This document shows, one piece after another, positions 1 to 64,000 of a stretch of DNA of 64,000 nt. Every line of letters starts with the position of its first letter. The first letter of the stretch is position 1. The notes under the pieces are model-generated. The model did not search any database and was not told where the DNA came from. It worked only from the letters and a program-made list of their open reading frames with translations. Origin of the DNA: Planctomycetota bacterium. Its GTDB lineage: Bacteria > Planctomycetota > UBA1135 > UBA2386. The position numbers and the translations under genes were made by a program. Location of the stretch: positions 6,536 to 70,535 of the forward strand of contig JAEUHS010000016.1 of the NCBI GenBank assembly GCA_016794035.1, written 5' to 3'.

Positions 1-2271
<2,271 letters not shown>

Positions 2272-2275
<4 letters not shown>

Positions 2276-3459
2276 CGGCCGGCTCCGCGCGGGGCCAACT
2301 CGCGCAGGCGCAGCGCCTCCTCGACGAGCACGTGGGCTGCGGCGTCCGCCTCGGCGTGCGTCGTCGTACCGCAGAACGACAGCCGCACCACTTCGCGCGC
2401 GGCGCGCCGGTCGAGGCCGATCGCCGCCAGCACCGGATTGCCGGGGTGGGCATCGGCAGCCGCGTGGTCCGCGGCCGTGTGGCAGGCCGAACCGGTCGAG
2501 AACGCGACGCCGCGCGCATCGCAGCGTTCGAGCAGCGTCTGGCCGACGACGCCTGGCAGGCGCAGCGACAGGATGTGCGGCAGGTGGCGTTCGGGATGGC
2601 CGAGACGCATCGCGTCCGGCATCGCGGTCAGGACCTGCTCGAGCACGAGGTCGCACAGCTGCCGCATGTGCGCCGCGTGGGCGGACTGGTGCGTCAGCGC
2701 GGCCTCGGCCGCGACGGCCATGCCGACGGCGCCGGCCACGTTCTCGGTGCCGCCGCGCAGCCCGGACTCCTGGCCGCCGGCCAGCAGCAGCGGCTTCAGC
2801 TCGGCGGTGCTCGACAGCGCCAGGAAGCCGGCGCCGCGCGGACCGTGGAACTTGTGGCCCGACACCGCGACCGAGTCGACGCCGACGTCGTCGAGTTCGA
2901 ACGGCAGCTTGCCGTAGGTCTGCACGAGGTCGACGTGCACGTGCGCGGCGGGGGCGGTGCGGCGCACCAGTTCGACCAGGTCGCCGAGTCGGCACAGCGT
3001 GCCGAGTTCGTTGTGGCCGTACATCAGCGCCACGACGCGCACGTCCGTGCCCAGCGCATCGAACAGCGTCTCGGGCAGCAGGTCGCCGTGCTCGGTCACC
3101 GGCAGCGCCGTCACGTGGTGTCGCCAGCGCGACAACAGGCCGGCACATTGCAGCAGGGCGGGATGGTCGCCCTGCGACATCAGCACGCGCCCCGGCGCCC
3201 GGGCGGCGGCGCTGCCGACGATGCCGAGCTGGTCGGCCTCGCTGCCGCCGGAGGTGAACACGATCCGAGCGGCCCCGAGGGTGCCGCGCAGGAACTCGCG
3301 GGCGTCGTCGAGGGCCTTCTTGGCCGGCGGGCCGAACGAGTGGGCGCTGCTCGGGTTGCCGAAGCAGGCGAGCTGGGTGTCGGCCATGGCCTCGACCACC
3401 GCCGGCAGCGGCCGGGTCGTCGCCGCGTTGTCCAGGTAGATGCGCCGGTCTCCGGTCAT
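2272..3459 (-). CDS. cysteine desulfurase / class V aminotransferase (NifS/IscS-like)
   Basis: Motifs IYLDNAATT, NPSSAHSFG, SGGSEADQ, SGHKFHGPRGAGF (PLP lysine), GGTENVAG and STGSAC (active Cys). Start trimmed from TTG 3522 to ATG 3459 (MTGDRRIYLDNAATT). The stop overlaps the mutS GTG (GTGA at 2272-2275). Confidence 0.88.
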
Positions 3460-3558
3460 CGTCGGATCATCCTGAATCGGGACCGCCGTCGCCAGCGGTC
3501 CCGGGAACCCAGCGGCAGCCAACCCAAGTCTGACCCGGTCCGGACCGATAGGAGTCGC

Positions 3559-4422
3559 ATGTGGCTATGGGTCGGCATCGGCTGGGGGGCGCTGGCGTTG
3601 GGGTTGGCGTGGATCCACCACCGCCTCGGCCGCGCGCAGGGCGGCTATCCGCCCGAGGTCGCGGCGTTCCTGCTGCGGCTCGAGACCGAGCTGGCGGCCG
3701 CGCATCCGGACGTGCAGTTCCTCGGCATGCTGCCGGATCGCTTCGCCTGCCTGCTGCGGGTCGACGGACAGGAGACGCCGGTCGGCCTGCACGAAGCCTG
3801 GCGCCACTCGCAGGCGTTCCCCGACGCGTTCTCGCGCATGGTCGCTCGGCTGCTCGCCGATGTCGGCGAGAGCGGACTCGATCGGGTGGGTGACGTCGAC
3901 TTCGCCGACGCGGCGCCGCTGCTGATGCCGCAGGTGCGCAGCCGGGCGTGGGTCGACGCACAGGGAGCCTTCGGCGATGCGGCGCTGGTCCAACGGCCGC
4001 TCAACCACGATCTGGTCACGGTCTACGTGATCGACGATCCGCACTGCATGGTGTTCGTCTGCCGGGAGCACCTGCGTCGCTGGCGCAAGAGCGAGGCCGA
4101 CCTGCACAACCTCGCCGTGGCGAACCTGGGCCGGCTCGGCGGCGATGTGATCGACGGACAGGCGGCGAGCCGGGAACCGATGGTGCTGCAGTCGGGCGAC
4201 GGCTTCGACGCGGCGCGCGTGCTGCTGCTCGAACAGGCCGAGGGGCTGCTCGTCGCGATTCCCGATCGCGACACCCTGTGGGTCGGTCCGGCCCAGGGGC
4301 AGAACCTCGAGCAGTTGATGGCGACGACCGAGGCGATCGCCCGGCAGTCCTCGCACCCGGTGTCGGCGAGCCTCTACCGGGTCACGGACGGTCAGCTCGC
4401 ACCGCTGTCAGAGTCGGTGTGA
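3559..4422 (+). CDS. hypothetical protein with N-terminal membrane anchor (possibly UPF0354/DUF1444-like; family is a guess)
   Basis: This is the real 3' part of ORF 2332..4422. ATG 3559 is preceded by GGAG at 3551-3554. A TM helix (MWLWVGIGWGALALGLAWIHH) is followed by a soluble domain of balanced composition. Confidence 0.6.
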   Translation: MWLWVGIGWGALALGLAWIHHRLGRAQGGYPPEVAAFLLRLETELAAAHPDVQFLGMLPDRFACLLRVDGQETPVGLHEAWRHSQAFPDAFSRMVARLLADVGESGLDRVGDVDFADAAPLLMPQVRSRAWVDAQGAFGDAALVQRPLNHDLVTVYVIDDPHCMVFVCREHLRRWRKSEADLHNLAVANLGRLGGDVIDGQAASREPMVLQSGDGFDAARVLLLEQAEGLLVAIPDRDTLWVGPAQGQNLEQLMATTEAIARQSSHPVSASLYRVTDGQLAPLSESV

Positions 4423-5137
4423 GCACGACCGCACCGGCGCGCGGCACTTCGAAGCGCTGGCGCCTGGTCGCATCGATCGGGTCGACCAGTTCGTAGGCGC
4501 CGGCGCCCAGCAGCACCGTGGTCGGTGCGCCTGGCAGGATCTCGATCCCGGTCGCGGCATGGAACATCGGCAGCCACTGGGCATCGTCGCAACGCGACAG
4601 CCGCAGCGGCCCCGCCCGGCCGGCGGCGTCCGGCAGCACGATCTGCACGCTGTCGACGACGACGGGCAGGTCCACCAGTGTCGGGGTTCCCGCGGCCGCA
4701 GGTCCGATCTCGACCGAGGTGCGGGCGAGATAGCTGTGGCGCGCCCACTCGGGCGCCGCCGCCAGCGCCACCTGCAGATCGCCGCGCACCCTCGTCGTCG
4801 ACTGCAGCGTCAGGCTGCCGTCGGCTCCCGGCTCGCCGCCGTCGAGCGGCAGCCAGGTGAACTCGGCGCCCGTGCGGGCATCGTAGATCGCGACGCCGGC
4901 CCCGCGCAGCGCCGCCGGGACCGCTGGGATGCGGATCGCGACCGTCGCGACGGAGGTGGCCCGCGAACCGGCGGCGGGCAGCGCGTTGCGCGCGAACTCC
5001 GGCGCGGCCGGCAGGCGCTGCGGCGGCGGCGGCTGCACGATCGGCGCGATCGGGCCGAGCGACCCGTCCGGACCGGCATCGCGCCGCAACGCCAGCAGAC
5101 CGGCCCAGCCAGCGACGCCGACGCACGCGGCGAGCAC
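4382..5137 (-). CDS. hypothetical membrane-anchored beta-rich protein
   Basis: Protein-like composition with GTG at 5137. The hydrophobic helix continues upstream to CTG 5173, with GGAG at 5178-5181. It is in the same frame as the upstream 979-aa gene, separated by a single TAA. Confidence 0.55.
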   Translation of the reverse strand: MLAACVGVAGWAGLLALRRDAGPDGSLGPIAPIVQPPPPQRLPAAPEFARNALPAAGSRATSVATVAIRIPAVPAALRGAGVAIYDARTGAEFTWLPLDGGEPGADGSLTLQSTTRVRGDLQVALAAAPEWARHSYLARTSVEIGPAAAGTPTLVDLPVVVDSVQIVLPDAAGRAGPLRLSRCDDAQWLPMFHAATGIEILPGAPTTVLLGAGAYELVDPIDATRRQRFEVPRAGAVVLTPTLTAVRADRP

Positions 5138-5200
5138 CAGGGCGATCAGCAGGGAGGCGAGGAAGCGGATCAGATGACTCCAGGCGACGGGCGGCGTATC

Positions 5201-8140
5201 TTAGCGCGGTTGCGCCTGCCTTGGCGCAGGAACGTTCGCGGGCGTCGCGCCGGTTGCGTCCTTGCGTACCGGTCCCGCCAGGACCGTGATCGGCGTGGTC
5301 CCGCCGGCGCCGACGACGATCGGCTGGCTGGTGCGCTCGCGGCCGCGCACGTTGACCACCAGCAGGTAGCTGCCCGGCTGGATCGCGTCGAAACGGAACT
5401 CGCCGTTCTGCAGCCGTGCGTCGAACGATGGGTGCTCGCGCTGCCAGGCGGCAAGGTCCTCGGGCAGGGCGTCGAGGCCGGGCAGCAGCGATACACGGCC
5501 GACCAGTTCCTTGACGTCGCCACCGTCGTCGCGGCCGACACTGCCGGCGATGCCGACGGTCTGCAGCGTCAGCTGGCGCTCGGTCGTCGCGTTGGCGATC
5601 ACCTGCACGCTCTCCTCGTGCAGCAGGCCGCCGCGACGCCCGCTCTGGATCCGGAGCCGGTAGGTGCCCGCGGGTACGTCCTCGATGCGGAAGCGGCCCG
5701 ATGCGGCGACAGTCGCCTGCTGGGTGCGGTTGCCCCACATGCCACGGCCACCGGGGCCACCGGGGCCGCCACCGCGCGGGCCGTTGGCGTCGCCGTTGCC
5801 GGTGTCGGCGGTCGCGCCGCTGTCCTCGCGCGTCAATTCGACCTGCAGGCCGGCGCCCGGCGCGCCGTTGTGCAGTACCGAGCCGGCGACCACGCCGACC
5901 TCGGCGCGTTGCACGGCGACGTCCCATCGCGTCTCCTCGCCGCTGCGCACCGCGACGTCGGCCGTCAGCGTGCCGGCGAACAGTTGCGGCCCCAGGGTGC
6001 GCATCAGTTCCTGCGGCGAGCCGATCCAGCTGCGCACCACGTAGTCGCCGGCCTCCAGGCCATCGATGCGGTAGGAGCCGTCGGCCTGGATGGTACCGGT
6101 GCGGAACGGGCCGCCGCCGCCCTGGCCGCGACCGCGGAACATGCCGGGCCCGCCGTCGCCCATGTTCGTCGGCACGGCGGCGATGCGCGCTTCGGCGTGT
6201 TCGCCTTCGGCGAGTCCGCGCACGTGGCCGACGATCGCGCCGAGCGTGCCGAGCCGCAGCATCACGCCGGAACGATCGTTCGCCAGCTCGAACGGCTCGA
6301 TGCTGGCGTCGGCGTAGCCGTCGGCATCGGCCTGCAGGCGGTAGCTGCCGCGCGGCACGTGTTTGAGCACGAACTCGCCGTCGACGTTGGTGGTCACCTC
6401 GATGTTCAGCTGTGCCCCGGCGAACTGCCGCGCGAAGGTGCGGCCGATCGCCTGGAGGTCGGGCGTGCCGCCGTCGGCGGTCGCGTTGCGGCCGGGGCGG
6501 ACCGGGGCCGGCGTGCGCAGCGAGACGTGCGCGTTGGCGATCGGGATGTCGCGCTCGTCGCGCACGATGCCGGCGACGTAGATGCCGCGATCGAGCACGA
6601 TGCGCAGCTCCGGCGCGGCGTTGCCGAGGCGGAGTTCCACCTCCTCGGAGCGGTAGCGCGCGTGCTCGGCCGACTGCACGTGTAGTTCGTAGACGCCTTC
6701 CTGCAGGCCCGGCACCTCGAAGCGGCCCGCGGGGTGTGCTTCGGCCGGGCCGAGGTCGCGCGCACCGCCGCCGCCCTGCCGGCCGCCGCCGCCACCCTGG
6801 CGACCGCCCCCGTCCTGGCGACCGCGCCGTGGGTCGTCGGCGCCGCCGCGGAACTGCTCGATCTGCGCCCGGATCGCCTCACGATCCGTGTCGCTGAGGT
6901 CGCCGCTCCGCATGCGCGCGAACAGTTCGGCGGGGTCCGTCGCTGCCATGCCCGGCACGGGCAGGCCGCGCAGGCGCACGGCGCGCACGGCGAACGCAGA
7001 CACCGGGGCACCGTCTGCGTCGAGCACGGTCCCGGTGATCCGCAGGCCGTCCAGCAGCGTCACCAACAGCGGCTGGCCAAGCCTGGGGTCGACCTGCTCG
7101 ACCTGGTACGGCAGGTAGCCGTCGGCGCGCACGTCGAGCCGCAGCGGCACGCCGGGCAGGTGCTCGAGGAAGAACCGGCCCTGCTCGTCGGTCGTCGCCC
7201 GGTGGTCGCGGCCGCCGGGACCCCGGCCGCCGTCGCGCGCGCCGCGCAGCGTCACGATCGCCTTGGCCACCGGCCGGTTGTCCATGCGGGTCACGATGCC
7301 GGTCACCTCGAAGCCCGGCCCGAGGCGGATGTCGTCGAGTTCGAGGGTCTGCTCGTTCTCGACCGCGAACACCGACGAGCGACCCTCGGTGTGCATCTTC
7401 GCCTCGGCGGCGACCGACCAGTCGCCGGCACTGACGTTCGGGCGGCGGAAGAAGCCGTTGTTGTCGGTCGTCGTGTCGGCCAGCAACTGCTCGCGGTCGC
7501 GCAGGAACCGCATGCGGTTGCCGTTCTCCGGCTGGAGCTTGACGGTTGCGCCGGGGATGCCGTTGCCCTCGAGGTCCGTGACGCGTCCGACCAGTTCGCC
7601 GCCGCGCTCGATCACCAGGTCGCCGAGGTCCACTTCCCCCTCGACGTCGCCGACGTCCTTCTCGAACAGGCCCGGTGCGTGGCCGGCGTGCAGCACCTGC
7701 AAGGAGACCCGCAGCGAGCGGAACGCCTGCCCCTGGAACGCGAAGCGGCCCTGCGGATCGGTCTGCACCGGATCGGGCACGCGCCGCTGCCGGCCGACCT
7801 GGCCACCCCGCGGGCCGCCGCGGCCGAAGTCGAGCCAGACGCTGGCATCGGCCTGGCCGGCGCCGAAGCGATCGACGACCCGGCCGCGCAGCACCACGGC
7901 GACGCGCGATTCGTCGCCGCGCACGATGTCACCGGCGGCGGCTTCCAGTTCGATGCGTTCGACGCCGGCGTCGCCGCCGGGGATCGACTCGGGGGCGGGC
8001 CGTTCCACCTCGACCTCGTCGCGTTCGGACCAACGCATCGGCGGCGTCTGCTCGTCGGCGAAGAACTGCGGCACCATGAGTCCACCGGTGGCGAGCAGGA
8101 TCAGGGCTCCGACCAGCAGAACGAGGCTATGTTTCGGCAT
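5201..8140 (-). CDS. large signal-anchored protein with ~8 tandem carboxypeptidase-regulatory-like (CarboxypepD_reg-type) beta-sandwich domains and Gly/Arg-rich loops
   Basis: N-terminal anchor LVLLVGALILLATGGLMV. Eight repeats follow the pattern G.V.D..G.P...A.V.L ... TD..G.F......G.Y.L.V..G (e.g. LVGRVTDLEGNGIPGATVKL...TTTDNNGFF, VTTNVDGEFVLKHVPRGSYRLQADADGY). Confidence 0.78.
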   Translation of the reverse strand: MPKHSLVLLVGALILLATGGLMVPQFFADEQTPPMRWSERDEVEVERPAPESIPGGDAGVERIELEAAAGDIVRGDESRVAVVLRGRVVDRFGAGQADASVWLDFGRGGPRGGQVGRQRRVPDPVQTDPQGRFAFQGQAFRSLRVSLQVLHAGHAPGLFEKDVGDVEGEVDLGDLVIERGGELVGRVTDLEGNGIPGATVKLQPENGNRMRFLRDREQLLADTTTDNNGFFRRPNVSAGDWSVAAEAKMHTEGRSSVFAVENEQTLELDDIRLGPGFEVTGIVTRMDNRPVAKAIVTLRGARDGGRGPGGRDHRATTDEQGRFFLEHLPGVPLRLDVRADGYLPYQVEQVDPRLGQPLLVTLLDGLRITGTVLDADGAPVSAFAVRAVRLRGLPVPGMAATDPAELFARMRSGDLSDTDREAIRAQIEQFRGGADDPRRGRQDGGGRQGGGGGRQGGGGARDLGPAEAHPAGRFEVPGLQEGVYELHVQSAEHARYRSEEVELRLGNAAPELRIVLDRGIYVAGIVRDERDIPIANAHVSLRTPAPVRPGRNATADGGTPDLQAIGRTFARQFAGAQLNIEVTTNVDGEFVLKHVPRGSYRLQADADGYADASIEPFELANDRSGVMLRLGTLGAIVGHVRGLAEGEHAEARIAAVPTNMGDGGPGMFRGRGQGGGGPFRTGTIQADGSYRIDGLEAGDYVVRSWIGSPQELMRTLGPQLFAGTLTADVAVRSGEETRWDVAVQRAEVGVVAGSVLHNGAPGAGLQVELTREDSGATADTGNGDANGPRGGGPGGPGGRGMWGNRTQQATVAASGRFRIEDVPAGTYRLRIQSGRRGGLLHEESVQVIANATTERQLTLQTVGIAGSVGRDDGGDVKELVGRVSLLPGLDALPEDLAAWQREHPSFDARLQNGEFRFDAIQPGSYLLVVNVRGRERTSQPIVVGAGGTTPITVLAGPVRKDATGATPANVPAPRQAQPR

Positions 8141-8291
8141 GAGCAGGCGTGGGTGGGCGTGGCGCCGCGAAGGGCGCTATTACGGCACGCCCTGGCCGTT
8201 GCCGACAGCAAGTGGCTGTAACGACTTCGCACTCGGCCGCGGCCGGGAGGCGGCGACCGTCGTGCACCGCCGCTGCGAACGACCTCTCGGC

Positions 8292-9596
8292 CTATGGGCC
8301 GAACACCAGCACCTGCGCGGAACTCGACCCGAGGATACCGCTGCTCGACAGCAGCGCCACCTGGGCCGTCGCGGGCACGGGCACCACGAAGCCGGGGTTC
8401 CAGAACGTCACCGACAGCGTGCCGTCGGCGGCGAACGGCGCCGGCTGCAGCAGCGGCGTGTTCGCGAGCACGAGGCGCCAGTGCAGCGGCTGCTCGAACC
8501 CGGCCACCGCGAAGGTACCGTTGCCCGGTGTCGCATCGAGCGCGATGGCCAGCAGGCCCAGCCCGTTGGCCGGGCCGTCGACGACCTGCAGCGTGACGTT
8601 GCCGCTCGGGATCGGCGCCGGCCCGACCGGCGTCAGCTGCGCGCGCCGCGGCGTCACGAAGCGCAGGGTGCTGGTCGCGACGAAATCGGTCTCGAACACC
8701 ACGAGCGTGCCGCCGACCGGCTGGAACGGCTCGAACACGGGCGCGCTGCCACTGGCGAGGAACTGTACCGCCGCGGCGCCCGCTGCGGCGCCGTACGAGA
8801 GCAGCGGCGCCGACCGCCACGGCGCGGGTCCGTCGACGTCGTTCAGTTCGCCGAGCGTGTTCTGGAACCAGTCGGTGAACAGCAGGTCGCCGTCGTCGTC
8901 GAGACAGATGTCGGCTGCGGCGTCGAGTCCCGCGAACACGAGGTCCGCGTCCGCGAGGCCCAGCACGGTGCCCTGTTGCCGCGCCGCGTCGACGACCGGG
9001 CGGCGGAAGCGCAGCACCGAGGTCTGCCCCGGCGGAGTCGGAAACGCCAGGCTGGCGGTCGCGTAGTAGACGTCGCCGTTGTCCGCGACCGCGACCGGTC
9101 CCGACGCGCCCGGCAGCGATGCCAGCTGCTGCACGGCGCCGGTCTGCAGGTCCAGCACCACGAGGTCGTTGTCGGGTGTGCCGAAGCCGCCGGTCTTGGC
9201 CGACACCAGCACATGCTGCGGCCCAAGCCGGGCGGCGTCGTAGTTGTAGACGATGTTCGCCAACGGCTGCGCCGGCGGCGGTCCCTGCAGCGGCACGAGC
9301 CACAGCCGGTTGGTGGTGTTCTCCGCGAACAACAGGTTGCCGGCGCCGACGTCCAGCGTGAACGAGCCGAACACGACCGTCGGCAGGTGCAGCAGGGACA
9401 GCGGTGGCTGGCCGGGTGTCGCGTGCCAGAGGTCGGTGCCGTCGAAGTAGACGAGGTCGCCGGCGGGCAGCGCCAGCGGGCTCGCCGCGGCGGCCGGCAG
9501 CGGCGTCTGTCGACTGTCGAGGCCCTCGGGAACCCGTTGGGCAGCGAGCGCGGGCCAGGTCAGGGCAGCGAGAAGCAGGTGGTTCAGCTCGTTCAT
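8292..9596 (-). CDS. secreted NHL/SMP-30-like beta-propeller protein with C-terminal beta-sandwich module (riboswitch-controlled paralog B)
   Basis: This is the real 3' part of ORF 8292..12188. ATG 9596 opens a signal peptide (MNELNHLLLAALTWPALAAQ). Propeller-strand motifs GPVAVADNGDVYYAT and DICLDDDGDLLFTDW. It lies 5 bp downstream of paralog A. Confidence 0.72.
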   Translation of the reverse strand: MNELNHLLLAALTWPALAAQRVPEGLDSRQTPLPAAAASPLALPAGDLVYFDGTDLWHATPGQPPLSLLHLPTVVFGSFTLDVGAGNLLFAENTTNRLWLVPLQGPPPAQPLANIVYNYDAARLGPQHVLVSAKTGGFGTPDNDLVVLDLQTGAVQQLASLPGASGPVAVADNGDVYYATASLAFPTPPGQTSVLRFRRPVVDAARQQGTVLGLADADLVFAGLDAAADICLDDDGDLLFTDWFQNTLGELNDVDGPAPWRSAPLLSYGAAAGAAAVQFLASGSAPVFEPFQPVGGTLVVFETDFVATSTLRFVTPRRAQLTPVGPAPIPSGNVTLQVVDGPANGLGLLAIALDATPGNGTFAVAGFEQPLHWRLVLANTPLLQPAPFAADGTLSVTFWNPGFVVPVPATAQVALLSSSGILGSSSAQVLVFGP

Positions 9597-9601
9597 GGGG
9601 A

Positions 9602-10975
9602 TCAGGGCAACAGGTCGAGGCGGATCACGGCGGCGCTGCCGACGTCGCCGGCGCCGAGGGCGTCCATCGCGACGACCTGCAGGTCGACGCGGCCCGGCGC
9701 GGAACCGGGATTCCACAGGGCGAAGTTCGCCGCACCGGCGGCGTCGAGCGCCGTGTCGGCGACCAGGAACGTGGTCGCCAGCGGCAGCGCCAGCCACAGC
9801 GGCGTGCCGTTCACGGTCGCGACGAGGGTCTCCGGGCCGCTGCCGGGCAGGCTCGCGAACGCGAACCCGAGGCCCAGCGGAGGCGCGCCGGTGACGTCGA
9901 CGGAGAACGGGCCGACGGGGACGCGGGTGCCGGTCGGCACGGTTGCGTGCGGGCGTGCCGACCGCAGTTGCCGCCACTCGTAGCGGGTGGCGAAGTCGCT
10001 GGTGCCGACGCCGAGCGCCGGGGCCGCGTCGGCGGGTTGGAAGCCGCGGAACGGCGCGCTGCCGTGCGGCTGGTAGTGCAGCGTCAGGGCGAATCGTCCC
10101 GGGCCGACGTCGAGGGTGGTGCCGACCGGCGACAGCCCGCCCGGCGCCGTGTGCACGACGACGCTGCTCGTCGGATCGGTGGCATGCAACCGCCCCTGGT
10201 CGTCGACGGCCAGATCGAACAGGCCGGTGTAGCCGGTGCCGATCGCGGTGACGTCGGCCATGGACAGGGTCGCGCCGGCGAGCGCCGCCGACACGCGGTT
10301 GGCGGGAATCTGCAGCAGGCGGATGGCGCCCGGGGGCGGCGGCACCGTCGGTCCCAGTTCGCCGACGACGAGATCGCCGTTCGCTCGTACGGCCAGCGGT
10401 GCCGACGGGCCGACGAGCGCCAGCACTTCCCGCGGGAGTCGACCCGGGCCGACCAGCCAGACTCCGCTGTGGGCGCCGGCCTGTGGCCACATGGGGTTGG
10501 CCGTCACCAGCAGGTCGGCGCCGAGCGCCGCCGCGTCGAAGGCGTTCGGTACGCCGGCGAACGTGCCGACGTGGCCGGCGACCGGATCGACCAGCAGCAC
10601 CTTGCCGCTGCGCAAGGCGCCGACCGCACACCGCCCGCCCGCGACGGGCACCAGGAAGGCGATGTCGTCGTTGCTGCCGAGGTCGAGCAACGGCCGCATC
10701 GTGGCCACCCGTTGCGCACCGGTCCGGAACAGCTGCTGCCGCACGGCCACGAGGTGCTCCTTCGCGTTCAGCACCAGGGCGCTGCGCACGAGCAGCGGTT
10801 GCGCCGTCTCGACGAACGATGTCGCGCAGCTCCAGCCGGGCGGCACGGTCGCCGCCTGCGCCGCCAGCGTCGCGCCGAAGCCGACGGCGGCCAGCGCGCG
10901 GCCGAGGCGCGCGAGCCGACGCGGTGCCACGGCGGGGGCGCCGGCACGCAGGTTCGGCGACCTGATGGCTGTCAT
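9602..10975 (-). CDS. secreted NHL/SMP-30-like beta-propeller protein with C-terminal beta-sandwich module (riboswitch-controlled paralog A)
   Basis: ORF 9602..11098 trimmed to ATG 10975, with SD GAGGTGG just upstream. Signal peptide MTAIRSPNLRAGAPAVAPRRLARLGRALAAVGFGATLAAQA. Motifs LFDLAVDDQGRLHATD and ANGDLVVGELG. The C-terminus parallels paralog B (FALWNPG vs TFWNPG). Confidence 0.72.
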   Translation of the reverse strand: MTAIRSPNLRAGAPAVAPRRLARLGRALAAVGFGATLAAQAATVPPGWSCATSFVETAQPLLVRSALVLNAKEHLVAVRQQLFRTGAQRVATMRPLLDLGSNDDIAFLVPVAGGRCAVGALRSGKVLLVDPVAGHVGTFAGVPNAFDAAALGADLLVTANPMWPQAGAHSGVWLVGPGRLPREVLALVGPSAPLAVRANGDLVVGELGPTVPPPPGAIRLLQIPANRVSAALAGATLSMADVTAIGTGYTGLFDLAVDDQGRLHATDPTSSVVVHTAPGGLSPVGTTLDVGPGRFALTLHYQPHGSAPFRGFQPADAAPALGVGTSDFATRYEWRQLRSARPHATVPTGTRVPVGPFSVDVTGAPPLGLGFAFASLPGSGPETLVATVNGTPLWLALPLATTFLVADTALDAAGAANFALWNPGSAPGRVDLQVVAMDALGAGDVGSAAVIRLDLLP

Positions 10976-11034
10976 GATCCACCTCGGCGTCTTGCGCGCC
11001 GCGAATGGGAACCGGAAGCGACGGCCATGTGGCC

Positions 11035-11185
11035 GTTCCTCGCGGATGTTCTGGCTCCCGGATCGGCCTACTGACCCGCCTTCCCAGGTCGCCGACACGG
11101 CGATCCCAGTGGCACTTGGGCGTTCGTTCCCGGTGACAGCTGCGGGACAGCGCCGGAATCACACCGGCTTCCCCGCGAGGAACCG
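11035..11185 (-). promoter_or_regulatory. cobalamin (B12) riboswitch aptamer, 5' leader of the 10975 gene
   Basis: Minus-strand read: cGGTTCCTCGCGGGGAAGCCGGTGTGATTCCGGCGCTGTCCCGCAGCTGTCACCGGGAACGAACGCCCAAGTGCCACTGGGATCGCCGTGTCGGCGACCTGGGAAGGCGGGTCAGTAGGCCGATCCGGGAGCCAGAACATCCGCGAGGAACgg. It carries the conserved core GGGAA.CCGGTG.GA.TCCGG..C.G.CCCGC..CTGT, plus GCCACTG, GGGAAGGC and a B12-box-like GAGCCAGAAC. A perfect 10-bp P1 helix (GTTCCTCGCG/CGCGAGGAAC) closes it. The aptamer ends 59 nt before the ATG. Not verified with a covariance model. Confidence 0.8.
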
Positions 11186-11186
11186 C

Positions 11187-11214
11187 AGGGTATCCGGACC
11201 GGCTCCATGCACAA
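11187..11214 (-). promoter_or_regulatory. candidate sigma-70-type promoter of the riboswitch transcript
   Basis: -35 TTGTGC (11214-11209), a 16-nt spacer, and -10 TACCCT (11192-11187). The predicted TSS falls at the 5' edge of P1. This is a pattern match only. Confidence 0.25.
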
Positions 11215-11321
11215 GGGAAAGTGCGCCGCCGGCCGGCGCGGGACTTGCCTGATGGCCGCCGCGGCACGAGAAACCACGGTTGCCGCCGACCCTCGTCCCT
11301 GCGGTCGTGTCCAACCAGCCC

Positions 11322-12092
11322 ATGTTGTCCCTCCTGGCCGAAGTGCGGCGTCGCGCCGGCGACGCCGGCCTGAACCTGCTCGGCCTGGTGGATGCGGAAC
11401 GATTCGACGCCGCCCAGACCCGGGAGCGCCGCGTGCGGTCGATCGCGCCCGACTGCGGCACGGTGCTCGTCGTCGGCAGCGGCGGCCGCGAGCTGTGGCA
11501 GCGGTTCGAACGGCGCAGCGGGGCATCGTGCCGCAGCGCGGCGAGGGTCGACCGCTACGCATCGGCAGCGGCGCGGCAGATCGAGACGCTGTTGCGTTCG
11601 TCGGCGATCCGCTGCCGCACGATCGCCGGCCCGTGTGACTCGCGGCTGCCGTTCACGCAGCTCGGCGAGGCGGCGGGCCTCGGCACGGTGTCGCCGGTGA
11701 CGGGGCTCCTCCTGCACCCGCAGTTCGGACCCTGGGTGCGGATCCGCGCGGTCGTGCTGGCCGACGGCAGGCCGTTCGGGCCGATCGCCGATGCGTCGAT
11801 CAGCGAGCGATTCCAGCCGTGCTGCGGCTGCAGCCGCCCGTGCGTCACGGCGTGTCCGGTCGGCGTGCACGACGGCCTCGGCGGCCAGGACTTCGGTCGC
11901 TGCGCGAGCCACCGGCACGCGGGCAACTGCGAAACGCACTGCAGCAGTCGCAGCGCCTGCCCCGTGGGCAGCAGCCACCGCGACGCCGACGGCGAACATG
12001 CGCACCGCCATGCGCATTCGTTGAGCGCCCTGCGTCGGCACTTCGGACTCGGCGTCTGGCGTTGGCTGCCGAATTCCTGGCGCCGGCCATGA
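11322..12092 (+). CDS. Fe-S protein resembling the catalytic core of epoxyqueuosine reductase QueG / reductive-dehalogenase superfamily (short form)
   Basis: ORF 11280..12092 trimmed to ATG 11322. Motif LGTVSPVTGLLLHPQFGPWVRIRAVVLADG is followed by Cys clusters PCCGCSRPCVTACP and CASHRHAGNCETHCSSRSACP. Confidence 0.6.
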   Translation: MLSLLAEVRRRAGDAGLNLLGLVDAERFDAAQTRERRVRSIAPDCGTVLVVGSGGRELWQRFERRSGASCRSAARVDRYASAAARQIETLLRSSAIRCRTIAGPCDSRLPFTQLGEAAGLGTVSPVTGLLLHPQFGPWVRIRAVVLADGRPFGPIADASISERFQPCCGCSRPCVTACPVGVHDGLGGQDFGRCASHRHAGNCETHCSSRSACPVGSSHRDADGEHAHRHAHSLSALRRHFGLGVWRWLPNSWRRP

Positions 12093-12096
12093 TCGC

Positions 12097-12885
12097 ATGA
12101 GGTCGCCGGCGCGCATCGTCAGCCTCGTGCCGAGTACGACCGAGAGCCTCTGTGCACTTGGTGCGGGCGCCGCGCTGGTCGGGTGCACGCGCTACTGCGA
12201 GGAACCGGCCGGCGAACTCGCGGCCGTGCGCCGTGTGGGCGGGACCAAGAACCCCCAGCGCGAGGCGATCCTGGCCCTGCACCCCGACCTCGTGCTGGCC
12301 AACGCCGAGGAGAACCGGGCCGAGGATCTCGAGTGGCTGCAGGCCCGGGTGCGCGTCGTCGTCCACACACCTCGTACCGTCGGCGAGGCCGCTGCGTGCC
12401 TGCGCGACCTCGCGGCCGAGTTGGCCGTGCCAGAGGCCGTGCAGCCGTTCCTGCTCCGCATCGAATCGCAGCTCGCCGCCGCGCAGGTCGCGTTGCTCGA
12501 AGCGCCGGCGATCGACGTCTTCTACCCCGTGTGGTGCAGGCCGTGGATCAGCATCAACGGCGACACGTTCGTCCACGACGTGCTGCGTGTGGTCGGTCTG
12601 CGCAACATCGCCGCCGACCTGCCGCGCCGCTATCCGGAAGTCGAACTGGAATGGGTGCGTTCGCGGCGTCCCGGTGCGGTGCTGTTGCCGAGCGAGCCAT
12701 GGGCGTTCACCGCGAGCGATCGCGATGTCTGCCGCGGCGAGCGCACGTTCGGTCCGGCTGCCGTCGAGTTGTGCGACGGCCGCGACTTCTGCTGGCACGG
12801 GGTGCGGCTGGCCGACGGACTCGGGCGAGCGCTGCGCCTCGCCGCGCGATTGCGTCGCGCGGCCGGCCGGCGCCATCGATCGTGA
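12097..12885 (+). CDS. BtuF/TroA-like (Peripla_BP_2) cobalamin/metal-chelate binding protein without signal peptide
   Basis: MRSPARIVSLVPSTTESLCALGAGAALVGCTRYC...VGGTKNPQREAILALHPDLVLA matches the typical BtuF-family N-lobe. No hydrophobic leader. Starts 4 bp after the previous gene. Confidence 0.7.
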   Translation: MRSPARIVSLVPSTTESLCALGAGAALVGCTRYCEEPAGELAAVRRVGGTKNPQREAILALHPDLVLANAEENRAEDLEWLQARVRVVVHTPRTVGEAAACLRDLAAELAVPEAVQPFLLRIESQLAAAQVALLEAPAIDVFYPVWCRPWISINGDTFVHDVLRVVGLRNIAADLPRRYPEVELEWVRSRRPGAVLLPSEPWAFTASDRDVCRGERTFGPAAVELCDGRDFCWHGVRLADGLGRALRLAARLRRAAGRRHRS

Positions 12886-12891
12886 CGGTGC

Positions 12892-12919
12892 GCGGGCGCG
12901 GCCGCGAGCGAGCGCCCGT
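12892..12919. terminator. GC-rich hairpin between convergent genes (possible bidirectional terminator)
   Basis: GCGGGCGC (12892-12899) pairs with GCGCCCGT (12912-12919) across a 12-nt loop. No U-tract. Confidence 0.25.
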
Positions 12920-13275
12920 CAGCGTGCGGCTTCGACCCGCCGCTTCGTCAGGTCGATCACCGGAGCGGTGTCGCTGATCGCGCGGATGCGGGCGAGCAAC
13001 GCGTGCGCCGCGGCCTCGTCGGCGACGCGTGCGCTGCGGGCCAGCAGCGAACCGTCGACCTCCTTGGCGACGACCCAGTGCGAGCCATCGGCTTCGGTCT
13101 GTGGGCTGCTGCGCTCCGGGTCGCGCAGGGCGCTGCGCACGTGCAGGACGCCGGTCTGGGCGCCGATCTTGCCGTTGCATCCGACGCTGCGCAGCAGGAC
13201 GTCGCCGTCCGGGCCCCGCAGCTGGAAGTGGAACTTGCCGGCGTCGTCGAGAACCAGTTCGAATCGTGTTGCCAT
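12919..13275 (-). CDS. YegP/DUF1508 (UPF0339) family protein, two repeats
   Basis: This is the real 3' part of ORF 12919..14430. ATG 13275 has GGAGGAG 8 nt upstream. MATRFELVLDDAGKFHFQLRGPDGDVLLRSVGCNGKIGAQTGVLHVRSA, then a second repeat HWVVAKEVDGSLLARSARVADEAAAHALLARI. Confidence 0.8.
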   Translation of the reverse strand: MATRFELVLDDAGKFHFQLRGPDGDVLLRSVGCNGKIGAQTGVLHVRSALRDPERSSPQTEADGSHWVVAKEVDGSLLARSARVADEAAAHALLARIRAISDTAPVIDLTKRRVEAAR

Positions 13276-13427
13276 TGTCTTGCTCCTCCACTGAGCCAGA
13301 CGTTCGCGCCGGACCGGATGTTCCAATGGGACACCTATTTCCCGCCGGCGGGGCGGGCACAACGCCCGATCCTGGTCGGGGCGGGCGCCGGTCGCCGGCT
13401 GCTCGAAGCGCGTCGGGCCGCGGGTGC

Positions 13428-14783
13428 TCAGTTCGAGGTCGAGGTCGATGACCGGGTGGCAGCCCGCCGTTCGCGGCGGCGGCGCCGACGCGCGTCCATC
13501 TCCCGCTGGTGCTCCTGCGTCTCGCGCGAGGAACGGCGGGTACCCCACCAGAACAGCAGCATCAGCCCGGTCAGCACGCCGGCGAGCGCGAGTCCGACCT
13601 GCCGCATCGCCGGATCGGTCGCGAGTTCGTAGCGGTCGAGGTCGGCGGCGACGAACAGCGGCACGAAGTGGCGCTTGCCGGTCTTCGCCTCGTAGGCGAA
13701 GCGGCGGTAGTAGAGGCCGCGCACCTCGAGCTGGGCCTGCATCGGCAGATCGCCGACGCGCTTGGGCACCCAGATCGGCACCAGGGCGCCGCCCCATTCC
13801 CGCACCTGCACCAGGGCCACGGTCCAGAACTTGATCCCCGCCGGGTTGGCGGGCGCCGCGACCGTGGTGCGGCGGATCAGCGTGCCGATGATGCGCAGCG
13901 GCGTGCCGCGCAGCAGTTCGCCGGCCTTGAAGGTCTCGAACAGGTCGGCGGCGTTGAGGATGCCGATGCGGCGCCACTCGGCGAAGGTGCGGTCGCCGGC
14001 GGTGTCGCGAGCGAACGCAGCGAGGTGCCAGAGCGGTTCGCCCTGATCCTCCTCGATGGTGCGCCACATCGGGTCCTGGGGCCAGAAGCTGGTGTCCTCG
14101 ACCTTCGCCATCACCGCCGGATCGAGCTGCCGCACCGGCCCCCAGTCCTCGTAGTCGCGCTGGATCGCGCGGCCGACCAGCATCGGCACCGCACGCAGGT
14201 CGAGCGGGTAGGTGGTGTCGCGCAGCTTCAGCAGGTAGCCCTCGATGCGCACCCAGGAGCCCTTCTGGATCGTGGGCTCCGGCGGCATGGAGAACGCGGC
14301 GATCGCGTGCTCGCCGTCGGTGAGCCGGATCGTCGCCTCGTAGATCGAGTAGCCGTCGATCGGGTGCCCGGGCCGCGGTCCGGAGAGGTCGACGAGTTCG
14401 CCTTCGTACCAGATCCAGCGCCCGCGCCACTTGGCCAGGTCGGCGCGCACGGTGGCCAACGGGACCGGTTCCGCCGGCATGCCGAGGGCCGCCGCGACCG
14501 TCGGACCGACGTCGATCGCGAGCCGCAGCAGGTGCCGCAGCGGTTCCGTCTCGAGCTGCAGCCGTTGGTCGCGCGAGGTGTCGGCCACCTGCGCGAGCAG
14601 GCCGCGGTCCAGGTCCGGCGCGACGACGGTGGCTTCGACCTGGGGCGCGTCGGGTGTCGGCGCGGCGGGGGTGCTCCAGGTACCGACCAGATAGGCGATT
14701 GCCGCCAGCATGACGCCGCAGACCAGCAGTCGGACCAGCGGCGGGATCGGCGGGAGCAGGCGCGGCGGGGTCGGAGCTTGCAT
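13428..14783 (-). CDS. hypothetical membrane protein (N- and C-terminal TM helices bracketing a ~370-aa domain, Arg-rich tail)
   Basis: Protein-like composition rich in W/Y/F/K/E. TM helices LVRLLVCGVMLAAIAYLVG and VGLALAGVLTGLMLLFWWG. I recognise no family. Confidence 0.7.
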   Translation of the reverse strand: MQAPTPPRLLPPIPPLVRLLVCGVMLAAIAYLVGTWSTPAAPTPDAPQVEATVVAPDLDRGLLAQVADTSRDQRLQLETEPLRHLLRLAIDVGPTVAAALGMPAEPVPLATVRADLAKWRGRWIWYEGELVDLSGPRPGHPIDGYSIYEATIRLTDGEHAIAAFSMPPEPTIQKGSWVRIEGYLLKLRDTTYPLDLRAVPMLVGRAIQRDYEDWGPVRQLDPAVMAKVEDTSFWPQDPMWRTIEEDQGEPLWHLAAFARDTAGDRTFAEWRRIGILNAADLFETFKAGELLRGTPLRIIGTLIRRTTVAAPANPAGIKFWTVALVQVREWGGALVPIWVPKRVGDLPMQAQLEVRGLYYRRFAYEAKTGKRHFVPLFVAADLDRYELATDPAMRQVGLALAGVLTGLMLLFWWGTRRSSRETQEHQREMDARRRRRRERRAATRSSTSTSN

Positions 14784-14877
14784 CGGCAGACCGAGGATAA
14801 CGGAACGGGGCCCGGTCCGGTTTGGCTCGATCTCCTTTGCCTGGCCCGGGCCGTCCGATCGGAACGGCGCCGCGCGA

Positions 14878-15258
14878 TCAGCTCTCGGGGCGATCGAACA
14901 GGCCGCCGAGGTGGAAGTTGGCGATGTCCGAACGGTCGACGATGGTCGCCGCGTTGACGCCGAGGGTGATCGCGATCACCTCGGCGATCTCGTCGCTGGT
15001 CGCCCCCTCCTTCTTCGCCTTCTTCAGATGACCCTCGAGGCAGCCCTTGCAGCCCGACGTCAGCGCCGCGGCGATGGCGATGTACTCCTTCGTCTTCAGG
15101 TCGAGTTTCGACTTGCCGTAGGTCGCCTTGTAGAAGCCCATGTAGAGCTGCTTCAGGGCGGGCGTCAGCAACGCGTAGCTCCGCATGTCGGAACTGGGCT
15201 GGCGGCCGTCGGCGAGGGTGTCGTCGGCAGCTGATTTGGACTTGGTGTCTTCGCTCAT
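14878..15258 (-). CDS. carboxymuconolactone decarboxylase (AhpD-like) family protein
   Basis: LDLKTKEYIAIAAALTSGCKGCLEGHLKKAKKEGATSDEIAEVIAI, i.e. a CxxC in a CMD-family context. Confidence 0.8.
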   Translation of the reverse strand: MSEDTKSKSAADDTLADGRQPSSDMRSYALLTPALKQLYMGFYKATYGKSKLDLKTKEYIAIAAALTSGCKGCLEGHLKKAKKEGATSDEIAEVIAITLGVNAATIVDRSDIANFHLGGLFDRPES

Positions 15259-15345
15259 GTGATGTGCAGGGGAGGGCGCGGGCTCGGCGAGCGGCCGCCG
15301 TCGGCGGCTGCGCGTATACGATCCGGCTCGCGGGTCGGATGCGGA

Positions 15346-15771
15346 TTATTGCAGGCCGAGTTGCAGGCGCACCAGGGCATCTCGATCGGCCGAGAGTTCG
15401 AGGCTCTGGAACGCCTCCTCGAACGGATACCACTGCATCTCGCCGATCATCGGTCCGGGTCGCAGGGCGCCGACCGGTTCGCTCGGCGTGCCGGCCTGCC
15501 ATGCATAGGGCCATTCGACGACACCGACCTCGCCGAACAGCTCCTTCTGCGGCTGCAGCAACTCGATCAGGTGTACGGGACGGCGCAGACCGGTTTCGGC
15601 GTGGACTTCGCGGCGGATCGCGTCTTCGAGCTTCTCGCCCGGCGTGACCGGGCCGACGACCGGGCCGAGCGGCCACTCCTGGCGCGGTTTGTGTCGCAGC
15701 AGCAGATACTCGACCCGTCGATCGAGGACCTGGAACACGAAGACACGGACGCGGTGTTCGAGACGGAACAT
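15346..15771 (-). CDS. NUDIX hydrolase
   Basis: Nudix box GPVTPGEKLEDAIRREVHAETGL (G-x5-E-x7-REVxxETG). Confidence 0.8.
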   Translation of the reverse strand: MFRLEHRVRVFVFQVLDRRVEYLLLRHKPRQEWPLGPVVGPVTPGEKLEDAIRREVHAETGLRRPVHLIELLQPQKELFGEVGVVEWPYAWQAGTPSEPVGALRPGPMIGEMQWYPFEEAFQSLELSADRDALVRLQLGLQ

Positions 15772-15905
15772 GCGTGGACAAATCCCCCGGCTACGGCGCG
15801 ATGGCGGCGTCTCGAGGACACGCCCCTCTAGTCGCCTCCATCGGCACGGCTGCGGTCGCGACCGCCGCCGAGTCGAGAATTTTCGTCGTCACGGCGCCGG
15901 CGCCG

Positions 15906-16952
15906 TCAATGCGGTCGTGGCCCCTCGCCGTCGGCGGCCTTGCCCTTGTCGTCCTTGCCATGGCTGCCGTCGTCGAGACCGCGCAGCGCGCTGCCGCGGG
16001 CCGCACCGGCCGCGAACGCCTCGCCGACCGCCGCGAACGAGAACGGCAGCGTCTGGCCCTCGAAATTGGAACCCCACGAGTGGCCGCCGCCCTCGATCAG
16101 GCGCCAGGTGTGCACGACGCCCTTCCGGTCGAGGGCCTCGTGCAGCAGCTGGTTGCCGACCGCGAAGCCGTAGCGGTCGTCGGAACCGGCATCGAAGTAG
16201 ATGCGCAGGCCGTGCAGCGACTTGGGCTCGAGGGCCGTGGCGATGCAGAGCGGGTTCGCCTTCTGCCACGGCTCCTTCTGGATCGGATCGCCGAACACTT
16301 CGTCGAGGCCGAGCCGCTTCGCGTAGCCCTTGAGCCGTTCCGGGATCTGCTCCGGGTCCTCGGCGAACACGGCGCTGCTGTGCGCGCCGACGACGCCGAA
16401 CAGGTCCGGCTGGGTGAAGGCGATGCGCAGCGCGGCCATGCCGCCCATGCTGACGCCCATGATCGCGCGCTGGTCGCGGTCCTTGCTGACGCGGTAGGTC
16501 GCCTCGAGGTGGGCGAGCAGATCCTTGGTGATCAGGTCCTCCCAGTGCTCGTCCTTGCGGTTGAAGTACATCGACGTGCGGCCGCCGTTCGGCGTCACGA
16601 ACACGCACGGCGGCAGCTTGCCGTCGGTCACGGCCTGATCGAGCACGGGCGCGCCGCCGCGCTGATGGAAGCGCAGCTCGTCCTCGTGCATGCCGTGCAG
16701 CCAGATCACCAGCGGCCACTTCGTGTCCTTGTTCGCGGCGTCGTCGTAGCCTCTCGGCAGGTAGATGCCGTACGGCACGTCGCGATGTACGGCGTCGCTG
16801 TGGAACGTCGCTTCGCGGAAGTCGAAGTTGTGCAGTTCGACCGCCTGGCTGCGTCGACCGCTGCGCCCCCGATCGCCGCGATTGCCCTCCTGTGCAGGTA
16901 GCGGCGGCAGGACGATCAGGGCGGTGAGGGCGGCGAGGAACCAGCTGCGCAT
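15906..16952 (-). CDS. secreted esterase (putative esterase / esterase-D-like alpha/beta hydrolase)
   Basis: This is the real 3' part of ORF 15906..18347. ATG 16952 opens a signal peptide (MRSWFLAALTALIVLPPLPAQ). Motifs PLVIWLHGM, a nucleophile elbow GVSMGGMAAL, and GGGHSW. Confidence 0.8.
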   Translation of the reverse strand: MRSWFLAALTALIVLPPLPAQEGNRGDRGRSGRRSQAVELHNFDFREATFHSDAVHRDVPYGIYLPRGYDDAANKDTKWPLVIWLHGMHEDELRFHQRGGAPVLDQAVTDGKLPPCVFVTPNGGRTSMYFNRKDEHWEDLITKDLLAHLEATYRVSKDRDQRAIMGVSMGGMAALRIAFTQPDLFGVVGAHSSAVFAEDPEQIPERLKGYAKRLGLDEVFGDPIQKEPWQKANPLCIATALEPKSLHGLRIYFDAGSDDRYGFAVGNQLLHEALDRKGVVHTWRLIEGGGHSWGSNFEGQTLPFSFAAVGEAFAAGAARGSALRGLDDGSHGKDDKGKAADGEGPRPH

Positions 16953-16955
16953 GCG

Positions 16956-18314
16956 ATGTCTCCGGGCGGGGGCGCCGCTAGTGTTGCAGCAAGCGCGCCG
17001 CCCGGACAGGGGGCGCATCGAATCCTCTTGGACGCCGCCGCCGAACGCCTCGCCCCGCTGCTGTCGCAGCTCGTCAACTACGAGCGCCTGCGCCCCGATC
17101 GTCGCCTGTGGGACCTGGCGACGATGCGGCAGCTGCTGGCGCGTCCCGGCGCGCCGCCGCCGCCGCGGCCGGCGGTGCAGGTGGGGGGCAGCAAGGGCAA
17201 GGGCACGACCTGCGCGTTCCTCGGTGCGATCGCGACCGCGGCGGGCCGGCGGGTCGGCGTCTACACGTCGCCGCACCTGGAGACGCTGCTCGAACGCATC
17301 GTCGTCGACGGCCGCAACATCGACGTCGACGCCCTCGCAGGGTTGCTCCGGCACGTGCTCGGCGCGCCTGGCCTGGCACGCGCGCCGACGTTCTTCGAGG
17401 CCACCACGGTGGCGGCCGCGGACTGGTTCGCGGCGCAGCGCGTCGACCTGGCCGTCTACGAGGTGGGGCTGGGCGGGCGCTTCGATGCGACGACGGCGCT
17501 GCCGGTCGACGCCAGCATCGTCACGACGATCGAACTGGAACACACCGACGTGCTCGGCGACACGGTCGAGGCGATCGCCGGCGAGAAGGCCCACGTCGTG
17601 CGCGGGGGCGGCACGGGCTTCACCGCGGCGACCGGCGGGGCGCTGGCGGTGCTGCGCCGCCATGCCGAGCAGGTGCGGGCTCGGCTGCTGGTGCTGGGCG
17701 AGGACTTCGGCATGCGGGCGGTGCAGTGGGGTGCGGCGGGGTGCCGCGGCCGACTGTGGCTGCCGGCCGGGATCGAGCGGCCGTTCTTCCTGCCGGACGC
17801 GAGCGCGTTCGAACTGCCGGCGCTGGCCCTGGCCGCGGCGGCCTGCGCCCAGCTGCTGCCCGACACGCCGCTGCCGCTCGACCCGGCGCCGCGCCCGCGG
17901 CTGTCGTGCCGGTTCGAAGTGCGCACCGACGTCGACGGCGAGGTGCTGGTGCTGGACGGCGCCCATACCGAGCAGTCGCTGCGGGCCGTCGCCACCGAAC
18001 TGGCCCGCCGCCATCCGGGTCGGCGCGCGGCCGTGCTGTTCGCCAGCGCCGTCGGCAAGCGGTGGCGCGAGGGGTTGAGTGCGCTGCTGCCGGTTGCCGA
18101 TAGCTTCGTTGTCACGGAACTCACGGGCACGCCCGGCGAGCCGGCCGTGACGCTGGCGGCCCACCTGGCGGCCAGCGGCGCCACGTGCGAGGTGGCGGCG
18201 GACATCGCGTCCGGACTGGCGGCGTTGCGCCGGCGTCCGGGCCCACGACTGGTCGCCGGCTCGTTCTACCTCGCCGGACAGGTGAGACAGCTCCTGCGCA
18301 GCGAACAGCGATGA
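16956..18314 (+). CDS. folC: bifunctional folylpolyglutamate synthase / dihydrofolate synthase
   Basis: Motifs VGGSKGKGTT (P-loop), YTSPHL, EVGLGGRFDATT, ELEHTDVLG, IAGEKA and LDGAHT. The start is uncertain: ATG 16956 lies 3 bp from the divergent esterase ATG, and TTG 17028 is an alternative. Confidence 0.85.
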   Translation: MSPGGGAASVAASAPPGQGAHRILLDAAAERLAPLLSQLVNYERLRPDRRLWDLATMRQLLARPGAPPPPRPAVQVGGSKGKGTTCAFLGAIATAAGRRVGVYTSPHLETLLERIVVDGRNIDVDALAGLLRHVLGAPGLARAPTFFEATTVAAADWFAAQRVDLAVYEVGLGGRFDATTALPVDASIVTTIELEHTDVLGDTVEAIAGEKAHVVRGGGTGFTAATGGALAVLRRHAEQVRARLLVLGEDFGMRAVQWGAAGCRGRLWLPAGIERPFFLPDASAFELPALALAAAACAQLLPDTPLPLDPAPRPRLSCRFEVRTDVDGEVLVLDGAHTEQSLRAVATELARRHPGRRAAVLFASAVGKRWREGLSALLPVADSFVVTELTGTPGEPAVTLAAHLAASGATCEVAADIASGLAALRRRPGPRLVAGSFYLAGQVRQLLRSEQR

Positions 18315-18850
18315 ACGAACGACCCGACCCCCGCGGTGCTGCGGCATCCCCCGTGTTCGTCGAGGACCTGTTCCTCACCGACGTGTTCCTGATCAAGGGC
18401 CGGCTGCCGAACAAGCAGAAGCGACTGTCGAACCTGCTCGAGGACTACGGCCGCACCTTCCTGCCGGTGCACGACGCGACGCTGGTGTCGCTGCGCAACA
18501 ACGAGGTGATCCGCACGCCGTCGGTGATGGTCAACGTCGGCGAGGTGATCCTCGCGCACGAACTGGTCGAGGTCGCCGGCGACGAGGCGATGCGCCGCCT
18601 CGCCGGCCACGGCGCCAAGACCAGCCGCATCCGCGCGTTCTACAACGGCGTCGTGCAGTTCGAGATCGCCGGCCAGATCGAGACCGGCGCCTACGAGTCA
18701 CAGTCCGTGGTCAGCCGCAAGTACTTCATCATGCAGAAGCCGAGCGTGCGCGGTCTCGACCTCGAACAGCCCGAACTGAGCCTGCTGAAGGGGCTCGATT
18801 ACGCGATCGTGCGCAAGGACCGTATGGCCTACGTCTACGACTTCGGCTAG
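18311..18850 (+). CDS. conserved-looking hypothetical protein (179 aa), translationally coupled to folC
   Basis: This is the real 3' part of ORF 18185..18850. ATG 18311 overlaps the folC TGA (ATGA). Balanced composition (DLFLTDVFLIKGRLPNKQKRLSNLLEDYGRTFLPVHDATL...). Confidence 0.65.
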   Translation: MNERPDPRGAAASPVFVEDLFLTDVFLIKGRLPNKQKRLSNLLEDYGRTFLPVHDATLVSLRNNEVIRTPSVMVNVGEVILAHELVEVAGDEAMRRLAGHGAKTSRIRAFYNGVVQFEIAGQIETGAYESQSVVSRKYFIMQKPSVRGLDLEQPELSLLKGLDYAIVRKDRMAYVYDFG

Positions 18851-19932
18851 GCGACGCCGAGTTGCTGCGCGAAGAAGCGCAGCGCCTGCGCCTCGGCCCA
18901 GCGCCGCGGCCGCCACGGCGTGCCGCCGTCGACGAACGCGACGTGGCCGCCGCCGCGCGGGAACTGCGCCAGCAGGAACGGCGATGCCGACACCGCTGCA
19001 CGTGGCAGGATCTCCGGGCGGCACAGTGGGTCGTCGACCGCGGCGATCAGCAGCGTCGGCCGGCGGATCGCCGGCAGGAACGGCCCGCAGCTCTGCGTCG
19101 CGTAGTAGTGCGCGCCGTCGCGGAAGCCGTGCAGCGGTGCGGTGACGAGGTCGTCGAAGGCGCGGAACGTGCGGCACCTGCGCACGGCCGCGAGGTCGAA
19201 GCTGCCGGGATGTTGCGCGTGCTTCGCGACCGCCTTCGGGATCAGCGTGCGCAGGAAGTGGCGCGCGATCCTGCCGCCGTAGCGCTCGTCACATTGCCGC
19301 GCGCAGACGCCGAGATCGAACGGCGGCGAGATCGCCGCCGCCGCGACCAGCGCCGGTGGTGCCAGCGCACCGACCTCGCCGAGCCACTTCAGCAGCACGT
19401 TGCCGCCCAGCGAGAAGCCGAGCGCGAAGATCGGCGCCCGCGGGAAGCGCTGCCGCAGCGTCTGCACCACCAGGGCGAGGTCGGTGGTCTCGCCGCTGTG
19501 GTAGGTGCGTCGCGCGCGGTTCATGACGCCGCCGCACGAGCGGAACTCGAGCACGCAGAACCGCCAGCCGCGCGCGTGTGCCAGCGCGGCCGTCGTGCGC
19601 ACGTACGGCGACTCCCGGCTGCCCTCGAGGCCGTGCAGCAGCAGCACCAGCGGCGCCGTGGCGTCGTCGACGTCGGCGAAGTGCACGCGCACGTCGTCGT
19701 CGTCGGGGGTCGGCCAGGTCTCGGTGCGCAGCGCTGGCATCGGGTCCGCGCACCGCATCGCCACCACCGTCTGCACGATGCCGCTCGGCGCCCACCAGGC
19801 CGACACGAACGGCGTCGGCGCCAGTTCGGCCAGCGCGGCTGCCTTCGCCTGGGGCCCGGTGGGCGCGTTCACGGGCGATGGTTGTAGCGTGCGCCGGCTT
19901 GACGCCGCGCGATTCGCCGCGAGGATCGTCAT
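18847..19932 (-). CDS. alpha/beta-fold hydrolase (YheT/ABHD1-3-like)
   Basis: This is the real 3' part of ORF 18847..20637, starting at ATG 19932. Motifs LLLHGLEGSRESPY, GFSLGGNVLLKWLGE, DDPL and GGHVAF. Confidence 0.8.
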   Translation of the reverse strand: MTILAANRAASSRRTLQPSPVNAPTGPQAKAAALAELAPTPFVSAWWAPSGIVQTVVAMRCADPMPALRTETWPTPDDDDVRVHFADVDDATAPLVLLLHGLEGSRESPYVRTTAALAHARGWRFCVLEFRSCGGVMNRARRTYHSGETTDLALVVQTLRQRFPRAPIFALGFSLGGNVLLKWLGEVGALAPPALVAAAAISPPFDLGVCARQCDERYGGRIARHFLRTLIPKAVAKHAQHPGSFDLAAVRRCRTFRAFDDLVTAPLHGFRDGAHYYATQSCGPFLPAIRRPTLLIAAVDDPLCRPEILPRAAVSASPFLLAQFPRGGGHVAFVDGGTPWRPRRWAEAQALRFFAQQLGVA

Positions 19933-19935
19933 CCC

Positions 19936-20448
19936 GTGGCCACGACCTCGTCGGATCCCTCGCTCGCCGCACCGCGAGCCGCCACCGCGCCGCGCGCGCC
20001 GCTGACGATCCCGCTCGCCGAGGGGCCGGTCGCGGCCTGGATCGATCGCGCCGCCGCGCTCGCGGTCGCCGGTGTCGTCGGCACCGCGGTGGTCGTGATG
20101 GCCTGCGTGCACCCCGACGCGCGCGGCATCGGCACGCACGAGCAGTTCGGCCTCGAGCCGTGCGGCTGGCCGGTTGCCTACGGCATCCCGTGCCCGACCT
20201 GCGGCTGCACGACCGCCGCCTGCCACCTCGTGCACGGGCACCTGTTCACGGCGTTCCAGGTGCAGCCGTTCGGCGCGCTGTCGATGCTGGTGTCGATGCT
20301 GCTCGGGCTGCACGCGCTGCTGTGCCTGTGGCGCGGTTGGTCGTTCGCCGATCTGCTGGTGCGCCTGCCGGTGTGGCGTCTGTTCGGCGCCGGCTTCCTG
20401 CTGCTGCTGCTGTCGTGGGGCTACCTGTGCCTCTACTTCCAGCCGTGA
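19936..20448 (+). CDS. DUF2752 family membrane protein
   Basis: GTG 19936. GIPCPTCGCTTAACHL (a CPxCG motif) followed by several TM helices. Confidence 0.65.
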   Translation: MATTSSDPSLAAPRAATAPRAPLTIPLAEGPVAAWIDRAAALAVAGVVGTAVVVMACVHPDARGIGTHEQFGLEPCGWPVAYGIPCPTCGCTTAACHLVHGHLFTAFQVQPFGALSMLVSMLLGLHALLCLWRGWSFADLLVRLPVWRLFGAGFLLLLLSWGYLCLYFQP

Positions 20449-20476
20449 CGCGGCGCCCGGCGCACCGGTGTCCTGG

Positions 20477-21463
20477 TCAGCGCCGGCCGGGCCGCCGCCG
20501 GCCCTTGCCGCGCTGCTCCGGCTTGCCGCCGCGCACCTCGAGCCGTTCGGCGTCGAGCGCGGCCTCCAGCATCGTGCGGTAGGAACGGTACCGCGACGGC
20601 GCCAGCCGACCCGCGTCGAGCGCGGCGCGCACCGCACACTTCTGCTCCTCGGCGTGCAGGCAGCTGCGGTAGTCGCACTGCGGCAGCAGCGCGGCGAGCT
20701 CCGGGAACAGGAACTGCAGCTCCTGCGAGCCGGTGCAGAACAGGTGGAAGTTGCGCACGCCGGGCGTGTCGAGCACGTGGCCGCCGCCGGGCAGCGGCAG
20801 CAGTTCGGTGTGCGTCGTGGTGTGGCGGCCCTGGCGGATGTGGTTGAGGTCGCCGACGCGCAGCTGCACGTCCGGCACGACCGCGTTCAGCAGTGACGAC
20901 TTGCCGGCGCCCGACAGGCCGACGACCACGGTGCGGTTCTGGTGCAGCAGTGCGCCGATCTCCTGCAGCGCCGCGGCCGTCTCGCTGCCGGCCTGCACGC
21001 TGGTGGCCAGCACGTGCACGCCGGCGTGCGCGTAGACGGCGCGCCAGGACGCCGCGGCGGCCGGATCGAGGTCCGACTTGGTCAGCACCAGCGTCGCCGG
21101 GATGCGCTCGCGGGCGGCGGCGGCGAGGATGCCGTCGACCAGCTCGGGCTGGAACGGCGGCGACGACACGCTGGCGACCGCGAGCACCTGGGTCAGGTTC
21201 GCGGCCAGCACCTGCGCGCGTTCCTCGCCCTCGGTGCTGGCGCGGCGGTGCAGCTGCGAGCTGCGCGGCAGCACCGCGTCGATCGCCTTGCCGGTGGCGT
21301 CGAGCACGACGCGGTCGCCGACCGCGAGCGGCCGCTTCTCGCCCGACACGCCGTCGAACAGCTTGCCCGCCAGCGGCAGCAGCCGGCGCTCGCCGTCGAC
21401 CTCGACGTGGCACAGCTTGGCGTCGATGCGTAGAACGAGGCCCTGCGGCGATGACGGTTGCAT
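20477..21463 (-). CDS. rsgA: ribosome small-subunit-dependent GTPase A
   Basis: This is the real 3' part of ORF 20477..21805, starting at ATG 21463. Circularly permuted GTPase motifs LTKSDL and GLSGAGKSSLLN, DTPG, and a zinc knuckle CDYRSCLHAEEQKCAV. Confidence 0.9.
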   Translation of the reverse strand: MQPSSPQGLVLRIDAKLCHVEVDGERRLLPLAGKLFDGVSGEKRPLAVGDRVVLDATGKAIDAVLPRSSQLHRRASTEGEERAQVLAANLTQVLAVASVSSPPFQPELVDGILAAAARERIPATLVLTKSDLDPAAAASWRAVYAHAGVHVLATSVQAGSETAAALQEIGALLHQNRTVVVGLSGAGKSSLLNAVVPDVQLRVGDLNHIRQGRHTTTHTELLPLPGGGHVLDTPGVRNFHLFCTGSQELQFLFPELAALLPQCDYRSCLHAEEQKCAVRAALDAGRLAPSRYRSYRTMLEAALDAERLEVRGGKPEQRGKGRRRPGRR

Positions 21464-22395
21464 CCGGAACGACTTCGGTTGGGAGACTGGCGCCGAGCCC
21501 GACCGGAGCCCTGCACCTCGGCAACGCGCGCACGTTCCTGCTGGCCTGGCTGTCGATCCGGTCGCGCGGGGGCACTCTACTGCTGCGCGTCGAGGACATC
21601 GATGGTCCACGCGTGAAGCCGGCGACGGTGGCCCAGGCGCTCGAGGACCTGCGCTGGCTCGGGCTCGACTGGGACGGCGAACCGGTGCGGCAGAGCGAAC
21701 GGCTGGCGCGCTACGAACGTGCCGCCGCGGCGCTGCTCGCCGCGGGTCGTGCCTACCCATGCGTGTGTTCGCGCAGCGAGGTCGAGGCGGCGGCGTCGGC
21801 GCCACACGCCGGCGAGGAGGGGCCGGCGTACCCGGGCACCTGCCGCGGGCGGTTCGCCGATCTCGCGGCCGCGAAGGCGGCGACCGGTCGCGATGCGGCG
21901 CTGCGCTTCCGCGTCGACGAGCAGCAGGTGCCGTTCGACGACGGTTTCTGCGGTCCGCAGCGCGGCGCGATCGAGGGCGACTTCGTGATCCAGAAGCGCG
22001 ACGGTGGTCCGGCCTACCAGCTCGCGGTCGTCGTCGACGACGCGGCGCAGGGCGTCACCGAGGTCGTGCGCGCCGGTGATCTGCTGCCGAGCACGCCGCG
22101 GCAGCTGCTGCTCTACCGCGCGCTCGGGCTGCGGCCGCCGCGCTTCCTGCACGTGCCGCTGGTGATCGGCAGCGACGGCCGTCGGTTGGCGAAGCGCCAC
22201 GGCGACACGTCGCTGCGTCACCTGCGCGGGCTCGGGGTGCCTGCCGACGTGGTCGCCGGCCAGCTCGCGTTCCTCAGTGGCCTCGGGCCCGCGGGAGGGC
22301 GCTGTCACCCCCGCGATCTGCTGGCCGGGTTCGACTGGAACCGCGTGCCGCGCGGTCCCGTGCGCGGCGACGAGACCGGCTGGCACCGCGGCTGA
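21451..22395 (+). CDS. gluQ: glutamyl-Q tRNA(Asp) synthetase
   Basis: This is the real 3' part of ORF 20893..22395, starting at ATG 21451. Motifs GRLAPSPTGALHLGNARTFL (HIGH-type), YPCVCSR...YPGTCR (zinc site), QLAVVVDD and RLAKRHG (KMSKS-like). Confidence 0.88.
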   Translation: MTVASGTTSVGRLAPSPTGALHLGNARTFLLAWLSIRSRGGTLLLRVEDIDGPRVKPATVAQALEDLRWLGLDWDGEPVRQSERLARYERAAAALLAAGRAYPCVCSRSEVEAAASAPHAGEEGPAYPGTCRGRFADLAAAKAATGRDAALRFRVDEQQVPFDDGFCGPQRGAIEGDFVIQKRDGGPAYQLAVVVDDAAQGVTEVVRAGDLLPSTPRQLLLYRALGLRPPRFLHVPLVIGSDGRRLAKRHGDTSLRHLRGLGVPADVVAGQLAFLSGLGPAGGRCHPRDLLAGFDWNRVPRGPVRGDETGWHRG

Positions 22396-22403
22396 GGCGG
22401 GCG

Positions 22404-25331
22404 TCAGCGCGGCGACGGGCGCACGCCGTACGGCGCCAGCTCGCGCGCGAGCGCGTCGGTCCAGCGTTCGAACTGGACGGCGCCGGCGGCGTCGAGGTGT
22501 GCGTCGAGCGCGCGGCACGCCGCATCCCAGCAGGCGATCGCATACGACTGCGCCGGCACCTGGGCGCCGTCGAGCGCGGCCACATCGCAGAACGACAGCA
22601 GATTCCGGCGCCACCGGTCCTGCCAGGCAGCGAGATCGAAGCTGCCGGCTGCCGCCGGTTCCAGGGCCGTCGTGCGCAGCAGGTCGGCAGCCGGTCGCAG
22701 CGTCGTCGGCAGTTCGGCGGCGCGCCCGACCAGCGCCGCCGCGAAGCCGCCGCGCGCGGCGGCGGCGGCGTTCGGGTTCCACCAGGACTGGACGAGCAAC
22801 GGCAGGCCGATCGCGAGCAGCATGGCGCCGGTCGCGACGGTCCAGCGCCGACGCCGGCGGCGGACCGCGGCAGCGCGTTCCTGCAGCACTCGCTCGCCGG
22901 CCTGCTGGCACTGCGCCGCGAGCTTGCGCCAGTGCTCCAGCAATCGCAGCAGGCGTCCGGGGGCTTCGGTCTCGTGGCCGGACGCGGCCACCGCCGCCGC
23001 GACCTCGTCGATCGTCGCGCGGATGATCCGTGCCCGGGCTGGCAGCTCCGAGGTGCCGTCGAGCTGCTGCTCGGCCATCGCGGCGTGTTCGAGCGTGATC
23101 TGCGTCTCGACGTCGCGCAGGTCCTTGGTGTAGAGCATCGCGCGGTCGGCGGCGACGTTCATCGTCAGCAGGTGCAGGCAGTCGCGCCGCTCGGTCAGCG
23201 CCTGCAGCCGATCGGCGAACGACGACGACGGGTCGTCCTGCAGCGAGCCGTAGCGCGTCGTCAGCTCGACGTTGCGGCGCACGGCGGCGTCGACCTCGAG
23301 CCGGCGGCGCCTGGCGTCCGCGAGGCGGGCCTGCAGGCGCGCGGCTTCGGCACGGTCGTGTTCGTCGAGCGGGTTGAGTTCGGCGACCGCACGTTCCATG
23401 TCGAACAGCCCGGTCGTCCAGTGGCCGCGCGCCAGCGCGCTCTCGGCGCCCTCCGCGAGCCGGTCGCGCGTCGCCCGCGCCTGGTCGAGGCGCAGCCGCA
23501 GCGATTCGATCGCGTCCTGCAGCTGACTGCGCGGCTGCTCGGGCCGGTCGACGAACGCCTCGAGGATGCGGAACGTGTCCAGCCGCGCGAGCGCGGCCTG
23601 CAGCGGGCGCACCGGCACCGGCACGGAGCGCAGCAGCGCCTCCGCCTCGTCGCGCGCCTGCCAGGCCCGATCGGTCAGGTCGAACAGCGCCTGGCTCAGC
23701 GCCTCGTACGCCGGCGTCACCGGCGGCAGGTGGGGGAACTCCTCGCTGAGGTTGACCAGCGTGATCTGCAGGCTGCGCAGGCCGACGACGCCGGTCGAGG
23801 ACTCGTGGCGCGAACGGCCCTGCACGGCGTCGACGGCGGCGGCCACGAAGCTGGTCAGCGGCGCCAGCGCCACCGCATCCCAGAGGGTCGCCACGCGCTC
23901 GACGTTCGGTTGCGCCCGGGCGACGCGTTCGAGGTAGAAGCCGAGCCGATGCAGCTGGTCGCGCTGCCGCGTCGCCGTCGGCGACACGCCGCCGTGGCGC
24001 GCCGCCATCGCCTCGATCGCCTGTTCGGTGCCAGCGAGGTCGAGCCGGCTCTCGGCGCCGAGGATGGCCTGCGTCTGCTGCGCCAGTTCCTCGCGCGCCG
24101 CGCCGAGCTGGCGTTCGAGCTGCTGCAGGTAGCCGATCGGATCGCGGTGCAGGCGCGTCGCGGCGGCGGGGGGCACGCTCGGGATCGCGCAGCCGCCGGG
24201 CAGCTGCAGGCAGTCGTGTGCGAGCCGTCGGGCGTCGTCGAGCCATTCGGCCGCGGCGGCGAACTCCTCCGACCGCCGCAGGGTGTCGATGTGGGCCGCG
24301 GCGTCGGCGAGCAGACGCCCCGCGGTCTGGCAGAGCGTGCGGCGCCACTGCAGCGTCTCGCGGTGGCGCGGGAAGCGCTGCAGCACGCGCGCGGCGGTCG
24401 CCAGTTCGCGGCGCAGGGCCGCCGGCTCGGTCGGCAGCGCGCGCGGGATCGTCAGCAGCTGCGGCAGCCGACGCAGCCGGCCCCGGCTGTGTCGCACCCA
24501 TGCCGCCAGCGCCGGGCGCATCGCCGCGAACGTCGGCGGTTGCAGGACGCCGCGCGCGGCCGCGTCGAGCACCGCCTCTTCGGCGTCGCCGTCGAGGCGC
24601 GTCGCCAGTTCGTGCAGCGCCGCCGCGGCCGCGCCCGCGGTCGGTCGCCGCTGCGGGTCCGGATCGAGCAGGCGTTCGAGCAGCGCGACCACGGCCGCGG
24701 GTTGCGGCAGGGCCGTGCTGCCGCCGCCGCTCAGCAGCCAGCGCCACGTCGCGCCGAGACCGAACACGTCGCCCGCCGCGCTCGGCGGTTCGTCGGCATG
24801 GAACTCGCTCGGCATGGCGCGCGGCGGCGAGCCGTCGGCGCCGTTGGTCGGCGAAGGAATCGGGGCCGCATGCTCGAAGTCGAGCAGCAGCGTGGTCGCC
24901 TGCGTCGCCAGCAGGTTCTTCGGCCGGACATCGCCGTGGCAGATGCCCGCCGGCGCCGTGGCGGTGCGGATCGCATGCAGCCGCGCGAGGGTCTCGGCCA
25001 CCGGCGCCAGCAGGCGGCACGCCAGCGCGGCCGGCAGCGCACCCTGCTCGCCGACCAGGCGGTCGAGGTCGGTGCCCTCGACGAACGTCGTCGTCAGGCA
25101 CGGCCGCTGCGTGGTCGGGTCGAGCGCGCAGTCGAGGTAGGCCACGACGCCGGGACCGGCGCCGCACCGTCCCATCGCCAGCTCCCGTTCGGCGTCGGCG
25201 AGCGAGCCCGACACGACCAACTTGCGGACCACGCGTTCGCCGCGGACCGGGTCCGTCGTGACGAACACGGTCCGGTGCGGCGAAGCGTGCAGCAGCCGGT
25301 CGGCGGCCGCAGAAGCGGCGGAGCGGGTCAT
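22404..25331 (-). CDS. atypical protein-kinase-like domain protein with ~650-aa helical region and a C-proximal TM helix
   Basis: This is the real 3' part of ORF 22404..27359, starting at ATG 25331. Kinase elements VVRKL (beta3 Lys), AERELAMG (alphaC Glu), CHGDVRPKNLL (catalytic loop) and LLDFEHA (DFE in place of DFG). No GxGxxG loop. TM helix WTVATGAMLLAIGLPLLVQSWW. Confidence 0.7.
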   Translation of the reverse strand: MTRSAASAAADRLLHASPHRTVFVTTDPVRGERVVRKLVVSGSLADAERELAMGRCGAGPGVVAYLDCALDPTTQRPCLTTTFVEGTDLDRLVGEQGALPAALACRLLAPVAETLARLHAIRTATAPAGICHGDVRPKNLLATQATTLLLDFEHAAPIPSPTNGADGSPPRAMPSEFHADEPPSAAGDVFGLGATWRWLLSGGGSTALPQPAAVVALLERLLDPDPQRRPTAGAAAAALHELATRLDGDAEEAVLDAAARGVLQPPTFAAMRPALAAWVRHSRGRLRRLPQLLTIPRALPTEPAALRRELATAARVLQRFPRHRETLQWRRTLCQTAGRLLADAAAHIDTLRRSEEFAAAAEWLDDARRLAHDCLQLPGGCAIPSVPPAAATRLHRDPIGYLQQLERQLGAAREELAQQTQAILGAESRLDLAGTEQAIEAMAARHGGVSPTATRQRDQLHRLGFYLERVARAQPNVERVATLWDAVALAPLTSFVAAAVDAVQGRSRHESSTGVVGLRSLQITLVNLSEEFPHLPPVTPAYEALSQALFDLTDRAWQARDEAEALLRSVPVPVRPLQAALARLDTFRILEAFVDRPEQPRSQLQDAIESLRLRLDQARATRDRLAEGAESALARGHWTTGLFDMERAVAELNPLDEHDRAEAARLQARLADARRRRLEVDAAVRRNVELTTRYGSLQDDPSSSFADRLQALTERRDCLHLLTMNVAADRAMLYTKDLRDVETQITLEHAAMAEQQLDGTSELPARARIIRATIDEVAAAVAASGHETEAPGRLLRLLEHWRKLAAQCQQAGERVLQERAAAVRRRRRRWTVATGAMLLAIGLPLLVQSWWNPNAAAAARGGFAAALVGRAAELPTTLRPAADLLRTTALEPAAAGSFDLAAWQDRWRRNLLSFCDVAALDGAQVPAQSYAIACWDAACRALDAHLDAAGAVQFERWTDALARELAPYGVRPSPR

Positions 25332-25526
25332 GGAGGCAAGGGCGCCGGCGCGCACCGCGGGTGCGGTGACGAGCCGTCGACAGCAGGGGTGGATCCGCGT
25401 CGGCAAGCCGAGGTGGTGGCGGACCACGCCAAGTGTAGCAGCGCGTCGGGCCCCGGGCAGGCCGTTCGTCGACGGGAATCCGACACCCCACTGCCCAGGC
25501 TGGCCGGCATCGGCGACAATCCGACG

Positions 25527-27377
<1,851 letters not shown>

Positions 27378-27386
27378 CCGGCGCGA

Positions 27387-28034
27387 CTACTCGTTCTTCG
27401 GCAGCGACGAGATGAAGCGGTCGGCCTCGTCGATCGACTTCTGCATCTCCGCGACGAGGCCGGCGACATCGGTCTGGATGCGCACGGCTTCGTCCTGCAG
27501 CGAGCTGATCGCCGCCGCGTTCAGGTTGTGCTTCAGGAACAGCACCTGGTCGTTGAACGCCGTCAGCACCGGCTGCATGCGCTGCTCGGCGGCCTGCATG
27601 GTGCCGATCAGGGTCGCATAGCGCCGCTCGGTGTCGCCCTTCATCTGCTCGCTCTGCGCCCGCAGCTTCGGATTCTGGATCTGGCCGATCTCCTCGCCCC
27701 ACTCGGTGAACATGTCGCGGCTGACCTTCTCGATCGAGGCGATGCGCGACGTCACGTCGGCGGCGCGCGCGACACTGGTGTCGTAGAGACCCTTGAACTG
27801 CTTGTACTTCTTCTCGAGTTCGCCGCCCTGGAAGCCGGTCAGGCCCTGGAACGCCTCGAACGTGGTCTGGATCTGCTGCTTGGCTTCCGACTGCGATTCG
27901 CGGGCCTCCTGGACGCGCTCGACCAGGAGGTCGCGCTTCTGGTAGCCGAACTTCTCCATCGTCGCGTAGTAGATGCCGCTGCACGCGGTGAGGGTCGACA
28001 GCAGGAGCACGGTGGGGATCTGGCGCATCGTCAT
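27387..28034 (-). CDS. DUF2959 family lipoprotein
   Basis: This is the real 3' part of ORF 27387..29105, starting at ATG 28034. Lipobox LSTLTAC. YYATMEKFGYQKRDLLVERVQEARESQ...FNDQVLFLKHNLNAAAI matches my memory of DUF2959. Confidence 0.8.
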   Translation of the reverse strand: MTMRQIPTVLLLSTLTACSGIYYATMEKFGYQKRDLLVERVQEARESQSEAKQQIQTTFEAFQGLTGFQGGELEKKYKQFKGLYDTSVARAADVTSRIASIEKVSRDMFTEWGEEIGQIQNPKLRAQSEQMKGDTERRYATLIGTMQAAEQRMQPVLTAFNDQVLFLKHNLNAAAISSLQDEAVRIQTDVAGLVAEMQKSIDEADRFISSLPKNE

Positions 28035-28172
28035 CGGGGAGGTGTGGTGTGGCACCGTTGTCCACGCGGCACCCCGACCGCTCAAGAGGTTGTTCGAGCG
28101 AGACGCCCGGACCAGCGGTTTGCCCCGTTCGTACGATACTCGCGGCAAGCCCGTTGCTAGGTTTGGCCGCCC

Positions 28173-29108
28173 TTGCAGTCTCGCCCCTCGGACCCTGTCG
28201 CGACGCTGACGGTCGTCGGCGACGTGCATCGCTGGTGGCGGCCCGCCGATGCCGCCTTTCTCGAGCGTACGCGCCCCGACCTGTCGCTGTTCGTCGGTGA
28301 CCTCGGCGACGAGGACGTGCCGATCGTGCGTGCGATCGCGTCGCTGCCGGTGCCGAAGGCCGTGATCCTCGGCAACCACGACGCCTGGCAGAGCTTCGGC
28401 CGCCGCGTCGCGACCGACAGGCTGCGCGAGTCGCTGGAGGTGCTCGGCGAGGACCACGTCGCCTACGCGGTGCGCGAGGTGCCGCGCGCCGGCCTGTCGC
28501 TGATCGGTGCGCGGCCGTTCTCGTGGGGCGGCCAGAGCCTGCGCAGCCCGGAGCTCTACGACGAGATCTACGGCATCCACACCGCCCGCCAGTCGGCCGC
28601 GGCGATCGTCGACGCGGCGCGCAACGCGCAGCACCGCGACCTGGTGATCCTCGCGCACAACGGCCCGCTCGGGCTCGGCGACCAGAGCCACGACATCTGG
28701 GGCAAGGACTTCGGCAAACCGGGCGGCGACTGGGGCGACCGCGACCTCGCCTTGGCGATCCAGCGCATCGAGGGCTTCGGCCTGCGCGTGCGCGCGGTCA
28801 TCGCCGGCCACATGCACCATCGCCTGGTGCACCCGCGCGGCGGCGAACGCACGCGCTTCGTGCGCCGCGGCGGCACCATGTTCCTCAACGCGGCGTTCGT
28901 GCCGCGCGTGCAGAAGGCCGAGAACGGCGACGAGCTGTCCTACTTCCTGCGCACGCGGTGGCAGGCGGGAGAGTGCGTCGCGGTCGAAGAGGTCTGGGTC
29001 GACGTGCACGGCGACGAGCGCGAGGCGAGCACGCCGACGTTCGTCGAACTGGAGGGCGGCGCCCCGGCCGTCGACGAACTGCACGAAGGCGACGAGCCGG
29101 CGCAATAG
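28173..29108 (+). CDS. calcineurin-like metallophosphoesterase
   Basis: TTG 28173. Motifs VVGDVH, VGDLGDE, LGNHDAW, LAHNGP and AGHMHH. Confidence 0.8.
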   Translation: MQSRPSDPVATLTVVGDVHRWWRPADAAFLERTRPDLSLFVGDLGDEDVPIVRAIASLPVPKAVILGNHDAWQSFGRRVATDRLRESLEVLGEDHVAYAVREVPRAGLSLIGARPFSWGGQSLRSPELYDEIYGIHTARQSAAAIVDAARNAQHRDLVILAHNGPLGLGDQSHDIWGKDFGKPGGDWGDRDLALAIQRIEGFGLRVRAVIAGHMHHRLVHPRGGERTRFVRRGGTMFLNAAFVPRVQKAENGDELSYFLRTRWQAGECVAVEEVWVDVHGDEREASTPTFVELEGGAPAVDELHEGDEPAQ

Positions 29109-29213
29109 GGGTGGGTGACGGCCGACCGGGCCGCCGGTCTGCCCGGGCCTGCGCGACCCGGCCGCGCGGGAACGTCACGTCCCGTCGCCGCGCCGCCGCG
29201 GTCGGCTGCACCC

Positions 29214-30470
29214 TCAGTGCGCGGCTGCGGCGACCTGCTCGACGGCGCGCCAGACGCGCAGCAGGTTGCCCGACCAGATCTTGCCGATCTGTTCTTTGGT
29301 GTAGCCGCGGCGCACCAGCTCGCGGGTGACGTTGCGGCTCTCGCTGGCGTCGTTCCAGCCGACGATGCCGCCGCCGCCGTCGAAGTCCGAACCGATGCCG
29401 CAGTGGTCGATGCCGGCGACCTGCACGATGTGGTCGATGTGGTCGACGAAGTCCTGCACGTTGGCCTTCGGGTACTTGGCGTCGATCGGCGCGATGCCGT
29501 CGCGGTACCTGGCCCAGCGGCGCTCGCGTTCCTCGGCCGACACGTCGTCGGTGCCGTATCGCCCGACGCCGCACTCCTGCATCAGCGCCTCCTCGGCAGC
29601 GGCGCGCTCGGGGCTGCTCTTCAGGAAGCTGCCGAGCGCGACGCACTGCACGACGCCGCCCTTCGCGGCCAGCGCGCGTAGCTGCTCGTCGTCGAGGTTG
29701 CGGGTGTGGTCGTTGACGGCGCGGGCGCCGGAGTGCGACGCGATCACCGGCGCCTTGCTCAGCGCGACCGCCTGCATCATCGTCGACTTCGCCGCGTGCG
29801 AGACGTCGACCATGATGCCGAGCCGGTTCATCGCCGCGATCGCCTGCCTGCCGAGTTCGCTGAGGCCGCCGTGCAGCGGTTCGGCCGGCGTGTGCGAGTC
29901 GCCGAGCTGCGTGTGGCCGTTGTGCGCGATGCTCATGTAGCGGGCGCCGCGGGCGTAGAACTCGTCGATCAGCGCCAGGTCTTCGCCCATCGGGTAGCCG
30001 TTCTCGATGCCGATGCAGGCGATCAGCTTGCCCTGCTGGTGCAGCCGCTCGACGTCGTCGGGGGACGTCGCGAGGCCGATCGTGTCGGGAAACAGGCGCA
30101 CCATGCGGTGGATCGCGTCGAACTTGGCGTTGGCCTCGGCCAATGCGCGCTTGTAGCCGCCGGCGTTCAGCTGCCGCTGGTCGGTGTAGACGATGAAGAA
30201 CGCGCAGTCGTAGCCGCCCTCGCGCATCTTGACGAAGTCGACCTGCGCGTCGCCGCGGATCGACGGGTCGTACAGCCGGCGGAACCTCTCGCGGGTCGCC
30301 GGGTCGTCGGGCAGCGACTCGGGCGCCAGCTTCGCGTCGATGTCCTTGTGCGTGTCGAGCGTCAGCACGCGCGCGTGGATCGCGTCGGCGCGGGCGTCGA
30401 GGGCGGCGTCGTCCTGCGCCGTCAGCGCGGCGACGACGAGGAACGGCAGGACGAGCAGGGCGTGGCGCAT
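29214..30470 (-). CDS. membrane dipeptidase (peptidase M19), secreted
   Basis: ORF 29214..30641 trimmed to ATG 30470, with signal peptide MRHALLVLPFLVVAALTAQ. Motifs LDTHKD, GIENG, MSIAHNGHTQLGDS, VDVSHA, ASHSGARA and GIGSDFDGGGG. Confidence 0.88.
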   Translation of the reverse strand: MRHALLVLPFLVVAALTAQDDAALDARADAIHARVLTLDTHKDIDAKLAPESLPDDPATRERFRRLYDPSIRGDAQVDFVKMREGGYDCAFFIVYTDQRQLNAGGYKRALAEANAKFDAIHRMVRLFPDTIGLATSPDDVERLHQQGKLIACIGIENGYPMGEDLALIDEFYARGARYMSIAHNGHTQLGDSHTPAEPLHGGLSELGRQAIAAMNRLGIMVDVSHAAKSTMMQAVALSKAPVIASHSGARAVNDHTRNLDDEQLRALAAKGGVVQCVALGSFLKSSPERAAAEEALMQECGVGRYGTDDVSAEERERRWARYRDGIAPIDAKYPKANVQDFVDHIDHIVQVAGIDHCGIGSDFDGGGGIVGWNDASESRNVTRELVRRGYTKEQIGKIWSGNLLRVWRAVEQVAAAAH

Positions 30471-30511
30471 CGCCGCACAACTAGCACGGCGCCGCCGCGC
30501 GGGCCAGTCCG

Positions 30512-31261
30512 TCAGTCGAACACTGCCGCGATCTGCTGTACGTCGACGTTCTCCTTGCCCTGGCGCAGCATCACGTAGCAGACCGAGGACAGGGTGGCGT
30601 TCATCGGCTGCAGCAGCAGCGGGATCGCGATCTCCATCCACAGCGGCAGACTCTCGGCCTCGTACTCGATGCCCGCCACCGAAGCGGTCGACGTCGTCGC
30701 GAACACGAAGGTGCAGAGCAGGACCACGCCGATGCTCACGAGGCCCATCAGCAGCGCGGCGCCGAAGATGGCCCAGCGGGACCCGCGCGTCAGGTCGGAG
30801 CTGCGTCGCATCGCATCGCCGACGCTCTTGTGCTCCATCACCGCGACCGGGATCGCGACGTAGAGCAGCACGGTGGCGATGATGCCTGGCACGACGAGCA
30901 TCAGCGTGCCGATGCCGATGATCAGGCCGGCGACCAGGCTCGTGACGAACACGCGTCCCAACGACTGCATGCCGGCGGTGACCAGCGCGCCGATGCCGGC
31001 CGACTTGCCGTGCATCTGCTGCACGACGCCGTAGGTCAGTGCGCCGGTCAGCACCATGCTGAGCACGGTCTGCAGGATCGAGCTGATCGCTTCACCGCCG
31101 GGCGTCGGGACATCCTGGCGCAGCAGGATGCGCAGCACGATCCACGGTGCCAGCACCAGCGCGCTCAGTGCCGCGAACGGCAGCAGGTTGCGCAGGTAGA
31201 TGCCGAGGGACTTGCTGACGAAGGCGCCGAACGGCAGCGAATACGTGGACGGTGTGGCCAA
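30512..31261 (-). CDS. polytopic membrane protein of unknown function
   Basis: ORF 30512..31537 trimmed to TTG 31261, with GGAAGAGG just upstream. There are 5-6 hydrophobic helices. The ORF upstream of 31261 is Arg/Ala junk. Confidence 0.6.
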   Translation of the reverse strand: MATPSTYSLPFGAFVSKSLGIYLRNLLPFAALSALVLAPWIVLRILLRQDVPTPGGEAISSILQTVLSMVLTGALTYGVVQQMHGKSAGIGALVTAGMQSLGRVFVTSLVAGLIIGIGTLMLVVPGIIATVLLYVAIPVAVMEHKSVGDAMRRSSDLTRGSRWAIFGAALLMGLVSIGVVLLCTFVFATTSTASVAGIEYEAESLPLWMEIAIPLLLQPMNATLSSVCYVMLRQGKENVDVQQIAAVFD

Positions 31262-31374
31262 GGGATACCTCTTCCGGAGTGGCTCGTTCTTGTAGCCGGC
31301 CACGGCTCGTGGGCAACCTTCGACCCCGCCCCGTTGCAACAGGTACCGTGACCCGGCTAGCGTGGCGGCCGCGC

Positions 31375-32076
31375 ATGCCATTCCTGCGGGGACTCGCGGT
31401 TGCAGCCCTCCTGCTGTCCGGGATCGCGGCGCAGGACGTGCCGAAGGACGCGGTCGCGCGCGTGCTCGAGCGCGGCAAGTGCCAGACGGTGTTGCCCGGC
31501 GAGCACGGCGCGCCCGGCGGGAGTGGCGCACCGCCACCGCGCGCCGAACCGACGCGTCGCGGCGAACGCTCCGGCGCGCCGGGTGGCTTCTGGAGTTCGG
31601 GCGGGCTGGGCCTCGGCCCCGACTTCGCCGTCACCCTGCTGTGGCTGGGGGTGCCGCTCGCGGCGGTGCTGCTGATCGCCGCGATCGCGCGCAGCTGGCG
31701 CGGCCGCCGCGAGCCGGCGACGGTCGCGGCCAGGGTGCGCGCCGCGCCCGTGCCCGATCCCGGGCCGGCACCGGAGCCGCTGCCGGACCACGAACGGCTC
31801 GCCGCGGCCGGAGAGTTCGGCGCCGCGGTGCACGCGCTGCTGCAGCGCGCGTTCGCGGCCTGGATGGCGCAGCGCGGCGGCCTGCCGCCGCACGCGACCG
31901 GCCGCGCGGCGCTGGGGCTGGTGCGCAAGCAGGCCGCGACCACCGAGCCGTTGGCGCAGCTGGTCGCCGCCGTCGAGCGGGTGCACTTCGGCGGCCGGCC
32001 GGCCGACCGTGCGCAGTACGAGACCTCGCGCCTGCACCTGCAGCAGTGGGAGGTCGCGTGTCGGCCGGCGAAGTGA
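31375..32076 (+). CDS. DUF4129-like membrane protein (first gene of the MoxR operon)
   Basis: ORF 31252..32076 trimmed to ATG 31375 (MPFLRGLAVAALLLSGIAAQ). A central TM helix. The C-terminal HATGRAAL...VERVHFGGRPADRAQYE is typical of DUF4129. Confidence 0.6.
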   Translation: MPFLRGLAVAALLLSGIAAQDVPKDAVARVLERGKCQTVLPGEHGAPGGSGAPPPRAEPTRRGERSGAPGGFWSSGGLGLGPDFAVTLLWLGVPLAAVLLIAAIARSWRGRREPATVAARVRAAPVPDPGPAPEPLPDHERLAAAGEFGAAVHALLQRAFAAWMAQRGGLPPHATGRAALGLVRKQAATTEPLAQLVAAVERVHFGGRPADRAQYETSRLHLQQWEVACRPAK

Positions 32077-33264
32077 GCCTGTTCTCGCGCCGCGCCACGC
32101 TCGCCGTCGGCGGCGCGGCGGTGCTGTCGCTGCTGGCGGCGTTCTACCTGCTGCTGTTCCCCGGCGAGGGGCAGGGCGTGCGCGGCGTCGGCCCGCACGG
32201 CTACAGCCGGTCGGCGATCGGCCACTTCGGCGTGATCCGCCTGCTGCGCGAGCTCGGCGAGCCGGTGCTGCAGCTGCGCATGGCGCGCGACCTCGGCGAG
32301 TGTGGCCTGCTGGTGCTGGCCGAACCGAACGAACTCGACCGCCGCGACGATGCGCGCGTGGTGACGTGGCTGCGGCAGGTGACGGCGCTGCTGCTGGTGC
32401 TGCCCAAGCGCGAGGGGCGCGCCGACTTCGATCGCCCGGACTGGCTCGGCGAGGTCGAACTGCTGCCGCAGCGCGACGTCGAGCAGGTGCTCGAACACCT
32501 CGGCCGCTGGCTCGACGACACGCCGCCTCAGCTGGTGCGCGTCGACGCCGCGCACCACTGGTACTCGGTATGGCACGGTCCGGAGCCGACCCTGGTGGGG
32601 CCGGTGCAACTGCTCGATGCCAACGATGCGCGCATCCGGCCGTTGTGGTCCTGTGACGAGGGCGTGTTGCTGGGCCTGATCGGCCAGATGCTGGTGCTCA
32701 GCGACCCCGACCTGATCGCCAACCACGGCCTGCCGCGCGGGGACAACGCCGCGGCGGTGGTGCAGATGCTGCGCGAGGTGCGTGGCGCGGGCGCGATCGT
32801 GTTCGACGAGACGCTGCATGGCCACGAGATCGAACCGAGCATCTGGCACGCGGCCGGTCAGTACCCGTTGGTGCTGGTGCCGGTGCACCTGCTGCTGACG
32901 ATGGCGCTGGTGCTGTGGCTCGCCTACGGCCGCTTCGGCGCCGCGCTGCCGATGCCGGCCGCGATCGCCGCCGGCAAGCAGTTCCTGATCGACAACACCG
33001 CGGCGCTGCTGCGCCGCGGCGGCCACCACGGCCCGTCGCTGCGTCGCTACGCCCGGCAACGCGTGCGCGCGATCGCCGAGGCCCTGCACGCCCCGTCCGG
33101 CCTCGCCGACGGGCCGTGCCGCGACTGGCTGCTGACGCGGGTGCACGATCCCGCGCGCCGCCGGCGACTCGCCGAGCTGCTCGACCTCGCCGCCACGTCC
33201 CTGCCCGCGCGCGACGCGCTGGCGACCGCGCGCGGCATCCGCACCCTGACCGAGGAGATCCTGC

Positions 33265-33278
<14 letters not shown>
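32058..33278 (+). CDS. DUF4350-like membrane protein
   Basis: This is the real 3' part of ORF 31362..33278. GTG 32058 has GGGAGG 5 nt upstream; the alternative GTG 32073 forms a GTGA overlap. N-terminal TM helix, LLVLAEP and DPDLIANHGL motifs, and a second TM helix. Confidence 0.6.
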
Positions 33279-34211
<933 letters not shown>

Positions 34212-34215
<4 letters not shown>

Positions 34216-35522
34216 TCCGGCCGACCGGACGCGCGTTGGGCGTGCTGGCGGCCGGCCTGCCGCTGGCGGCGCTGCCGACGCTCGCCGGCGCGCCGGGTGC
34301 CGCCGTCTACTGGCTGTCGTTCCTGATCGCGACGGGCGCCGCGCTCGCGCTCGAACTGCTGCGGCTGCCGCCGGCGCGTTCGATCGCGGTCGAGGTGGTG
34401 GCGCCGCCGGTGGTGCTGTTCGGAGCGCCGGCGTCGGTCGGGGTCACGGCGACCTCGACGCGCACCACCGACGTCGAGCTGCAGGTCGCCGCCGGCGGCG
34501 ACGTCGAGCCGCCGCCGCGCGCGTGGCTCGCGGTGCGGCCCGGCGGCGTGACCACGGCCGCGCTGCCGCTGGTGCCGCGGCGGCGCGGCACGATCACGCT
34601 GGTCGCCAGCCACGTGCGCTGGCGCGGTCCGCTCGGGCTGCTGTGGTGCGAGGTCGAACGGCCGCTCGGCGTGCGCGTGCCGGTGGTCACCGACGTCGAG
34701 TCGGTGCGCCAGCGCGCGCTGCGCATGGCCACCAACCGTGAGTTCCAGATCGGGCTCAAGGTCGAGCGCTACGTCGGCGACGGCAGCGAATTCGATTCGC
34801 TGCGCGAGTTCGTCACCGGCATGGACCGCCGCGCCGTCGACTGGAAGGCCTCGGCACGCCACCGCCAGGTGCTGTGCCGCGAGTTCCGCGCCGAGCGCGA
34901 CCACCCGGTGATGCTGTGCATCGACACCGGCCGCCTGATGGGCGAGCCGCTGGCCGGCATGCCGCGGCTCGACCATGCGATCCGGCTGGCGCTGCAGCTC
35001 GGCTACGTCTGCCTGCGCACCGGCGACCGCGTCGGCCTCTACGCGTTCGCCGACAAACCGCAGCAGGTGGTGCTGCCGCGCGCCGGCGTGCACGCGCTGC
35101 AGGCGATCCAGGGCCGCATGGCCGGACTCGACTACTCGACCGCGGAGACGAACTTCACGCTGGCGATGACCGAGCTGCTGCAGCAGCTGCGGCGTCGCAC
35201 GCTGGTGGTGCTGTTCACGGACTTCGTCGACAGCGTCACGGCCGAACTGATGCTGCGCAACGTGCGCTGGCTGCTGCGCCGGCACCTCTTGCTGTTCGTC
35301 GCGATGCAGGACCCGCTGCTCGGCGAGCTGTCGCGGCGCGAGCCGGCCAGCATCGAGGACCTGCACCGCGCGGTGACCGCCGAGGAGATCCGGCGCGAGC
35401 GTCTGCTGGTGCTCGAACGCATCCGCCGCAGCGGCGCCCAGGTGCTGGACGCGACCGTCGCCGAGCTCGGGCCGGGGTTGATCGACCGCTACCTGCAGGT
35501 CAAGCGCCGGGAGCTGCTGTGA
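34212..35522 (+). CDS. DUF58 domain protein (VWA-like partner of MoxR)
   Basis: This is the real 3' part of ORF 33909..35522. ATG 34212 overlaps the MoxR TGA (ATGA). Two N-terminal TM helices. GDGSEFDSLREFVTGMDRRAVDWKASAR is the typical DUF58 core. Confidence 0.85.
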
Positions 35523-36517
35523 GCGCCGCCGCGAACACGCCGTGGTCGGTGCAGTTCCGCCGCGAACGGCAGGCGGCGTGGATCGAGCTCGAGGACCTCG
35601 TCTCACGAGCCGAACGCAGCGGCCTGCAGAGCCTCGGCGCCGAGAAGATGGCGCGCCTGCCGGTGCTCTACCGCGCCGCGCTGTCGTCGCTGGGCGTCGC
35701 GCGCGCGTCGGTGCTCGATCAGGGACTGCTGCAGCACCTCGAGTCGCTGGTGGCGCGCGCCTACCTGGTGGTCTACTCGCCGAAGCGCCGGTTCGGCGAG
35801 GTGCTGGTGCCGTTCCTGGTGCACGGGTTCCCCGGCGCGGTGCGTTCGATCCGCTGGCACGTGCTGGCGTCGGGGCTGCTGCTGCTGCTCGGCTCGGCGA
35901 TCGCGTTCGCGATGGTACGCGCGGATCCGGAGCAGTACTACCTGTTCGTCGACTCCGGCATGGCGGCCGGTCGCGACCCGACGGCGTCGACGGAGGCGCT
36001 GCGCGCGACGCTGTTCAGCGGCCGTGACGACGACGGGCTGCTCACGTTCGCGACGTTCCTGTTCACGCACAATTCCTCGGTCGGCATCCTGACCTACGGC
36101 CTCGGCTTCGTGCTCGGCCTGCCGGTCGCGCTGCTGCTGCTCTACAACGGCATGATGCTCGGCGCGATGACCGCGCTGTTCCACGACCGCGGCCTCGCCG
36201 TCGAATGGTGGTCGTGGATCCTGCCGCACGGCGTCACCGAACTGCTGGCGATCGTGCTGTGCGGCGCCGCCGGACTCGCGGTGGGCCAGCAGGTGGTGTT
36301 CCCCGGCGTGCACGCGCGGCAGCACGGCCTGATGCTGGTCGGCCGGCGCATGGGCGCCGTCGTCGCCGGCAGCGTCGCGATGCTGCTGCTCGCCGGCCTG
36401 ATCGAAGGCGTGTTCCGGCAGATCGTGCACAGCGTGCCGGTGCGCTACACGCTGGCCGCGGTGTTCGCGCTGCTGTGGACGGCCTACCTGGCCCTGTCGG
36501 GGCGGAGCCGCGCGTGA
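35519..36517 (+). CDS. stage II sporulation protein M-like (SpoIIM/DUF95) membrane protein
   Basis: This is the real 3' part of ORF 34874..36517, with a GTGA overlap at 35519-35522. Motifs FLFTHNSSVGILTYGLGF...PHGVTELLAIVLCGAAG. Confidence 0.75.
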   Translation: MSAAANTPWSVQFRRERQAAWIELEDLVSRAERSGLQSLGAEKMARLPVLYRAALSSLGVARASVLDQGLLQHLESLVARAYLVVYSPKRRFGEVLVPFLVHGFPGAVRSIRWHVLASGLLLLLGSAIAFAMVRADPEQYYLFVDSGMAAGRDPTASTEALRATLFSGRDDDGLLTFATFLFTHNSSVGILTYGLGFVLGLPVALLLLYNGMMLGAMTALFHDRGLAVEWWSWILPHGVTELLAIVLCGAAGLAVGQQVVFPGVHARQHGLMLVGRRMGAVVAGSVAMLLLAGLIEGVFRQIVHSVPVRYTLAAVFALLWTAYLALSGRSRA

Positions 36518-37386
36518 GCACGGCCGCATGGACCGAGACCGTGACGACGCCGGAGGGCTTCGAGCTGCGCTTCGGTCGCGCCGCGGCCAGCGAGCGCCTG
36601 GTGGCGCTGGCGATCGACCTCGGCCTCGTGCTGCTCGCCGCGTTCGTGGCGGGCCTCGTGCTGTACTTCACGCTCGGCGTCGGCGCCGCGCTGCTGCTGT
36701 TGTTCCTGCTGCGGCAGGGCTACTTCGTCTGGTTCGAGACCCGCTGGAACGGCCGCACGCCCGGCAAGCGCCTGTTCCACCTGCGCGTCGTGCGCGCCGA
36801 CGGCGGGCCGCTGACCGTCGAGACGCTGCTGGCCCGCAACCTGACGCGCGAGGTCGAGCTGTTCCTGCCGCTGACCCTGCTCGCGAACCCCGACGTGTTG
36901 TTCGCGGACCACACCGGCTGGGTGCGGCTCGCGGCGTCGCTGTGGATCCTGCTGTTGCTGTTCTTCCCGCTGACGAATCCGCATCGGCTGCGCATCGGCG
37001 ACCTGCTGGCCGGCACCCGCGTGGTGGTGTCGCCGAGCGTGGCGCTGGTGCGCGACCTGGCCGATGCCCGAGCGGCGGCGGGCGTGCGCGAGCCGGAGCC
37101 GCTGTTCCGCTTCTCGCCGGAGATGCTGGCGATCTACGGCGAGCGCGAACTGACCGTGCTCGAGGAGGTGCTGCGCAAGGCGAAGCGCTCCGCCGATCCG
37201 GTGGTGGTCGAGGTGGCGCGCAGCATCTGCCGGCGCATCGGCTGGACCGACGAGGCCGCGATCGGCACCGACCACGCGAGGTTCCTGCGCGCGTTCTACG
37301 CCGCCCAGCGGCAGCACCTCGAGCAGCAGCTGCTGCTCGGCCGGCGGCGGCTGCGCAAGGGTCCGAAGGGGCGCCGCCCGGGCTGA
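36514..37386 (+). CDS. RDD family membrane protein
   Basis: This is the real 3' part of ORF 36205..37386, with a GTGA overlap at 36514-36517. Motifs ERLVALAIDLGLV, RTPGKRLFHLRVV and RIGDLLAGTRVV. Confidence 0.75.
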   Translation: MSTAAWTETVTTPEGFELRFGRAAASERLVALAIDLGLVLLAAFVAGLVLYFTLGVGAALLLLFLLRQGYFVWFETRWNGRTPGKRLFHLRVVRADGGPLTVETLLARNLTREVELFLPLTLLANPDVLFADHTGWVRLAASLWILLLLFFPLTNPHRLRIGDLLAGTRVVVSPSVALVRDLADARAAAGVREPEPLFRFSPEMLAIYGERELTVLEEVLRKAKRSADPVVVEVARSICRRIGWTDEAAIGTDHARFLRAFYAAQRQHLEQQLLLGRRRLRKGPKGRRPG

Positions 37387-37438
37387 CGCAGCCGCAGCGT
37401 TGCACCGGCCCGGCGCACCGGCATCATCGGGCGGCTCC

Positions 37439-38617
37439 ATGGTCGAGACCGCGGATCTGGTCGTCGTCGGCGGTGGCATCGTCGGCTGCTCGGTGGTGCA
37501 CCAGCTGGCGCGACTGCTGCCGAACACGACGCGCATCGTGCTGGTCGATCGTGGCCCGATCGCCGGCGCGACGTCGGGTTCGTCGATGGGGCACCTGATG
37601 GTGACGCCGGACGACGCCGCGGCCTACGCGCTGACGATCGCCAGCGTGCGGCTGTGGCGCGACCTGCAGCAGCGCCGCGGCGGCTTCCACTACCAGGCCA
37701 CTGGTGCGCTCTACCTGGCCGACACCGACGCGGACGTCGCGATGCTGCCGGTGCTGCGCGATCAGTTCGTCGCCCGCGGCGACTCCGCCGAGCTGCTCGA
37801 TGCGCGACAGCTGCGCGACCTCGAACCCGGCCTCGCGCCCGACCTGCAGGCGGCGACGTTCTATCCCGGGGACGCCGTCGTACTGCCGATGCTGGCCTGC
37901 GGCGTGATGCTGCGCGAGGCGCAGGCCGCGTGTCCCGGGCTGGTCGTGCGGCCCGACTGCGCGGTGCTCGGCTTCGACCGCGACGGCGACCGCCTCGCCG
38001 CGGTGCGCACCGCGCAGGGCACGATCGCGACCCGCACGGTCGTCAACGCGACCGGCGTCTGGGCGCCCGACCTCGCCGAACTGCTGGGCCAGCCCAGGCT
38101 GCCGATCTTCCCGCGCGCCGGCAACCTGGCGATCACCGGCCACCACGGCACGCCGGTGCGCACGCAGCTGCTGGAGGTGAGCTACTTGCGCTTCGCGCAC
38201 GGCGCGGCGGCCGTCGACCCGACGCGCACCGACGACCGCGGCGGCCACGCCGTCAACGTGCAGCCGCAGAGCAACGGCAGCTGCCTGATCGGCAGCACGC
38301 GCCAGTTCCGCGGCATGGACCGCACGCTGAACCGCGAACTGCTGCACCGCTCGCTGCTGCGCGCGCAGCGCTACGCGCCGGGCCTCGCCGCGGCGCCGAT
38401 CGTGCGCACCTGGGTCGGCCTGCGGCCCTACGCGATCGACAAGCAGCCGCTGATCGGGCCGTGGCCGCCGGTGCCGGGCCTGTGGATCGCGGCTGGACAC
38501 GAAGGCCTCGGCATCACGCTCGGACCGATCACCGGCCGCCTGCTGGCGCAGCAGATCGCCGGCGTGCCGTGCGACGTCGACCCGACTCCGTACCTGCCGG
38601 CGAGGTTCTGCGCATGA
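37439..38617 (+). CDS. FAD-dependent oxidoreductase, DAO family (HcnC / opine oxidase B / D-hydroxyproline dehydrogenase beta-like)
   Basis: ORF 37400..38617 trimmed to ATG 37439. DLVVVGGGIVGCSVVHQLA (a GxGxxG FAD fold) and AAGHEGLGITLGP. Confidence 0.82.
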   Translation: MVETADLVVVGGGIVGCSVVHQLARLLPNTTRIVLVDRGPIAGATSGSSMGHLMVTPDDAAAYALTIASVRLWRDLQQRRGGFHYQATGALYLADTDADVAMLPVLRDQFVARGDSAELLDARQLRDLEPGLAPDLQAATFYPGDAVVLPMLACGVMLREAQAACPGLVVRPDCAVLGFDRDGDRLAAVRTAQGTIATRTVVNATGVWAPDLAELLGQPRLPIFPRAGNLAITGHHGTPVRTQLLEVSYLRFAHGAAAVDPTRTDDRGGHAVNVQPQSNGSCLIGSTRQFRGMDRTLNRELLHRSLLRAQRYAPGLAAAPIVRTWVGLRPYAIDKQPLIGPWPPVPGLWIAAGHEGLGITLGPITGRLLAQQIAGVPCDVDPTPYLPARFCA

Positions 38618-38880
38618 CCGCCGACGCGCGCGGCGCGGTGACGTTCCGGTTCGGTGGCCGCGAGGTCCGCGGACGCGAGGGCGACACGATCGCGATGGCG
38701 CTGTGGGCCGCCGGCGAGCCGGTGCTGCGGCGCAGCTCCAGCCTCGGAGCGCCGCGCGGCTTGTTCTGCAACATGGGCGTCTGCTACGAGTGCCTCGTCG
38801 CCGTCGACGGCCGCACCGTGCGCGCGTGCACGACGGTCGTGCGCGAGGGCATGCAGGTCGAACCGGGAGGCCGGCCGTGA
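38614..38880 (+). CDS. small (2Fe-2S)-binding subunit (HcnA-like)
   Basis: This is the real 3' end of ORF 37654..38880, with an ATGA overlap at 38614-38617. FRFGGREVRGREGDTIAMALWAAG...GLFCNMGVCYECLVAVDGRTVRACTT. Confidence 0.8.
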   Translation: MTADARGAVTFRFGGREVRGREGDTIAMALWAAGEPVLRRSSSLGAPRGLFCNMGVCYECLVAVDGRTVRACTTVVREGMQVEPGGRP

Positions 38881-40262
38881 CCGACGCGCGGGTGCTCGAC
38901 GCCGACGTCGGCGTCGTCGGCGCGGGACCGGCGGGCATGGTGGCGTCCGCGCGACTCGCGGCGGCGGGGCTGTCGGTCGTGGTGCTCGACGAGGGCCAGC
39001 GCGCCGGCGGCCAGATCTTCCGGCAGCTGCCCGGCGGCGCCCCGCACCCGGCGCGCGGCGCCGAGCCGCCGAGCCACGCGCGCGGCGACACGCTGCTCGC
39101 CGCGTTCGCCGACCGCGACGTGACGCTGCGCCGCGGCGCGACCGTCTGGGACGCGCGACCGGGGCGGCTCTGGTTCGAACAGGACGGCGCCTCCTGGCTG
39201 CTGCGCTGCCGGCGCATCGTGCTGGCGCCGGGCGCCTACGACCGCTGCGTGCCGTTCCCGGGCTGGACGCTGCCCGGCGTCGTCACCGCCGGCGCGCTGC
39301 AGGTGATGGTGCGCGGTTTCGGCGTCGTCCCGGGCCAGCGGGCGCTGGTCGCCGGTTCGGGCCCGCTGTTGCTGCCGACCGTGACCGCGTTGACCGGTGC
39401 CGGCGTCGAGGTCGTCGCCGCGCTCGAAGCGAGTTCGCGCTGGCGCGCGCTGCGCGCGCTCGGCGGCGTGCTCGGCAACGGCGGCCGGCGGCGCGAGGCC
39501 GCCTGGTACGCGCGCCGGCTGCTCGGCGCCGGCGTGCGGCTGCGCTGGGGCTGGACCGTGTTCGCCTGCGAAGGCGACGGCCGCGTGCAGCGCGCCGTGA
39601 TCGGCAAGGTCGATCGTGACGGCCGGCCGCGGCGCGACACCGCGCGCACGATCGAGGTCGACGTCGTCGGCGCCGGCTTCGGTCTGGTGCCGTCGATCGA
39701 ACTCGGTCTGCGGCTAGGCTGCGCGGCGCGGTTCGTCGCCGCGCGCGGCGGCCATTGTCTGGTCGTCGACGGCGCGCAGCGCACCAGCGTCCCCGAGGTG
39801 CTCGCCGCCGGTGAGATCTGCGGCGTCGGCGGTGCCGAGGTGGCGATGGCGGAGGGGGACGTGGTCGCCGGCACGATCCTGCACGAACTGCGCGGCATCG
39901 CGCCACCGGCGGCGGCCGGCCGCCGCGCGGCGGCCGAACGCCGCGCCGCCGATCGGCTGCTGGCGGCGTTCGCCCCGCTGCCGGGCCTGCACGAACTGGC
40001 GACGCCGGCCACGATCGTCTGCCGCTGCGAGGACGTGACGCTGCAGCAGGCGCGCGACGCGGCGGCGCTGCACGGCACGTCGGCGCGCGCGATCAAGCTC
40101 GGCTGTCGCGCCGGCATGGGGCCGTGCCAGGCCCGCATCTGCGGCCCGTCGCTGCAGGCGCTGGCGGCGGGGCGGCCGGACCAGCCGATGGACCTGCCGG
40201 TCGTGCAGCTGCCGGTCAGACCCGTGACCACCGCGACGATCCTGGCCGCGCCGGCCGGCTGA
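38877..40262 (+). CDS. NAD(P)/FAD-dependent oxidoreductase subunit with BFD-like [2Fe-2S] motif (HcnB / opine oxidase A-like)
   Basis: This is the real 3' part of ORF 38703..40262, with a GTGA overlap at 38877-38880. VGVVGAGPAGMVASARLA, a second dinucleotide fold ALVAGSGPLLL, and CRCEDVT...CRAGMGPCQARIC. Confidence 0.8.
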   Translation: MTDARVLDADVGVVGAGPAGMVASARLAAAGLSVVVLDEGQRAGGQIFRQLPGGAPHPARGAEPPSHARGDTLLAAFADRDVTLRRGATVWDARPGRLWFEQDGASWLLRCRRIVLAPGAYDRCVPFPGWTLPGVVTAGALQVMVRGFGVVPGQRALVAGSGPLLLPTVTALTGAGVEVVAALEASSRWRALRALGGVLGNGGRRREAAWYARRLLGAGVRLRWGWTVFACEGDGRVQRAVIGKVDRDGRPRRDTARTIEVDVVGAGFGLVPSIELGLRLGCAARFVAARGGHCLVVDGAQRTSVPEVLAAGEICGVGGAEVAMAEGDVVAGTILHELRGIAPPAAAGRRAAAERRAADRLLAAFAPLPGLHELATPATIVCRCEDVTLQQARDAAALHGTSARAIKLGCRAGMGPCQARICGPSLQALAAGRPDQPMDLPVVQLPVRPVTTATILAAPAG

Positions 40263-40289
40263 GGTCCGCGGCCGTTATCATCCGCGGCG

Positions 40290-42140
40290 ATGCTGCTCGC
40301 CCTGCTCACGGCCCTGTTCCCCGTCGTCGCGCCGCAGGAGCCGCTGCGCATCGGCCTCTTGGTGCCCGACGTCGCCACCGCCGAGGACCTGCCGTTCGTG
40401 CGCGGCGCGCGCCGCGCCGAAGCCCTGTACAACAGGCAGGGCGGCGTCGACGGCGCGCCGATCGAACTGGTGTTGGCGGCGGCGGCGGCGCCGGCCGAGG
40501 TCGCGGCGGCGATCGCCGCACTGCAGGCGGCGAACGTCTGCGCGGTGGTGGCGCCGCCCGAGCCGAGCCTCGCGCCGATCGTGCAGCGGGTCGCGCAGGG
40601 CAAGCTGCCGTGCGTCGCGCTCGTGGCCTCGCCGGCCGCGATCGCCAGGGCGCTCGACGACGTCTGCAACCAGACGTTCTGCATGCAGACCATCGGCCTC
40701 GTGCGCGACGGCAGCCGCGACGCCCGCGCGCTGGCGAAGCTGCTCGGCAAGGACGGCCTCTCCGCCCCTGCCGAACTGGTCTGGGACGTCGACGTCGGCG
40801 TCAGCAGCAAGACGTTCGGCAAGCAGCTGGAGAAGCAGCGGCCGCACCTGCTGCTGGTCGACGCCGAGCCCGAGGCGGCGGCGAGGTTCCTGACCGACGT
40901 GCTCGCCGGCGATGCGATCCCGGTCGTGCTGTCGCCGCGCGCCACCGGCCCGGCGACGCGCGCGCTGCCGCGCACCCTGTTCGCGATCCTCGGCCTGTCG
41001 GCGGCCTCGGTCGCGGTGACGCCGTTCCGCGCCGACTACGAGTTCGAGTACGGCGACATGGGCTACGGCGCGGCCGAGGGCTACGAGGGCGTGCTCGCGG
41101 TCGCCCGTGCCGTCGACGCCGCCGACGCGCGCGATGCGGCGGCGGTGAAGAAGGCGCTCGCGACGGTCGTCGTCGACGGGGCGCGCGGCAGCACGGCGTT
41201 CGACAGGGCGCTGGACGGACTGGCGATGCCGTGCGCGGTGTGGCTGCTGCGGCAGGGTGCGATCGAGCACTACGCGCCGCCGGTGGTGCCGCGCAAGCCG
41301 GCGGTCGCGGCGACGGGCACGTCGGCGGCGACCGCGGCCGGGCCGCAGGTGGGCGACGGCCCGCAGCCGCAGATCGGCGTGCCGTTCGGCACGTGGCGCA
41401 CGCGCCAGTTCGTGTTCGAGGACGGCGCGCAGTGGGTGCTGTGCCAGTGGGCCGACGATCCGGGCTTCGACACCAGCGGCGAGGATCTGGCCCTGCTCGG
41501 CCTGTCGACCAGGGGCGCCGATGCGATCGCCGACCATCTGGTGCGCGAGGAGATCCTGGCGCGCGTGCTGGCGATCGTGTCGACCAAGTTCGGCCGCAAC
41601 GAGGACGGCTCCGGCGTGCCCGGCAAGAGCCTGCGCATCTCGTTCGCCGCGCACGTCGACAAGAAGGAGCGCGAGAAGAAGAAGCAGCGGCTGTGGCCGG
41701 CGCGGTTCGGCGGCGACCACACCGGCGCCGGCGGCGAGGCGTTCGGCACCTACTGCCGCGTCTACACCGCGTTCATCCGCCGCACGATCTTCCAGGCCCA
41801 CGCGCTGGTGCCGCCGCTCGAGTCGGCCGATCGCACCTACCTCGACGGCAGCTACGCGTTCGGCAGCGATCTGGCGCGCGACAAGCGCAGCGAACTGATC
41901 CGCGCGCTGATCAACGGCTACGCCGGCTCGATGGCGCTGACGCTGGCGCACGAGGTCGGTCATCTCGCCGGTCTCGACCACGTCACCGACGACCCGGTCG
42001 AGATCATGAACGTCGACGAGGGCGCGGGCATCGACTACCGCGACGCGCACTTCGGGCCCAACACCTGGGCGATCATGGAGCGCCGCTACGGGCTGACCGA
42101 GGCGCCGGGGCGCAAGGTGCCGCGCCCGATCGGTCGGTGA
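40290..42140 (+). CDS. secreted fusion protein: type-I periplasmic binding protein (LivJ-like) domain + C-terminal metzincin-type zinc metallopeptidase domain
   Basis: Signal peptide MLLALLTALFPVVAPQ. The N-terminal half is PBP1-like (LRIGLLVP...GARRAEALYNRQGGVDGAPIELV...GYGAAEGYEGV). The C-terminal half has HEVGHLAGLDH (HExxHxxGxxH) and a following Met (VEIMNV). Confidence 0.7.
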   Translation: MLLALLTALFPVVAPQEPLRIGLLVPDVATAEDLPFVRGARRAEALYNRQGGVDGAPIELVLAAAAAPAEVAAAIAALQAANVCAVVAPPEPSLAPIVQRVAQGKLPCVALVASPAAIARALDDVCNQTFCMQTIGLVRDGSRDARALAKLLGKDGLSAPAELVWDVDVGVSSKTFGKQLEKQRPHLLLVDAEPEAAARFLTDVLAGDAIPVVLSPRATGPATRALPRTLFAILGLSAASVAVTPFRADYEFEYGDMGYGAAEGYEGVLAVARAVDAADARDAAAVKKALATVVVDGARGSTAFDRALDGLAMPCAVWLLRQGAIEHYAPPVVPRKPAVAATGTSAATAAGPQVGDGPQPQIGVPFGTWRTRQFVFEDGAQWVLCQWADDPGFDTSGEDLALLGLSTRGADAIADHLVREEILARVLAIVSTKFGRNEDGSGVPGKSLRISFAAHVDKKEREKKKQRLWPARFGGDHTGAGGEAFGTYCRVYTAFIRRTIFQAHALVPPLESADRTYLDGSYAFGSDLARDKRSELIRALINGYAGSMALTLAHEVGHLAGLDHVTDDPVEIMNVDEGAGIDYRDAHFGPNTWAIMERRYGLTEAPGRKVPRPIGR

Positions 42141-42146
42141 ACCGGA

Positions 42147-42779
42147 TCAGGACACCAGCACGACCGGCAGGTGCGGCCGCAGGTCGAGGCGGCGGCCCTG
42201 CGCGTCGGCGAGGGTCAGTTCGAGCAGGTGTTCGCCGCCGTCACGGATCTGCAGCCCCGGCACCGACAGCTCGCGCAGCAGCGACATCGGCGCCAGGTCC
42301 GGCACCGTGACCGCGACCGCGGCGAGACCCCGGTCGGCCAGCGCGTGTGGCACGCCGAACGGCTGGAACGGCCGGTCGACCGCGAACAGCAGCGGTTCGC
42401 CGATCACGCCGCTGTTGCTCGCCATCGCGATCGACGTGCCGGCCGGCAGGTAGGCGGGCCGGTAGGGCCAGGCGACGAACGGGGTCGGCTCGCCCGCGGC
42501 ACCGGGTCGCAGGCAGACGCCGAACGGCGACGCGCGCGTGTGCCGCCAGCGCGCGCGCTCCTGCAGGCCGAGCGGCTTCACCATCACCTCGCGGGCGCCG
42601 GCCTCGTCGGCGAGCCACAGCAGTTCGAGGTAGGCGTCGCGGAAGCCGAAGCAGACGTTGGCCGTGCCCTGGCCGCGGTGTTCGCGCTGCACGCCGACCC
42701 GCAGGCCGGCGGCGGCCAGGTGCCGCTGCTCCGGAGCGTCCCGGTCACAGAAGACGAACACGTGGTCGACGACGGGCAT
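42147..42779 (-). CDS. glyoxalase-like/VOC superfamily domain protein
   Basis: MPVVDHVFVFCDRDAPEQRHLAAAGLRVGVQREHRGQGTANVCFGFRDAYLELLW resembles the Glyoxalase_3 type. Confidence 0.65.
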   Translation of the reverse strand: MPVVDHVFVFCDRDAPEQRHLAAAGLRVGVQREHRGQGTANVCFGFRDAYLELLWLADEAGAREVMVKPLGLQERARWRHTRASPFGVCLRPGAAGEPTPFVAWPYRPAYLPAGTSIAMASNSGVIGEPLLFAVDRPFQPFGVPHALADRGLAAVAVTVPDLAPMSLLRELSVPGLQIRDGGEHLLELTLADAQGRRLDLRPHLPVVLVS

Positions 42780-42853
42780 GAAATGGCAGCATGCGGCCGC
42801 AACGCCGGCAAAGGAAGTGTGCGCGGCCGGCCGCCGGCTACAGTGCCGGCCGC

Positions 42854-43672
42854 ATGAGCACTCAGACCGGAACCGCCAACATGGCCGTCTTCTGCGACTT
42901 CGAGAACGTCGCGCTCGGCGTCGCCGACGCCAAGTACGCCAAGTTCGACATCGAGAAGGTGCTGGACCGGCTGCTGCTGAAGGGCAGCATCGTGCTGAAG
43001 AAGGCCTACTGCGACTGGGACCGCTACAAGGCCTGGAAGGGCGCCATGCACGAGGCGGCGTTCGAGCTGATCGAGATCCCGCACCGGCGCATGTCCGGCA
43101 AGAACTCGGCCGACATCCGGCTCGTCGTCGACGCGCTCGACTTCTGCCACACCAAGGATCACGTCGACACGTTCGTGATCATCAGCGGCGACTCGGACTT
43201 CTCGCCGCTGGTCAGCAAGCTGCGTGAGAACAACAAGAAGGTGGTCGGCGTCGGCGTCAAGAACTCGAGCAGCGACCTGCTGATCGCCAATTGCGACGAG
43301 TTCATCTACTACGACGACCTCGTGCGCGAGAAGCCGGCGCGCAAGGCGCCGACGCAGCGGGCACCAGCTCGCAGTCCCGGCGAGAAGGGCACCGCCAAAC
43401 GGGCCGGCGACGACCGCACCAACGAGGCGCTCGACCTGATCCTGGAGACGATCGAGGCGCTGATGAACGAGCGCGGCACCGACGAGCGCATCTGGGGCTC
43501 GATGATCAAGCAGGCGCTCAAGCGCCGGAAGCCCGGCTTCAGCGAGGGGTACTACGGCTTCCGCTCCTTCAACGAACTGCTCGAAGAGGCGGAGGAGCGC
43601 GGCTACCTGTTGCTGGAGCCGTCGGAGAACTCGGGCGCCTACGTGGTGCGCTTGCCGTCGCCCGGCAAGTGA
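42854..43672 (+). CDS. NYN (LabA-like PIN-fold nuclease) domain protein with C-terminal OST-HTH/LOTUS domain
   Basis: ORF 42791..43672 trimmed to ATG 42854. NYN motifs MAVFCDFENV, KNSADIRLVVDALD and FVIISGDSDFSPLVSKLRENNKKVVGVG. LOTUS region WGSMIKQALKRRKPGFSEGYYGFRSFNELLEEAEERGYL. Confidence 0.82.
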   Translation: MSTQTGTANMAVFCDFENVALGVADAKYAKFDIEKVLDRLLLKGSIVLKKAYCDWDRYKAWKGAMHEAAFELIEIPHRRMSGKNSADIRLVVDALDFCHTKDHVDTFVIISGDSDFSPLVSKLRENNKKVVGVGVKNSSSDLLIANCDEFIYYDDLVREKPARKAPTQRAPARSPGEKGTAKRAGDDRTNEALDLILETIEALMNERGTDERIWGSMIKQALKRRKPGFSEGYYGFRSFNELLEEAEERGYLLLEPSENSGAYVVRLPSPGK

Positions 43673-43673
43673 G

Positions 43674-44762
43674 TCATCGGCCCGTGTCGGTGGCGGCCGG
43701 CGCCGTGCCGACCTCGACGTCGAACACGCTCTCGCCGTCACCGGCCGGCCACGCGACCAGTCGATGGCCGTCGAGCGCGAGCTGCCAGACGCCGCCCTCG
43801 GCGGCGCGCGCGAACAGCCGCCACGACGCGAGCTGACGGTTCTGGCCTTCCTCGACGATCGTCTCGGCGGCCGGCGCCGCCGGCGGCCGCGGCGGCGGCG
43901 CTGCGACCGGGCGCTGCAGCCGCTCGCGCAGGTCGATGCGCGCCGACTGCGGCACGCGCAGGGCCCGCACCGCGCGGCGGTGGGGGCCGTCGCGATGCAG
44001 CGCGCCGATGTCGAGCAGCAGCGCCTCGGCCGTGCCGATGCCGGTCAGTACGCCGGTCGCCAGGTCGAGCTCGACGCAGCCGTCTTCGCTGACGCCGATG
44101 CCGAGCCGCTGCCCGGTCGCTTCCAGCGCGGCGACCAGGCGGCCGGTGCGATGGCGTTCGAAGAAGTGCGAGTCGGTCATCACCCACGGCTCGAACAGCA
44201 TGCCGGGGCCGACGCGCGGGCCGCCGTCGCCGAGCGCGTCGCCGCTGCTGCCGCCGAGCAGCATGCGTTCGCCCATCATCGCGCAGCCGGCGCTCGAGCC
44301 GGCGATCACGCCGCCGCGTTGCAGCAGCCGCCGCATCGCCAGCCACTCCGGCGTGTCTCTGCCGCCGGGCCGGTACCGATCGGTGATGCGCTGCTGATCG
44401 CCGCCGGTGAAGAACAGGCCGGTCGCCCGGTCGATCGCGGCGACGGTCGCCTCGGTCGTGGTCTCGCGCCGCACGACTTCGCACGGCAGGCCGGGCCACC
44501 AGGTCTGCAGCGCCGCGACCTTGCCGGTCGCCATGTCGTCCTGGTCGCCGCTGGCAGCGGTGACGACGACGATGCGCGGCGGTCGGTCGCGGCCCGCCAG
44601 CGCCAGGAAGCGGTCGAACACCGGCTGCTGGTCGTCGTCGAGTCCGCCGCCGATCAACAGCAGCGCACCCTCGGCCGCGCGCGGGAAGCGCGGCCGCGCG
44701 GTCCGGCAGCTCGCGGCCAGCACGGCGGCCAGCAGCAGCACGACCAGGCGCACGCGGCTCAT
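43674..44762 (-). CDS. cyanophycinase-like serine peptidase (S51), lipoprotein, with ~80-aa C-terminal extension
   Basis: This is the real 3' part of ORF 43674..45764. ATG 44762 overlaps the upstream TGA (ATGA). Lipobox LAASC. Motifs LLLIGGGLDDD, FTGGDQQRI, IAGSSAGCAMMG (nucleophile Ser) and TDSHFFERHRTGRL. Confidence 0.85.
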   Translation of the reverse strand: MSRVRLVVLLLAAVLAASCRTARPRFPRAAEGALLLIGGGLDDDQQPVFDRFLALAGRDRPPRIVVVTAASGDQDDMATGKVAALQTWWPGLPCEVVRRETTTEATVAAIDRATGLFFTGGDQQRITDRYRPGGRDTPEWLAMRRLLQRGGVIAGSSAGCAMMGERMLLGGSSGDALGDGGPRVGPGMLFEPWVMTDSHFFERHRTGRLVAALEATGQRLGIGVSEDGCVELDLATGVLTGIGTAEALLLDIGALHRDGPHRRAVRALRVPQSARIDLRERLQRPVAAPPPRPPAAPAAETIVEEGQNRQLASWRLFARAAEGGVWQLALDGHRLVAWPAGDGESVFDVEVGTAPAATDTGR

Positions 44763-45757
44763 CGCTCGAAGATCGCGACCTCGAAGCGGCCGCGGCTGTC
44801 GGCCAGCGCGCGATACATGCCGTCGGAGTTGTAGACGGCGAACGCGTTGCCGCCGGCGTCGACCGCGACCACGCCGCCGTCGTCCCGGGCCAGCGTGTGC
44901 ATCACCACCGCGGTCGCGGCGGTGGCGAGGCTCTCCCCGGCGAACTCCATGCGCGCCGCGATCGTACGCGCGACGGTGTGGCGGAGGAACTGCTCGCCGG
45001 TGCCGGTGCCGCTGACCGCGGCGTAGCCGTTGGCGTAGGTGCCTGCGCCGACGATCGGCGAGTCGCCGACGCGGCCGAACTGCTTGCCGGTCAGACCGCC
45101 GGTGCTGGTCGCCGCCGCGAGCCGACCCTGCCGATCGAGCGCGACGCAGCCGACGGTGCCGGAGTCGGCGCCGGGGACCTTGCGTTCGCGTTCTTGCAGC
45201 ACCTCGTCGAGCATGCGCCGCCGCGCCGGGGTCGTGAACCACTCGTTGGGCACGCGTTCGACCCCCATCGCGGTCGCGAACTGCTCGGCGCCGTCGCCCA
45301 TCAGCAGCACGTGCCGCGTGCGCTGCATCACGAGGCGCGCCAACGACACCGGGTTCTTGACGGTCTTCACGCCGGCGACGGCGCCGCACGCCATCGTGCT
45401 GCCGTCCATGATCGCGGCGTCGAGTTCGTGGCCGCCGTTCTCGTTGCACGCCGCGCCCTTGCCGGCGTTGAACAGCGGGTCCGCCTCGAACTGGCGCACG
45501 ACCGCCTCGCAGACGTCGAGCGCGGCGTCGCCGCGCGCCAGGCGGTCGCGGCCGACGGTCAGCGCGCGCTCCATCGCGTCGCGATAGGCCTGCAGGTCGG
45601 CGGCCGGCGCGTCGCGCTCGAGCGTGCCAGCACCGCCGTGGATCGCGATCGCCCACGCGCCCGGCGGCGCCAGCGGCGGTGGGTGGGAGCCGCCGGTGGA
45701 CACACAGCCGCCGGCGAACGGCAGCCAGAGGACGACGAGGCAGATCGGCGCGCGCAT
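44759..45757 (-). CDS. iaaA: isoaspartyl peptidase / L-asparaginase (Ntn hydrolase), lipoprotein
   Basis: This is the real 3' end of ORF 44759..50605, starting at ATG 45757. Lipobox PFAGGC. Motifs IAIHGGAG, NAGKGA, GTVGCVALD (autoprocessing Thr), TSTGG and VSGTGTGE. Confidence 0.88.
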   Translation of the reverse strand: MRAPICLVVLWLPFAGGCVSTGGSHPPPLAPPGAWAIAIHGGAGTLERDAPAADLQAYRDAMERALTVGRDRLARGDAALDVCEAVVRQFEADPLFNAGKGAACNENGGHELDAAIMDGSTMACGAVAGVKTVKNPVSLARLVMQRTRHVLLMGDGAEQFATAMGVERVPNEWFTTPARRRMLDEVLQERERKVPGADSGTVGCVALDRQGRLAAATSTGGLTGKQFGRVGDSPIVGAGTYANGYAAVSGTGTGEQFLRHTVARTIAARMEFAGESLATAATAVVMHTLARDDGGVVAVDAGGNAFAVYNSDGMYRALADSRGRFEVAIFER

Positions 45758-45801
45758 GGCGCATGGTGTAGCGGCGCGGCGGGTGCGATGCGATCCCGAG
45801 G

Positions 45802-48800
45802 TCACGTCGGGCGCGGGTCGACCTGCAGCAGGTCGTTGACGGCCGCCAGCAGGGCGCCGATCGCGAACGGCTTCTCCAGCAGGCGCAGCGGGCCGTCGGC
45901 GCCGGTGCCGAGGTCGCCGGCCTCGCCGAAGAAGCCCGACACGAACAGCACCGGCAGCCCCGGCCGCTCCGCGGTCAACGCCGCCGCCAGTTCGCGGCCG
46001 CCCAGGCCCGGCATCACGACGTCGGTGATCAGCAGGTCGATCGTGCCGCGATGCCGGCGCGCGACGGCGAGCGCGCTCTGGCCATCGCTGGCGAGCAGCA
46101 CGGTGTGGCCGGCGCGCTGCAGCGCGCGCTGCACGAGGCCGCGCACCGGCGCCTCGTCCTCGACCAGCAGGATCGTCGCGGCCGCCGTCGGCGTCGGTGC
46201 CGCCGGCGCGACGGGCTCCGCCCCGGCGGCGCCCGTCGTCGACGGCAGCCGGATCCAGGCGGTCGTGCCCACGCCCGGTTCGCTCTCGAGCCACGCGTCG
46301 CCGCCGCTCTGCCGGGCGATGCCGTACACGGTCGACAGGCCGAGCCCGGTGCCCTTGCCCGGTCCCTTGGTGGTGAAGAACGGGTCGAACGCGTGCGAGC
46401 GCACGGTCTCGTCCATGCCGGTGCCGGTGTCCCGCACCCACAGCAGCGCGTGCGGCGCCGAGTTCTCGGTGCCGGGGACGTTGGCGACGCCGATCGTCAG
46501 CGTGCCGCCGGCCGGCATCGCGTCGCGCGCATTGACGACCAGGTTCAGCAGCACCTGTTCCATCTGGCTGCGATCGACGCGCACCGGCACCGGCCCGCCG
46601 GGCCGTTCCTGGCGCAGCTCGATGCTGGCGCCGATCAGGCGCTGCAGCAGCTCGGCCAGTTCGTCGACGATGGCGGCGAGGTCCATGACGTGGGGCGCCA
46701 GCAGCTGCTGGCGGCTGAAGGCCAGCAGCTGGCGCGTCAGCCCAGCGGCCCGCGACGCTGCATCGAGGATGCCGCGGGTGTCGGCGCGTCGCGCGTCGTC
46801 GGACGGCAGCGACTCGTCCAGCGCTTCCGCGTAGCCGACCACCGCGGTCAGCAGGTTGTTGAAGTCGTGCGCGACGCCGCCGGCGAGCTTGCCGACGGCC
46901 TCCATCTTCTGCGCCTGCCGCAGCTGCTCCTCGAGCGACTTGCGCGCGGTGATGTCGGCGACCACGCCGACGTAGGCACCGCCGCCGTCGAGGCCGCGCA
47001 CCAGCGTGCTCGACACCAGCGCCCAGAACCGCGACCCGTCCCGGCGGTGCAGCTGCATCTCGTCGGCCTCGTGCTGTCCCCGGTCGGTGCACAGCGAGGC
47101 GAGGTCGGCCAGATGTGCGGCCGGCAGGTCTGCGTCCGTCGCGACGAGGCGCAGCATCTCCTCCGGCGAGTCGTAGCCGAACAGCTCGGCGAAGCGTTGA
47201 TTGGCATAGGTCAGGCCGTGACCGTGCACGCAGCGGAACAGGCCCTCGGCGACGTGGCGCTGGATCGACACCAGCAGCGACTCCCGTTGTTCGCGTTCGA
47301 TGACGACGCCCGTGAGCACCGCGGCCCGTTCGACCAGTTCGATCTGCGCGGCGGTCGGCTGCCGGGGTTCGCGGTGGTAGATCGCGAAGGTGCCGACGGG
47401 TCGGCCGGCCGGCGAACGGATCGGCACCGACCAGCACGCGCGCAGACCATGGCTGGCGGCCGCTTCCCGCGCGATGTCCCAGGCCGGGTCGCGGGCGATG
47501 TCCGCGGTGATCACCGTGCGATTGTCGTGGGCCGCCGTGCCGCAGGTCCCGACCGCGGGACCGATCTCGATGCCCTCGATCGCCGCGCTGTAGCCCGACG
47601 GCAGCGAGGGAGCGCAGGCGAGGTGCAGCCGGCGGCCCTGCAGCAGCAGGATCGAGCCCATGCCGCGGCCCATCTGGCCCTCGATGCCCCGCACGATCTC
47701 GGTGAACACGTCCTGCACCGGCCGCGCCGTGGCGACGAGTTCGAGGATGCGGGCCTGCCAGGCCAGCAGCCGCTCGATCGCGGCGCGCTCGCTGACGTCG
47801 CGCACGATGCCCAGCACCTCGTCGTCGGCGAGACGGATGAAACGCGCCTCGCGCACCCGGTGGTGATGCGGCGGACTCAGCGGATACTCGATCGCACCGG
47901 AGCGACCATGGGTGCAGGCGTCGTCGATGGCGCGCAGCATGCGGTCGGCGACGTCGGCCGGCACCAGCGCCTCGAGCGGCTGGTCGATCAGGCGCTCGCG
48001 CGGCGTCGGCAGCGGCACGCCTTCGGGCACCAGCGCGTCGAGCACGGTGCCGTCGCGGCGCATGCGGTAGACGACGTCCGGCAGCACGTTCAACAACGCC
48101 GCGCGCAGTCCCTCGCTGCGGAACCAGCCCTGTGCGTTCGCCTGCCGCTCGGCGAACAGGCTGCCGAACACCAGCGGCACCGCCAGCAGCATCAGTTCGA
48201 AGATCTGGATCGCGGTGTGGCGCTCGCGCAGCGACGCCAGCTGGAACGGGCCGATGGCGTGGCTCGACGCGACGGTGACCGTGACGGCCGCGAGGAACGA
48301 CGCGGTCGTGGTGCCGCGCAGGCCGAAGCGCCACGCGACCGCCAGCAGCAGCGGCACCAGCCCATAGAGCATCACGATCGAGGTCGCGTTGGCGGACAGC
48401 TGCGTCAGCACGCCCCACGCCATGCCCGATATCACCGCCATCAGCAGCGCACCCTCGAGCAGCGGTCGCGGCCGCAGGCGCGGGCGCCCGCCGGCGGACC
48501 AGGTCAGCACCAGTGGCACGACCGCCAGCACCCCGAGCGCGTTCATGCGCCACCAGCCGTAGTAGCCCGACGCGCGCGGGCCGACGCCCACCACCGTGCA
48601 GAAGATCGTCGACGTCACGACGCTGGCGAGCGGCGCGACCGCCGCCGTGAGCAGCAGCGCCAGCACGTCGCGCAGCCGGGCGAACGCCGCCTGGCAGCCA
48701 CACGCGCGCAGCACCAGCACGCCGACCACCGCCTCGGCGGCGCTGCCGAGCCCGGCGGTCACCGCCGCCGCGGGCAGATAGTCGTTCCACAGCCGCTGCG

Positions 48801-48990
48801 CGACGACCGCGGCGAAGACGACGGCCGCCGCCGGCAGGCCCAACAGCCAGGTGCCCGCGACCGCGACGCCGCTCGGCAGCCAGACGATGGCGTGGGTGAC
48901 GGCCGGTCCGTCGAGGGCGTGCAGCAGTCCTGCCGCGACGAACGCGAGCAGGAACGCCACGTAGCGCAGGGTTCGTGTCGCCGCGGGCAT
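45802..48990 (-). CDS. hybrid sensor histidine kinase/response regulator (MASE1-like membrane domain, PAS, GAF, PAS, HisKA, HATPase_c, REC)
   Basis: About 8 N-terminal TM helices ([17 protein letters not shown]). H-box [11 protein letters not shown]. ATPase motifs [16 protein letters not shown] and GTGLGLS. Receiver motifs [17 protein letters not shown] and LEKPF. Confidence 0.9.
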
Positions 48991-49028
48991 CGCCGCCCGA
49001 GGGTAGCGAGCGCCGCCGGGCGACGCAT

Positions 49029-49047
49029 GGGGGGGGGCGCCCCCGGG
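49029..49047. repeat. G/C-only element GGGGGGGGGCGCCCCCGGG (G9 run plus the 12-nt palindrome GGGGGCGCCCCC)
   Basis: Read directly. It lies between the Kelch-1 stop (49048) and the HK start (48990). Confidence 0.9.
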
Positions 49048-50397
49048 TCAGAGTCCGAGCGTGGTCACGACCGCGTTCGAGACGGTGGCGCCGGCCGGGT
49101 TGACGCCCGGATCGAGACACAGCGCCTGCGCGTAGATGCGATCGCCGACGGTGCCGATGGTCGGGTTGTAGGTGAACGACGCCATGCCACCGGCGCTGGT
49201 GACGTTGACGAACGCGTCGGGGAAGGCGTAGCCGGCGCAGCCCGGCAGGCCGACGAAGTCGAGCGCGAGGCCCGGCAACGCGGACAGGCCCAGCACGAAT
49301 GCCACGGCCTGCGGCGCGGTGTTCAGGTCGGTGAGCACCAGCCGGTAGTCGCCGCCGATGCGACCGGCGTCGGGCATGCTCAGCGCCGGCACGCCGTTCG
49401 AACCGGGGCAGCCGACACCGTAGGCACGCCAGCGGGCGCCGAACTCCCAGGTCTGGTTGGAGAGCGTGTTCGGACTCTGCGTGAAGCCGCCGAACTTCAC
49501 CACCTGTCGCCGCGTCGGCAGGAATGCGAGCGAATGGTCGCGCGCCGGCTGCGTCGCCGTCGGCTGCTGCGTCCACGCGGTGCCGTCGAACTCCCACGTG
49601 TCGGCGAAGATCGTGGTCGCATCCTGACCGCCGGTCAGCACGCAGACGCCGCGCAGGTCGTCGTAGACCATCTTCGCGGCGTTGCGCGGCGACGGCCTGG
49701 CGCCGGCGATCGGCACCGGGGTCCAGTTGACGCCGTCGTAGGTCCAGGTCGCGTCGAACAGCGTGCTGCTGAACGCGCCGCCGAACAGCACCGTCTTGCC
49801 GAGCGCCGCGTGGTAGCACATCGCCGGCCGGTCCAGCGCGCCGGGGTTCGCCGCGGTCGTGATCTGCACCCAGTTGACGCCGTCGTACTCCCAGGTCTTG
49901 TTCGACGGGATGCCGACGCCGGCGCCGACGCCGCCGTAGACGACGACGCGCGCGCGGCCGATGTCGTAGCAGATGCCGTTGCGGAACAGACCGCCGGGGT
50001 TCGTGGCGGGCGTTCGCAGGCTCCAGTCGACGCCGTCGAACTCCCAGGTCTCGCTGCTGGCGCCGCCGGCGGAGCCGCCGTAGAGCACGACCACGCCGCG
50101 CAGCAGGTCGTAGGTCATCTCGACCTCGATGCGGCCGCTCGGCGACGTCGCCGGGGCGAGCTGCGTCCAGTCGACGCCGTCGTAGACCCAGGTCTCGTTG
50201 CTCGGCGCCGGGTTGCCGGTGCCGCCGAACAGCAGCGCGCCGCCGACGCCGGGCGCGAACGTCATCGCCGCGCCGCGCCGCGCCGTCGGCGAGGTCGCGG
50301 GGGACTGTTGTTCCCATTGCGTGCGCGCCAGCAGCGGGGCCGCCGGGGCGGCGACCGAGACGGAGAGCAGGAACAGGGTGGTTGCGGTTCGAGGCAT
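49048..50397 (-). CDS. secreted Kelch-repeat beta-propeller protein with unassigned Cys-containing C-terminal module (paralog 1)
   Basis: ORF 49048..50508 trimmed to ATG 50397, with signal peptide MPRTATTLFLLSVSVAAPAAPLLA. Six blades with the recurring pattern hhhFGG...(E/D)TWE(F/Y)DG..W. The C-terminal 124 aa contain GCPGSNGVPAL, GLPGCAGYAF and QALCLDPGVNPAG. Confidence 0.85.
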   Translation of the reverse strand: MPRTATTLFLLSVSVAAPAAPLLARTQWEQQSPATSPTARRGAAMTFAPGVGGALLFGGTGNPAPSNETWVYDGVDWTQLAPATSPSGRIEVEMTYDLLRGVVVLYGGSAGGASSETWEFDGVDWSLRTPATNPGGLFRNGICYDIGRARVVVYGGVGAGVGIPSNKTWEYDGVNWVQITTAANPGALDRPAMCYHAALGKTVLFGGAFSSTLFDATWTYDGVNWTPVPIAGARPSPRNAAKMVYDDLRGVCVLTGGQDATTIFADTWEFDGTAWTQQPTATQPARDHSLAFLPTRRQVVKFGGFTQSPNTLSNQTWEFGARWRAYGVGCPGSNGVPALSMPDAGRIGGDYRLVLTDLNTAPQAVAFVLGLSALPGLALDFVGLPGCAGYAFPDAFVNVTSAGGMASFTYNPTIGTVGDRIYAQALCLDPGVNPAGATVSNAVVTTLGL

Positions 50398-50636
50398 CGG
50401 CGTCGGGTCGGCTGTGGGCACGATGCCACAGGCGACATTGGCGCGCGATCGGCCGGCGGAATCCGCGGAAACGGGCCGGCCCGTCGCCGTTGCGTTTCGT
50501 GGTTGCACTCCGTCCGTGAGGACCCGGATCCCGAGGCATGGAACGTCGTTGCGACCCAGCCTCTCGCCGCTGAGCTGCGGCGCGCAGCGCCGTCAGCTCC
50601 AGCATGGGCGGGCGTAGCCGCCACCCCGCACGTTCC

Positions 50637-52028
50637 CTAGTAGCCGAGCACGATCGTCGCCGCGTTCGACACGGTCAGCCCGGCGCTGTTGACGGTCGGA
50701 TCGACGCCGATGCCCTGCAGGTAGTAGGCGTCGCCGAGCTGGCTCGGGATCTGCGGCAGATCGTAGGTCCAGGACGCGGTGCCATTGACGACCGGCAGCG
50801 TCACCAGCGCGTCGGCGCTGGTGTAGGCGCGACAGCCCGGCATGCCGAGGCTGGTCAGCAGCATCGGCAGGCTGCCGAGCGGCCATTGCGTGCGGCTGAG
50901 CCCGACCGCCATCGCGGCGAGCGTGCTGCCGGGCGGCAGGTTGACGATGTCGACGCGCAGCTGGGTGCCGAGCACGGGCAGCGCGCCGAGCACCAGCTGC
51001 GGCGTGCCGGCGGTGCCGGCGCAGCCCATGCCGAACGCCTGGAACTGGGCGCCGAACTGCTGGGTGTCGTCGCGCAGGCTGTTGTTGGCCGTCACACCGC
51101 CGAACGCGGTGATGCGGTCGTGCACGAAGTCGTGCGCCATCGCGAAGTCCGAGCGCGGCGGATACATGCCGCCGTAGAGCGGATCGAGCTGGCGCCAGGT
51201 CGTGCCGTCGAACTCCCAGCTGTCGTTCTGGATCACCTGCGTCACCGGATCGCGGCCGCCGGTCAGCATCACGACGTTGCGGCTGAGGATCGCCTCCATG
51301 CGCGCACCCACCCGGGCCGACGGCTTGGGCCCGGTGATCGCCACCAGTTGCCAGTCGAGGCCGTCGTAGGTCCAGGTCTCGTCGTGGGCGTTGCCGCTGT
51401 TGTCGGCGCCACCGAACATCACGGTCTTGCCGATCGCGGGCAGGTAGGCCATCGCCGCGTCGGTCAGGCCCGGCGGCGAGTTGATCGTGGTCACCACATG
51501 CCAGTCGCCGCCGTAGTACTCCCACGTCTCCGCGAGCGCGGACGTCGGCTGGTAGAGGTTGAAGCGTCCGCCATAGAGCACGGTGACCTGGCGGCCGAGG
51601 TCGTAGGCCATCATGTGCCGCGCGCGGCCGAGCGGTGTGCTGGTCGGCGCCTGCTGTTGCCACGCGGTCCCGTTCCAGGCCCAGGTGTCGTCGGCGGCGA
51701 ACGGCGACGGGCTGCCGCTGGCGTCGATGCCGCCGTAGAGCAGGATCTCGCCGGTGATGGAGTTGGCCGCCATCGCCGACCGCTGCCGCGGCGACGGCGA
51801 GACCGTCGGCTGCAGCTGCGTCCAGGTGCCGTTGGCGAAGCTCCACAGCTCGTTGCCGGCGTTGCCGCCGAACATCAGCATTCGGTCCTGCAGCACGTCG
51901 AAGGCCATCATCGCGCCCTGCCGGGCGGACGGGGTCGTCGGGGTCGTCACCGGGCCCCACTGCGCGGCGACGGCGGTGGTGGTCGCGAGAGCGGCCAGAG
52001 CCGCACGGAGGACGGAGTTCGAGTTCAT
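50637..52028 (-). CDS. secreted Kelch-repeat beta-propeller protein (paralog 2)
   Basis: ORF 50637..52073 trimmed to ATG 52028, with signal peptide MNSNSVLRAALAALATTTAVAAQ. Same blade pattern. The C-terminal 132 aa contain GCAGTAGTPQL, GMPGCRAYTS and GIGVDPTVNSAG. Confidence 0.85.
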   Translation of the reverse strand: MNSNSVLRAALAALATTTAVAAQWGPVTTPTTPSARQGAMMAFDVLQDRMLMFGGNAGNELWSFANGTWTQLQPTVSPSPRQRSAMAANSITGEILLYGGIDASGSPSPFAADDTWAWNGTAWQQQAPTSTPLGRARHMMAYDLGRQVTVLYGGRFNLYQPTSALAETWEYYGGDWHVVTTINSPPGLTDAAMAYLPAIGKTVMFGGADNSGNAHDETWTYDGLDWQLVAITGPKPSARVGARMEAILSRNVVMLTGGRDPVTQVIQNDSWEFDGTTWRQLDPLYGGMYPPRSDFAMAHDFVHDRITAFGGVTANNSLRDDTQQFGAQFQAFGMGCAGTAGTPQLVLGALPVLGTQLRVDIVNLPPGSTLAAMAVGLSRTQWPLGSLPMLLTSLGMPGCRAYTSADALVTLPVVNGTASWTYDLPQIPSQLGDAYYLQGIGVDPTVNSAGLTVSNAATIVLGY

Positions 52029-52058
52029 GGGTCTTCGAGTCTGCGGGGTGATACGAAA

Positions 52059-52090
52059 CGGAGAGTGAGCCACCGGGCGCTCACTCTCCG
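52059..52090 (-). terminator. perfect 12-bp hairpin followed by UUU, 47 nt after the Kelch-3 stop and 30 nt before the Kelch-2 ATG
   Basis: Minus strand reads CGGAGAGTGAGC-gcccggtg-GCTCACTCTCCG-ttt. It could be an intrinsic terminator or a processing/attenuation site. Confidence 0.4.
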
Positions 52091-52136
52091 CGTGGCCGCG
52101 CAGCGCGGCCGGGGGGTTCCGAGCGACCGACCGGCC

Positions 52137-53516
52137 TCAGAGGCCGATGGTGCCGGAGATCGCCTGCGTGATCGTGAAGTCGAACGCGTTGACGCCCGGG
52201 TCGTAGCACAGCGCCTGGCCCCAGAACTGGCTGCCGATGGTGCCGCCGACGGATGGCCAGGTCCAGCTGGCGTCGCCGAGGCTGCCGGTGATGCCGACCG
52301 AGGCGTCTGGCGTGATGTAGGCGTAGCAGCCCGGCATGCCGGGGAACGGATCGAGCAGGAAGCCGCCCGGGATCTGCGTGAAGCCGAACACCAGCACGCC
52401 CGCGTTGAACGTCGTGTTCAGGTTCGACGCGGTGACGACCCAGGGCTGGCCGAGGCGCGGCGACTGGTTGACCGACAGGTGCGGCAGGCCGTTGCTGCCG
52501 GGGCAGGCCGAGCCGAAGGTGCCGGTCTCCCATTCCCAGGTGTCGTTGTAGTAGGTGAAGGTCGCGAAACTGACGCCGCCAAACACCACCATGCGGTTGC
52601 TGGCGGGCATGAAGCCCATCATGCCATTGAGGCGCGTCCCGGTGATCGAAGTGGCGACCTGGGTCCAAGTCGTGCCATCGAACTCCCAGGTGTCGCTGAA
52701 GTAGGTCTGGCCGGTCATGTCGGTTGGGTCCGCACCACCGGTCAGCACGCAGACGCCACGGATGCTGTCATAGGCCATCATGGCCCCGGTGCGTGCTGCG
52801 GGCTTGGCACCGGCGATGGTCAGAGCGGACCAGGCGTGCGTCGCGCCATCGTAGGTCCAGGTGGTGTTGTTCCACGATCCCTGCACGTCGATGCCCCCGA
52901 ACAGCACGGTCTTGCCGATGCCGGCATGGAAGCACATCGAAGGGCGTTCGAGCGGGCCCGGGTTCGTGGCCGGCGTGATGGCGGTCTCGGTCCAGCCGGT
53001 GCCATTCCACTCGAAGGTCTTGTCCGAGTCGATCGGGAAGAAGCTGTCCGGCAGGCCGCCGTAGACGATCGTCAGGTTGTGGACCGAGTCGTGACTCATG
53101 CCGTGCAGGCCAAGGCCGCCCGGGGTCGTGCCGACGATGACCGGCTGAGTCCAGGTGGTGCCATCGAACACCCACGTCTCGTCCTTCGACGGGCCGCCGA
53201 AGAAGCTCGAACTCAGGCCACCGTACATCACGAACACGCCGCCGTTGATGTCGTACTCCATCTCGGCGCCGGCACGGCCGCCGGGGCCGCTGGCCGCGGT
53301 GGTCCAGGTCGTGCCATCGTAGGTCCACGCCTGGCTGCTGGGCGCGAAGCCACCGGTGTCGCCGCCGAACATCAGCAGGTTGCCGGTCGGGCCGGTGGCG
53401 AATGCTGCTGCGGCGGTGGTCGGAGGCGAAGCCCCCGGGGTTGCCTGCTGCCACTGGGCCGACAGGGAAGAAACGGAGATGGAGAGGGCGATGGCCCCGA
53501 GGAGCGTAGTTTTCAT
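52137..53516 (-). CDS. secreted Kelch-repeat beta-propeller protein (paralog 3)
   Basis: This is the real 3' part of ORF 52137..54446, starting at ATG 53516, with signal peptide MKTTLLGAIALSISVSSLSAQ. Same blade pattern. The C-terminal 126 aa contain ACPGSNGLPHL, GMPGCYAYIT and QALCYDPGVNAFD. Confidence 0.85.
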   Translation of the reverse strand: MKTTLLGAIALSISVSSLSAQWQQATPGASPPTTAAAAFATGPTGNLLMFGGDTGGFAPSSQAWTYDGTTWTTAASGPGGRAGAEMEYDINGGVFVMYGGLSSSFFGGPSKDETWVFDGTTWTQPVIVGTTPGGLGLHGMSHDSVHNLTIVYGGLPDSFFPIDSDKTFEWNGTGWTETAITPATNPGPLERPSMCFHAGIGKTVLFGGIDVQGSWNNTTWTYDGATHAWSALTIAGAKPAARTGAMMAYDSIRGVCVLTGGADPTDMTGQTYFSDTWEFDGTTWTQVATSITGTRLNGMMGFMPASNRMVVFGGVSFATFTYYNDTWEWETGTFGSACPGSNGLPHLSVNQSPRLGQPWVVTASNLNTTFNAGVLVFGFTQIPGGFLLDPFPGMPGCYAYITPDASVGITGSLGDASWTWPSVGGTIGSQFWGQALCYDPGVNAFDFTITQAISGTIGL

Positions 53517-53533
53517 GGCAGGAATGTCCTGCC
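53517..53533 (-). promoter_or_regulatory. hairpin abutting the Kelch-3 start codon that contains the only SD-like AGGA
   Basis: Minus strand reads GGCAGGA-cat-TCCTGCC-ATG (7-bp stem, or 6 bp with a 5-nt loop). Confidence 0.3.
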
Positions 53534-53593
53534 GGTTAGGAGCCGTGCACCGGCCGATCGGCCGGAAGAATCCGGCACGACGCCCCAGAAAAC

Positions 53594-56500
53594 TCAGTTC
53601 TTGAACCGCATCGCGCGGGACCCGATGCGCCAGACCAGGCCCAGCTGGTTGGACACGAACAGCTCGGGGCTGCCGTCGCCGTCGCTGTCGGGCACCGGCA
53701 GCAGGCAGCTGCCGAACCCCTGCACGGACGGGTGCGGCAGCAGCGACGAGGCGTCCAGTCCCTGCGCGGTCCAGAACTCGATCGCGCCCGTCGATGCCGT
53801 GCCGCCCAGCGGCGCGCCGATCGCCACCAGGGGCGGCCCCGTCGCACGCCGATAGGCGGCCACCGCGAAGCCGAACTCGATGCCGGGCTTGTGGCCGCGG
53901 ATCTCGCCCAGCCTGGCGCCGGTGCGGCCGGAGAACAGCTGCACCTGGTCGACGTTGCTCGTCGTGCCATCGCCGACCGCCGAGATCACCACGTCGCCGC
54001 GGCCGTCGCCGTCGACGTCGCCGATGCCGGCCACCGCCATGCCGAAGCCACGGTCGGGTGACGGGTCGCTCCAGGACTGCAGCACGGCGCCGGTGCCGGT
54101 GGAGTAGAGCCGCACCAGACCCGGCGCGCCGCCGACACGCCCCCCGTAGTTGCCGCCGACCAGCAGGTCGTCGCGTCCGTCGCCGTCGGCGTCGCCGGCG
54201 TTGGCGATGCAGGCGCCGAACCAGACACCGGGCACGTCGTTGCGCAGCGTGGACAGCACCCGGCGCGTGCGGCCGGAGAAGATGTCGACGCGGCCCTGCG
54301 GCGCGGTGTTGCGCACCAGCGCCGCGGTGGCGACCGCGAAGTCGGCGGCGCCATCCCCGTCGACGTCGCCGAGGCCGGCCACGGCGACGCCGAAACCCGG
54401 TTCGCCCTCGAGCTGGGCGAGGCGCTGCCGCGTGCGGCCCGACCACACCTCGGCGAGGCCGAACTCCGCGTCCCGCGTGCCGGCCGGTGCGCCGATCAGC
54501 CAGTCGCAGGCCCCGTCGCCGTCGACGTCGCCGATCCCGGCGAGGCTGTGGCCGAAGATCTGTCCGTCACCGTCGCCTTCGATCGAGTCGACGAGTTCCG
54601 CGGTGACGCCGTCGACCAGGAACACACGGCCCGGCGCCTCGTACGGGTCGCGGGTCGCGGCGCTGATCAGCACGTCGTCGATGCCGTCGCCGGTGCGGTC
54701 GTCGACGCGGCTCAACGCGTGACCGAACATCAGCGCGGGCGCCAGGTCGGCGGGCGGCATGGCGAGTCGCAGCGGGACTCCGGTCCAGGCGCCGCCGGGC
54801 AGCTGCAGCGAGACGTTCTCGACCATCAGCGTCAGCGTCGGTGCCAGGTAGGGCAGCAGCCAGGCGGCGCCCGCCGCGAGCAGGCGCAGCCGCAGGTCCT
54901 CGGCGCGGTGGAGCGGCAGGTGCGCGACCAGCAGCGGCACCGCGAGCAGCGCATTGCCGGCCGCCGTGTCGAGCAGGCGCTGTGCCCTGCCGGCGGCGCG
55001 CATCTGCAGTCGCACGTCGCGCACGAGGCGCAGCAGGAACACGAAGTTCGTCGCGATCGTGGGTGCGAAGCTGCGGATCGGCATCTCGCCGCCGAGGAAC
55101 GCCCTGCCGGTCGCGTCGGCCCCGGTGCGTGCCAGGCCCTCCCGGTAGAGTTCGCTCAGCCCGCCGATGCGCAGGATCTCGAGCAGGTCGGCGACCGTAC
55201 CGCGGGAACCTTGGCGACCCAGATCCTGGTCCAACACCGCCAGGACCTCGTGCGCGTAGCTGCCGAGGTCCCGCTGCTGCAGCGCGACACGCGCCCGATC
55301 GAGGCGGAACCGGGACACCTCGGGCCACCCGTGCACGAGGCTGTCGAGCACGCGAGCCGCGACCGCGAGGTCGCCGCGACGCTGCGCCAGCTGGGCGATC
55401 CGGTGCAGCGGGGTCGGGTCCGACGGGTCCCGCCGCGCCAGTTCGCGGTAGCGGTCGGCGAGGTCGCCGTCGACCTCGGTCGCGGCGCGCAGGTCGAGTT
55501 CCACCCGCTGCCGCAGCAGGGCGACGCTGTCGTCGTCGCCGACGCCGGCGAGCCAGCGGCGGGTCGCCTGCAGGTCGCCGATCGCCAGCGCGGCATCCGC
55601 CAGCGCGAGGCGGAGGATCGCGGCGTCCGGGAACGACCGCTGGGCGCGCTGCAGGTGCGCATAGGCGAGGTCCGGCAGCCCGTCGGCCAGCAGGCGCATG
55701 CCGAGCGTGGCGCTGATCAGCGGTTCGTCGCGTTCGAGCGGCGAGATCCGTTCCCAGGCGCGCTCGCACAACCGGAAGTCCCCGAGCAGGAAACCCAGCA
55801 GGCCGGCGGTGGCGCGGTCTTCGTCGTCCGCCAGCGCCTCTTCGCGCAGCATCGGATCCGGATCCCGGCTGCCGAGGGCGAGGCTGCGTGCCGCTTCGAC
55901 CGTGAAGTCGCCCAGGCCCGCACAGAGCCGGCGGAACTCGTCGCTGGCGAGGGCGGTGTGCAGCTTCTCCGGCGCACCGACGGACAAGCGCCGCAGCCAC
56001 AGCGACAGCTGCGCCACGTCGCGTTCGAGCCGGGCGGCACGGTTGTCCGGATCGAGCGCGACGGCCTGGTCGTACTCGCCGATGGCGGTGAGCAGCGGCG
56101 CCGTCGTCGGCCCGCCCGCCGGGGCGGCCGGGTCGGTGGTGCTGCCCTCGTCGATGCCGCGCTGGGTCAGGCGCCGGCTCTCGATCGAGAAGATCTGCTG
56201 CCGCGCCGCCTGCACGTGGGCGCGCGCCGTGTCCTTCGAGCGGCCGGACGCCTGCACCCGGTCGAGGATGGGCACCATCGCGGCGGCGACCAGCGCGGCG
56301 CCCAGGGAGCCTGCGAGCAGGTGGTTGCGGTGGCGGCGCAGGAACTTGCCGGCGCGGCGCAGGGCGCCGACCGGGCGGGCCTGGATCGGCTGCAGGTCGA
56401 GCAGGCGCTGCAGGTCGTCGGCGAGCTCGCCCGCGCTCGTGTAGCGCCGGTCGGGGTCGACCTCCATCGCGTGCTGCACGATCGTCTCGAGGTCGCGCGG

Positions 56501-57469
56501 GCAGCCCGGCGCGGCCCGCCGCAGCGGCACCAGCCGGCCCTCCTCGATGCGCCGCAGCTGGTCCGTGGTCGAGCGACCGGCGAACGGCGTCGACAGGGTC
56601 AGGCACTCGTACAGCGTGACGCCGAGGCCGTAGACGTCGCACGCCGGGCCGATCGTCGCGTCGCCGCGCAGTTGCTCCGGCGACGAGTAGACCGGTGTGC
56701 CGGCGAAGCTGCCGGTGCGCGAGATCTCGCGCGACGTCAGCCGCACGAGGCCGAAGTCGACCAGCACCGGCTGGCCGCTGCGCCGCAGCAGGATGTTGGC
56801 GGGCTTCACGTCGCGGTGGATCAGGCCGGCGGCGTGCACCGCGCCGAGCGCGCCGGCGATCTTCGACGCCAACCGGACGAAGAACTGCGTCAGGTTGCGG
56901 GCGCCGAGTTCGGCCAGGGGCAGTCCGAGCCGCTCGGCCACCTGCGCGAGCGTCGGGATCGTGCCCTTGGCGTCGCGATGCGCGCGCAGGTGGTCGAGCA
57001 ACTGCTGCAGGCTCGGTCCGTCGACGAACTCCATCTCGAACGCGAGCACCTCGCCCTCGTCGACGATGCGGTGGATCGCGACGATGTGGTCGTGTTCGAC
57101 CTTGGCCAGCGCGCGGGCCTCGGCGAGGAAACGCGGCCGGCTGCGCGGCGACAGGCCGATCGAGTGCGGCAGCACCTTCAGCGCCACCTCGCGATCGAGC
57201 GACGTCTGCCGCGCGAGGTAGACCGTGCCCATGCCGCCGCGGCCGATCTCGCGCACGATCTCGTAGCCCTGCAGCGACGGCTTCGGCGTGTGCTTGCGGC
57301 CGGCGACCCCGAACGCCAGTCCGAGCGCTTCGTCGAGGCGGTGCGCGACCGTCGGATGGCGCGCCGCGGACCCCGGCAGGTCGGGCTCTTCGCCGTCGAG
57401 CATCTGCGTCAGCAGGTCGTCGAGCAGATCGGCGAACTCCGGGTCCTCCTCGGCGGGCGCGGACGTCAC
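53594..57469 (-). CDS. Hanks-type Ser/Thr protein kinase, single TM, TPR-like helical region and FG-GAP/VCBS (integrin-alpha-like) repeats
   Basis: This is the real 3' part of ORF 53594..58042. GTG 57469 overlaps the sigma-factor TGA (GTGA). Kinase motifs GRGGMGTVYLA, VALKVL, HRDVKPANILL, DFGL and GTPVYSSPEQ. TM helix LLAGSLGAALVAAAMVPIL. Six to seven repeats of the type GDVDGDGxxDhhhG. Confidence 0.9.
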   Translation of the reverse strand: MTSAPAEEDPEFADLLDDLLTQMLDGEEPDLPGSAARHPTVAHRLDEALGLAFGVAGRKHTPKPSLQGYEIVREIGRGGMGTVYLARQTSLDREVALKVLPHSIGLSPRSRPRFLAEARALAKVEHDHIVAIHRIVDEGEVLAFEMEFVDGPSLQQLLDHLRAHRDAKGTIPTLAQVAERLGLPLAELGARNLTQFFVRLASKIAGALGAVHAAGLIHRDVKPANILLRRSGQPVLVDFGLVRLTSREISRTGSFAGTPVYSSPEQLRGDATIGPACDVYGLGVTLYECLTLSTPFAGRSTTDQLRRIEEGRLVPLRRAAPGCPRDLETIVQHAMEVDPDRRYTSAGELADDLQRLLDLQPIQARPVGALRRAGKFLRRHRNHLLAGSLGAALVAAAMVPILDRVQASGRSKDTARAHVQAARQQIFSIESRRLTQRGIDEGSTTDPAAPAGGPTTAPLLTAIGEYDQAVALDPDNRAARLERDVAQLSLWLRRLSVGAPEKLHTALASDEFRRLCAGLGDFTVEAARSLALGSRDPDPMLREEALADDEDRATAGLLGFLLGDFRLCERAWERISPLERDEPLISATLGMRLLADGLPDLAYAHLQRAQRSFPDAAILRLALADAALAIGDLQATRRWLAGVGDDDSVALLRQRVELDLRAATEVDGDLADRYRELARRDPSDPTPLHRIAQLAQRRGDLAVAARVLDSLVHGWPEVSRFRLDRARVALQQRDLGSYAHEVLAVLDQDLGRQGSRGTVADLLEILRIGGLSELYREGLARTGADATGRAFLGGEMPIRSFAPTIATNFVFLLRLVRDVRLQMRAAGRAQRLLDTAAGNALLAVPLLVAHLPLHRAEDLRLRLLAAGAAWLLPYLAPTLTLMVENVSLQLPGGAWTGVPLRLAMPPADLAPALMFGHALSRVDDRTGDGIDDVLISAATRDPYEAPGRVFLVDGVTAELVDSIEGDGDGQIFGHSLAGIGDVDGDGACDWLIGAPAGTRDAEFGLAEVWSGRTRQRLAQLEGEPGFGVAVAGLGDVDGDGAADFAVATAALVRNTAPQGRVDIFSGRTRRVLSTLRNDVPGVWFGACIANAGDADGDGRDDLLVGGNYGGRVGGAPGLVRLYSTGTGAVLQSWSDPSPDRGFGMAVAGIGDVDGDGRGDVVISAVGDGTTSNVDQVQLFSGRTGARLGEIRGHKPGIEFGFAVAAYRRATGPPLVAIGAPLGGTASTGAIEFWTAQGLDASSLLPHPSVQGFGSCLLPVPDSDGDGSPELFVSNQLGLVWRIGSRAMRFKN

Positions 57470-58092
57470 GCTGGATCTCGCGGTTCGTGGGCGTCGGCGC
57501 CGAGGCGCCGCTGCAGCTCGCGGCGGTAGTCGCGCATGCCGCGCACCAGCCGGTCCTTGAACGTCGACAGCGGCAGTCCGAGGCGTTCGGCCGAGTCCTT
57601 CAGCGGCACCTCCTCGAACACGCGCAGGCGCACGACGTCGCGCAGCGGCTCGTCGAGCGCGGCGAGCGCGTGCTCGAGCACCCGGGCGCGTTCGAGATGG
57701 GACGCGGTGCGGCTCGGCGTCGTCGACTGCGGCGGCAGGTAGCCGTCGACCGTGTCGGCGCCCCCGAGGTCCGAGAAGCGCGCCAGCGGCCGGCTGCCGC
57801 CGCGCTTGGTGCGCAGCACGCCGCGCACCGCGGCCCGCACCCGGTTGTGGGCGATGCCGAGCAGCCATGCACGGTACTTGCTCAGGCTGCTCCACTCGTG
57901 CTGCTGGCGATCGCGCCACGCCATCCACAGCGTCTCCTGCCAGATGTCCTCGACCGAGATCTCGAGCCGCACCTCGGCGCCGATCCAGCTGCCGATCACG
58001 ACGAAGATCGTCGCCGCGTCGAGGCTGTCGACGAGGCGACACCAGGTCGTCGGGTCGAGGTGGGGTGCCGGGGACTCGGGAGCGGGCCGCAT
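57466..58092 (-). CDS. ECF-type RNA polymerase sigma factor (sigma-70 regions 2 and 4)
   Basis: ORF 57466..58158 trimmed to ATG 58092. Region 2: VEDIWQETLWMAWRDRQQ. Region 4: LRDVVRLRVFEEVPLKDSAERLGLPLSTFKDRLVRGMRDYR. No anti-sigma gene follows; a kinase does. Confidence 0.85.
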   Translation of the reverse strand: MRPAPESPAPHLDPTTWCRLVDSLDAATIFVVIGSWIGAEVRLEISVEDIWQETLWMAWRDRQQHEWSSLSKYRAWLLGIAHNRVRAAVRGVLRTKRGGSRPLARFSDLGGADTVDGYLPPQSTTPSRTASHLERARVLEHALAALDEPLRDVVRLRVFEEVPLKDSAERLGLPLSTFKDRLVRGMRDYRRELQRRLGADAHEPRDPA

Positions 58093-58280
58093 GCGTGCAG
58101 CAGCAAGACTACTGCGGAACCCCGCCGCCGGGTCGTCCGGGCCGGAACCCGGCCGCACCGGTCCGGCACCGACGGCCGGGAAACGCCGGCGCGAACGGCG
58201 TCCCGGACGCCGGCCGAAACCGCGACCACCGACGCGGCGAGGTCCATCGGCGCACGGCGGATGGTATACGTGACGACTCC

Positions 58281-59057
58281 ATGATCCTGCGCGCCGTCTC
58301 CGTCGTGGTGTTCTCCGTCCTGCTGTCAGGTTGTGCGGCCGGCCCCGCGCCGGCCGGCCCCGCCGCGGCCGATGTGCCGGCGCCGGCTGCCGATGCGGCG
58401 AAGGTCGCCGACCCGGTCGCCAAGGCCGCCGAGGCCAGGCAGCAGAAGCAGGACGAGCGCAAGAAGCAGGCGAAGGAGCTGCGTGCCAAGCAGCGCGAGC
58501 TCGCGCACGCCACGGTCGAACAACAGGTCGAGGCGATCGAGCGCCGCAGCCGCATGCAGGCGGTCGACGCGGCGCTGGAGCGCTCCGCGGCCGATCTCGA
58601 GGCGGCGCGCCGCGAGCTGGAGGTGTTCCTGAAGGACGTCAAGCCGCGCGAACTGGACGATCGGCGTCTGTCGCTCGACGGCGCCACCTACCGCGCCGAG
58701 CACAGCAAGGACGAACTCGGCGAGCTGACGGCGATGTACGAGGCCGACGAGTTCGCGCGCACGACCAAGGAGCTGGTGCTCAAGCGCGGTCGTCGCGACA
58801 TGGAGATGGCCGATCGCCGGCTCGCGCTCGAGACGCGCGAGTTCGCCCACTTCGAGCAGTTCGAGCTGCCGAAGCGCGAGCGCGAGCTGCGCCAGAAGCT
58901 GGCCGACGCCGAGCTGGCGCGCAAGAAGGCCGAGGCCGAGGCCGAGAAGGCGCGGCTCGAGCTGGAGCTGGCGTCGCAGAAGAGGACCGAGCGGCAGAGC
59001 GACCTCGCCGAGGAGATCCGCGAGCTGCAGGAGGCGCTGGCCAAGGACGCGCCGTGA
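58281..59057 (+). CDS. coiled-coil lipoprotein of unknown function
   Basis: This is the real 3' part of ORF 57867..59057, starting at ATG 58281. Lipobox LLSGC. The sequence is rich in charged heptad-like segments ([22 protein letters not shown]...). Confidence 0.7.
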
Positions 59058-60184
59058 TGCGTCGCGCACTGATGGCCGCGCTGCTCGCCGCCGCGGCCGC
59101 GGCGCAGGAGGCGGCCCCGGCGCAGCCGGGCAGTCGCGAGGCGGCGCAGGCCGGCGTCGACCGGGCGATCGCGTTCCTGGTCGGCGCGCAGAACCCCGAC
59201 GGCAGCTGGGGCTCGCAGTCGTGCGAGACGACGATGGAGATGTCGTTCTCGATCGAGACCCACTATGCCTGGAGCGTCGCCGCGCACGGGCTCGCGACGA
59301 TGGCGCTGCTCGGCGCCCGGGAGACGCCCGCACGCCGGGCGGCGCTCGACCAGGCGGTGCGCTGGCTGTGCAACTGCCGCATGACGATGCGCGGCTCGAA
59401 CTGGGACAACGACGCCGTCTGGGGCTGGCTCTACGGCAGCGTGGCGATGGTCGACATCGCGCGCGATCCGCGCTTCGCGACCGACAGCTGGCGCGCGCCG
59501 GTGGCCCAGCGCGGGCGCGAGTTCGTCGGCTGGCTGGCGAAGAACCAGGAGCCGCTCGGCGGCTTCGGCTACTACGACGATCCGCCCTACACGCGGCGGC
59601 CGAAGTGGGGCACGAGCTTCTCGACCGCGTCGGTGCTGCCGGCGCTCGGGCTCGCGCAGCAGCTCGGCTGGCTCGAGGACGGCGCGACGCGCGATCGTGC
59701 CGCCGGCTACGTGCGCCGCTGCCGCCTGCCCAACGGCGCCTACGAGTACGACCTGACGCCGGTGCCGCGCATGAACGGCGGCGAGCACATCAACGACGTC
59801 AAGGGCAGCCTCGGCCGCATCCAGGCCTGCAACTGGGCGCTGCGCCGCAGCGGCGATCCGGGCATCACCGACGCGGTGATCGAGCAGGGCCTCGAGCAGT
59901 TCTTCGCCAACCACCGCTTCCTGCGCATCGCCCGCATGCGGCCGATCCCGCACGAGGCCTACTACTACAACGCCGGCTACTTCTACTTCTTCGGCCACTA
60001 CTACTGCGGCCTGGTCATCGAGCTGCTGCCGGCCGAGCGCCGCGAACGGTACCGCGAGCAGCTGCGGCCCAAGATCCTCGAGACCCAGCGGCCCGACGGC
60101 TCGTTCTGCGATTTCCTGGGGTCCAGCTACATGGTCACCGCATCGACCGCATTCGCGGCGCTGGGGCTGCAGGCGGGGCTGTAG
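59057..60184 (+). CDS. secreted prenyltransferase/squalene-cyclase-repeat (alpha/alpha toroid) protein
   Basis: This is the real 3' part of ORF 58331..60184. ATG 59057 (or GTG 59054) overlaps the upstream stop. Signal peptide [17 protein letters not shown]. Motifs [29 protein letters not shown] and [11 protein letters not shown]. Confidence 0.72.
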
Positions 60185-60209
60185 GGTGCCGGCGGTGGCA
60201 CCGGCAGCG

Positions 60210-60234
60210 GCCGGCGCCGAACGCGGGCGCCGGC
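60210..60234 (+). terminator. 9-bp GC hairpin after the toroid gene
   Basis: GCCGGCGCC-gaacgcg-GGCGCCGGC. No U-tract. Confidence 0.25.
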
Positions 60235-60243
60235 GCAGCGACA

Positions 60244-60272
60244 TTGACCGTTCCCGGCCGTGACCCTATCGT
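60244..60272 (+). promoter_or_regulatory. candidate sigma-70-type promoter for DAHP synthase-tpiA-secG
   Basis: TTGACC (60244-60249), a 17-nt spacer, and TATCGT (60267-60272), about 38 nt upstream of GTG 60310. This is a pattern match only. Confidence 0.3.
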
Positions 60273-60309
60273 CGTCCGGCTTTTCCCCCGCGCCCGGACC
60301 CCTTCCTTC

Positions 60310-61182
60310 GTGCCCAAGACCGTCACCCTCGGCAATGGCCTCGCGATCGGCGGCGACGGTTTCGTCGTCATGGCGGGCCCGTGCGCGGTCGAGTCGCGCG
60401 AGCAGCTGCTGGCTGCCGCCCACGCAGTCGCCGCCGCCGGTGCGCTGGTGCTGCGCGGCGGCGCGTTCAAGCCGCGCACGTCGCCCGACTCGTTCCAGGG
60501 GCTCGGCGGACCGGGCCTCGAGCTGCTGGCCGAGGCCGCGCGTCTGACCGGCCTGCCGGTCGTGACCGAGGTCATCGATCCGCGCGACGTGCCGCTGGTG
60601 GCGGCGCACGCGTCGATGCTGCAGGTCGGCAGCCGCAACATGCAGAACTTCCCGCTGTTGCGCGAGGTCGGGCGACAGCGCCTGCCGGTGCTGCTCAAGC
60701 GCGGTGCCGCGGCGACGCTGGCCGAGCTGCTGCACGCGGCCGAGTACGTGCGCCGCGAGGGCAACGGCGAGGTGATCCTGTGCGAGCGCGGCGTGCGCGG
60801 GTTCGACCCGACGACGCGCTACGTGCTCGACCTCGCCGCCGTGCCGGCGCTGCGCCAGCGCACCGATCTGCCGATCGTCGTCGACCCGAGCCACGGCACC
60901 GGCGACGCCGACCTGGTGCCGGCGATGGCGCGGGCCGCGCTCGCCGCCGGCGCCGACGGCCTGCTGATCGAGGTGCACGCCGCGCCCGAGCAGGCGCTGT
61001 GCGACGGCCGCCAGGCGCTGCGGCCCGCGGCGTTCGCGACGCTGATGGCCGACCTGCGCCGGCTCGCGGCGGCGCTGGGCCGGCACTGGCTCCGCGCCGA
61101 GTCGCGCGCCGGTTCGATTCCGACGCCACGCCATGGCGTGGCCGCCAATGGTTGTCTCGACGACGAGGTCATTGCCCCGTGA
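60310..61182 (+). CDS. 3-deoxy-7-phosphoheptulonate (DAHP) synthase, type I-beta (KDO8PS-like)
   Basis: This is the real 3' part of ORF 59221..61182, starting at GTG 60310. Motifs [45 protein letters not shown] and VVDPSHGTG. Confidence 0.85.
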
Positions 61183-61946
61183 CGCACCGTTCGCGCAAGC
61201 CGTACATCGCCGGCAACTGGAAGATGAACCTCGATCGTGCCAAGTCGCTCGACCTGATCAAGACGGTCAAGGGGCGGCTCGGCGACGGCAACGACCGCGA
61301 GGTCGGGTTCTTCGTGCCGGCGATCTACCTCGCCGACGTGACCGCGGTGGCGCAGGGTTCGCCGCTCGGCGTCGGCGGGCAGAACATCTGGTACGAGGCC
61401 AACGGCGCGTTCACCGGCGAACTGGCGCCGCGCATGCTGCGCGAGGTCGGCGCCGACCGCGTGCTGGTCGGTCACAGCGAGCGCCGGCACGTCTTCCACG
61501 AGCCCGACGAGTGGATGGGTCGCAAGGTGCGGGCGGCGCTCGACACCGACCTGCTGCCGATCTACTGCGTCGGCGAGACGCTCGACGAGCGCAAGGGCAA
61601 CCGCACCGACCGGGTGCTGAAGCGGCAGCTCGAGAGCGGCTTCGACAAGGTGCTGCCGATCGACGCGCACCGGGTCACGGTCGCCTACGAGCCGGTCTGG
61701 GCGATCGGCACCGGCGAGACCGCGACCAGCGAACAGGTCGCCCTGGCGCACCGCATGATCCGCAAGTGGCTCGCGCAGCGCGTCGGCGAAGAAGCGGCGA
61801 ACCTGATCCGCATCCTCTACGGCGGCAGCGTCAAGCCCGACAACGCCAAGGAGCTGATGGGCATCGACAGCGTCGACGGCCTGCTCGTCGGCGGCGCCAG
61901 CTTGCAGGCCGAGACGTTCCTTCCGATCATCGAATACGACCGCTGA
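61179..61946 (+). CDS. tpiA: triose-phosphate isomerase
   Basis: This is the real 3' part of ORF 60381..61946, with a GTGA overlap at 61179-61182. Motifs [26 protein letters not shown] and YGGSV. Confidence 0.93.
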
Positions 61947-61956
61947 GCCGACCGTC

Positions 61957-62187
61957 ATGACCATTCTGTACTACCTGGGCTGGGTGCTGTTCTTCGTCTC
62001 GTCGGTGCTGCTGACGATCCTGATCCTGCTGCAGGAGTCCAAGGGCGGCGGCCTGGCCGAGGCCTTCGGCGGCGTCGGCGCCGAGACGTTCGGCGTCAAG
62101 TCGGGTGGCATCAACCGCGTGACCTTCCTGCTCGCGGCGATCTTCATGGGCTCGGCGATGCTGGTCGCCGGCACCTGGAACGTCTGA
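61957..62187 (+). CDS. secG: preprotein translocase subunit SecG
   Basis: A 76-aa protein with two TM helices and LLQESKGGGL; the conserved tpiA-secG order is present. Confidence 0.85.
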   Translation: MTILYYLGWVLFFVSSVLLTILILLQESKGGGLAEAFGGVGAETFGVKSGGINRVTFLLAAIFMGSAMLVAGTWNV

Positions 62188-62249
62188 CCGACGGCCAGCC
62201 GATCGGCGGTGGCGACACCGCGAACGAGACCTCCCCGCAGCGCGCCGCG

Positions 62250-63128
62250 ATGGACAGTGCCACGCTCAGCATGACCGGCGCCGGATTCGCCACGGGCGAC
62301 ACCGAGGTGGGCGCGCTGCGCATCGAGGTGCGCACCGTCAACGGGCGCGGGCTCAGCGTGAAGCTGCGGCTGCCGCCGGCGTGCTCGGGCTTCGAGGCCG
62401 CAATCGAGGAGCTGGTGCGCGAACGGGTGCGGCGCGGCACGGTCGCGGTCGTCGTCGAACGACAGGGCGGCGCAGCGCCGACGCTGGAGCCGGCCACCCT
62501 GCGCGACGCCGCGGCCCGCCTGCGGCAGCTGGCGACCGACGTCGGGCTGCCGCCGCCGACCGTCGCCGACGTGCTGCAGTACGCGGGTGCGTTCGCGCGC
62601 AGCGAGGCCGTGACCTCGCGGCCGTTGCCGGCGCAGCTGCGCGACCTGCTGGCCGCGGCCCTCGTCGACCTGCACCGCGCGCGCGCCGCCGACGGCGCCG
62701 GCACGGTGCAGGCGATGGCCGAGCAGCTGGCGGCGTTCACGGCGCACCTGCGCACCGCCGCCGCACGGGCGCCGCAGCTGGTCGACGCGTGGCGCGACCG
62801 GCTGCTGCAGCGCGTGCAGGAGTTCGTGCAGGCGCACGCGCCCGGACCGGTGCCGGCGGTCGATCTCGTGCGCGAGGTGGCGCTGCAGGCCGATCGCGTC
62901 GACACGGCCGAGGAGCTGCAGCGGCTCGAGAGCCACATCGCCGAGATCGGCAACGTGTTCGCGCGCGGCGGCGAGGTCGGGCGGCGGCTCGAGTTCCTGC
63001 TGCAGGAGCTGCTGCGCGAGACCAACACGCTGGGCTCGAAGTCGCCGGACAGCGCGATGGCACACACCGTGGTGGCGATGAAGTCCTGTATCGATCGCCT
63101 GCGCGAACAGGCGGCCAACCTCGAATGA
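62250..63128 (+). CDS. yicC: YicC family stress-induced protein (endoribonuclease YicC-like)
   Basis: N-terminal SMTGAGFA (cf. SMTGFG). C-terminal GRRLEFLLQELLRETNTLGSKS. The conserved neighbour gmk is present. Confidence 0.85.
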   Translation: MDSATLSMTGAGFATGDTEVGALRIEVRTVNGRGLSVKLRLPPACSGFEAAIEELVRERVRRGTVAVVVERQGGAAPTLEPATLRDAAARLRQLATDVGLPPPTVADVLQYAGAFARSEAVTSRPLPAQLRDLLAAALVDLHRARAADGAGTVQAMAEQLAAFTAHLRTAAARAPQLVDAWRDRLLQRVQEFVQAHAPGPVPAVDLVREVALQADRVDTAEELQRLESHIAEIGNVFARGGEVGRRLEFLLQELLRETNTLGSKSPDSAMAHTVVAMKSCIDRLREQAANLE

Positions 63129-63141
63129 CGATGGGCCTCGC

Positions 63142-63717
63142 ATGACCGGCGTACGCGGCAAGCTCGTGGTGATCTCCGGGCCGTCGGGCGCCGGCAAGAC
63201 CTCGGTCTGCCGGGCGCTGAAGCAGCACCCGGAGGTCGAGTTCTCGGTGTCGGCGACGACCCGCGAACGGCGCCGCGGCGAGGTCGACGGCATCGACTAC
63301 CACTTCCTGTCGCGCGACGACTTCCAGCGCCGGCTCGGAGAGAACCAGTTCCTCGAGTGGGCCTCGTACAACGGCAACCTGTACGGCACGCCGCGCTGGC
63401 CGATGGACGCCGCGCTGGGGCGTGGCCGCGTGTTCCTGGTCGAGATCGAGGTCAAGGGCACGCGGCAGCTGCGCGAACGCGGCGTCGAAGGGCTCTACGT
63501 GTTCATCGCGCCGCCCAGCATCGCCGAGCTGCGGCGTCGGCTCGAGGTGCGCGGCAGCAACGAGGCGGCCGAGATCGACGCGCGCGTCGCGATCGCGGTC
63601 GACGAGATCGCGGCGGCGAAGGAGTCGGTCGGCGGTCGGCCGCTCTACGACGTCACCCTGGTCAACGAGGACCTGCCGGCGACGATCCGGGCCGTGGAGG
63701 CGCTGCTGTGGCCGTGA
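63142..63717 (+). CDS. gmk: guanylate kinase
   Basis: Motifs VISGPSGAGKTS, SVSATTRERRRGEVDGIDYHF and EWASYNGNLYGT. Confidence 0.93.
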   Translation: MTGVRGKLVVISGPSGAGKTSVCRALKQHPEVEFSVSATTRERRRGEVDGIDYHFLSRDDFQRRLGENQFLEWASYNGNLYGTPRWPMDAALGRGRVFLVEIEVKGTRQLRERGVEGLYVFIAPPSIAELRRRLEVRGSNEAAEIDARVAIAVDEIAAAKESVGGRPLYDVTLVNEDLPATIRAVEALLWP

Positions 63718-64000
63718 GCCCGCGGGTGCTGCTCGGCGTCGGCGGCGGCATCGCCGCCTACAAGCTCGCGTTCCTCGCCAGCCGGCTGGTGCAGCGCGGC
63801 GCTTCGGTGCGGGTCGCGATGACGCCGCGCGCCACCGAGTACGTCGGCCCGCTGACGTTCGCGGGCCTGACCGGTCGGCAGGTGATCCGGTCGTCGACGC
63901 AGATCGACGCGGACGGCGCGGTGCCGCACATCGAGGCCGCGCGCTGGGCGCAGGTCTACCTGATCGCGCCGGCGACGGCAGACCTGCTGGCGCGGCTCGC
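63714..64000 (+). CDS. coaBC: bifunctional phosphopantothenoylcysteine decarboxylase/synthetase, N-terminal flavoprotein domain (partial, runs off the window)
   Basis: My own translation: V(A)VSPRVLLGVGGGIAAYKLAFLASRLVQRGASVRVAMTPRATEYV...IAPATADLLARL. The start is GTG 63714 (GTGA overlap with the gmk stop) or GTG 63708. Confidence 0.85.
   Translation, partial: MSPRVLLGVGGGIAAYKLAFLASRLVQRGASVRVAMTPRATEYVGPLTFAGLTGRQVIRSSTQIDADGAVPHIEAARWAQVYLIAPATADLLARL

Follow-up and report, generated by a model that had tools for sequence, protein, structure and literature searches.

In the 64-kb stretch of Planctomycetota DNA analyzed here (the window), a cobalamin riboswitch leads an operon of four genes, A-B-C-D, and a riboswitch of the same class lies upstream, on the same strand, in 65/65 related loci examined from uncultured Planctomycetota, with two of the aptamers cut by contig ends. 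Because of this pairing, the exported proteins encoded behind the switch are strong candidates for a new type of B12 capture. Our preferred interpretation, to which we assign a probability of roughly 55%, is that the cassette encodes a B12-repressed periplasmic or extracellular corrinoid-capture module, which would be analogous, not homologous, to BtuG, BtuH, and BtuJ.

Few microbes make vitamin B12 whereas most require it, so the mode of its capture shapes communities. To our knowledge, capture at the outer envelope is poorly known beyond the E. coli Btu system and the BtuG/H/J lipoproteins of Bacteroides, and for Planctomycetota the searchable literature yielded no account of it. The elements of the locus, with their coordinates in the window, are:

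Cobalamin riboswitch aptamer (RF00174), 11035..11183, minus strand: identified by Rfam cmscan and by reading the sequence; closed by the P1 helix.
Expression platform, 10976..11034, minus strand: read in the sequence as a hairpin GGCC-ACAT-GGCC (11034-11023), a pyrimidine-rich spacer, the invariant GGCGCGCAAGACGCC (11000-10986), and the SD GAGGTGG (10985-10979).
Gene A, 9602..10975, minus strand: open reading frame for a 457-aa, predicted exported NHL/SMP-30-like propeller with a C-terminal beta-sandwich; lineage-restricted paralog of B.
Gene B, 8292..9596, minus strand: open reading frame for a 434-aa, predicted exported, strongly acidic propeller with a C-terminal beta-sandwich; conserved core of the riboswitch-controlled module.
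Gene C, 5201..8140, minus strand: 979 aa, with a hydrophobic anchor or signal at the N terminus and five CarboxypepD_reg (transthyretin-like) domains (Pfam PF13620, E=1.7e-65, 5 stretches).
Gene D, 4382..5137, minus strand: open reading frame for 251 aa with a hydrophobic segment at the N terminus; the conserved cassette ends with this gene.
Gene E, 11322..12092, plus strand: 256 aa, putative member of the QueG/RdhA/CblC superfamily by remote profile matches; divergent and not behind the riboswitch.
Gene F, 12097..12885, plus strand: 262-aa BtuF/TroA-like binding protein (Pfam Peripla_BP_2, E=9e-17) without a signal peptide.

The initial annotation had placed a cobalamin riboswitch on the minus strand of the 346-bp gap between the divergent starts at 10975 and 11322. 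Rfam cmscan bears this out: RF00174 matches window positions 11033-11221 (-) with 82.3 bits against a gathering score of 31.5 (E=9.6e-19), which is the single Rfam match in the 64-kb window, and the conserved core strings that had been quoted, with the B12 box, were found directly in the riboswitch sequence. The P1 helix pairs GTTCCTCGCG (11183-11174) with CGCGAGGAAC (11044-11035) over a perfect 10 bp and lies 59 nt from the ATG of gene A (10975); both this geometry and the SD are present as originally described. Across 22 loci, the aptamer alignment contains 71 invariant columns. The platform layout ending in the SD is common to more than 50 loci, and RNAalifold places two helices in it, with compensatory changes at 3/4 pairs of the first helix. 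The leader RNA is a genuine cobalamin riboswitch, and since no terminator-like T-run was found between the aptamer and the ATG, control is probably translational.

The linkage between switch and gene was followed through related loci, the initial annotation having proposed to test whether homologs recurrently sit behind RF00174; this test gave the strongest possible outcome. A riboswitch precedes 8/8 A-family loci (at 38-58% identity), 52/52 B-family species-representative loci (one cut at a contig end; 50 found with the custom model R1 and the remaining two, L054 and L058, with Rfam), and, in a distant tier at 28-34% identity, 5/5 loci. Many of these loci have ancestry and synteny in common, so the counts are not wholly independent of one another. 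Relatives at 28-40% identity that lie in unrelated neighborhoods are among the 65 loci, and in the distant tier the neighbors are unrelated and B is often the sole gene behind the switch. RF00174 scores of the orthologous leaders range from 35 to 103 bits. Chance linkage is excluded, because the one riboswitch in 64 kb lies exactly in the coding-strand 5' leader and this arrangement recurs in 65/65 related loci. What is conserved is not the two-gene pair originally suggested but B by itself; A is a paralog that a minority of lineages have in addition (15/52 species loci). The operon also includes C and D.

Genes A and B are separated by 5 nt (TCCCC) and are paralogous over about 254 aa in their C-terminal two thirds (BLASTP E=3e-13, 30% identity). 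Together with the Sec signals and AF2 models, this agrees with their first description as tandem paralogous signal-peptide propeller proteins carrying a C-terminal beta module. Neither matches any Pfam or NCBIfam model; they are therefore not btuB, btuF, btuCD, cob, metE, or nrd, and the claim that the regulated genes lie outside the known B12 gene families holds. Similarly, a Pfam search at E<=0.01 with A, B, and nine further family members gave no match, with NHL (PF01436), SGL (PF08450), lactonase, and PF14717 all absent. In 63 B and 27 A members, the signal peptide is of Sec type and ends in A-Q (in gene B, AQ followed by Q), and a lipobox cysteine at the cleavage site is absent from all of them, so BtuG-type lipoproteins are rejected as a description; from their sequences, B and A are predicted to be soluble Sec-secreted proteins. 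Homologs of A number 27, all from Planctomycetota MAGs or metagenomes, and those of B at least 168. The B family forms at least 245 clusters at 50% identity (E<=1e-30), with members of about 435 aa that are uniformly very acidic (median pI 4.13 and median net charge -19 over 63 members).

In the confident AF2 models of A and B (pLDDT 88.9 and 94.1, respectively), a beta-propeller precedes a C-terminal domain of about 110-130 aa that is made up entirely of beta structure. In Foldseek searches against the PDB, the best fold matches are six-bladed NHL, DFPase, Drp35, and SMP-30/gluconolactonase propellers (E of about 1e-6 to 1e-8, probability 1.0, TM normalized to target 0.58-0.66), the six-bladed likeness being taken from these matches. 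Family profiles run against PDB chain sequences returned only designed NHL "Pizza" propellers and DFPase, with one NHL-type blade of Pizza6 matched at E=3e-9 (B) and 6e-6 (A). At the level of fold, the predicted models thus place A and B in the NHL/SMP-30-like propeller superfold, closest to the NHL/SMP-30-gluconolactonase-LRE propellers (PknD sensor-derived Pizza, DFPase, and Drp35); in sequence, the Pizza6 blade is recognized by the profiles, yet PF01436 and PF08450 are not matched. A and B further differ from these families in their additional C-terminal domain and their dedicated B12-riboswitch context, and we know of no such gene context for NHL/SMP-30 propellers.

Such folds are also what would be expected if A and B were periplasmic or extracellular enzymes, induced at B12 scarcity, that process corrinoids or corrinoid-carrying material before uptake, for instance to free B12 bound to foreign carrier proteins, or to hydrolyse or remodel cobamide precursors. 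The best structural matches include the six-bladed enzyme propellers DFPase, Drp35 lactonase, SMP-30/gluconolactonase, strictosidine synthase, and luciferin-regenerating enzyme, and riboswitch linkage fits any step of B12 acquisition equally well. However, A and B lack a Pfam SGL, NHL, or lactonase match, their sole sequence signal is the one NHL-type blade that they have in common with the designed Pizza proteins, and most NHL propellers are binding modules; we therefore consider an enzymatic role unlikely.

Corrinoid capture by a propeller has a counterpart in BtuG, an exported beta-propeller encoded in a cobalamin-riboswitch-repressed operon, which has an acidic ligand-binding face and is an accessory to capture, not itself a transporter (PMC10404256; PMC6143338). 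A and B are likewise exported propellers, as predicted, from an operon with a cobalamin riboswitch, and B is also acidic. In contrast to the seven-bladed, lipid-anchored BtuG of Bacteroides (BtuG2, PDB 8ptf, 8bai, and 8bn0), which forms a stable lid complex with the TonB-dependent BtuB, they have six-bladed NHL/SMP-30 best matches, no lipobox, and an extra C-terminal beta-sandwich. Specific similarity to the seven-bladed BtuG2 is not supported by Foldseek, where BtuG2 ranks 33-49 (TM 0.32-0.48) behind many six-bladed propellers at about 0.6, nor is sequence homology supported by the profile searches of all PDB chains, in which BtuG2 and BT1954 entries were present and only Pizza and DFPase were returned. 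The caution of the initial annotation, which had not claimed homology to BtuG, was well placed. No BtuB or TonB-dependent receptor domain was found among the Pfam-labelled neighbors in the loci examined or among the scanned window ORFs, the tblastn neighborhood map of the loci having the window's own proteins as its only queries.

BtuH and BtuJ (DUF4465, PF14717) are riboswitch-linked accessory corrinoid binders of Bacteroidetes, all-beta and of beta-sandwich or jellyroll type (bioRxiv 10.1101/2025.07.01.662609; PMC8941943). They share riboswitch linkage and all-beta domains with A and B and, unlike them, are lipoproteins. DUF4465 occurs in some Planctomycetota too (bioRxiv 10.1101/2025.07.01.662609); A, B, and nine further members gave no PF14717 match, and no specific similarity to DUF4465 was found. 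The E. coli-type Btu system (BtuB-BtuF-BtuCD) has in common with this locus riboswitch repression and a BtuF-fold protein, F, encoded next door, and differs in that BtuB, BtuC, and BtuD are absent here and F is signal-less, divergent, and not transcribed from the riboswitch. Speaking against the capture reading, A and B resemble no known B12 binder, either in sequence or specifically in structure, and the folds nearest to theirs (SMP-30, lactonase, DFPase, and strictosidine synthase) belong mostly to enzymes.

Gene C begins 151 nt past B on the same strand and follows B in 39/52 species loci, and D, which has no match in Pfam or NCBIfam, is kept after C in many loci. In addition to its CarboxypepD_reg domains, C weakly matches DUF4198 (E=4e-7) and the nickel/cobalt ECF subunit NikL (E=8.5e-4), both below cut-offs, and an anammox S-layer glycoprotein model. 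Each of the four products, A to D, carries an N-terminal segment for export or anchoring. This rules out those classes of B12-regulated genes whose products are cytoplasmic: biosynthesis and B12-independent isozymes. No TonB-dependent receptor, ABC permease, or ECF transporter is encoded in the cassette or the scanned 64-kb window, and this lack of a membrane transporter also weighs against capture.

The divergent genes E and F, which the initial annotation overlooked, appear to be B12-themed. The E profile (A4) remotely matches the PDB sequences of QueG (5d08, E=3.2e-5), NpRdhA (4ras, 2.5e-3), and CblC (about 0.15); NCBIfam QueG (TIGR00276) matches 13/26 E members, at best with E=1.6e-4, weak against its 200-bit cut-off, and the E alignment contains two conserved Cys clusters. 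F scores 171.5 bits with NCBIfam TroA_like and has the Peripla_BP_2 fold. It is not BtuF proper, given an equivalog score of 63.6 bits against a cut-off of 234 and the lack of a signal peptide, the latter concluded from the start of the Peripla_BP_2 domain at residue 7. Both proteins probably belong to B12-binding superfamilies, E remotely so. E lies within 10 kb of B in 43/52 loci and F neighbors B in about 30/52; in locus L065, the riboswitch-led operon is made up of a B homolog and, after it, a BtuF-like Peripla_BP_2 gene.

The DUF4198 and NikL matches of C and the extreme acidity of B (median net charge -19) could instead point to acquisition of cobalt, or another cation, for endogenous B12 synthesis, given that cobalt importers are a classic target class commonly repressed by B12 riboswitches in B12 producers. 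We regard this as improbable: the matches of C fall on the generic transthyretin-like fold shared with CarboxypepD_reg; no cobalt permease (CbiMNQO, CbtA, or HoxN) and no cob or cbi gene occurs in the cassette or the 64-kb window; the superfamilies of E and F bind the whole cofactor, not the free ion; and B and a BtuF-fold protein are encoded on one transcript in L065. An envelope or surface function apart from B12 acquisition (adhesion, architecture, or sensing), with B12 status a mere expression signal, would suit the propeller plus Ig-like and CarboxypepD_reg architectures frequent in surface and S-layer proteins, the top Foldseek match of B to 1l0q (an archaeal S-layer YVTN propeller-PKD protein), the S-layer match of C, and a dockerin-like C-terminus in one family member, but it too has little probability, as the riboswitch linkage outlasts complete neighborhood turnover, B12-themed E, F, and BtuF-like genes recur alongside, and we know of no cobalamin riboswitch that controls genes beyond B12 metabolism, transport, and B12-independent isozymes.

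Under the preferred capture interpretation, an AdoCbl-type riboswitch in the A-B-C-D leader would sense intracellular cobalamin, and we infer that plentiful B12 turns the operon off, most likely by occlusion of the SD 4 nt upstream of the ATG. Under B12 scarcity, the operon would be expressed and its products exported. B and A may then act as periplasmic or extracellular corrinoid binders, the role that the riboswitch-repressed BtuG, BtuH, and BtuJ have in Bacteroides, with C (membrane-anchored, with five transthyretin-like domains) and D (small and anchored) as potential scaffold or hand-over partners. Import across the inner membrane would proceed via a transporter encoded elsewhere, and the putative cytoplasmic pair of E (a QueG/RdhA/CblC-like Fe-S protein) and F (a signal-less BtuF-fold binder) could receive or process the cofactor. 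Uptake of large molecules into an enlarged periplasm, along an unknown route other than porins, has been reported for Planctomycetes (PMC5394234), so a soluble periplasmic binder would make sense.

A broader proposal, which we offer tentatively and hold to be rather doubtful in full, is that this uncultured Planctomycetota clade has a complete, hitherto unseen, riboswitch-defined system for B12 capture and processing that is independent of BtuB and TonB and consists of proteins without known relatives. In it, B (with or without A) would supply soluble acidic NHL-type propeller binders, the membrane-anchored C and its small partner D would pass corrinoids across the enlarged periplasm, and the cytoplasmic CblC/QueG-like Fe-S enzyme E and the signal-less BtuF-fold chaperone F would process and traffic the cofactor.

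These findings define a compact protein family by its essentially obligate riboswitch linkage, making it a candidate new class of corrinoid binder, possibly of high affinity. They also flag C, D, and H as candidate partners and E and F as a possible bacterial CblC-like processing pair. If confirmed, this would be a second, independent beta-propeller recruited for B12 capture and would offer a way into nutrient uptake in a phylum whose cell envelope is unusual.

The whole window (G+C 72.9%) contains a single Rfam match, the cobalamin riboswitch RF00174, located in the 346-bp gap between the divergent ATG codons at 10975 and 11322. Its conserved core was confirmed by direct reading of the strand, and it precedes two paralogous genes encoding exported propeller proteins (A and B), followed on the same strand by genes C and D.

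Riboswitch and downstream genes
11033-11221, minus strand: cobalamin riboswitch RF00174 (82.3 bits against a gathering score of 31.5, E=9.6e-19)
11183-11174 / 11044-11035, minus strand: perfect 10-bp P1 helix, read directly
10985-10979, minus strand: SD sequence GAGGTGG, read directly
10975..9602, minus strand: gene A, 457 aa
9596..8292, minus strand: gene B, 434 aa, 5-nt spacer after A
8140..5201, minus strand: gene C, 979 aa, 151 nt after B
5137..4382, minus strand: gene D, 251 aa, 63 nt after C

The sequence-level claims of the initial annotation, namely a cobalamin riboswitch ahead of two tandem paralogs with signal peptides, all proved correct in the Rfam scan, direct strand reading, ORF analysis, BLASTP and Pfam/NCBIfam searches. 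The expression platform measures 59 nt, and the leader is orthologous throughout related loci: P1 is followed by a hairpin with compensatory changes, a pyrimidine-rich spacer and an invariant GGCGC...GACGCC abutting the SD. Since this leader carries no T-run terminator, regulation is likely translational, and no terminator-like site was found within the A-B-C-D stretch. A terminator-like hairpin upstream of the aptamer (11239-11223) falls within chance expectation and was dismissed. Pairing of the conserved post-P1 hairpin with the aptamer in an L5-L13 kissing loop looks plausible in two sequences (GUGU with ACAU in the window, GCGAA with UUCGC in the related locus L006) but inconsistent across loci. 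The single-sequence MFE fold of the leader was not distinctive (z=-1.4) and was left unused.

The association between riboswitch and propeller genes extends well beyond this contig. Loci encoding A homologs (38-58% identity) carry RF00174 directly upstream on the same strand in 8 of 8 cases, at 69-89 bits. A B-profile scan, with one genome per GTDB species, yielded 52 further loci. R1, a covariance model built from 22 of their aptamers, detected riboswitches ahead of the A/B genes in 50, one of which (L016) is cut by the contig end; the remaining two riboswitches (L054 and L058) were missed by R1 and detected by the Rfam model. Even in a distant tier with 28-34% identity to B, RF00174 lies upstream in all five loci (46-103 bits, the L061 aptamer being cut by the contig end), within neighborhoods unrelated to that of the window. 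The B homolog is the sole gene behind the riboswitch in L063 and L015, and is joined downstream by a BtuF-like Peripla_BP_2 gene in L065. The linkage thus holds in 65 of 65 loci, a count inflated by shared ancestry, which bears out the expectation that homologs elsewhere would recurrently sit behind RF00174. Because it has been kept through complete neighborhood turnover and down to approximately 30% protein identity, this pattern argues for selection on the linkage itself.

A tblastn map of the 52 species loci defines the conserved unit: the riboswitch is followed by B in 37 loci and by A and then B in 15, while C lies downstream in 39, often with D after it. From these arrangements, B is the core, A an added paralog, and C and D frequent partners. 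In L001, which belongs to the A-family set outside the 52, A without B lies between the riboswitch and C. In the product of gene C, a hydrophobic anchor at the N-terminus accompanies five CarboxypepD_reg domains (E=1.7e-65); D has a hydrophobic segment at its N-terminus and no known domain. The A family comprises only 27 members at 90% clustering, and the B family at least 168. An exhaustive search of 1.84 billion representatives with the B profile returned 523 clusters at E<=1e-10, of which 245 reach E<=1e-30; among the 150 best-scoring proteins listed, almost every one is full-length (425-455 aa). Apart from one short contig binned as Luminiphilus, all named sources are Planctomycetota MAGs or metagenomes, and JNM25_02530, from a MAG labeled "Planctomycetes bacterium", is an exact match to window gene B. 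Among the sources of the 52 species loci, contigs OZ245838.1 and JBKAGP010000001.1 are closed or nearly so.

BLASTP shows A and B to be paralogs (E=3e-13), aligning about 254 residues at 30% identity; neither protein matches a model in Pfam or NCBIfam. AlphaFold2 models based on family alignments (A, pLDDT 88.9 and pTM 0.84; B, pLDDT 94.1 and pTM 0.90) present an all-beta propeller with a beta-sandwich of roughly 110-130 residues C-terminal to it. Foldseek searches of the PDB returned generic propellers for both, the best being six-bladed NHL, DFPase, Drp35 and SMP-30/gluconolactonase/strictosidine-synthase folds (E about 1e-6, target-normalized TM about 0.6); the top match of B is 1l0q, an archaeal S-layer YVTN-propeller-PKD protein. 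Against all PDB sequences, the family profiles recovered a single blade of the "Pizza" propellers, which are designs derived from NHL (B, E=3e-9; A, E=6e-6), and for B also DFPase at non-significant E-values; neither profile matched a known B12 binder. At the level of the modeled fold, A and B belong with the NHL/SMP-30-like six-bladed propellers.

Both families carry Sec-type signal peptides ending in A-Q and lack a lipobox cysteine, for which reason A and B are predicted to be soluble exported proteins, not lipoproteins; the predicted mature forms are residues 21-434 of B and, for A, the chain from about residue 41 onward. Members of the B family are all strongly acidic (median pI 4.13, net charge -19), those of the A family mildly so. 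Residues Y178, T180, R196, D233, D242, W243 and F291 are invariant in B. A possible Tat motif in A (PRRLARL) was dismissed for lack of conservation among homologs. The A-family C-terminus is almost always L-L-P, with a nearly invariant final proline (window 9605-9616, for example); this ending, from which B-family C-termini differ, could be a sorting or interaction signal. A search of longer family members for domain fusions ("Rosetta stone") turned up nothing beyond the 674-aa B-family protein P0246 from the exhaustive profile search. It has a dockerin-like tail, and two tandem propeller modules precede the DxNxDGxxD repeats that replace the beta-sandwich; this tail suggests extracellular or surface docking.

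On the other side of the riboswitch, E lies within 10 kb in 43 of the 52 mapped loci and F in about 30.

Neighboring genes
11322-12092, plus strand: gene E, 256 aa, cysteine-rich, divergent from the riboswitch region
12097-12885, plus strand: gene F, 262 aa, Peripla_BP_2/TroA-like, likewise divergent
13428-14783, minus strand: gene G, 451 aa, no Pfam match, hydrophobic N- and C-terminal segments

Twenty-six E homologs were combined into a profile and checked against solved structures and curated families. The profile matched QueG, an epoxyqueuosine reductase (5d08, E=3.2e-5), NpRdhA, a catabolic reductive dehalogenase (4ras, E=2.5e-3), and, more weakly, CblC/MMACHC (about 0.15). In NCBIfam, 13 of the 26 gave a hit to QueG and three to RDH, all far under the cut-off, and three matched Pfam MMACHC. 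Together with two conserved cysteine clusters (PCCxCxxPCVxACP and CxxHRxxGxCxxxCxxRxACPxG), these matches make E a probable distant relative within the QueG/RdhA/CblC superfamily, whose members bind cobalamin; E may be an enzyme that processes cobalamin in bacteria. F matches NF038402 at 171.5 bits, and its score with the BtuF equivalog model is well under that model's cut-off. In F-type genes the BtuF/TroA-fold domain begins at residue 5-7 (residue 7 in the window; also L065 3477-4424), which leaves no room for a signal peptide, and F is presumably cytoplasmic. Both neighbors support a B12 theme; among the ORFs scanned in the rest of the 64-kb window there are no other B12 genes. The GC3-based gene map, unreliable at 73% GC, served only for choosing ORFs for Pfam.

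Several further observations concern these loci. The BtuF/TroA-fold gene at L065 3477-4424 forms one riboswitch-led transcription unit with the B homolog. Synteny of G with E-F extends to many related loci, at 51-77% identity. A third secreted family tied to cobalamin riboswitches, H, is absent from the window; its members (about 330-345 aa, 40-66% identity among themselves, no Pfam match) also occur in L051, L055 and L056.

Members of family H and their riboswitches
L060 6309-7337, minus strand: H, with its own second riboswitch at 7361-7507, minus strand
L048 7125-8060, minus strand: H, with its own second riboswitch at 8179-8346, minus strand
L062 1137-2162, plus strand: H, between riboswitch and B
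L003 10741-11733, plus strand: H, after A-B

Elsewhere in the window, two tandem Kelch-repeat propeller proteins (49051-52136 and 45805-49047, minus strand) adjoin a large MASE1-PAS-GAF hybrid histidine kinase. Two very large ORFs (53597-58108 and 22407-27386, minus strand) carry domains of Ser/Thr protein kinases. One of them, 1504 aa long, contains TPR and FG-GAP repeats as well; at such a high GC content the reading frame of the second is uncertain.

Cobalamin riboswitches are known to control B12 biosynthesis, B12 or cobalt transport, and B12-independent isozymes. The products of A, B, C and D are all exported or membrane-anchored, which excludes the cytoplasmic target classes. The best-supported reading, to which we assign a probability of roughly 0.55, is a B12-repressed capture module. 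Corrinoids would be bound by B, alone or together with A, either in the periplasm or extracellularly; C and D would be anchored partners, and import across the inner membrane would rely on genes elsewhere. That A and B are instead enzymes acting on corrinoids or their carriers, as their DFPase- and gluconolactonase-like folds would allow, seems unlikely. Still less probable, and equal to each other, are cobalt acquisition and an envelope role in which B12 status would serve only to adjust expression; a small remainder of the probability falls to no named reading. Capture is plausible in these organisms, as Planctomycetes are reported to bring macromolecules into their enlarged periplasm along an unknown route other than porins (PMC5394234).

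The closest functional counterparts among known systems are BtuG, BtuH and BtuJ, accessory binders of Bacteroidetes that are under riboswitch repression. BtuG, which the initial annotation had cited as precedent for a candidate B12-capture pair, was rejected as a homolog: the resemblance is that of generic propellers, with no sequence signal, and BtuG2 and BT1954 appear only at ranks 33-49 of the Foldseek lists (TM 0.32-0.48). Unlike BtuG, A and B show no specific similarity to the seven-bladed fold of BtuG2 and have no lipobox, and no BtuB partner was seen among the neighboring genes examined. Membership in DUF4465 (BtuH/BtuJ) was likewise rejected, as Pfam gave no match, and the literature searched contained no description of the A/B family or operon. 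The earlier observation is confirmed, and its interpretation gains support in refined form, with B as core, A added, C and D as partners and E and F as neighbors. A and B represent a new riboswitch-defined exported family that most likely works like the BtuG-type corrinoid scavengers while being unrelated to them; the predicted corrinoid scavenging is a sharp prediction that can be cheaply checked with purified protein.

Follow-up and report, generated by a model that had tools for sequence, protein, structure and literature searches.

In the 64-kb window, that is the whole stretch of DNA analysed from an uncultured planctomycete, we found a member of a widespread, unnamed protein family in which a CblC-type cobalamin module appears to be wired to an iron-sulfur relay of the QueG/RdhA kind. 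This protein (protein 1) is encoded directly upstream of a BtuF-like binding protein (protein 2), and the gene pair stands back to back with a cobalamin riboswitch. Profile searches, hhalign comparisons and AlphaFold/Foldseek agree in placing protein 1 in the QueG / reductive dehalogenase / CblC superfamily. It is plausible, though short of probable, that protein 1 processes and reduces corrinoids in the cytoplasm, driven by its Fe-S clusters and with protein 2 as the carrier.

The features of the locus are collected in Table 1. The initial annotation had described a plus-strand pair with a 4-bp spacer, back to back with a riboswitch, and this layout was confirmed. Both open reading frames were recovered, with the stop codon of protein 1 (TGA) at 12090-12092 and the ATG of protein 2 at 12097. 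The riboswitch was detected on the minus strand well above the gathering score of RF00174 (82.3 bits against 31.5, E 9.6e-19), and its 5' end lies about 100 bp from the start of protein 1. In orthologous loci RF00174 scored 52.8-97.6 bits, and the genes for proteins 1 and 2 overlap by 4 bp or stand 20 bp apart. The same back-to-back layout was seen in 45 related loci; there, the nhmmer riboswitch match precedes the protein 1 homologue by 80-404 nt, in most cases by 80-215 nt. A sigma-70 scan of the divergent region revealed no promoter-like site, but is uninformative at 73% GC.

Table 1. Features of the locus, with positions in the window.
Feature	Position	Strand	Basis or remark
Protein 1 gene	11322-12092	+	ORF, 256 aa
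Spacer TCGC, operon junction of proteins 1 and 2	12093-12096	+	Sequence, 4 bp
Protein 2 gene	12097-12885	+	ORF, 262 aa; BtuF-like (class III, TroA-like) binding protein without signal peptide
Cobalamin riboswitch aptamer	11033-11221	-	Rfam RF00174
Divergent control region, serving both the riboswitch operon and the operon of proteins 1 and 2	11222-11321	.	ORF and Rfam coordinates
Protein 1 cobalamin-module signature EAAGLGTVSPVTGLLLHPQFGPWVRIRAVVL	11667-11759	+	Residues 116-146; H132-P133-x-F-G136-x-W138-x3-R142
Protein 1 first Cys motif, C167-x2-C170-x3-C174-x3-C178-P	11820-11858	+	All four Cys invariant in the broad family
Protein 1 second Cys motif, C194-x8-C203-x3-C207-x5-C213-P	11901-11963	+	Broad-family alignment; conserved R198 and R210
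Protein 2 motif C30-T-R-Y33-C34, cleft-facing N-lobe loop	12184-12198	+	C34 invariant; C30 and Y33 at least 90%
Protein 2 motif L-C226-D-G-R-D-F-C232-W-H-G, C-lobe	12769-12801	+	C232, W233, H234 and G235 invariant; C226 at least 90%
First gene of the riboswitch operon	9602-10975	-	ORF; secreted protein, paralogue of the next gene; context only
Second gene of the riboswitch operon	8292-9596	-	Secreted beta-propeller with Ig-like domain; context only
979-aa protein with five CarboxypepD_reg repeats	5201-8140	-	Pfam PF13620, 1.7e-65, five stretches; downstream, same direction; context

The ATG of protein 1 at 11322 fits the N-termini of 78 homologues, and an upstream TTG at 11280 does not. From residue 3 onwards the N-terminus (MLSLLAEVRRRAG) aligns with the core fold, and the C-terminus extends about 40 residues past the last Cys. 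No Pfam or NCBIfam family could be assigned to the protein. It belongs to a family of ~250-aa proteins that comprises 707 clusters (50% identity, E≤1e-10). Literature searches on short or QueG-like proteins, on Fe-S CblC in bacteria, on BtuF in the cytoplasm and on riboswitch-linked B12 uptake in planctomycetes turned up no description of this family. Conservation was read from a close alignment of 78 sequences (A1) and from a broad family of 90 members at 25-60% identity.

A profile of the family was compared with the PDB and matched QueG (5d08, E 2.2e-5) and NpRdhA (5e-3). With hhalign, probabilities of 97.6% for B. subtilis QueG and 96.1% for MMACHC were obtained. The AF2 model of protein 1 (pLDDT 94.7) was used for a Foldseek search, which returned QueG at 1e-8 (TMq 0.60), MMACHC at 6e-7, NpRdhA at 3e-5 and PceA at 1.5e-4; MMACHC superposed on the model with an rmsd of ~4 Å over 191 columns. 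Of 66 structural neighbours with E ≤ 0.001, the best 50 all belong to the B12-binding branch (QueG, MMACHC, RdhA). These HMM and structure searches corroborate the resemblance to the QueG/RdhA core that had been noticed from the letters and place protein 1 inside that superfamily.

The cobalamin-module signature is strongly conserved. In A1, H132, P133, G136 and W138 are kept in 94-100% and R142 in 86% of the sequences. G136 and W138 do not vary in the broad family, where H132, P133 and R142 each reach at least 90%; written as H-P-x-[FY]-G-x-W-x3-R, the signature is nearly invariant in the 90 members. It aligns to IHPRFGGWFAIR161 of MMACHC, and QueG has TTPEYGSYVYLAE at this place. Thus the QueG-like stretch of the initial annotation is present and conserved, but its signature is of the CblC rather than the QueG type. 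G128 was paired by hhalign with Gly147 of MMACHC, and R142 with Arg161. Conservation amounts to 77-80% for G128, 86-97% for R142, 94-100% for W138 and 100% for G136. R198 aligns with MMACHC Arg206, though where the hhalign alignment is of low confidence, and Arg230 is unmatched. In MMACHC, Gly147 binds Cbl, and Arg161, Arg206 and Arg230 form an arginine triad for glutathione binding (PMC11910325).

The two Cys clusters that had also been noted are present and conserved in the 78-sequence family. The first aligns to the first ferredoxin motif of QueG (CGSCTKCLDACP), and C194 of the second aligns to the Cys of the QueG RCIS motif. In the broad family C203, C207 and C213 are invariant, and C194 and R210 are each conserved in 98%. 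The eight conserved Cys are sufficient for two [4Fe-4S] clusters. In addition, D24, D29, R37, C45 and E116 are invariant and clade-specific. The median pI of the family is ~7.1, and the proteins are therefore not uniformly basic.

QueG (PDB 5d08, 5t8y, 5d6s) is the top match of protein 1 by sequence, profile and fold, and in both a base-off cobalamin module at the N-terminus precedes a ferredoxin module of the two-[4Fe-4S] type. Nevertheless, protein 1 is not a canonical QueG. It scores 11.7 bits (E 0.094) against NCBIfam TIGR00276, with a cut-off of 200, and the loop from C194 to the last three Cys has 8 residues instead of ~26. As the first reading had it, the C-terminal extension of QueG is lacking. 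This HEAT-like domain binds tRNA in QueG (PMC5175355); protein 1 is ~120-180 aa shorter, and both the alignments and the tblastn matches of BsQueG end at or before QueG residue 284. The D-Y-H motif, Asp134 and Arg141 (B. subtilis numbering) fall into variable or gapped columns of the family and Gln220 is not conserved, although all of these are functionally important in QueG (PMC5175355, PMC4646009). The score below the cut-off, the missing domain and the missing catalytic residues together rule out a canonical QueG.

With CblC/MMACHC (PDB 3sc0, 3som), a decyanase and dealkylase of cobalamin, protein 1 shares the cobalamin-binding fold, the H-P-x-F-G-x-W-x3-R signature and the size of ~250 aa. 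In contrast to protein 1 with its two-cluster insert, CblC has no Fe-S clusters and receives electrons from flavin or glutathione. The Pfam family PF16690 (MMACHC) did not match protein 1 of the window. Distant family members reached 13-17.5 bits, below the cut-off of 27, and had no matches to QueG-family Pfam models. CblC/MMACHC has been described as conserved in eukaryotes, with an evolutionary origin that is little known (PMC11910325). The likeness to RdhA (PceA 4uqu/4ur0; NpRdhA 4ras) consists of the cobalamin module combined with a two-[4Fe-4S] redox chain. However, protein 1 lacks the Tat signal and RdhB anchor gene of respiratory RdhAs as well as the fused reductase domain of the NpRdhA type, and it has neither an extra domain nor N- or C-terminal extensions. 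QueG and the RdhAs have in common one conserved Tyr above the corrin, which acts together with an Arg as the RdhA proton donor (PMC4646009). No conserved counterpart of this Tyr/Arg pair was seen in protein 1, where the region is variable and gapped. A reductive dehalogenase was rejected on the missing dehalogenase Pfam match, Tat signal, anchor gene and conserved Tyr.

Protein 2 matched Pfam Peripla_BP_2 (PF01497; E 9.3e-17, 61.6 bits against a cut-off of 27.5) and NCBIfam NF038402, the TroA-like 'helical backbone metal receptor' (171.5 bits against 30). The latter alignment covers residues 6-235 on model positions 1-218 of 219. Hence the BtuF/TroA likeness of the initial annotation holds, but it is not restricted to an N-lobe, and protein 2 is a complete two-lobed protein. 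Against the BtuF equivalog NF002894 it scores 63.6 bits, below the cut-off of 234. When the family profile was compared with the PDB, BtuF was found at 4e-22 to 1e-16, and the best iron and heme binders at 1.6e-14 and 5e-14. BtuF (PDB 1n2z, 5ysc) is thus the closest solved relative, and protein 2 groups with it over heme and siderophore binders. A heme or siderophore binder is less likely, as the BtuF matches are better by 2-8 orders of magnitude.

Protein 2 cannot hide a signal peptide, since 12097 is the first start codon past the upstream in-frame stop. It begins at the position where mature BtuF begins. No signal peptide was seen in 42 orthologues, and among about 45 there is one possible exception (P0318). 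The orthologues start 4-12 residues before RIVSLVPS, and the few longer N-termini are polar, again except possibly P0318. The missing export signal, as originally described, was thereby confirmed. In contrast to BtuF, which is exported to the periplasm as part of BtuCD-F, protein 2 has no btuCD genes nearby. The docking of BtuF to BtuC involves Glu72 and Glu202, and in the protein 2 family these columns are conserved in 69% and 29%, respectively. Of Pro31, Tyr50, Trp66, Trp85 and Trp196, which we take to be the B12-contacting residues of BtuF, protein 2 keeps Pro31, Tyr50 (Y33) and, as a Tyr, Trp196. Thr stands in place of Trp66 and Asn in place of Trp85, and both replacements are invariant in the family. 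Four conserved Cys of the protein 2 family lie in the cleft loops, those of the C-lobe at the end of the NF038402 match. BtuM, a bacterial membrane protein, ligates base-off B12 through a Cys and strips off the cyanide (PMC6072759). Its fold is unrelated to that of protein 2, and the likeness, a conserved Cys in the presumed ligand cleft, is an analogy only.

Synteny was counted in 65 related loci with enough sequence on either side. A riboswitch was present in 44 of them. In 29 of the 65 a BtuF-like gene lies directly downstream of the protein 1 homologue; 5 loci have a BtuF-like gene without a riboswitch, and 16 have neither. The pair thus accompanies B12 elements in related loci, in line with the B12-themed locus first proposed. 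In some loci (L040, L045, L050, L054, L061 and L071) the riboswitch operon is convergent and lies downstream, still adjoining the protein 1 homologue, and in L009 a riboswitch is found on both sides of it. Close relatives keep the entire neighbourhood from MutS through FolC. Part of the adjacency is therefore inherited gene order and not functional linkage.

The protein 1 family reaches well beyond the planctomycete clade, and no B12 context was found outside it. Neither a riboswitch nor a BtuF-like gene was detected by nhmmer and tblastn in 80 soil-metagenome loci, and Rfam found no riboswitch in the 11 longest. Likewise, loci of Thermodesulfobacteriota and Bdellovibrionota showed no B12-related or BtuF-like neighbours. 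Some distant members lie among translation genes (fmt/fusA, hisS, der), others next to SCP2-like, SBP56 or Fer2 genes, and several family members are labelled QueG by JGI. Two observations are anecdotal: a [2Fe-2S] ferredoxin gene stands ahead of one distant member, and the sole domain fusion found, which may be a read-through, joins another to a PF02310 B12-binding domain.

For the locus in the window we propose the following course, which is drawn from homology. Protein 1 would represent an undescribed family and act in the cytoplasm as a redox protein that binds corrinoid, joining a base-off cobalamin module of the nitroreductase-like CblC/QueG/RdhA type to a two-[4Fe-4S] relay, without the tRNA-binding domain or the catalytic residues of QueG. 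In the planctomycete clade it would be co-translated with protein 2, which may hold corrinoid arriving in the cytoplasm and pass it on to protein 1. Low-potential electrons from ferredoxin would then travel through the two clusters to the cobalt. Reduction of the cobalt would release the upper ligand (cyanide, alkyl or water) and give cob(II)/cob(I)alamin for adenosylation or for enzyme loading. In animals this task falls to CblC, which relies on flavin or glutathione; in protein 1, Fe-S clusters would take their place. Several findings stand against such processing. Distant family members have no B12 context, and only one or two of the CblC triad arginines align, Arg230 not among them. Protein 2 has replaced Trp66 and Trp85 and carries four conserved Cys. 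In the 64-kb window we detected no cobalamin-dependent enzyme, adenosyltransferase or inner-membrane B12 transporter, no FecCD, btuCD or ABC transporter genes, and no further B12 or queuosine genes.

To our knowledge, the cytoplasmic chemistry of imported cobalamins in bacteria, that is the removal of cyanide or alkyl groups and the reduction before adenosylation, is poorly known. The protein 1 family would either close this gap or amount to a fourth functional branch of the class III B12 enzymes. As a bolder and more tentative proposal, the family could be the missing bacterial counterpart of CblC, with ferredoxin-fed reduction through two [4Fe-4S] clusters and removal of the upper ligand. 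Its partner would be a cytoplasmic chaperone derived from BtuF, whose cleft Cys might ligate cobalt, and the locus including its riboswitch-controlled, secreted beta-propellers would be a new route of B12 acquisition and processing.

Alternatively, protein 1 could be a class III B12/Fe-S reductase that holds cobalamin as a fixed cofactor and acts on some unspecified small-molecule substrate, as RdhA acts on organohalides, with protein 2 serving as its cytoplasmic B12 chaperone and loading the cofactor. The location near the B12-uptake operon would then follow from the enzyme's need for B12. We regard this as possible but doubtful. The redox-chain architecture is that of QueG and RdhA, D24, D29, R37, C45 and E116 could make a substrate site, and the broad family occurs in varied non-B12 contexts; moreover, active sites of class III enzymes differ greatly between substrates (PMC4646009). 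However, the Tyr above the corrin has no conserved counterpart, the cobalamin-module signature is that of CblC, and no candidate substrate-pathway genes were co-conserved among the loci compared. It is quite unlikely that protein 1 is instead a minimal version of epoxyqueuosine reductase, in effect a short QueG able to act on tRNA although it lacks the HEAT domain. QueG as best sequence and fold match, the JGI labels and the translation-gene neighbours of some distant members point that way. Against it stand the TIGR00276 score, the absence of a HEAT-like domain with BsQueG tblastn matches that never pass residue 284, the loss of D-Y-H, Asp134, Arg141 and Gln220, and a family pI that is not uniformly basic.

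Two further readings do without B12. In one, the pair has no functional link to B12, its position reflects gene order inherited within a single order-level clade, and the ligand of protein 2 is a different one: a metal, heme or, through its four Cys, an Fe-S cluster. This would account for the neighbourhood shared by close relatives, the 16 of 65 loci with neither riboswitch nor protein 2 gene, the distant members without B12 context, and the absent Trp66 and Trp85 together with the four-Cys set in the cleft loops. Yet the link between protein 1 and the riboswitch operon outlasts both the switch from divergent to convergent arrangement and changed downstream genes, two riboswitches flank the gene in L009, and the nearest characterised relative of each protein is, independently, a B12-binding protein. 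We consider a missing B12 link unlikely. In the other, protein 1 is an Fe-S, possibly flavin, oxidoreductase that keeps only the nitroreductase-like fold and binds no B12. The fold superfamily is indeed ancestrally flavin-binding. This reading is very unlikely in view of the best 50 of the 66 structural neighbours, all from the B12-binding branch, and of the conserved motif, which is shared with MMACHC and contains counterparts of Gly147 and Arg161.

For corrinoid processing by protein 1, the planctomycete locus offers a concrete context, in which a riboswitch, B12-controlled secreted proteins and a BtuF-like partner that lacks a signal peptide occur together. The probable ATG of the first riboswitch-operon gene is at 10975, 58 nt past the aptamer. 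Tblastn with either riboswitch-operon protein matched the same regions in related loci, and the two genes are therefore paralogous; neither protein had a Pfam match. The AF2 model of the second protein (pLDDT 94.4) was matched by Foldseek to YVTN and SMP-30-type propellers (best 1l0q, 3e-8). The CarboxypepD_reg protein encoded downstream was found in 54 of 80 related loci.

The gene for the 256-aa Fe-S protein (protein 1) and that for the 262-aa BtuF-like protein (protein 2) lie back to back with a cobalamin riboswitch, which was the single RNA found by an Rfam scan of the 64 kb window (GC content 73%). The coordinates, the 4-bp spacer and the two motifs quoted in the initial annotation agree with the open reading frames and the sequence. 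The NCBI entry "hypothetical protein JNM25_02540" is 100% identical to protein 1. Across the window and related loci, the pair either shares a 4-bp overlap or is separated by 4-20 bp, which fits co-translation. The position of the DUF1508 gene, convergent with protein 2, is kept in 24 related loci; no connection of this gene to B12 is obvious.

Features of the locus and of the surrounding window
Feature	Position	Strand	Remark
Secreted paralogue 2 (ORF2)	8292-9596	-	riboswitch operon; no Pfam match
Secreted paralogue 1	9602-10975	-	riboswitch operon; no Pfam match
Cobalamin riboswitch	11033-11221	-	Rfam, 82.3 bits, E 9.6e-19
Protein 1 gene	ATG 11322, TGA 12090-12092	+	starts ~100 bp upstream of riboswitch
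Spacer TCGC	between protein 1 stop and protein 2 start	+	4 bp
Protein 2 gene	ATG 12097 to 12885	+	ORF
Protein 2 C30 and C34	12184-12198	+	flank Tyr50 equivalent
Protein 2 C226 and C232	12769-12801	+	in LCDGRDFCWHG; family conservation
Small DUF1508 (YegP-like) gene	12919-13338	-
Ser/Thr protein kinase-domain protein	22404-27359	-	1651 aa
Two adjoining Kelch-repeat propeller proteins	49048-52073
Ser/Thr protein kinase-domain protein	53594-58042	-	1482 aa; also FG-GAP repeats

Protein 1 matched no Pfam family, and its sole NCBIfam match was QueG TIGR00276, at 11.7 bits where the cut-off is 200. Searched alone against PDB sequences, it gave weak matches to QueG (0.019), PceA (0.22) and MMACHC/CblC (0.25), with LGTVSPVTGLLLHPQFGPWVRIRAVVL and the first Cys motif at the centre of each. 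A profile of 78 close homologues reached QueG at 2.2e-5 and NpRdhA at 5e-3. By hhalign, a broad alignment of 90 members (24-60% identity to the window protein) matched B. subtilis QueG residues 5-218 (probability 97.6%, E 4.5e-12) and human MMACHC residues 7-231 (probability 96.1%, E 2.9e-9). In the two reference sequences, the segments of QueG match those in the PDB alignments, and the MMACHC numbering reproduces the published Gln131, Gly147, Arg161, Arg206 and Arg230. An AlphaFold2 model built on the 78-sequence alignment (pLDDT 94.7, pTM 0.91) was compared with the PDB by Foldseek. Matches included QueG (1.2e-8, TMq 0.60), MMACHC (6e-7, rmsd ~4 Å over 191 columns), NpRdhA (3e-5) and PceA (1.5e-4), and the best 50 of 66 matches at E ≤ 0.001 all fall in that branch of the nitroreductase-like superfamily which binds B12. 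Thus the proposed placement in the QueG/RdhA superfamily stands. The family of protein 1, within the wider QueG/RdhA/CblC superfamily, is undescribed.

Across the broad alignment G136, W138 and seven Cys are invariant, and conservation reaches 90% or more at C194, H132, P133, R142, R210, G16, G55, L114, G119 and G216. The planctomycete subfamily has invariant residues of its own (D24, D29, R37, C45, E116, S124-P125). Eight Cys form two motifs, C167-x2-C170-x3-C174-x3-C178-P and C194-x8-C203-x3-C207-x5-C213-P, which align with the ferredoxin motifs of QueG and are sufficient for two [4Fe-4S] clusters. The signature H-P-x-[FY]-G-x-W-x3-R matches IHPRFGGWFAIR161 of MMACHC, whereas QueG has TTPEYGSYVYLAE at this position. 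R142 is the counterpart of MMACHC Arg161 and G128 that of Gly147, which binds Cbl; in hhalign R198 also falls on Arg206, though support for that stretch is weak (residue roles from PMC11910325). Distant family members gave sub-threshold Pfam matches to MMACHC PF16690 and Fer4_16, and never a QueG-family match. The HEAT-like domain, D-Y-H, Asp134, Arg141 and Gln220 of the tRNA enzyme QueG (PMC5175355, PMC4646009) are missing or fall at variable columns, so the lack of the QueG C-terminal extension noted initially was correct. The single Tyr above the corrin that is common to QueG and RdhAs has no conserved counterpart in the family alignment. Protein 1 is therefore a bare class III B12/Fe-S core with a CblC-like cobalamin module. 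It probably binds a corrinoid, in the base-off state, next to two [4Fe-4S] clusters. Assignment as a QueG or an RdhA was rejected, since the defining features of both are lacking. In architecture this is the class III core already known; what is new is an unnamed, uncharacterised family that joins CblC-type and QueG-type features.

When 1.84 billion representative proteins were searched exhaustively with HMMER, the family comprised 1694 clusters at E≤1e-3, of which 707 reached ≤1e-10 and 88 reached ≤1e-30. Among the 150 best matches almost every protein is 230-290 aa long. Members are named "hypothetical" or, in JGI, "epoxyqueuosine reductase", and a literature search found no description of the family. 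One distant member from this search (P0262, 366 aa) runs on into a B12-binding domain, PF02310, of radical-SAM type (34.9 bits, cut-off 32.1), either as a true fusion or by read-through into an adjoining gene.

Protein 2 matched Pfam Peripla_BP_2 (9.3e-17) and, over its full length, NCBIfam NF038402 "helical backbone metal receptor" (171.5 bits); it scored 63.6 bits with the BtuF equivalog, against a cut-off of 234. A profile of 42 orthologues matched BtuF of V. cholerae (4e-22) and E. coli (~5e-17) better than it matched an iron-binding protein (1.6e-14) or ShuT, which binds heme (5e-14); this upholds the BtuF-type assignment. The window sequence holds no upstream in-frame start codon. Orthologues begin 4-12 residues ahead of the conserved RIVSLVPSTTES motif, and longer N-termini are few and, apart from the hydrophobic one of P0318, polar. 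The absence of an export signal was thus read correctly and is a trait of the family. Protein 2 is BtuF-like without a signal peptide, and not a BtuF orthologue. For comparison protein 2 was aligned to E. coli BtuF and its B12-contact residues, with self-consistent numbering. In this alignment Pro31, Tyr50 and Trp196 (as Tyr) are retained, Trp66 and Trp85 are replaced by Thr and Asn, both invariant in the family, and the BtuC-docking Glu202 is not conserved. The loops expected to line the cleft are the most conserved parts of the family and contain four conserved Cys, C30, C34, C226 and C232, which might bind cobalt or another metal or might form an Fe-S site. Corrinoid binding by protein 2 is plausible.

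A one-genome-per-species scan gave 149 relatives, from which 80 loci were fetched, nearly all from Planctomycetota MAGs. By nhmmer, 53/80 contain the riboswitch; Rfam confirmed it in 6/7 sampled loci and found it in 0/7 nhmmer-negative ones. In the 65 loci with enough flanking sequence on both sides, 24 combine the riboswitch with an adjoining protein 2 gene, 20 have the riboswitch alone, 5 have the protein 2 gene alone and 16 lack both. Both became rarer as the protein 1 homologue diverged: the riboswitch was present in 17/19 loci at ≥50% identity, 23/29 at 40-50%, 4/14 at 30-40% and 0/3 at <30%, and the adjoining protein 2 gene in 16/19, 12/29, 1/14 and 0/3, respectively.

The surroundings of distant members (26-34% identity) have no B12 elements. 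The homologue is flanked by scpB and der in Thermodesulfobacteriota, lies between fmt and fusA or near hisS elsewhere, and has no B12-related neighbours in Bdellovibrionota. In 80 soil-metagenome loci of another branch, no riboswitch (nhmmer) and no protein 2 homologue (tblastn) were detected; on the 11 longest, an Rfam scan for riboswitches was negative as well. Linkage to B12 is thus confined to the planctomycete subfamily. The commonest neighbour in this high-GC soil branch (L092-L171) is a divergent gene of the SCP2 sterol-transfer family (28 loci; ~105 aa, PF02036, 2e-26); another recurrent one appears to resemble the DUF72 protein next to P0170. In one distant lineage (L087), a 112-aa [2Fe-2S] ferredoxin gene (5602-5940, +) and a gene for SBP56, of the selenium-binding/methanethiol oxidase family, directly precede the homologue P0260, of which the ferredoxin could be the electron donor.

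The neighbourhood as a whole (MutS, aminotransferase, CMD, NUDIX, esterase, FolC) is common to close relatives, and part of the adjacency is therefore simply inherited gene order. That inheritance without function explains all of it is unlikely. In six loci (L040, L045, L050, L054, L061, L071) the riboswitch operon is convergent downstream instead of divergent upstream and still adjoins the protein 1 homologue, with differing downstream genes. In locus L009, from a related MAG, a second cobalamin riboswitch (10810-10974, +, 85.8 bits) directly follows the homologue, at the site of the window's BtuF-like gene, and five loci without a riboswitch keep the pair. These arrangements speak for a genuine linkage. 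Synteny of the pair with B12 elements is seen in related planctomycete loci, and both genes are linked to the B12 riboswitch operon in this clade.

As to function, we tentatively favour a role in which protein 1 would reduce incoming corrinoid and strip its upper ligand, as CblC does, with protein 2 serving as its corrinoid carrier. The main rival, less probable, is a reductase with a fixed cofactor acting on some other substrate. A mini-QueG is unlikely, and least likely of all is that protein 1 binds no B12. It is for its proposed functional link to B12 processing, which can be tested, that the family is of interest.

The two paralogous secreted proteins always accompany the riboswitch in related loci. 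The ORF2 model (pLDDT 94.4) is a six-bladed beta-propeller with an Ig-like domain, best matched in Foldseek by YVTN and SMP-30 propellers. The operon further encodes a small anchored protein and a protein of 979 aa that carries five CarboxypepD_reg repeats. No membrane transporter, B12-dependent enzyme, adenosyltransferase or queuosine gene was found in the 64-kb window. By loose analogy with the BtuG-type propellers of Bacteroides, the operon (5201-11221, -), which has no recognisable transporter, may be an undescribed corrinoid-scavenging system. Downstream of the second riboswitch of L009 lies a gene for a 342-aa secreted protein without a Pfam match (10991-12019, +); L085 and L086 have genes of comparable size and position. 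The two very large kinase-domain proteins and the Kelch-repeat proteins of the window look like typical planctomycete content, unrelated to the protein 1 and protein 2 finding.

Follow-up and report, generated by a model that had tools for sequence, protein, structure and literature searches.

Does a Ser/Thr kinase work together with a sigma-54 activator at a locus where an atypical kinase gene and an enhancer-binding protein (EBP) gene are transcribed divergently from one short intergenic region? The classical switches of sigma-54 activators are small ligands and histidine kinases that phosphorylate a receiver domain; for Myxococcus it has been proposed that Ser/Thr kinases control such activators by way of FHA domains, with a mechanism that is poorly defined. 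The locus lies on a 64-kb stretch of a Planctomycetota bacterium contig (the window, by which we mean the whole stretch of DNA analyzed), and the coordinates and sizes of both open reading frames and of the 195-bp gap between them are correct as originally predicted (Table 1). The kinase-like protein, which matches P0001 (“hypothetical protein JNM25_02605, Planctomycetes bacterium”) at 100% identity, consists of a Hanks-type core followed by a helical region, a probable transmembrane (TM) segment, and a C-terminal tail of roughly 120 aa, and the EBP consists of a 100-aa beta domain followed by a GAF domain, an AAA+ domain with GAFTGA, and a helix-turn-helix (HTH).

Table 1. Features of the kinase/EBP locus, in window coordinates
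Feature	Position	Strand	Description and basis
Kinase-like ORF	22404-25331	-	975 aa; ORF and start codon
Five-helix C-terminal tail	22440..22760	-	Residues 858-964; AF2 pLDDT ~90
Probable single TM segment	22776..22841	-	Residues ~831-852; preceded by RRRRRR
Family-specific helical region	22857..24584	-	Residues 250-825; AF2 pLDDT mostly >90
Kinase domain	24591..25304	-	Residues ~10-247; Pfam, profile vs PDB, Foldseek
Divergent intergenic region	25332-25526		195 bp
Box B	25470..25484	-	GTCGGATTCCCGTCG; second copy, 41 bp from box A
Box A	25511..25525	-	GTCGGATTGTCGCCG; imperfect palindrome, abuts EBP start codon
Sigma-54 EBP gene	25527-27377	+	616 aa; Pfam and NCBIfam, motifs
N-terminal FHA-like beta domain	25527..25826	+	EBP residues 1-100; AF2, Foldseek, hhalign
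GAF domain	25899..26396	+	Residues ~125-290; Pfam GAF, Foldseek
AAA+ sigma-54 interaction domain and lid	26424..27161	+	Sigma54_activat, AAA_lid_14
Fis-type HTH	27231..27362	+	HTH_8, E 2.8e-7
TIGR04168-family metallophosphoesterase	28173..29108	+	NCBIfam TIGR04168, 258.9 bits

Absence of the gene pair from related genomes had been named beforehand as one of the results that would speak against a functional link, and we found the divergent pair in every informative orthologous locus, that is, in every locus holding DNA upstream of the kinase gene (~45 Planctomycetota MAG species). The pair is kept where the kinase is only 25 to 30% identical (L060 and L062) and in L004 despite differing other neighbors, and a further locus (L061) carries a truncated divergent ORF with matching EBP N-terminal and AAA+ sequence. 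In 34 of ~40 informative loci the EBP gene is followed on its own strand, usually after 26 to 190 bp, by a metallophosphoesterase gene, which may belong to the same module. The kinase/EBP pair is a real, conserved, and previously undescribed signaling module, and its composition points to a putative kinase-to-transcription signaling pair.

The kinase domain belongs to the Hanks family. Pfam Pkinase (PF00069) matches residues 46 to 200 of the window protein just over its cutoff (32.9 versus 31.7 bits) and scores up to 82.7 bits in relatives; a profile of the family matched PknB in the PDB with an E value of 1e-24, the best relatives being PknB, PknA, and TAK1, and the best 50 Foldseek matches in the PDB were kinase domains throughout (TMt, 0.6 to 0.7). 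The beta3 Lys, the alphaC Glu, the CHGDVRPKNLL loop, the DFE, and the lack of GxGxxG in the original prediction are all present as read, the window protein having VVRK37, E50, CHGD134VRPKN139, and LLLD151FE153. The characteristic residues of the domain are K37, E50, H132-G-D134, N139, D151-F-E153, D188, and R229. Of these, K37, E50, H132, D134, N139, D151, E153, and D188 are invariant in 94 kinase-family sequences at identities down to 25%, which makes it plausible that the protein is an active phosphotransferase.

Around these residues the core departs from the canonical form. The Gly-rich loop GxGxxG is absent, and the beta1-beta2 loop reads LLHASPHRTV in the window kinase and LLHCSPxRTV in the family consensus, with R20 in all sequences that are ungapped there. 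DFE replaces DFG, E153 being invariant and distant members having D-[FLW]-E; HGD replaces HRD in 89 of the 94 sequences, and the family is therefore non-RD. Judging from the alignment, the DFE and the missing Gly-rich loop are traits of the whole family and not of the window sequence alone. About 23 residues spanning the PknB alphaG region are also missing. The catalytic loop of the family is of the Ser/Thr-kinase type D-V-K-P-x-N (K136 is Arg in the window kinase and its closest relatives), and the C-lobe motifs of eukaryotic-like protein kinases (ePKs) are recognizable at the family level, with GGTxGFAPPE in 84 of 94 sequences together with D188-V-F/Y-G-L-G and R229-P230. In the window protein, which reads GSPPRAMPSE there, and in its closest relatives, the GT..APE segment has degenerated or been deleted.

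The atypical overall architecture first described for this one protein (DFE, no Gly-rich loop, a huge helical region, a TM helix, and a tail) holds family-wide; ~96 full-length homologues exist. An AF2 model of the full-length kinase has a mean pLDDT of 89.4, with helices from residue ~250 to ~820; the prediction of a helical region thus finds support in a confident model, but its description as coiled-coil-like does not, as the ~575 aa form ~25 separate helices of 10 to 43 residues with no detectable internal repeat. The best-conserved motifs of this region are VPVPVRPLQ, LDTFRILEAFVDRP, and ARGHWTTGLFDMERAV, and T639 and T640 are invariant. The region has no sequence relative in Pfam or the PDB, and a phmmer search against 1.84 billion representatives recovered 97 matches only; in the full-length matches it sits behind an N-terminal stretch of ~250 to 390 residues, and a Pkinase domain precedes it in all 10 that were sampled, suggesting that the helical module is found only in this kinase architecture. 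Nearly every family member has, at an equivalent position, a poly-Arg run with ~20 hydrophobic residues after it. The Kyte-Doolittle maximum of the TM segment over 19 residues is 1.64 in the window protein and >2 at the same position in most homologues, and the hydrophobic stretch (residues 822 to 859) is of low confidence in the AF2 model. The tail beyond it is probably extracytoplasmic; among the 22 members whose C-terminal hydrophobic segment is clear it is mostly either 14 to 19 aa or ~80 to 165 aa long, and the five-helix form is found in only part of the family.

The divergent gene had been called a sigma-54 EBP with a GAF domain, and both Pfam domains and motifs bear this out. Sigma54_activat (PF00158) covers residues 301 to 465 (E 1e-69), and the motifs for sigma-54 activation are intact (Walker A GETGTGK327, GAFTGA374, and Walker B FLDEIG396) in an AAA+ domain with 89% mean identity between orthologues. 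Pfam GAF (PF01590) matches residues 144 to 275 (E 5.6e-9), and Foldseek aligned this domain with GAF/phytochrome domains in the PDB at E values of ~1e-7 (e.g., 3p01; TMt, 0.63). Of 42 orthologues, 41 share the recognition helix VPRTTYRE(K/R)L of the HTH, and L060 has LPRTTYRERL instead.

The N-terminal domain of the EBP was first proposed to be an FHA domain, a proposal that stands for the fold and falls for the sequence signature. Its AF2 model has 10 strands (pLDDT ~90) in a beta-sandwich like that of FHA domains, which have about 11; Foldseek retrieved two viral FHA proteins (E 1.9e-4 and 9.8e-4), and hhalign aligned the domain in register with a verified FHA alignment, weakly (P 0.005). 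Pfam FHA (PF00498), on the other hand, had no match at an E value of ≤10 in residues 1 to 127 of the EBP or in any of 45 orthologues, and a profile of the domain had 0 matches to PDB sequences. Yop-YscD_cpl matched 1 of the 45 N-domains, at 0.081. The G, R, S, and N that are invariant in the reference FHA alignment correspond to canonical phospho-threonine (pThr) contacts (G-R, S-x-x-H, and N) that are absent from the EBP: the Arg of G-R aligns to variable position 28, with R/K next to it at position 29; S-x-x-H aligns to V41-x-G43-R44-V45-L46, with Ser/His in neither the manual nor the hhalign register and with G43-R44 and V45/L46 as the conserved residues; and an invariant EPGLPFP stands in for the Asn loop. 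Conservation of the domain is high nevertheless (81% mean column identity in 45 species), with 30 invariant positions that include FWIG and AEPGLPFP, and the invariant loops WIG, G43-R44, and AEPGLPFP fall where the peptide-binding loops of FHA domains lie. On the model, then, the domain appears FHA-like by fold alone and degenerate; because the Pfam profile fails and the canonical pThr-binding residues are absent, a role as phospho-threonine reader would be hypothetical.

We read these observations as a conserved two-protein module of an atypical membrane kinase and an FHA-like/GAF sigma-54 EBP in an uncultured high-GC Planctomycetota clade, a reading to which we give about as much credence as doubt. 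The kinase would be a catalytically competent, atypical, non-RD Hanks-type Ser/Thr kinase, anchored in the inner membrane by its C-terminal TM segment with the kinase domain and helical module in the cytoplasm, and it would sense a membrane or envelope signal with the helical module, to which some lineages would add the extracytoplasmic tail. The FHA-like domain would then be its point of contact with the EBP, whether by docking, by phosphorylation, or by the two together, and this contact would relieve or impose inhibition of the AAA+ ring by the N-terminal domains; the GAF domain would add a second, small-molecule input, and the activated EBP would drive sigma-54-dependent genes elsewhere in the genome. 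In its simplest form this would be a relay from kinase to FHA domain to sigma-54. Canonical phosphorylation of a peptide substrate is hard to square with the data, however, because in the subclade of the window the P+1/APE region is degenerate or deleted and K136 is Arg while the EBP N-domain is unchanged. More tentatively, we consider it possible that the degenerate FHA-like domain has lost pThr reading and docks permanently on the tail-anchored, non-RD kinase, for example on the invariant GHWTTGLFDMER surface, so that the state of the kinase rather than a pThr mark would gate assembly of the AAA+ ring and the 575-aa helical region would act as sensor or scaffold in one-step sigma-54 signaling.

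The intergenic region, which is 124 to 389 bp long in orthologous loci, bears on a different account of the pair. The pattern GTCGGWWWNYCGYCR occurs twice in the 64-kb window, where 0.03 occurrences are expected; of 44 orthologous intergenic regions, 35 keep the resulting boxes in equivalent positions with a spacing of 40 to 43 bp, and within the loci that were fetched, matches to the strict pattern are confined to the region between the two genes. Most simply, the two palindromic boxes would be an operator setting expression of the pair. In the alternative account, the EBP would bind them and control the kinase gene and itself, the kinase being its output and contact between the proteins unnecessary. 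The conserved divergent arrangement and the highly conserved HTH fit such a regulator and its target, as does the precedent of the divergent pexR-ahpC genes, with dyad upstream activating sequence (UAS) repeats in an intergenic region of <300 bp (PMC12754779). We nonetheless think this alternative unlikely, since the nine loci that lack the boxes still hold the pair and the same recognition helix, which prevents assignment of the boxes to the EBP; since box A abuts the EBP start codon, a position better suited to auto-repression than to activation; and since the stretch from the boxes to the kinase start holds no conserved GG-N10-GC sigma-54 promoter. The original prediction had reported no convincing -24/-12 promoter, and this is upheld in the window, where TGGCAC-N5-TTGC with ≤2 mismatches has 43 matches against 67 expected by chance; the window and the fetched loci yielded neither a sigma-54 gene (rpoN) nor a sigma-54 promoter. 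Control of the kinase gene by the EBP would in any case be compatible with an additional link at the protein level.

The departures of the kinase from the canonical core raise a further alternative to a catalytic kinase/EBP module, namely that the kinase-like protein is a nucleotide switch or pseudokinase that leaves the EBP unphosphorylated and uses its helical module to sequester it at the membrane through the FHA-like domain until a signal brings release, much as PspA holds PspF. The lost Gly-rich loop, DFE, non-RD loop, and missing alphaG region could all be read this way, and so could the degenerate or deleted P+1/APE of the window subclade beside an unchanged EBP N-domain, an FHA-like domain without pThr-binding residues, and a large conserved helical module with a membrane anchor. 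We judge such a scaffold or anti-activator improbable, as invariance of K37, E50, D134, N139, and D151 across the 94 sequences would be unusual for a dead kinase and most of the family has a canonical GT..APE.

Aminoglycoside phosphotransferase (APH), choline kinase, and Kdo-type phosphotransferases have D-x-E after the catalytic loop and no GxGxxG, and the DFE motif and membrane anchoring of the present protein might therefore suggest a small-molecule kinase with a membrane lipid or a metabolite at the membrane as its substrate. When the kinase domain was checked against these families, the matches were faint or weak: Choline_kinase matched the window protein at an E value of 0.46 (10.2 versus 29 bits), and APH (16.5 to 29.9 bits; cutoff, 23.2) and Kdo (16.1 to 24.5 bits; cutoff, 21.3) matched relatives mostly below threshold and always far under the Pkinase score of the same protein. 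Together with the PknB, PknA, and TAK1 relationship, the Ser/Thr-type catalytic loop, and the conservation in the family of the ePK-only GT..APE, DxxGLG, and subdomain XI Arg, this makes a small-molecule kinase very improbable. That the two genes are neighbors merely through vertical inheritance in a narrow clade is hardly credible either, for although every carrier falls within a single phylum-level group of MAGs whose wider neighborhood is also largely syntenic, the pair persists beside differing flanks (L004, L060, and L062) and at kinase identities down to 25%, with a specific cis element common to the intergenic regions.

A pair of one kinase and one activator fixed by evolution could allow the logic of kinase-FHA-sigma-54 control to be dissected. 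A Hanks family that keeps all catalytic residues while the Gly-rich loop and the Gly of DFG are replaced and alphaG is lost bears on how dispensable parts of the canonical core are, and the analysis also brings to light a large, confidently folded helical domain without known relatives. Because the Planctomycetota that carry the pair are uncultured, its near-term impact is confined to studies in vitro and in heterologous systems.

Comparison with known systems places each half of the module. NorR (PMC2941729) and PexR (PMC12754779) share the GAF-AAA+-HTH order, and their GAF domains repress the AAA+ domain, as would be expected here as long as no ligand or signal is present. The pexR gene, too, is divergent from its target, and the short stretch between them carries dyad repeats (PMC12754779) that resemble the two boxes described above; the present EBP differs in its extra FHA-like N-domain, in having a kinase rather than an enzyme target as its divergent partner, and in that no sigma-54 promoter was found in the intergenic region. 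On the kinase side, the closest sequence relatives are PknB-type receptor kinases (Mycobacterium tuberculosis PknB, PknA, and PknE; E 1e-24 to 1e-19), which share the fold, a cytoplasmic N-terminal kinase domain, one TM segment, and the K/E/D/N/D catalytic residues. In the present family, by contrast, a conserved H-C-S-P-x-R-T replaces the Gly-rich loop, DFE and HGD replace the usual motifs, ~23 alphaG residues are missing, and a 575-aa helical module separates the kinase from a TM segment near the C terminus, leaving an extracytoplasmic part that is short or absent.

Hanks kinases that work with FHA-type regulators are familiar from M. tuberculosis, where PknH and the transcription factor EmbR are functionally linked and encoded by adjacent genes, and from PknB/PknG-GarA; EmbR (2fez) and GarA (6i2p) are among the FHA-containing PDB chains, and the PknB chain of 6i2p also matched our kinase profile. 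Those systems combine phosphorylated RD kinases with a canonical pThr-reading FHA domain, whereas here a non-RD kinase is paired with a degenerate FHA-like domain and a sigma-54 AAA+ output. FHA-containing EBPs have reportedly been described in Myxococcus xanthus (Jelsbak, Givskov & Kaiser 2005, PNAS 102:3010; ref. 91 in PMC12288465), and they would likewise carry an FHA-type domain at the receiver position of a sigma-54 activator, implying control by Ser/Thr rather than histidine kinases. Compared with those proteins, which, going by the title of that study, have a recognizable forkhead-associated domain, the present EBP has an FHA domain by fold only, without pThr residues, followed by a GAF domain, and its gene is strictly paired with one dedicated kinase gene. 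The module is thus a variation on the known theme of a kinase and its FHA regulator.

The gene for the kinase-like protein and that for the sigma-54 enhancer-binding protein (EBP) are divergently transcribed across a gap of 195 bp, in a window with a G+C content of ~73%. The coordinates and motifs that the original prediction gave for the two proteins were all correct, and the partnership it proposed is conserved in related genomes: the EBP gene lies divergently upstream of the kinase gene in every locus for which DNA upstream of the kinase gene was available; where the EBP gene is missing, the contig breaks off at the kinase gene or within it. The pair is retained in locus L004 although the other neighbors differ, and in loci where the kinase is only 25 to 30% identical (L060, L062, and L061, the last with a truncated EBP ORF). 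Conservation of this extent argues strongly that the kinase and the EBP are functionally linked. The kinase-like protein has the same sequence (100% identity) as a database entry from a Planctomycetes MAG, "hypothetical protein JNM25_02605," and its family is encoded in 54 species-level genomes, all but one of them labeled Planctomycetota or unclassified bacterium; the exception is a family member on a short contig (JBERSB010000589.1; 2370 bp) in a MAG labeled Luminiphilus sp. (Gammaproteobacteria), which probably reflects contamination during binning and not a true occurrence outside the Planctomycetota. Downstream of the EBP gene, 34 of ~40 informative loci carry a same-strand metallophosphoesterase gene, usually at a distance of 26 to 190 bp; in the window a DUF2959 gene lies between the two, and six loci hold the kinase-EBP pair without a metallophosphoesterase gene. 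The metallophosphoesterase may be a third component of the module, conceivably a phosphatase.

Features of the kinase-EBP locus and of other parts of the window
Feature	Position	Strand	Details
Cobalamin riboswitch	11033-11221	-	Rfam RF00174, 82.3 bits; 5' end of a 518-aa ORF without a Pfam match
Kinase-like gene	22404-25331	-	975 aa; N terminus MTRSAASAAAD
GT...APE activation segment	~24786-24866	-	Residues 156-182 of the kinase-like protein
Codon of residue 136	24924-24926	-	Kinase-like protein
Box B	25470-25484	-	Second copy of the box A pattern, 41 bp from box A
Box A	25511-25525	-	15-bp imperfect palindrome GTCGG-WWWN-YCG-YC-R; abuts the EBP start codon
EBP gene	25527-27377	+	616 aa; N terminus MPVCLEVTDRAG
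DUF2959 gene	27387-28034	-	
Sigma-54-like site	28142-28157	+	CGGCAAGCCCGTTGCT
TIGR04168-family metallophosphoesterase gene	28173-29108	+	Downstream of the EBP gene
Hybrid histidine kinase	45805-49047	-	MASE1-PAS-GAF-PAS-HisKA-HATPase-REC
Two Kelch-repeat proteins	49051-52136	-	Adjoin the hybrid histidine kinase
Canonical Ser/Thr kinase	53597-58108	-	Pkinase 137 bits; C-terminal FG-GAP repeats

HMM and structure searches place the kinase domain among the Hanks-type kinases. The Pfam Pkinase model matched residues 46 to 200 barely above its cutoff (32.9 versus 31.7 bits), in contrast to the canonical Ser/Thr kinase encoded elsewhere in the window. A profile built from 94 family members had its best PDB match in Mycobacterium tuberculosis PknB (E value, 1e-24), followed by PknA, TAK1, and PknE, and a Foldseek search with an AlphaFold2 (AF2) model of the full-length protein (mean pLDDT, 89.4; pTM, 0.65) returned only protein kinase domains as its top PDB matches. 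The ePK-specific motifs GGTxGFAPPE, D-V-F/Y-G-L-G, and R-P occur in most family members, and we therefore regard these proteins as Hanks-type protein kinases and not as APH or choline kinases. The atypical character proposed for the kinase, with no glycine-rich loop and with DFE for DFG, proved to be real and to be a trait of the whole family in the 94-member comparison. The position of the glycine-rich loop is occupied by a conserved L-L-H-C-S-P-x-R-T-V, with Arg20 present in every sequence that is ungapped there, and D-F-E replaces DFG (D-[FLW]-E in distant members). Residues K37, E50, H132, D134, P137, N139, D151, E153, and D188 are invariant family-wide and R229 is nearly so; HGD stands in place of HRD in 89 of the 94 sequences, making the family non-RD, and its members lack a stretch of ~23 residues spanning alphaG of PknB. 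Residue 136, in the D-V-K-P-x-N loop, is Lys in 93 of the 94 sequences and Arg in the window protein only, and the window protein shares with its closest relatives (P0002 to P0008 and P0012) a GT...APE activation segment that is degenerate or deleted, which suggests that substrate binding is relaxed or altered in this subclade. One distant family member (P0325; 1169 aa) has ~540 additional residues N-terminal to its kinase domain, for which Pfam gave no match.

The kinase domain is followed by a helical region (residues ~250 to 820) that AF2 modeled as ~25 helices, mostly with a pLDDT of >90, and for which we found neither a Pfam match nor a relative among PDB sequences, nor any internal repeats by self-comparison. 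When 1.84 billion representative proteins were scanned with HMMER, only 97 relatives of this region were recovered; full-length relatives have it after ~250 to 390 N-terminal residues, and a Pkinase domain precedes it in all 10 distant relatives tested, a distribution that marks it as a family-specific module. Conservation within it peaks at VPVPVRPLQ, LDTFRILEAFVDRP, and ARGHWTTGLFDMERAV, of which the third contains T639 and T640, the sole invariant Ser/Thr residues of the kinase-like protein. At a fixed position in nearly all family members there is a poly-Arg run and then ~20 hydrophobic residues, an arrangement that by the positive-inside rule would place the kinase domain and the helical module in the cytoplasm; in the window protein, AF2 modeled the hydrophobic segment with low confidence. 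Past this segment, the tail is either very short (mostly 14 to 19 aa) or ~80 to 165 aa long, depending on the member, and that of the window protein is modeled as a confident five-helix bundle.

The EBP comprises a GAF domain (residues 144 to 275), a Sigma54_activat AAA+ domain (E value, 1e-69), a lid, and a Fis-type HTH; its Walker A, GAFTGA, and Walker B motifs are intact, so it should be able to activate sigma-54 polymerase. Ahead of these, residues 1 to 100 (the N-domain) form a 10-strand all-beta fold in the AF2 model (pLDDT, ~90), joined to the GAF domain by a disordered linker (residues 102 to 123). The N-domain has a mean column identity of 81% and 30 invariant positions across 45 species; mean column identity over the whole kinase-family alignment is 45%, and the kinase orthologs are 36 to 70% identical to the window protein.

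The original prediction took the N-domain for an FHA-like domain that reads phospho-threonine, and the two parts of this proposal fared differently. Sequence models did not recover an FHA domain: the Pfam FHA model matched none of the 45 EBP orthologs, an N-domain profile had no match among PDB sequences, and a GarA-family HMM run on 5884 ORFs from the window and the fetched loci detected no FHA domain and also missed the N-domain. Foldseek with a model of the EBP N terminus gave 50 top PDB matches that were all GAF or phytochrome structures, so the structural support comes from the viral library, where two "FHA domain-containing proteins" (E values, 1.9e-4 and 9.8e-4) appeared among GAF matches. 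With a GarA alignment of low diversity as reference, hhalign found no significant match to the N-domain (E value, 0.22). A diverse FHA reference alignment, assembled for this analysis and checked against Pfam (11 of 12 members match PF00498, the twelfth FHA_2), gave an E/P value of 0.0054 over 62 columns with a probability of only 6.7%, and the register was as expected (WIGG against xxGR and LDGDxLNVG against LxxGDxIxIG). The Foldseek and hhalign results together lend the FHA-like fold moderate support. The recognition residues that define phospho-threonine binding are not kept, and such binding should not be assumed. The FHA Arg aligns to a variable position; G43-R44-V-L-E-V lies opposite S-R-x-H-x-x-I, with the manual reading and hhalign differing by one residue; the S-x-x-H position has neither Ser nor His and instead conserved Gly43, Arg44, Val45, and Leu46; and the FHA Asn loop is replaced by an invariant EPGLPFP. 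The most fitting description of the N-domain is that of a degenerate FHA-like domain, whose conserved face corresponds to the position of the FHA peptide-binding loops.

The intergenic region between the two genes contains two palindromic boxes, and 35 of 44 orthologous regions have both at the same places, with a spacing of 40 to 43 bp. The 64-kb window has no further occurrence of their pattern (0.03 occurrences expected), which in its strict form was confined to the kinase-EBP intergenic region among the loci fetched at that stage. The boxes look like a candidate operator or UAS; they could not be assigned to the EBP because its recognition helix does not covary with their presence: the nine loci without boxes (L016, L020, L021, L022, L029, L034, L039, L040, and L044) have the same helix. 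The conserved motifs GTCCAGCACCACC and AGTTTCTGCTA recur in some of the 44 regions, at least three without boxes (L029, L039, and L044) being among them. As the original prediction had it, there is no convincing -24/-12 promoter: scans of the window and of the orthologous intergenic regions yielded no conserved GG-N10-GC promoter in those regions or elsewhere nearby. Near the locus, the strongest sigma-54-like candidate matches 10 of 12 consensus positions with correct GG-N10-GC spacing and is located 15 nt before the annotated TTG start codon of the metallophosphoesterase gene; orthologous loci do not conserve it, and it is thus probably due to chance. The RpoN-box motif was absent from all ORFs of the window and of the loci fetched by then, and Rfam had no match in the kinase-EBP region.

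Our best reading, in which we place middling confidence, is that one signaling module is made up of an atypical Hanks kinase that is membrane anchored and probably active, together with a sigma-54 activator dedicated to it, in which the FHA-like domain would form the interface between kinase and EBP and the GAF domain would supply a second input to the EBP. The case for a simple relay through a phospho-threonine reader is weakened by the degeneracy of the FHA residues, by the non-RD character of the kinase, and by decay of the P+1/APE segment in the subclade, and two other explanations thereby stay alive. One, that the EBP controls the kinase gene, is not very likely and is compatible with the signaling module rather than exclusive of it; the other, that the kinase-like protein is a scaffold or an anti-activator, we consider unlikely. 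A small-molecule kinase is very improbable, since APH and choline kinase models matched well under the Pkinase score and mostly below threshold, and ePK-specific motifs are present; coincidental synteny of the two genes is hard to credit given how widely the pair is retained.

Protein searches returned only generic names for the kinase family (hypothetical protein, "phosphotransferase," and "serine/threonine protein kinase"), and the literature searched held no description of it or of its EBP partner. The substituted glycine-rich loop and DFE motif of this family, its 575-aa helical module found only here, its predicted tail-anchored topology, and the FHA-like/GAF EBP with its obligate pairing to the kinase thus appear to be undescribed; the hosts of the pair are uncultured, which limits the reach of the finding. 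The theme of a Ser/Thr kinase acting on an FHA-type transcription activator is already known in principle. Mycobacterial kinase/FHA-regulator pairs, those of GarA and EmbR (both FHA-containing chains in the PDB), are functionally linked and offer a precedent for the mechanism, as reportedly do the FHA-EBPs of Myxococcus (Jelsbak et al. 2005, cited in PMC12288465). For the GAF domain, precedents are provided by NorR (PMC2941729) and PexR (PMC12754779), in both of which it represses the AAA+ domain.

Follow-up and report, generated by a model that had tools for sequence, protein, structure and literature searches.

As a rule, metzincins are synthesised as zymogens that carry an N-terminal prodomain, and Big_5, PPC, LysM, TIG, BNR and HEAT domains are accessories typical of secreted proteases. 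Venus-flytrap (VFT) domains, which have the fold of type-I periplasmic binding proteins (PBPs), commonly pass ligand binding to fused output domains, as in ANF receptors, iGluRs and AmiC-AmiR. Outputs described so far are kinases, cyclases, channels and antiterminators; the literature searched yielded no peptidase output of a VFT or PBP domain. Searches for metzincins together with periplasmic or solute-binding proteins likewise found nothing, and the papers found for Planctomycetes and metzincins were unrelated, as judged by title and abstract. A gene identified in an uncultured Planctomycetota bacterium (contig JAEUHS010000016.1; the window analysed is a stretch of 64,000 nucleotides) joins a type-I PBP domain to a predicted metzincin-clan zinc peptidase module. 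Its features and those of its upstream neighbours are given in Table 1.

Table 1. Features of the fusion gene and of the adjoining dehydrogenase genes (window coordinates)
Feature	Position	Strand	Evidence
Whole gene, 616-aa PBP-metzincin fusion protein	40290..42140	+	ORF, full-length homologs, AF2 model
Short hydrophobic N-terminus (MLLALLTALFPVVAPQE), probable export signal, then conserved PQEP motif	40290..40340	+	Homolog alignment
Type-I periplasmic-binding-protein (Venus-flytrap) domain, aa 18-337	40341..41300	+	Pfam, Foldseek, HHalign
Disordered Ala/Thr/Gly-rich interdomain linker, aa 338-355	41301..41354	+	pLDDT below 50; alignment
Conserved coil G-P-Q-x-x-I-G-x-P-F-G-T-W-R-T-R-Q-F, aa 356-375	41355..41414	+	Alignment, model
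Predicted metzincin-clan zinc metallopeptidase catalytic module, aa 376-605	41415..42104	+	Profile vs PDB, secondary-structure order
Zinc-binding consensus HEVGHLAGLDH (H554, E555, H558, G561, H564)	41949..41981	+	Translation, alignment
Candidate Met-turn VEIMNV (M573)	41997..42014	+	Translation, alignment
Three-gene flavoprotein dehydrogenase upstream of the fusion gene	37439..40262	+	Pfam
DAO	37439-38617	+	Pfam
Fer2_4	38614-38880	+	Pfam
Pyr_redox_2 + Fer2_BFD	38877-40262	+	Pfam

The open reading frame, with its ATG start, lies exactly where the first-pass annotation had placed it, and the motifs cited there were located in the translation: LRIGLLVP at residues 19-26, GGVDGAPIELV at 51-61, GYGAAEGYEGV at 258-268, HEVGHLAGLDH at 554-564 and VEIMNV at 570-575. 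The start codon is fixed: the in-frame TGA of the upstream gene (40260-40262) is not followed by any start codon before the ATG. The full-length homologs are about 50 Planctomycetota metagenome proteins, one NCBI MAG protein being identical. These 50 homologs, ~600 aa long and 47-100% identical, show that the gene is genuine rather than an artefact of high GC. An antisense ORF of 590 aa (40278-42050) is probably a by-product of the ~74% GC content. Source databases name the protein ‘ABC transporter substrate-binding protein’ or ‘ABC-type branched-chain amino acid transport system substrate-binding protein’, and Peripla_BP_6 is its sole above-threshold Pfam domain. Mean column conservation is nevertheless 0.7-0.9 in the C-terminal half versus 0.55-0.65 in the PBP half. 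An AF2 model of the full-length protein (pLDDT 88.5, pTM 0.87) suggests, on the basis of such a pTM for a two-domain chain, that the two domains pack in a fixed arrangement.

The N-terminal half was found to adopt a type-I PBP fold, as had been proposed. It matches Peripla_BP_6 (PF13458) with 46.1 bits against a cutoff of 31.7, all of its best 50 Foldseek matches are type-I PBP folds (E-values down to 3.9e-13, probability 1.00) and HHalign aligned it with verified LivJ of E. coli over 280 columns (92.9%, E = 3.7e-7). The Foldseek matches include the binding proteins LivJ, LivK, AmiC and UrtA as well as amino-terminal domains of glutamate receptors (GluK2, AtGLR3.4), with PDB entries 4n0q, 1z15, 2liv, 1qnl and 8tg1 among them; for the full fusion model, the 50 matches listed were PBPs only. 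The description of this half as LivJ-type holds for the fold but not for the ligand contacts. At least four of the five LivJ residues that contact the alpha-amino acid in the LivJ/LivK structures (Tyr18, Ser79, Thr102, Tyr202 and Glu226) have been lost: Ser79 is replaced by P/A, Tyr202 by E/D and Tyr18 by S/A/G, and the position of Thr102 is variable. The equivalent of Glu226 is ambiguous, mapping either to D208 (D/E in 40 of 44 homologs, in a low-confidence region of the HHalign alignment) or, by strand register, to P216/R217. In addition, an 18-residue segment of LivJ (residues 108-125) that includes a core strand is deleted.

The C-terminal half could be assigned at the sequence level to the metzincin clan, in agreement with the first-pass annotation, by its HExGHxxGxxH motif, a downstream Met and profile-to-PDB homology. 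None of the 44 homologs deviates at H554, E555, H558, H564 or M573, nor at N574 or V575; position 561 is Gly in 36 of these close homologs and Ser, Thr or Ala in the other eight. The motif HExGHxxGxxH is wholly invariant in a broad alignment of 26 sequences reaching down to 21% identity, and no other 25-residue block of the fusion protein is as well conserved as the zinc-site region (0.92). M573 lies nine residues past the third His (eight between), and this Met is kept in at least 90% of the broad family; among 94 representatives the number of intervening residues is eight in 79 and seven in 15. When the broad profile (A3) was compared with the PDB, all 60 listed matches were metzincins, the best being the snake-venom metalloproteinase 1kug (E = 4.4e-6, ~100 residues, A3 positions 123-224). 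Matches became significant only once distant relatives without a PBP had been added to the profile. Single-sequence and close-clade searches of the C-terminal half against Pfam, NCBIfam and the PDB yielded sub-threshold, motif-level matches only. The Pfam matches of the fusion protein to M10, Reprolysin_3 and M54 are all sub-threshold (Peptidase_M10, PF00413, 15.8 bits versus a cutoff of 24; Reprolysin_3, 14.1 versus 22.4), and only two relatives, both distant (P0126 and P0139), pass the matrixin cutoff of 24 with 24.7 and 28.8 bits. Foldseek with the C-terminal domain alone placed 16 metzincin entries (MMP-3, MMP-12 and profragilysin-3 among them) in the best 50, at non-significant values (E of at least 0.25, TM ~0.4).

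The order of elements of the module in the AF2 model, beta1-alphaA-beta2-beta3-beta4-beta5-alphaB(HExxH)-Met-alphaC, is consistent with the metzincin plan. In the full-length model DSSP assigns strands at residues 381-387, 450-453, 468-473, 482-485 and 488-491 and helices at 412-433, 528-559 (holding HExxH) and 590-600, besides inserted helices. The catalytic signature is intact in the fusion protein. The architecture proved neither common nor annotated: the family of the catalytic module comprises 119 clusters among 1.84 billion representatives, and the C-terminal half belongs to no Pfam or NCBIfam family. Judged from these sequences, the family is small, has to date been found in Planctomycetota only and is without a curated model. 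A narrow N-terminal HMM called 23 of the 119 representatives PBP-fused, which is an undercount and not a frequency, as Pfam finds a PBP in the intermediate clade as well. In other relatives, the same catalytic module is joined to Big_5, PPC, LysM, TIG, BNR or HEAT domains.

The N-terminus is hydrophobic in 44 of 44 aligned homologs, with P15, Q16 and P18 conserved. The signal is short, without a basic n-region, and is followed by the conserved Pro-Gln; deeper-clade relatives possess classical signal peptides. The fusion protein is probably exported, to a periplasmic or extracellular location. The explanation we favour, and consider reasonably probable, is that it is an exported metzincin-clan zinc endopeptidase in which a PBP fold, no longer in the service of an ABC importer, has been repurposed as a non-catalytic recognition or regulatory domain. 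We infer the export, the catalytic activity and this role of the PBP domain. The endopeptidase would act in the periplasm or outside the cell, and the PBP domain would dock a substrate or small ligand beside the active site. A recognition or regulatory function is the most likely one for the PBP, because it sits where sister proteins carry Big_5, PPC, TIG or LysM. Counting against this explanation are the non-significant Foldseek result for the C-terminal domain alone, the sub-threshold Pfam peptidase matches, the varied Gly in eight of 44 homologs, the loss of zinc-ligand histidines in a deep PBP-fused sub-clade (P0096, P0102 and P0103), and the short N-terminal signal, which lacks a basic n-region and precedes a conserved Pro-Gln.

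A rather improbable alternative is that the protein is a ligand-gated or latent protease, its PBP domain either switching it allosterically or covering it like a prodomain, with activity released when a small molecule closes the flytrap or when cleavage of the linker frees the PBP domain. By analogy, VFT domains elsewhere signal to fused outputs, and the PBP is N-terminal, as metzincin prodomains are. The model would also be consistent with it, in that its high pTM (0.87) points to a fixed contact between the domains. The disordered linker, the least conserved part of the alignment and rich in indels, is followed by a strongly conserved coil segment containing PFGTWRTRQF, in which P358, G363 and F374 are invariant and P365, F366, G367, W369, R370, T371 and R372 are at least 90% conserved. 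This segment, mostly coil in the AF2 model, precedes the catalytic core and is restricted to PBP-fused members, whereas relatives fused to Big_5 or PPC lack it and their domain starts at beta-1. Moreover, when the C-terminal domain is modelled alone, confidence falls at residues 481-488, a putative edge-strand region, although this drop may reflect a shallower alignment (20 versus 44 sequences). Against gating or latency, no ligand site can be named, with the LivJ contacts lost as described and the cleft positions checked being variable, and the cysteine-switch motif is absent. The PBP half also evolves fast, as a precise allosteric sensor would not usually do: compared by BLAST, the PBP halves of the two clades gave E = 1.1, while the protease halves of both clades remain homologous. 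A more specific proposal, that the Venus-flytrap is a ligand sensor which allosterically switches the fused metzincin on and off, with PFGTWRTRQF as an autoinhibitory or transmission element and a ligand that in the lineage of the window is possibly related to the substrate of the dehydrogenase, is more doubtful still.

The genes upstream were described at first as a three-component dehydrogenase separated by 27 bp from the fusion gene; Pfam identified DAO, Fer2_4 and Pyr_redox_2 with Fer2_BFD, and the gap is of that length. The hairpin noted in this gap (CCGCGG...CCGCGG) did not stand up to comparison with shuffled sequences (z = +1.27; of 200 shuffles, 187 gave an equally good or better fold), and no promoter- or terminator-like sites were found at the junction. 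Genes here overlap or abut, with no terminator-like site in the gap, and the trio and the fusion gene are probably co-transcribed in the window. Genes for an S51 peptidase and an Asparaginase_2 are located nearby in the window. The trio is upstream of the fusion gene in six of 13 distinct loci. Four of these (the window, L001, L004 and L005) have it on the same strand at a gap of ~22-27 bp, L017 has it at 194 bp and L008 at ~1.4 kb; it is absent from the other seven (L002/L003, L007, L009-L013, L015/L016). In L002/L003, L015 and L016 the fusion gene is instead flanked by genes for ECF sigma factors, PQQ beta-propellers and Rax2-like proteins; L002/L003 have an anti-sigma factor as well. As the link occurs in only six of 13 loci, the dehydrogenase operon cannot define the function of the family and is ruled out as its defining partner.

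The adjacency had been taken as a hint of peptide or amino-acid derivative acquisition. A corresponding physiological role, the catabolism of peptides or amino-acid derivatives together with the adjacent dehydrogenase, would be compatible with the favoured explanation and is also fairly unlikely. In this case, the protease would free peptides or amino acids, or the PBP would capture a related compound, for oxidation by the DAO/Fer2_4/Pyr_redox_2 enzyme. The close same-strand spacing without a terminator-like site speaks for it, as do the trio upstream in L017 and L008, a Peptidase_M19 dipeptidase gene that in L001 and L017 is oriented divergently to the trio, and the S51 peptidase and Asparaginase_2 genes of the window. 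The absence of the trio from more than half of the loci speaks against it; furthermore, synteny tracks phylogeny and may be inherited and not functional, and the dehydrogenase appears to be cytoplasmic, whereas the fusion protein appears to be exported.

That the protein is a pseudoprotease, a non-catalytic binding or scaffold protein retaining HExxH for structure or metal binding only, is very improbable. A deep PBP-fused sub-clade (P0096, P0102 and P0103) has replaced zinc-ligand histidines (KEIGH...V, KELGQ...A and KELGL...L), and the scaffold can therefore persist, and be selected, without catalysis. In the clade of the fusion protein, however, all three His ligands, the presumed general base E555 and M573 are without exception in the 44 homologs, within the best conserved block of the protein. 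Least credible of all is the reading in the NCBI and JGI annotations, in which a C-terminal extension is appended to an ordinary substrate-binding protein of an ABC transporter. The source names and the one Pfam domain above threshold speak for it; against it, the LivJ contacts and core strand are gone, the ‘extension’ is a 230-aa domain with an invariant metzincin site that is better conserved than the PBP half, and ABC permease or ATPase genes were not seen across the 13 distinct neighbourhoods. This screen covered the window flanks and, for L001-L004 and L015-L017, the genes called up to 7-8 kb away; for L007 and L009-L013 it was made by tblastn with the window's own genes only, which does not strictly exclude an ABC transporter there.

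Dozens of Planctomycetota proteins named ‘ABC transporter substrate-binding’ or ‘hypothetical’ thus hold an intact and better-conserved predicted metzincin domain. The module goes undetected by Pfam and NCBIfam models and merits a model of its own, possibly a MEROPS family. With a transporter-type binding fold recruited as the accessory domain of a putative secreted protease, the fusion protein would neatly illustrate how accessory domains are swapped and how a binding protein can abandon transport. If the PBP still binds a small molecule, an extracellular protease would here be directly controlled or targeted by that molecule, which is rare; if the ligand-switch proposal were true, ‘peptidase’ would join the output classes of PBP/VFT domains, in the form of a ligand-gated extracytoplasmic protease. 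Planctomycetota are major degraders of complex polymers, and their uncharacterised secreted proteases therefore bear on carbon and nitrogen turnover.

Among described metzincins, the matrixins (M10; MMPs and bacterial karilysin) share the HExGHxxGxxH motif with the fusion protein, and Peptidase_M10 is the best or near-best Pfam peptidase match across the family. The spacing to the Met is close, eight intervening residues compared with the seven between third His and Met in human MMPs, and the stretch H-x-x-D-P-x-x-x-M resembles the HSxDPxALM of MMPs. Its modular build, with a non-catalytic recognition domain, may also be compared with the hemopexin domain of MMPs, although the accessory domain of the fusion protein is an N-terminal PBP. 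Unlike matrixins, it has Val565 (at least 90% conserved) and not Ser after the third His (Asp in most relatives), it lacks a PRCGxPD cysteine-switch prodomain (no PRCG occurs in the 616-aa translation), an MMP-type pattern of structural zinc and calcium ligands is not recognisable, and the module is ~230 aa with several inserted helices rather than ~160 aa.

Adamalysins/reprolysins and ADAMTS (M12B) gave the best profile-to-PDB matches, with ADAMTS-5 (E = 1.5e-5) in addition to 1kug, the profile alignment reaching ~60 residues upstream of the zinc motif, and most family relatives share with adamalysins an Asp after the third His. The fusion protein differs from them in its Val at this position, in having eight residues before the Met compared with 12 in the aligned snake-venom enzyme, in the absence of the adamalysin disulfide pattern and in its sub-threshold scores for both Reprolysin_3 and Reprolysin_5. 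Fragilysin and the B. fragilis metalloprotease II (M10C) are, like it, bacterial metzincins with a large N-terminal domain before the catalytic domain, but the prodomain of fragilysin has a fold other than that of a PBP. Entry 4on1 of this group (TLAHEIGHLLGAEHV, with Val after the third His) was the best PDB match in both single-sequence and close-clade-profile searches and profragilysin-3 was the top Foldseek match of the C-terminal domain; the fragilysin-type matches are all non-significant (E of at least 0.03).

On the side of the binding domain, the two-lobed type-I fold, the passing of the Pfam cutoff and a retained N-terminal signature (F-x-x-G-A...N..GGV.G..IEL) are in common with LivJ/LivK-type cluster-B proteins, from which the fusion protein departs in its unconserved contacts, the deletion of residues 108-125, the fused enzyme domain and the lack of a partner transporter in the neighbourhoods screened. 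With the VFT-output fusions, such as the ANF/guanylate-cyclase receptors, iGluRs, AmiC-AmiR and PBP-linked sensor kinases, it shares a type-I PBP fold that is used outside transport and linked, covalently or stably, to an effector.

The 616-aa PBP-metzincin fusion protein is encoded on the forward strand from an ATG start. GC content in the window is 69-77%, so spurious long ORFs are abundant in it, and their translations are Arg/Ala/Gly/Pro-rich, as is typical of DNA of 73-75% GC. One antisense ORF overlaps the fusion gene. Searching 5.8 billion proteins yielded 50 matches to the fusion protein, most of them full-length (~600 aa) with 47-100% identity and one, from a Planctomycetes MAG, identical to it; these homologues show the forward frame to be the true gene. 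Its start is fixed by an in-frame TGA of the upstream gene (40260-40262), with no start codon between this and the ATG. All peptides quoted in the first-pass annotation were found in the translation where it placed them. The matches are named 'hypothetical protein' or 'ABC transporter substrate-binding protein' in their sources. Long antisense or alternative-frame ORFs also occur elsewhere in the window; in the largest cited here (1948 aa), the 5' part is not the true gene and just the 3' end encodes the Asparaginase_2 protein.

Features of the window and of two related loci (window coordinates unless a locus is named)
Feature	Position	Strand	Remarks
MoxR-type AAA_3 ATPase, DUF58/VWA, SpoIIM-like membrane protein, RDD-family cluster	33265-37386	+	
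DAO	37439-38617	+	Pfam
Fer2_4	38614-38880	+	Pfam
Pyr_redox_2 + Fer2_BFD	38877-40262	+	Pfam
Antisense ORF	40278-42050	-	590 aa
Fusion gene	40290-42140	+	616 aa
GPQxxIGxPFGTWRTRQF segment	41355-41414		aa 356-375
HEVGHLAGLDH	41949-41981	+	translation
VEIMNV	41997-42014	+	translation
Glyoxalase_3	42147-42779	-	
NYN-domain ribonuclease-like protein	42791-43672	+	weak OST-HTH/LOTUS domain
Peptidase_S51 (cyanophycinase/dipeptidase-E family) and adjoining Asparaginase_2 (isoaspartyl peptidase/asparaginase)	43674-45790	-	35.7 and 335.6 bits
Long ORF	44759-50605		1948 aa
Hybrid sensor kinase, 1062 aa	45802-48990	-	MASE1, PAS, GAF, PAS, HisKA, HATPase_c, receiver
Peptidase_M19 (membrane dipeptidase family)	L001 3379-4644	-	divergent from trio
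Peptidase_M19 (membrane dipeptidase family)	L017 2562-3911	-	divergent from trio

Pfam analysis of the N-terminal half supported the proposed PBP fold (Peripla_BP_6, 46.1 bits; cutoff 31.7). The AlphaFold2 model of the full-length protein, built on 44 homologues (mean pLDDT 88.5, pTM 0.87), consists of two folded domains and a disordered linker at 338-355. Foldseek comparison of this model with the PDB gave type-I binding-protein folds only among the best 50 matches listed, either bacterial binding proteins (LivJ/LivK from Brucella and E. coli, AmiC and UrtA) or amino-terminal domains of glutamate receptors (E down to 3.9e-13, probability 1.00). HHalign of the fusion family with E. coli LivJ (reference sequence identical to PDB 1z15) gave 92.9% probability (E = 3.7e-7, 280 columns). 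The earlier description 'LivJ-type' holds for the fold, by HHalign, Foldseek and Pfam, but not for the ligand-contact columns. Of the contacts, which we take from LivJ/LivK structures to be Tyr18, Ser79, Thr102, Tyr202 and Glu226, at least four of five are lost: HHalign and the alignment place S/A/G at Tyr18, P/A at Ser79, variable residues at Thr102 and E/D at Tyr202, while Glu226 is ambiguous, falling on D208, where the alignment is of low confidence, or on P216/R217 if strand register is followed. The stretch corresponding to LivJ residues 108-125, a core strand among them, is deleted, and the likeness to LivJ is one of fold only. No ABC permease or ATPase genes were seen near any copy of the fusion gene examined in the window and related loci.

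For the C-terminal half, all Pfam peptidase families scored below threshold with the fusion protein alone and were limited to the motif (M10 15.8 bits, Reprolysin_3 14.1, M54 11.9), as were the NCBIfam metzincin models (E of at least 0.02). This half is better conserved than the PBP half (mean column conservation 0.7-0.9 against 0.55-0.65), with H554, E555, H558, H564 and M573-N574-V575 invariant in the close family. In a broad alignment of PBP-fused and other groups, reaching down to 21% identity with the window protein, the invariant core is exactly H-E-x-G-H-x-x-G-x-x-H; the downstream Met is at least 90% conserved and is separated from the third His by 8 residues in 79 representatives and by 7 in 15. 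The broad profile matches PDB sequences at significant E-values, and all 60 matches listed are metzincins, the best being snake-venom metalloproteinase 1kug (E = 4.4e-6, ~100 residues aligned), with ADAMTS-5 at 1.5e-5, MMP-2 at 3e-4 and karilysin, fragilysin and archaemetzincin at ~1e-3. The profile matches, the invariant motif and the conserved Met bear out the proposed metzincin domain, and at the sequence level its membership of the clan is well supported. The secondary-structure order in the full-length model (beta1, helix A, successive beta2-beta5, long helix B with HExxH, Met, helix C) would fit the metzincin plan with helices inserted. Modelled alone, the domain reached pLDDT 76.7; 16 of its top 50 Foldseek matches are metzincin entries (MMP-3, MMP-12, profragilysin-3), none of them significant (E of at least 0.25, TM ~0.4). 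Between linker and catalytic core lies the GPQxxIGxPFGTWRTRQF segment, strongly conserved, of non-regular structure and found in PBP-fused members only; it could be an interface, autoinhibitory or processing element.

Only 119 clusters at E <= 0.001 were recovered when 1.84 billion representative proteins were searched with a profile built on residues 352-616; they split between PBP-fused proteins and those with other N-terminal domains. The PBP-fused group comprises the window clade and a deeper clade, in which eight of the 12 members scanned passed Peripla_BP_6. In the second group the metzincin module is preceded by Big_5, PPC, LysM, TIG, BNR or HEAT, customary accessory domains of secreted bacterial proteases, and the matrixin cutoff (24 bits) is attained (P0126, 24.7; P0139, 28.8). 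All organism-named relatives and all ten GTDB loci derive from Planctomycetota MAGs. Three proteins of the deep PBP-fused clade, P0096, P0102 and P0103, have their zinc-ligand histidines replaced (SKEIGHLAGLGVD, AKELGLMAGLSLE, AKELGQLAGLALD) on a retained scaffold and are apparent pseudoproteases; of the two scanned with Pfam, P0103 passes Peripla_BP_6 and P0096 has no match. A 2573-aa protein of a Planctomycetales MAG (P0133/P0177) carries ~25 tandem IPT/TIG-like repeats with the metzincin module at its C-terminus, and an expanded Cys-rich insertion between HExxH and Met.

The genes directly upstream were rightly recognised as an amino-acid/opine-type three-component dehydrogenase (DAO, Fer2_4, Pyr_redox_2 + Fer2_BFD). 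Such a composition is that of the three-subunit HcnABC-type, D-hydroxyproline and opine dehydrogenases. Since the 27-bp gap between this trio and the fusion gene contains no terminator-like site, their co-transcription in the window is likely; a hairpin reported in the gap shows no excess stability over shuffled sequence (z = +1.27). Across the loci compared, the trio precedes the fusion gene in the window and in L001, L004 (= L006), L005, L008 and L017 and is absent from L002/L003, L007, L009-L013, L015 and L016, so the dehydrogenase link is lineage-specific. In L001 and L017, which also carry the fusion gene, a Peptidase_M19 gene is divergent from the trio; the window has none. A second recurring neighbourhood, its elements mixed differently at each locus, is found in L002/L003, L015 and L016: an ECF sigma factor (with a zf-HC2 anti-sigma factor in L002/L003), a PQQ_2 beta-propeller and DUF4097 (both in L002/L003 and L016), and a Rax2/DUF5122-like protein of ~850 aa (L002/L003 and L015). 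Upstream of the dehydrogenase genes, the MoxR/DUF58/SpoIIM/RDD cluster is immediately adjacent and syntenic in L004/L006. Downstream, the fusion gene and the Glyoxalase_3 gene are convergent, their stop codons just 6 bp apart. Synteny of the Peptidase_S51 gene extends to L004 and L005, and in L004 the adjoining Asparaginase_2 gene and the hybrid sensor kinase are present too; the pairing of S51 with Asparaginase_2 suggests breakdown of beta-aspartyl or cyanophycin-type dipeptides.

The fusion protein is one conserved polypeptide with two confidently predicted folds; its intact catalytic signature is more strongly constrained than the PBP half, and the N-terminal partner is interchanged among relatives of the metzincin module. 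Its short hydrophobic N-terminus, together with classical signal peptides in deeper-clade members, points to export. The protein would be a zinc endopeptidase, with the PBP-like flytrap as its putative non-catalytic recognition or regulatory domain, and packing of this domain against the catalytic one is suggested by the high pTM value. Recognition or targeting, with the PBP domain recruiting a polymeric substrate, is ranked first. Ranked second are gating, in which it would bind a small molecule that controls activity, and latency, in which it would be a removable domain; a ligand-gated extracytoplasmic protease is considered improbable. A finely tuned sensor is disfavoured because the PBP halves of the two clades have diverged beyond BLAST detection (mutual E = 1.1) whereas the protease halves are still clearly homologous. 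Loss of the His ligands in a deep sub-clade indicates that the scaffold can be retained without catalysis, which is not the case in the window's clade.

Both parts belong to well-known kinds, and secreted proteases normally exchange accessory domains. Present annotations treat the protein as part of a transporter; literature searches turned up no account of a PBP-metzincin fusion, and no curated family covers the metzincin module. Compared with matrixins, Met spacing is alike, but the third His is followed by Val in the window protein (Asp in relatives) instead of Ser and there is no cysteine switch. Adamalysins are the best profile matches, although the Met spacing is matrixin-like. As its family-specific markers match neither of these nearest families, the module is best described as an uncurated metzincin family, neither matrixin nor reprolysin.
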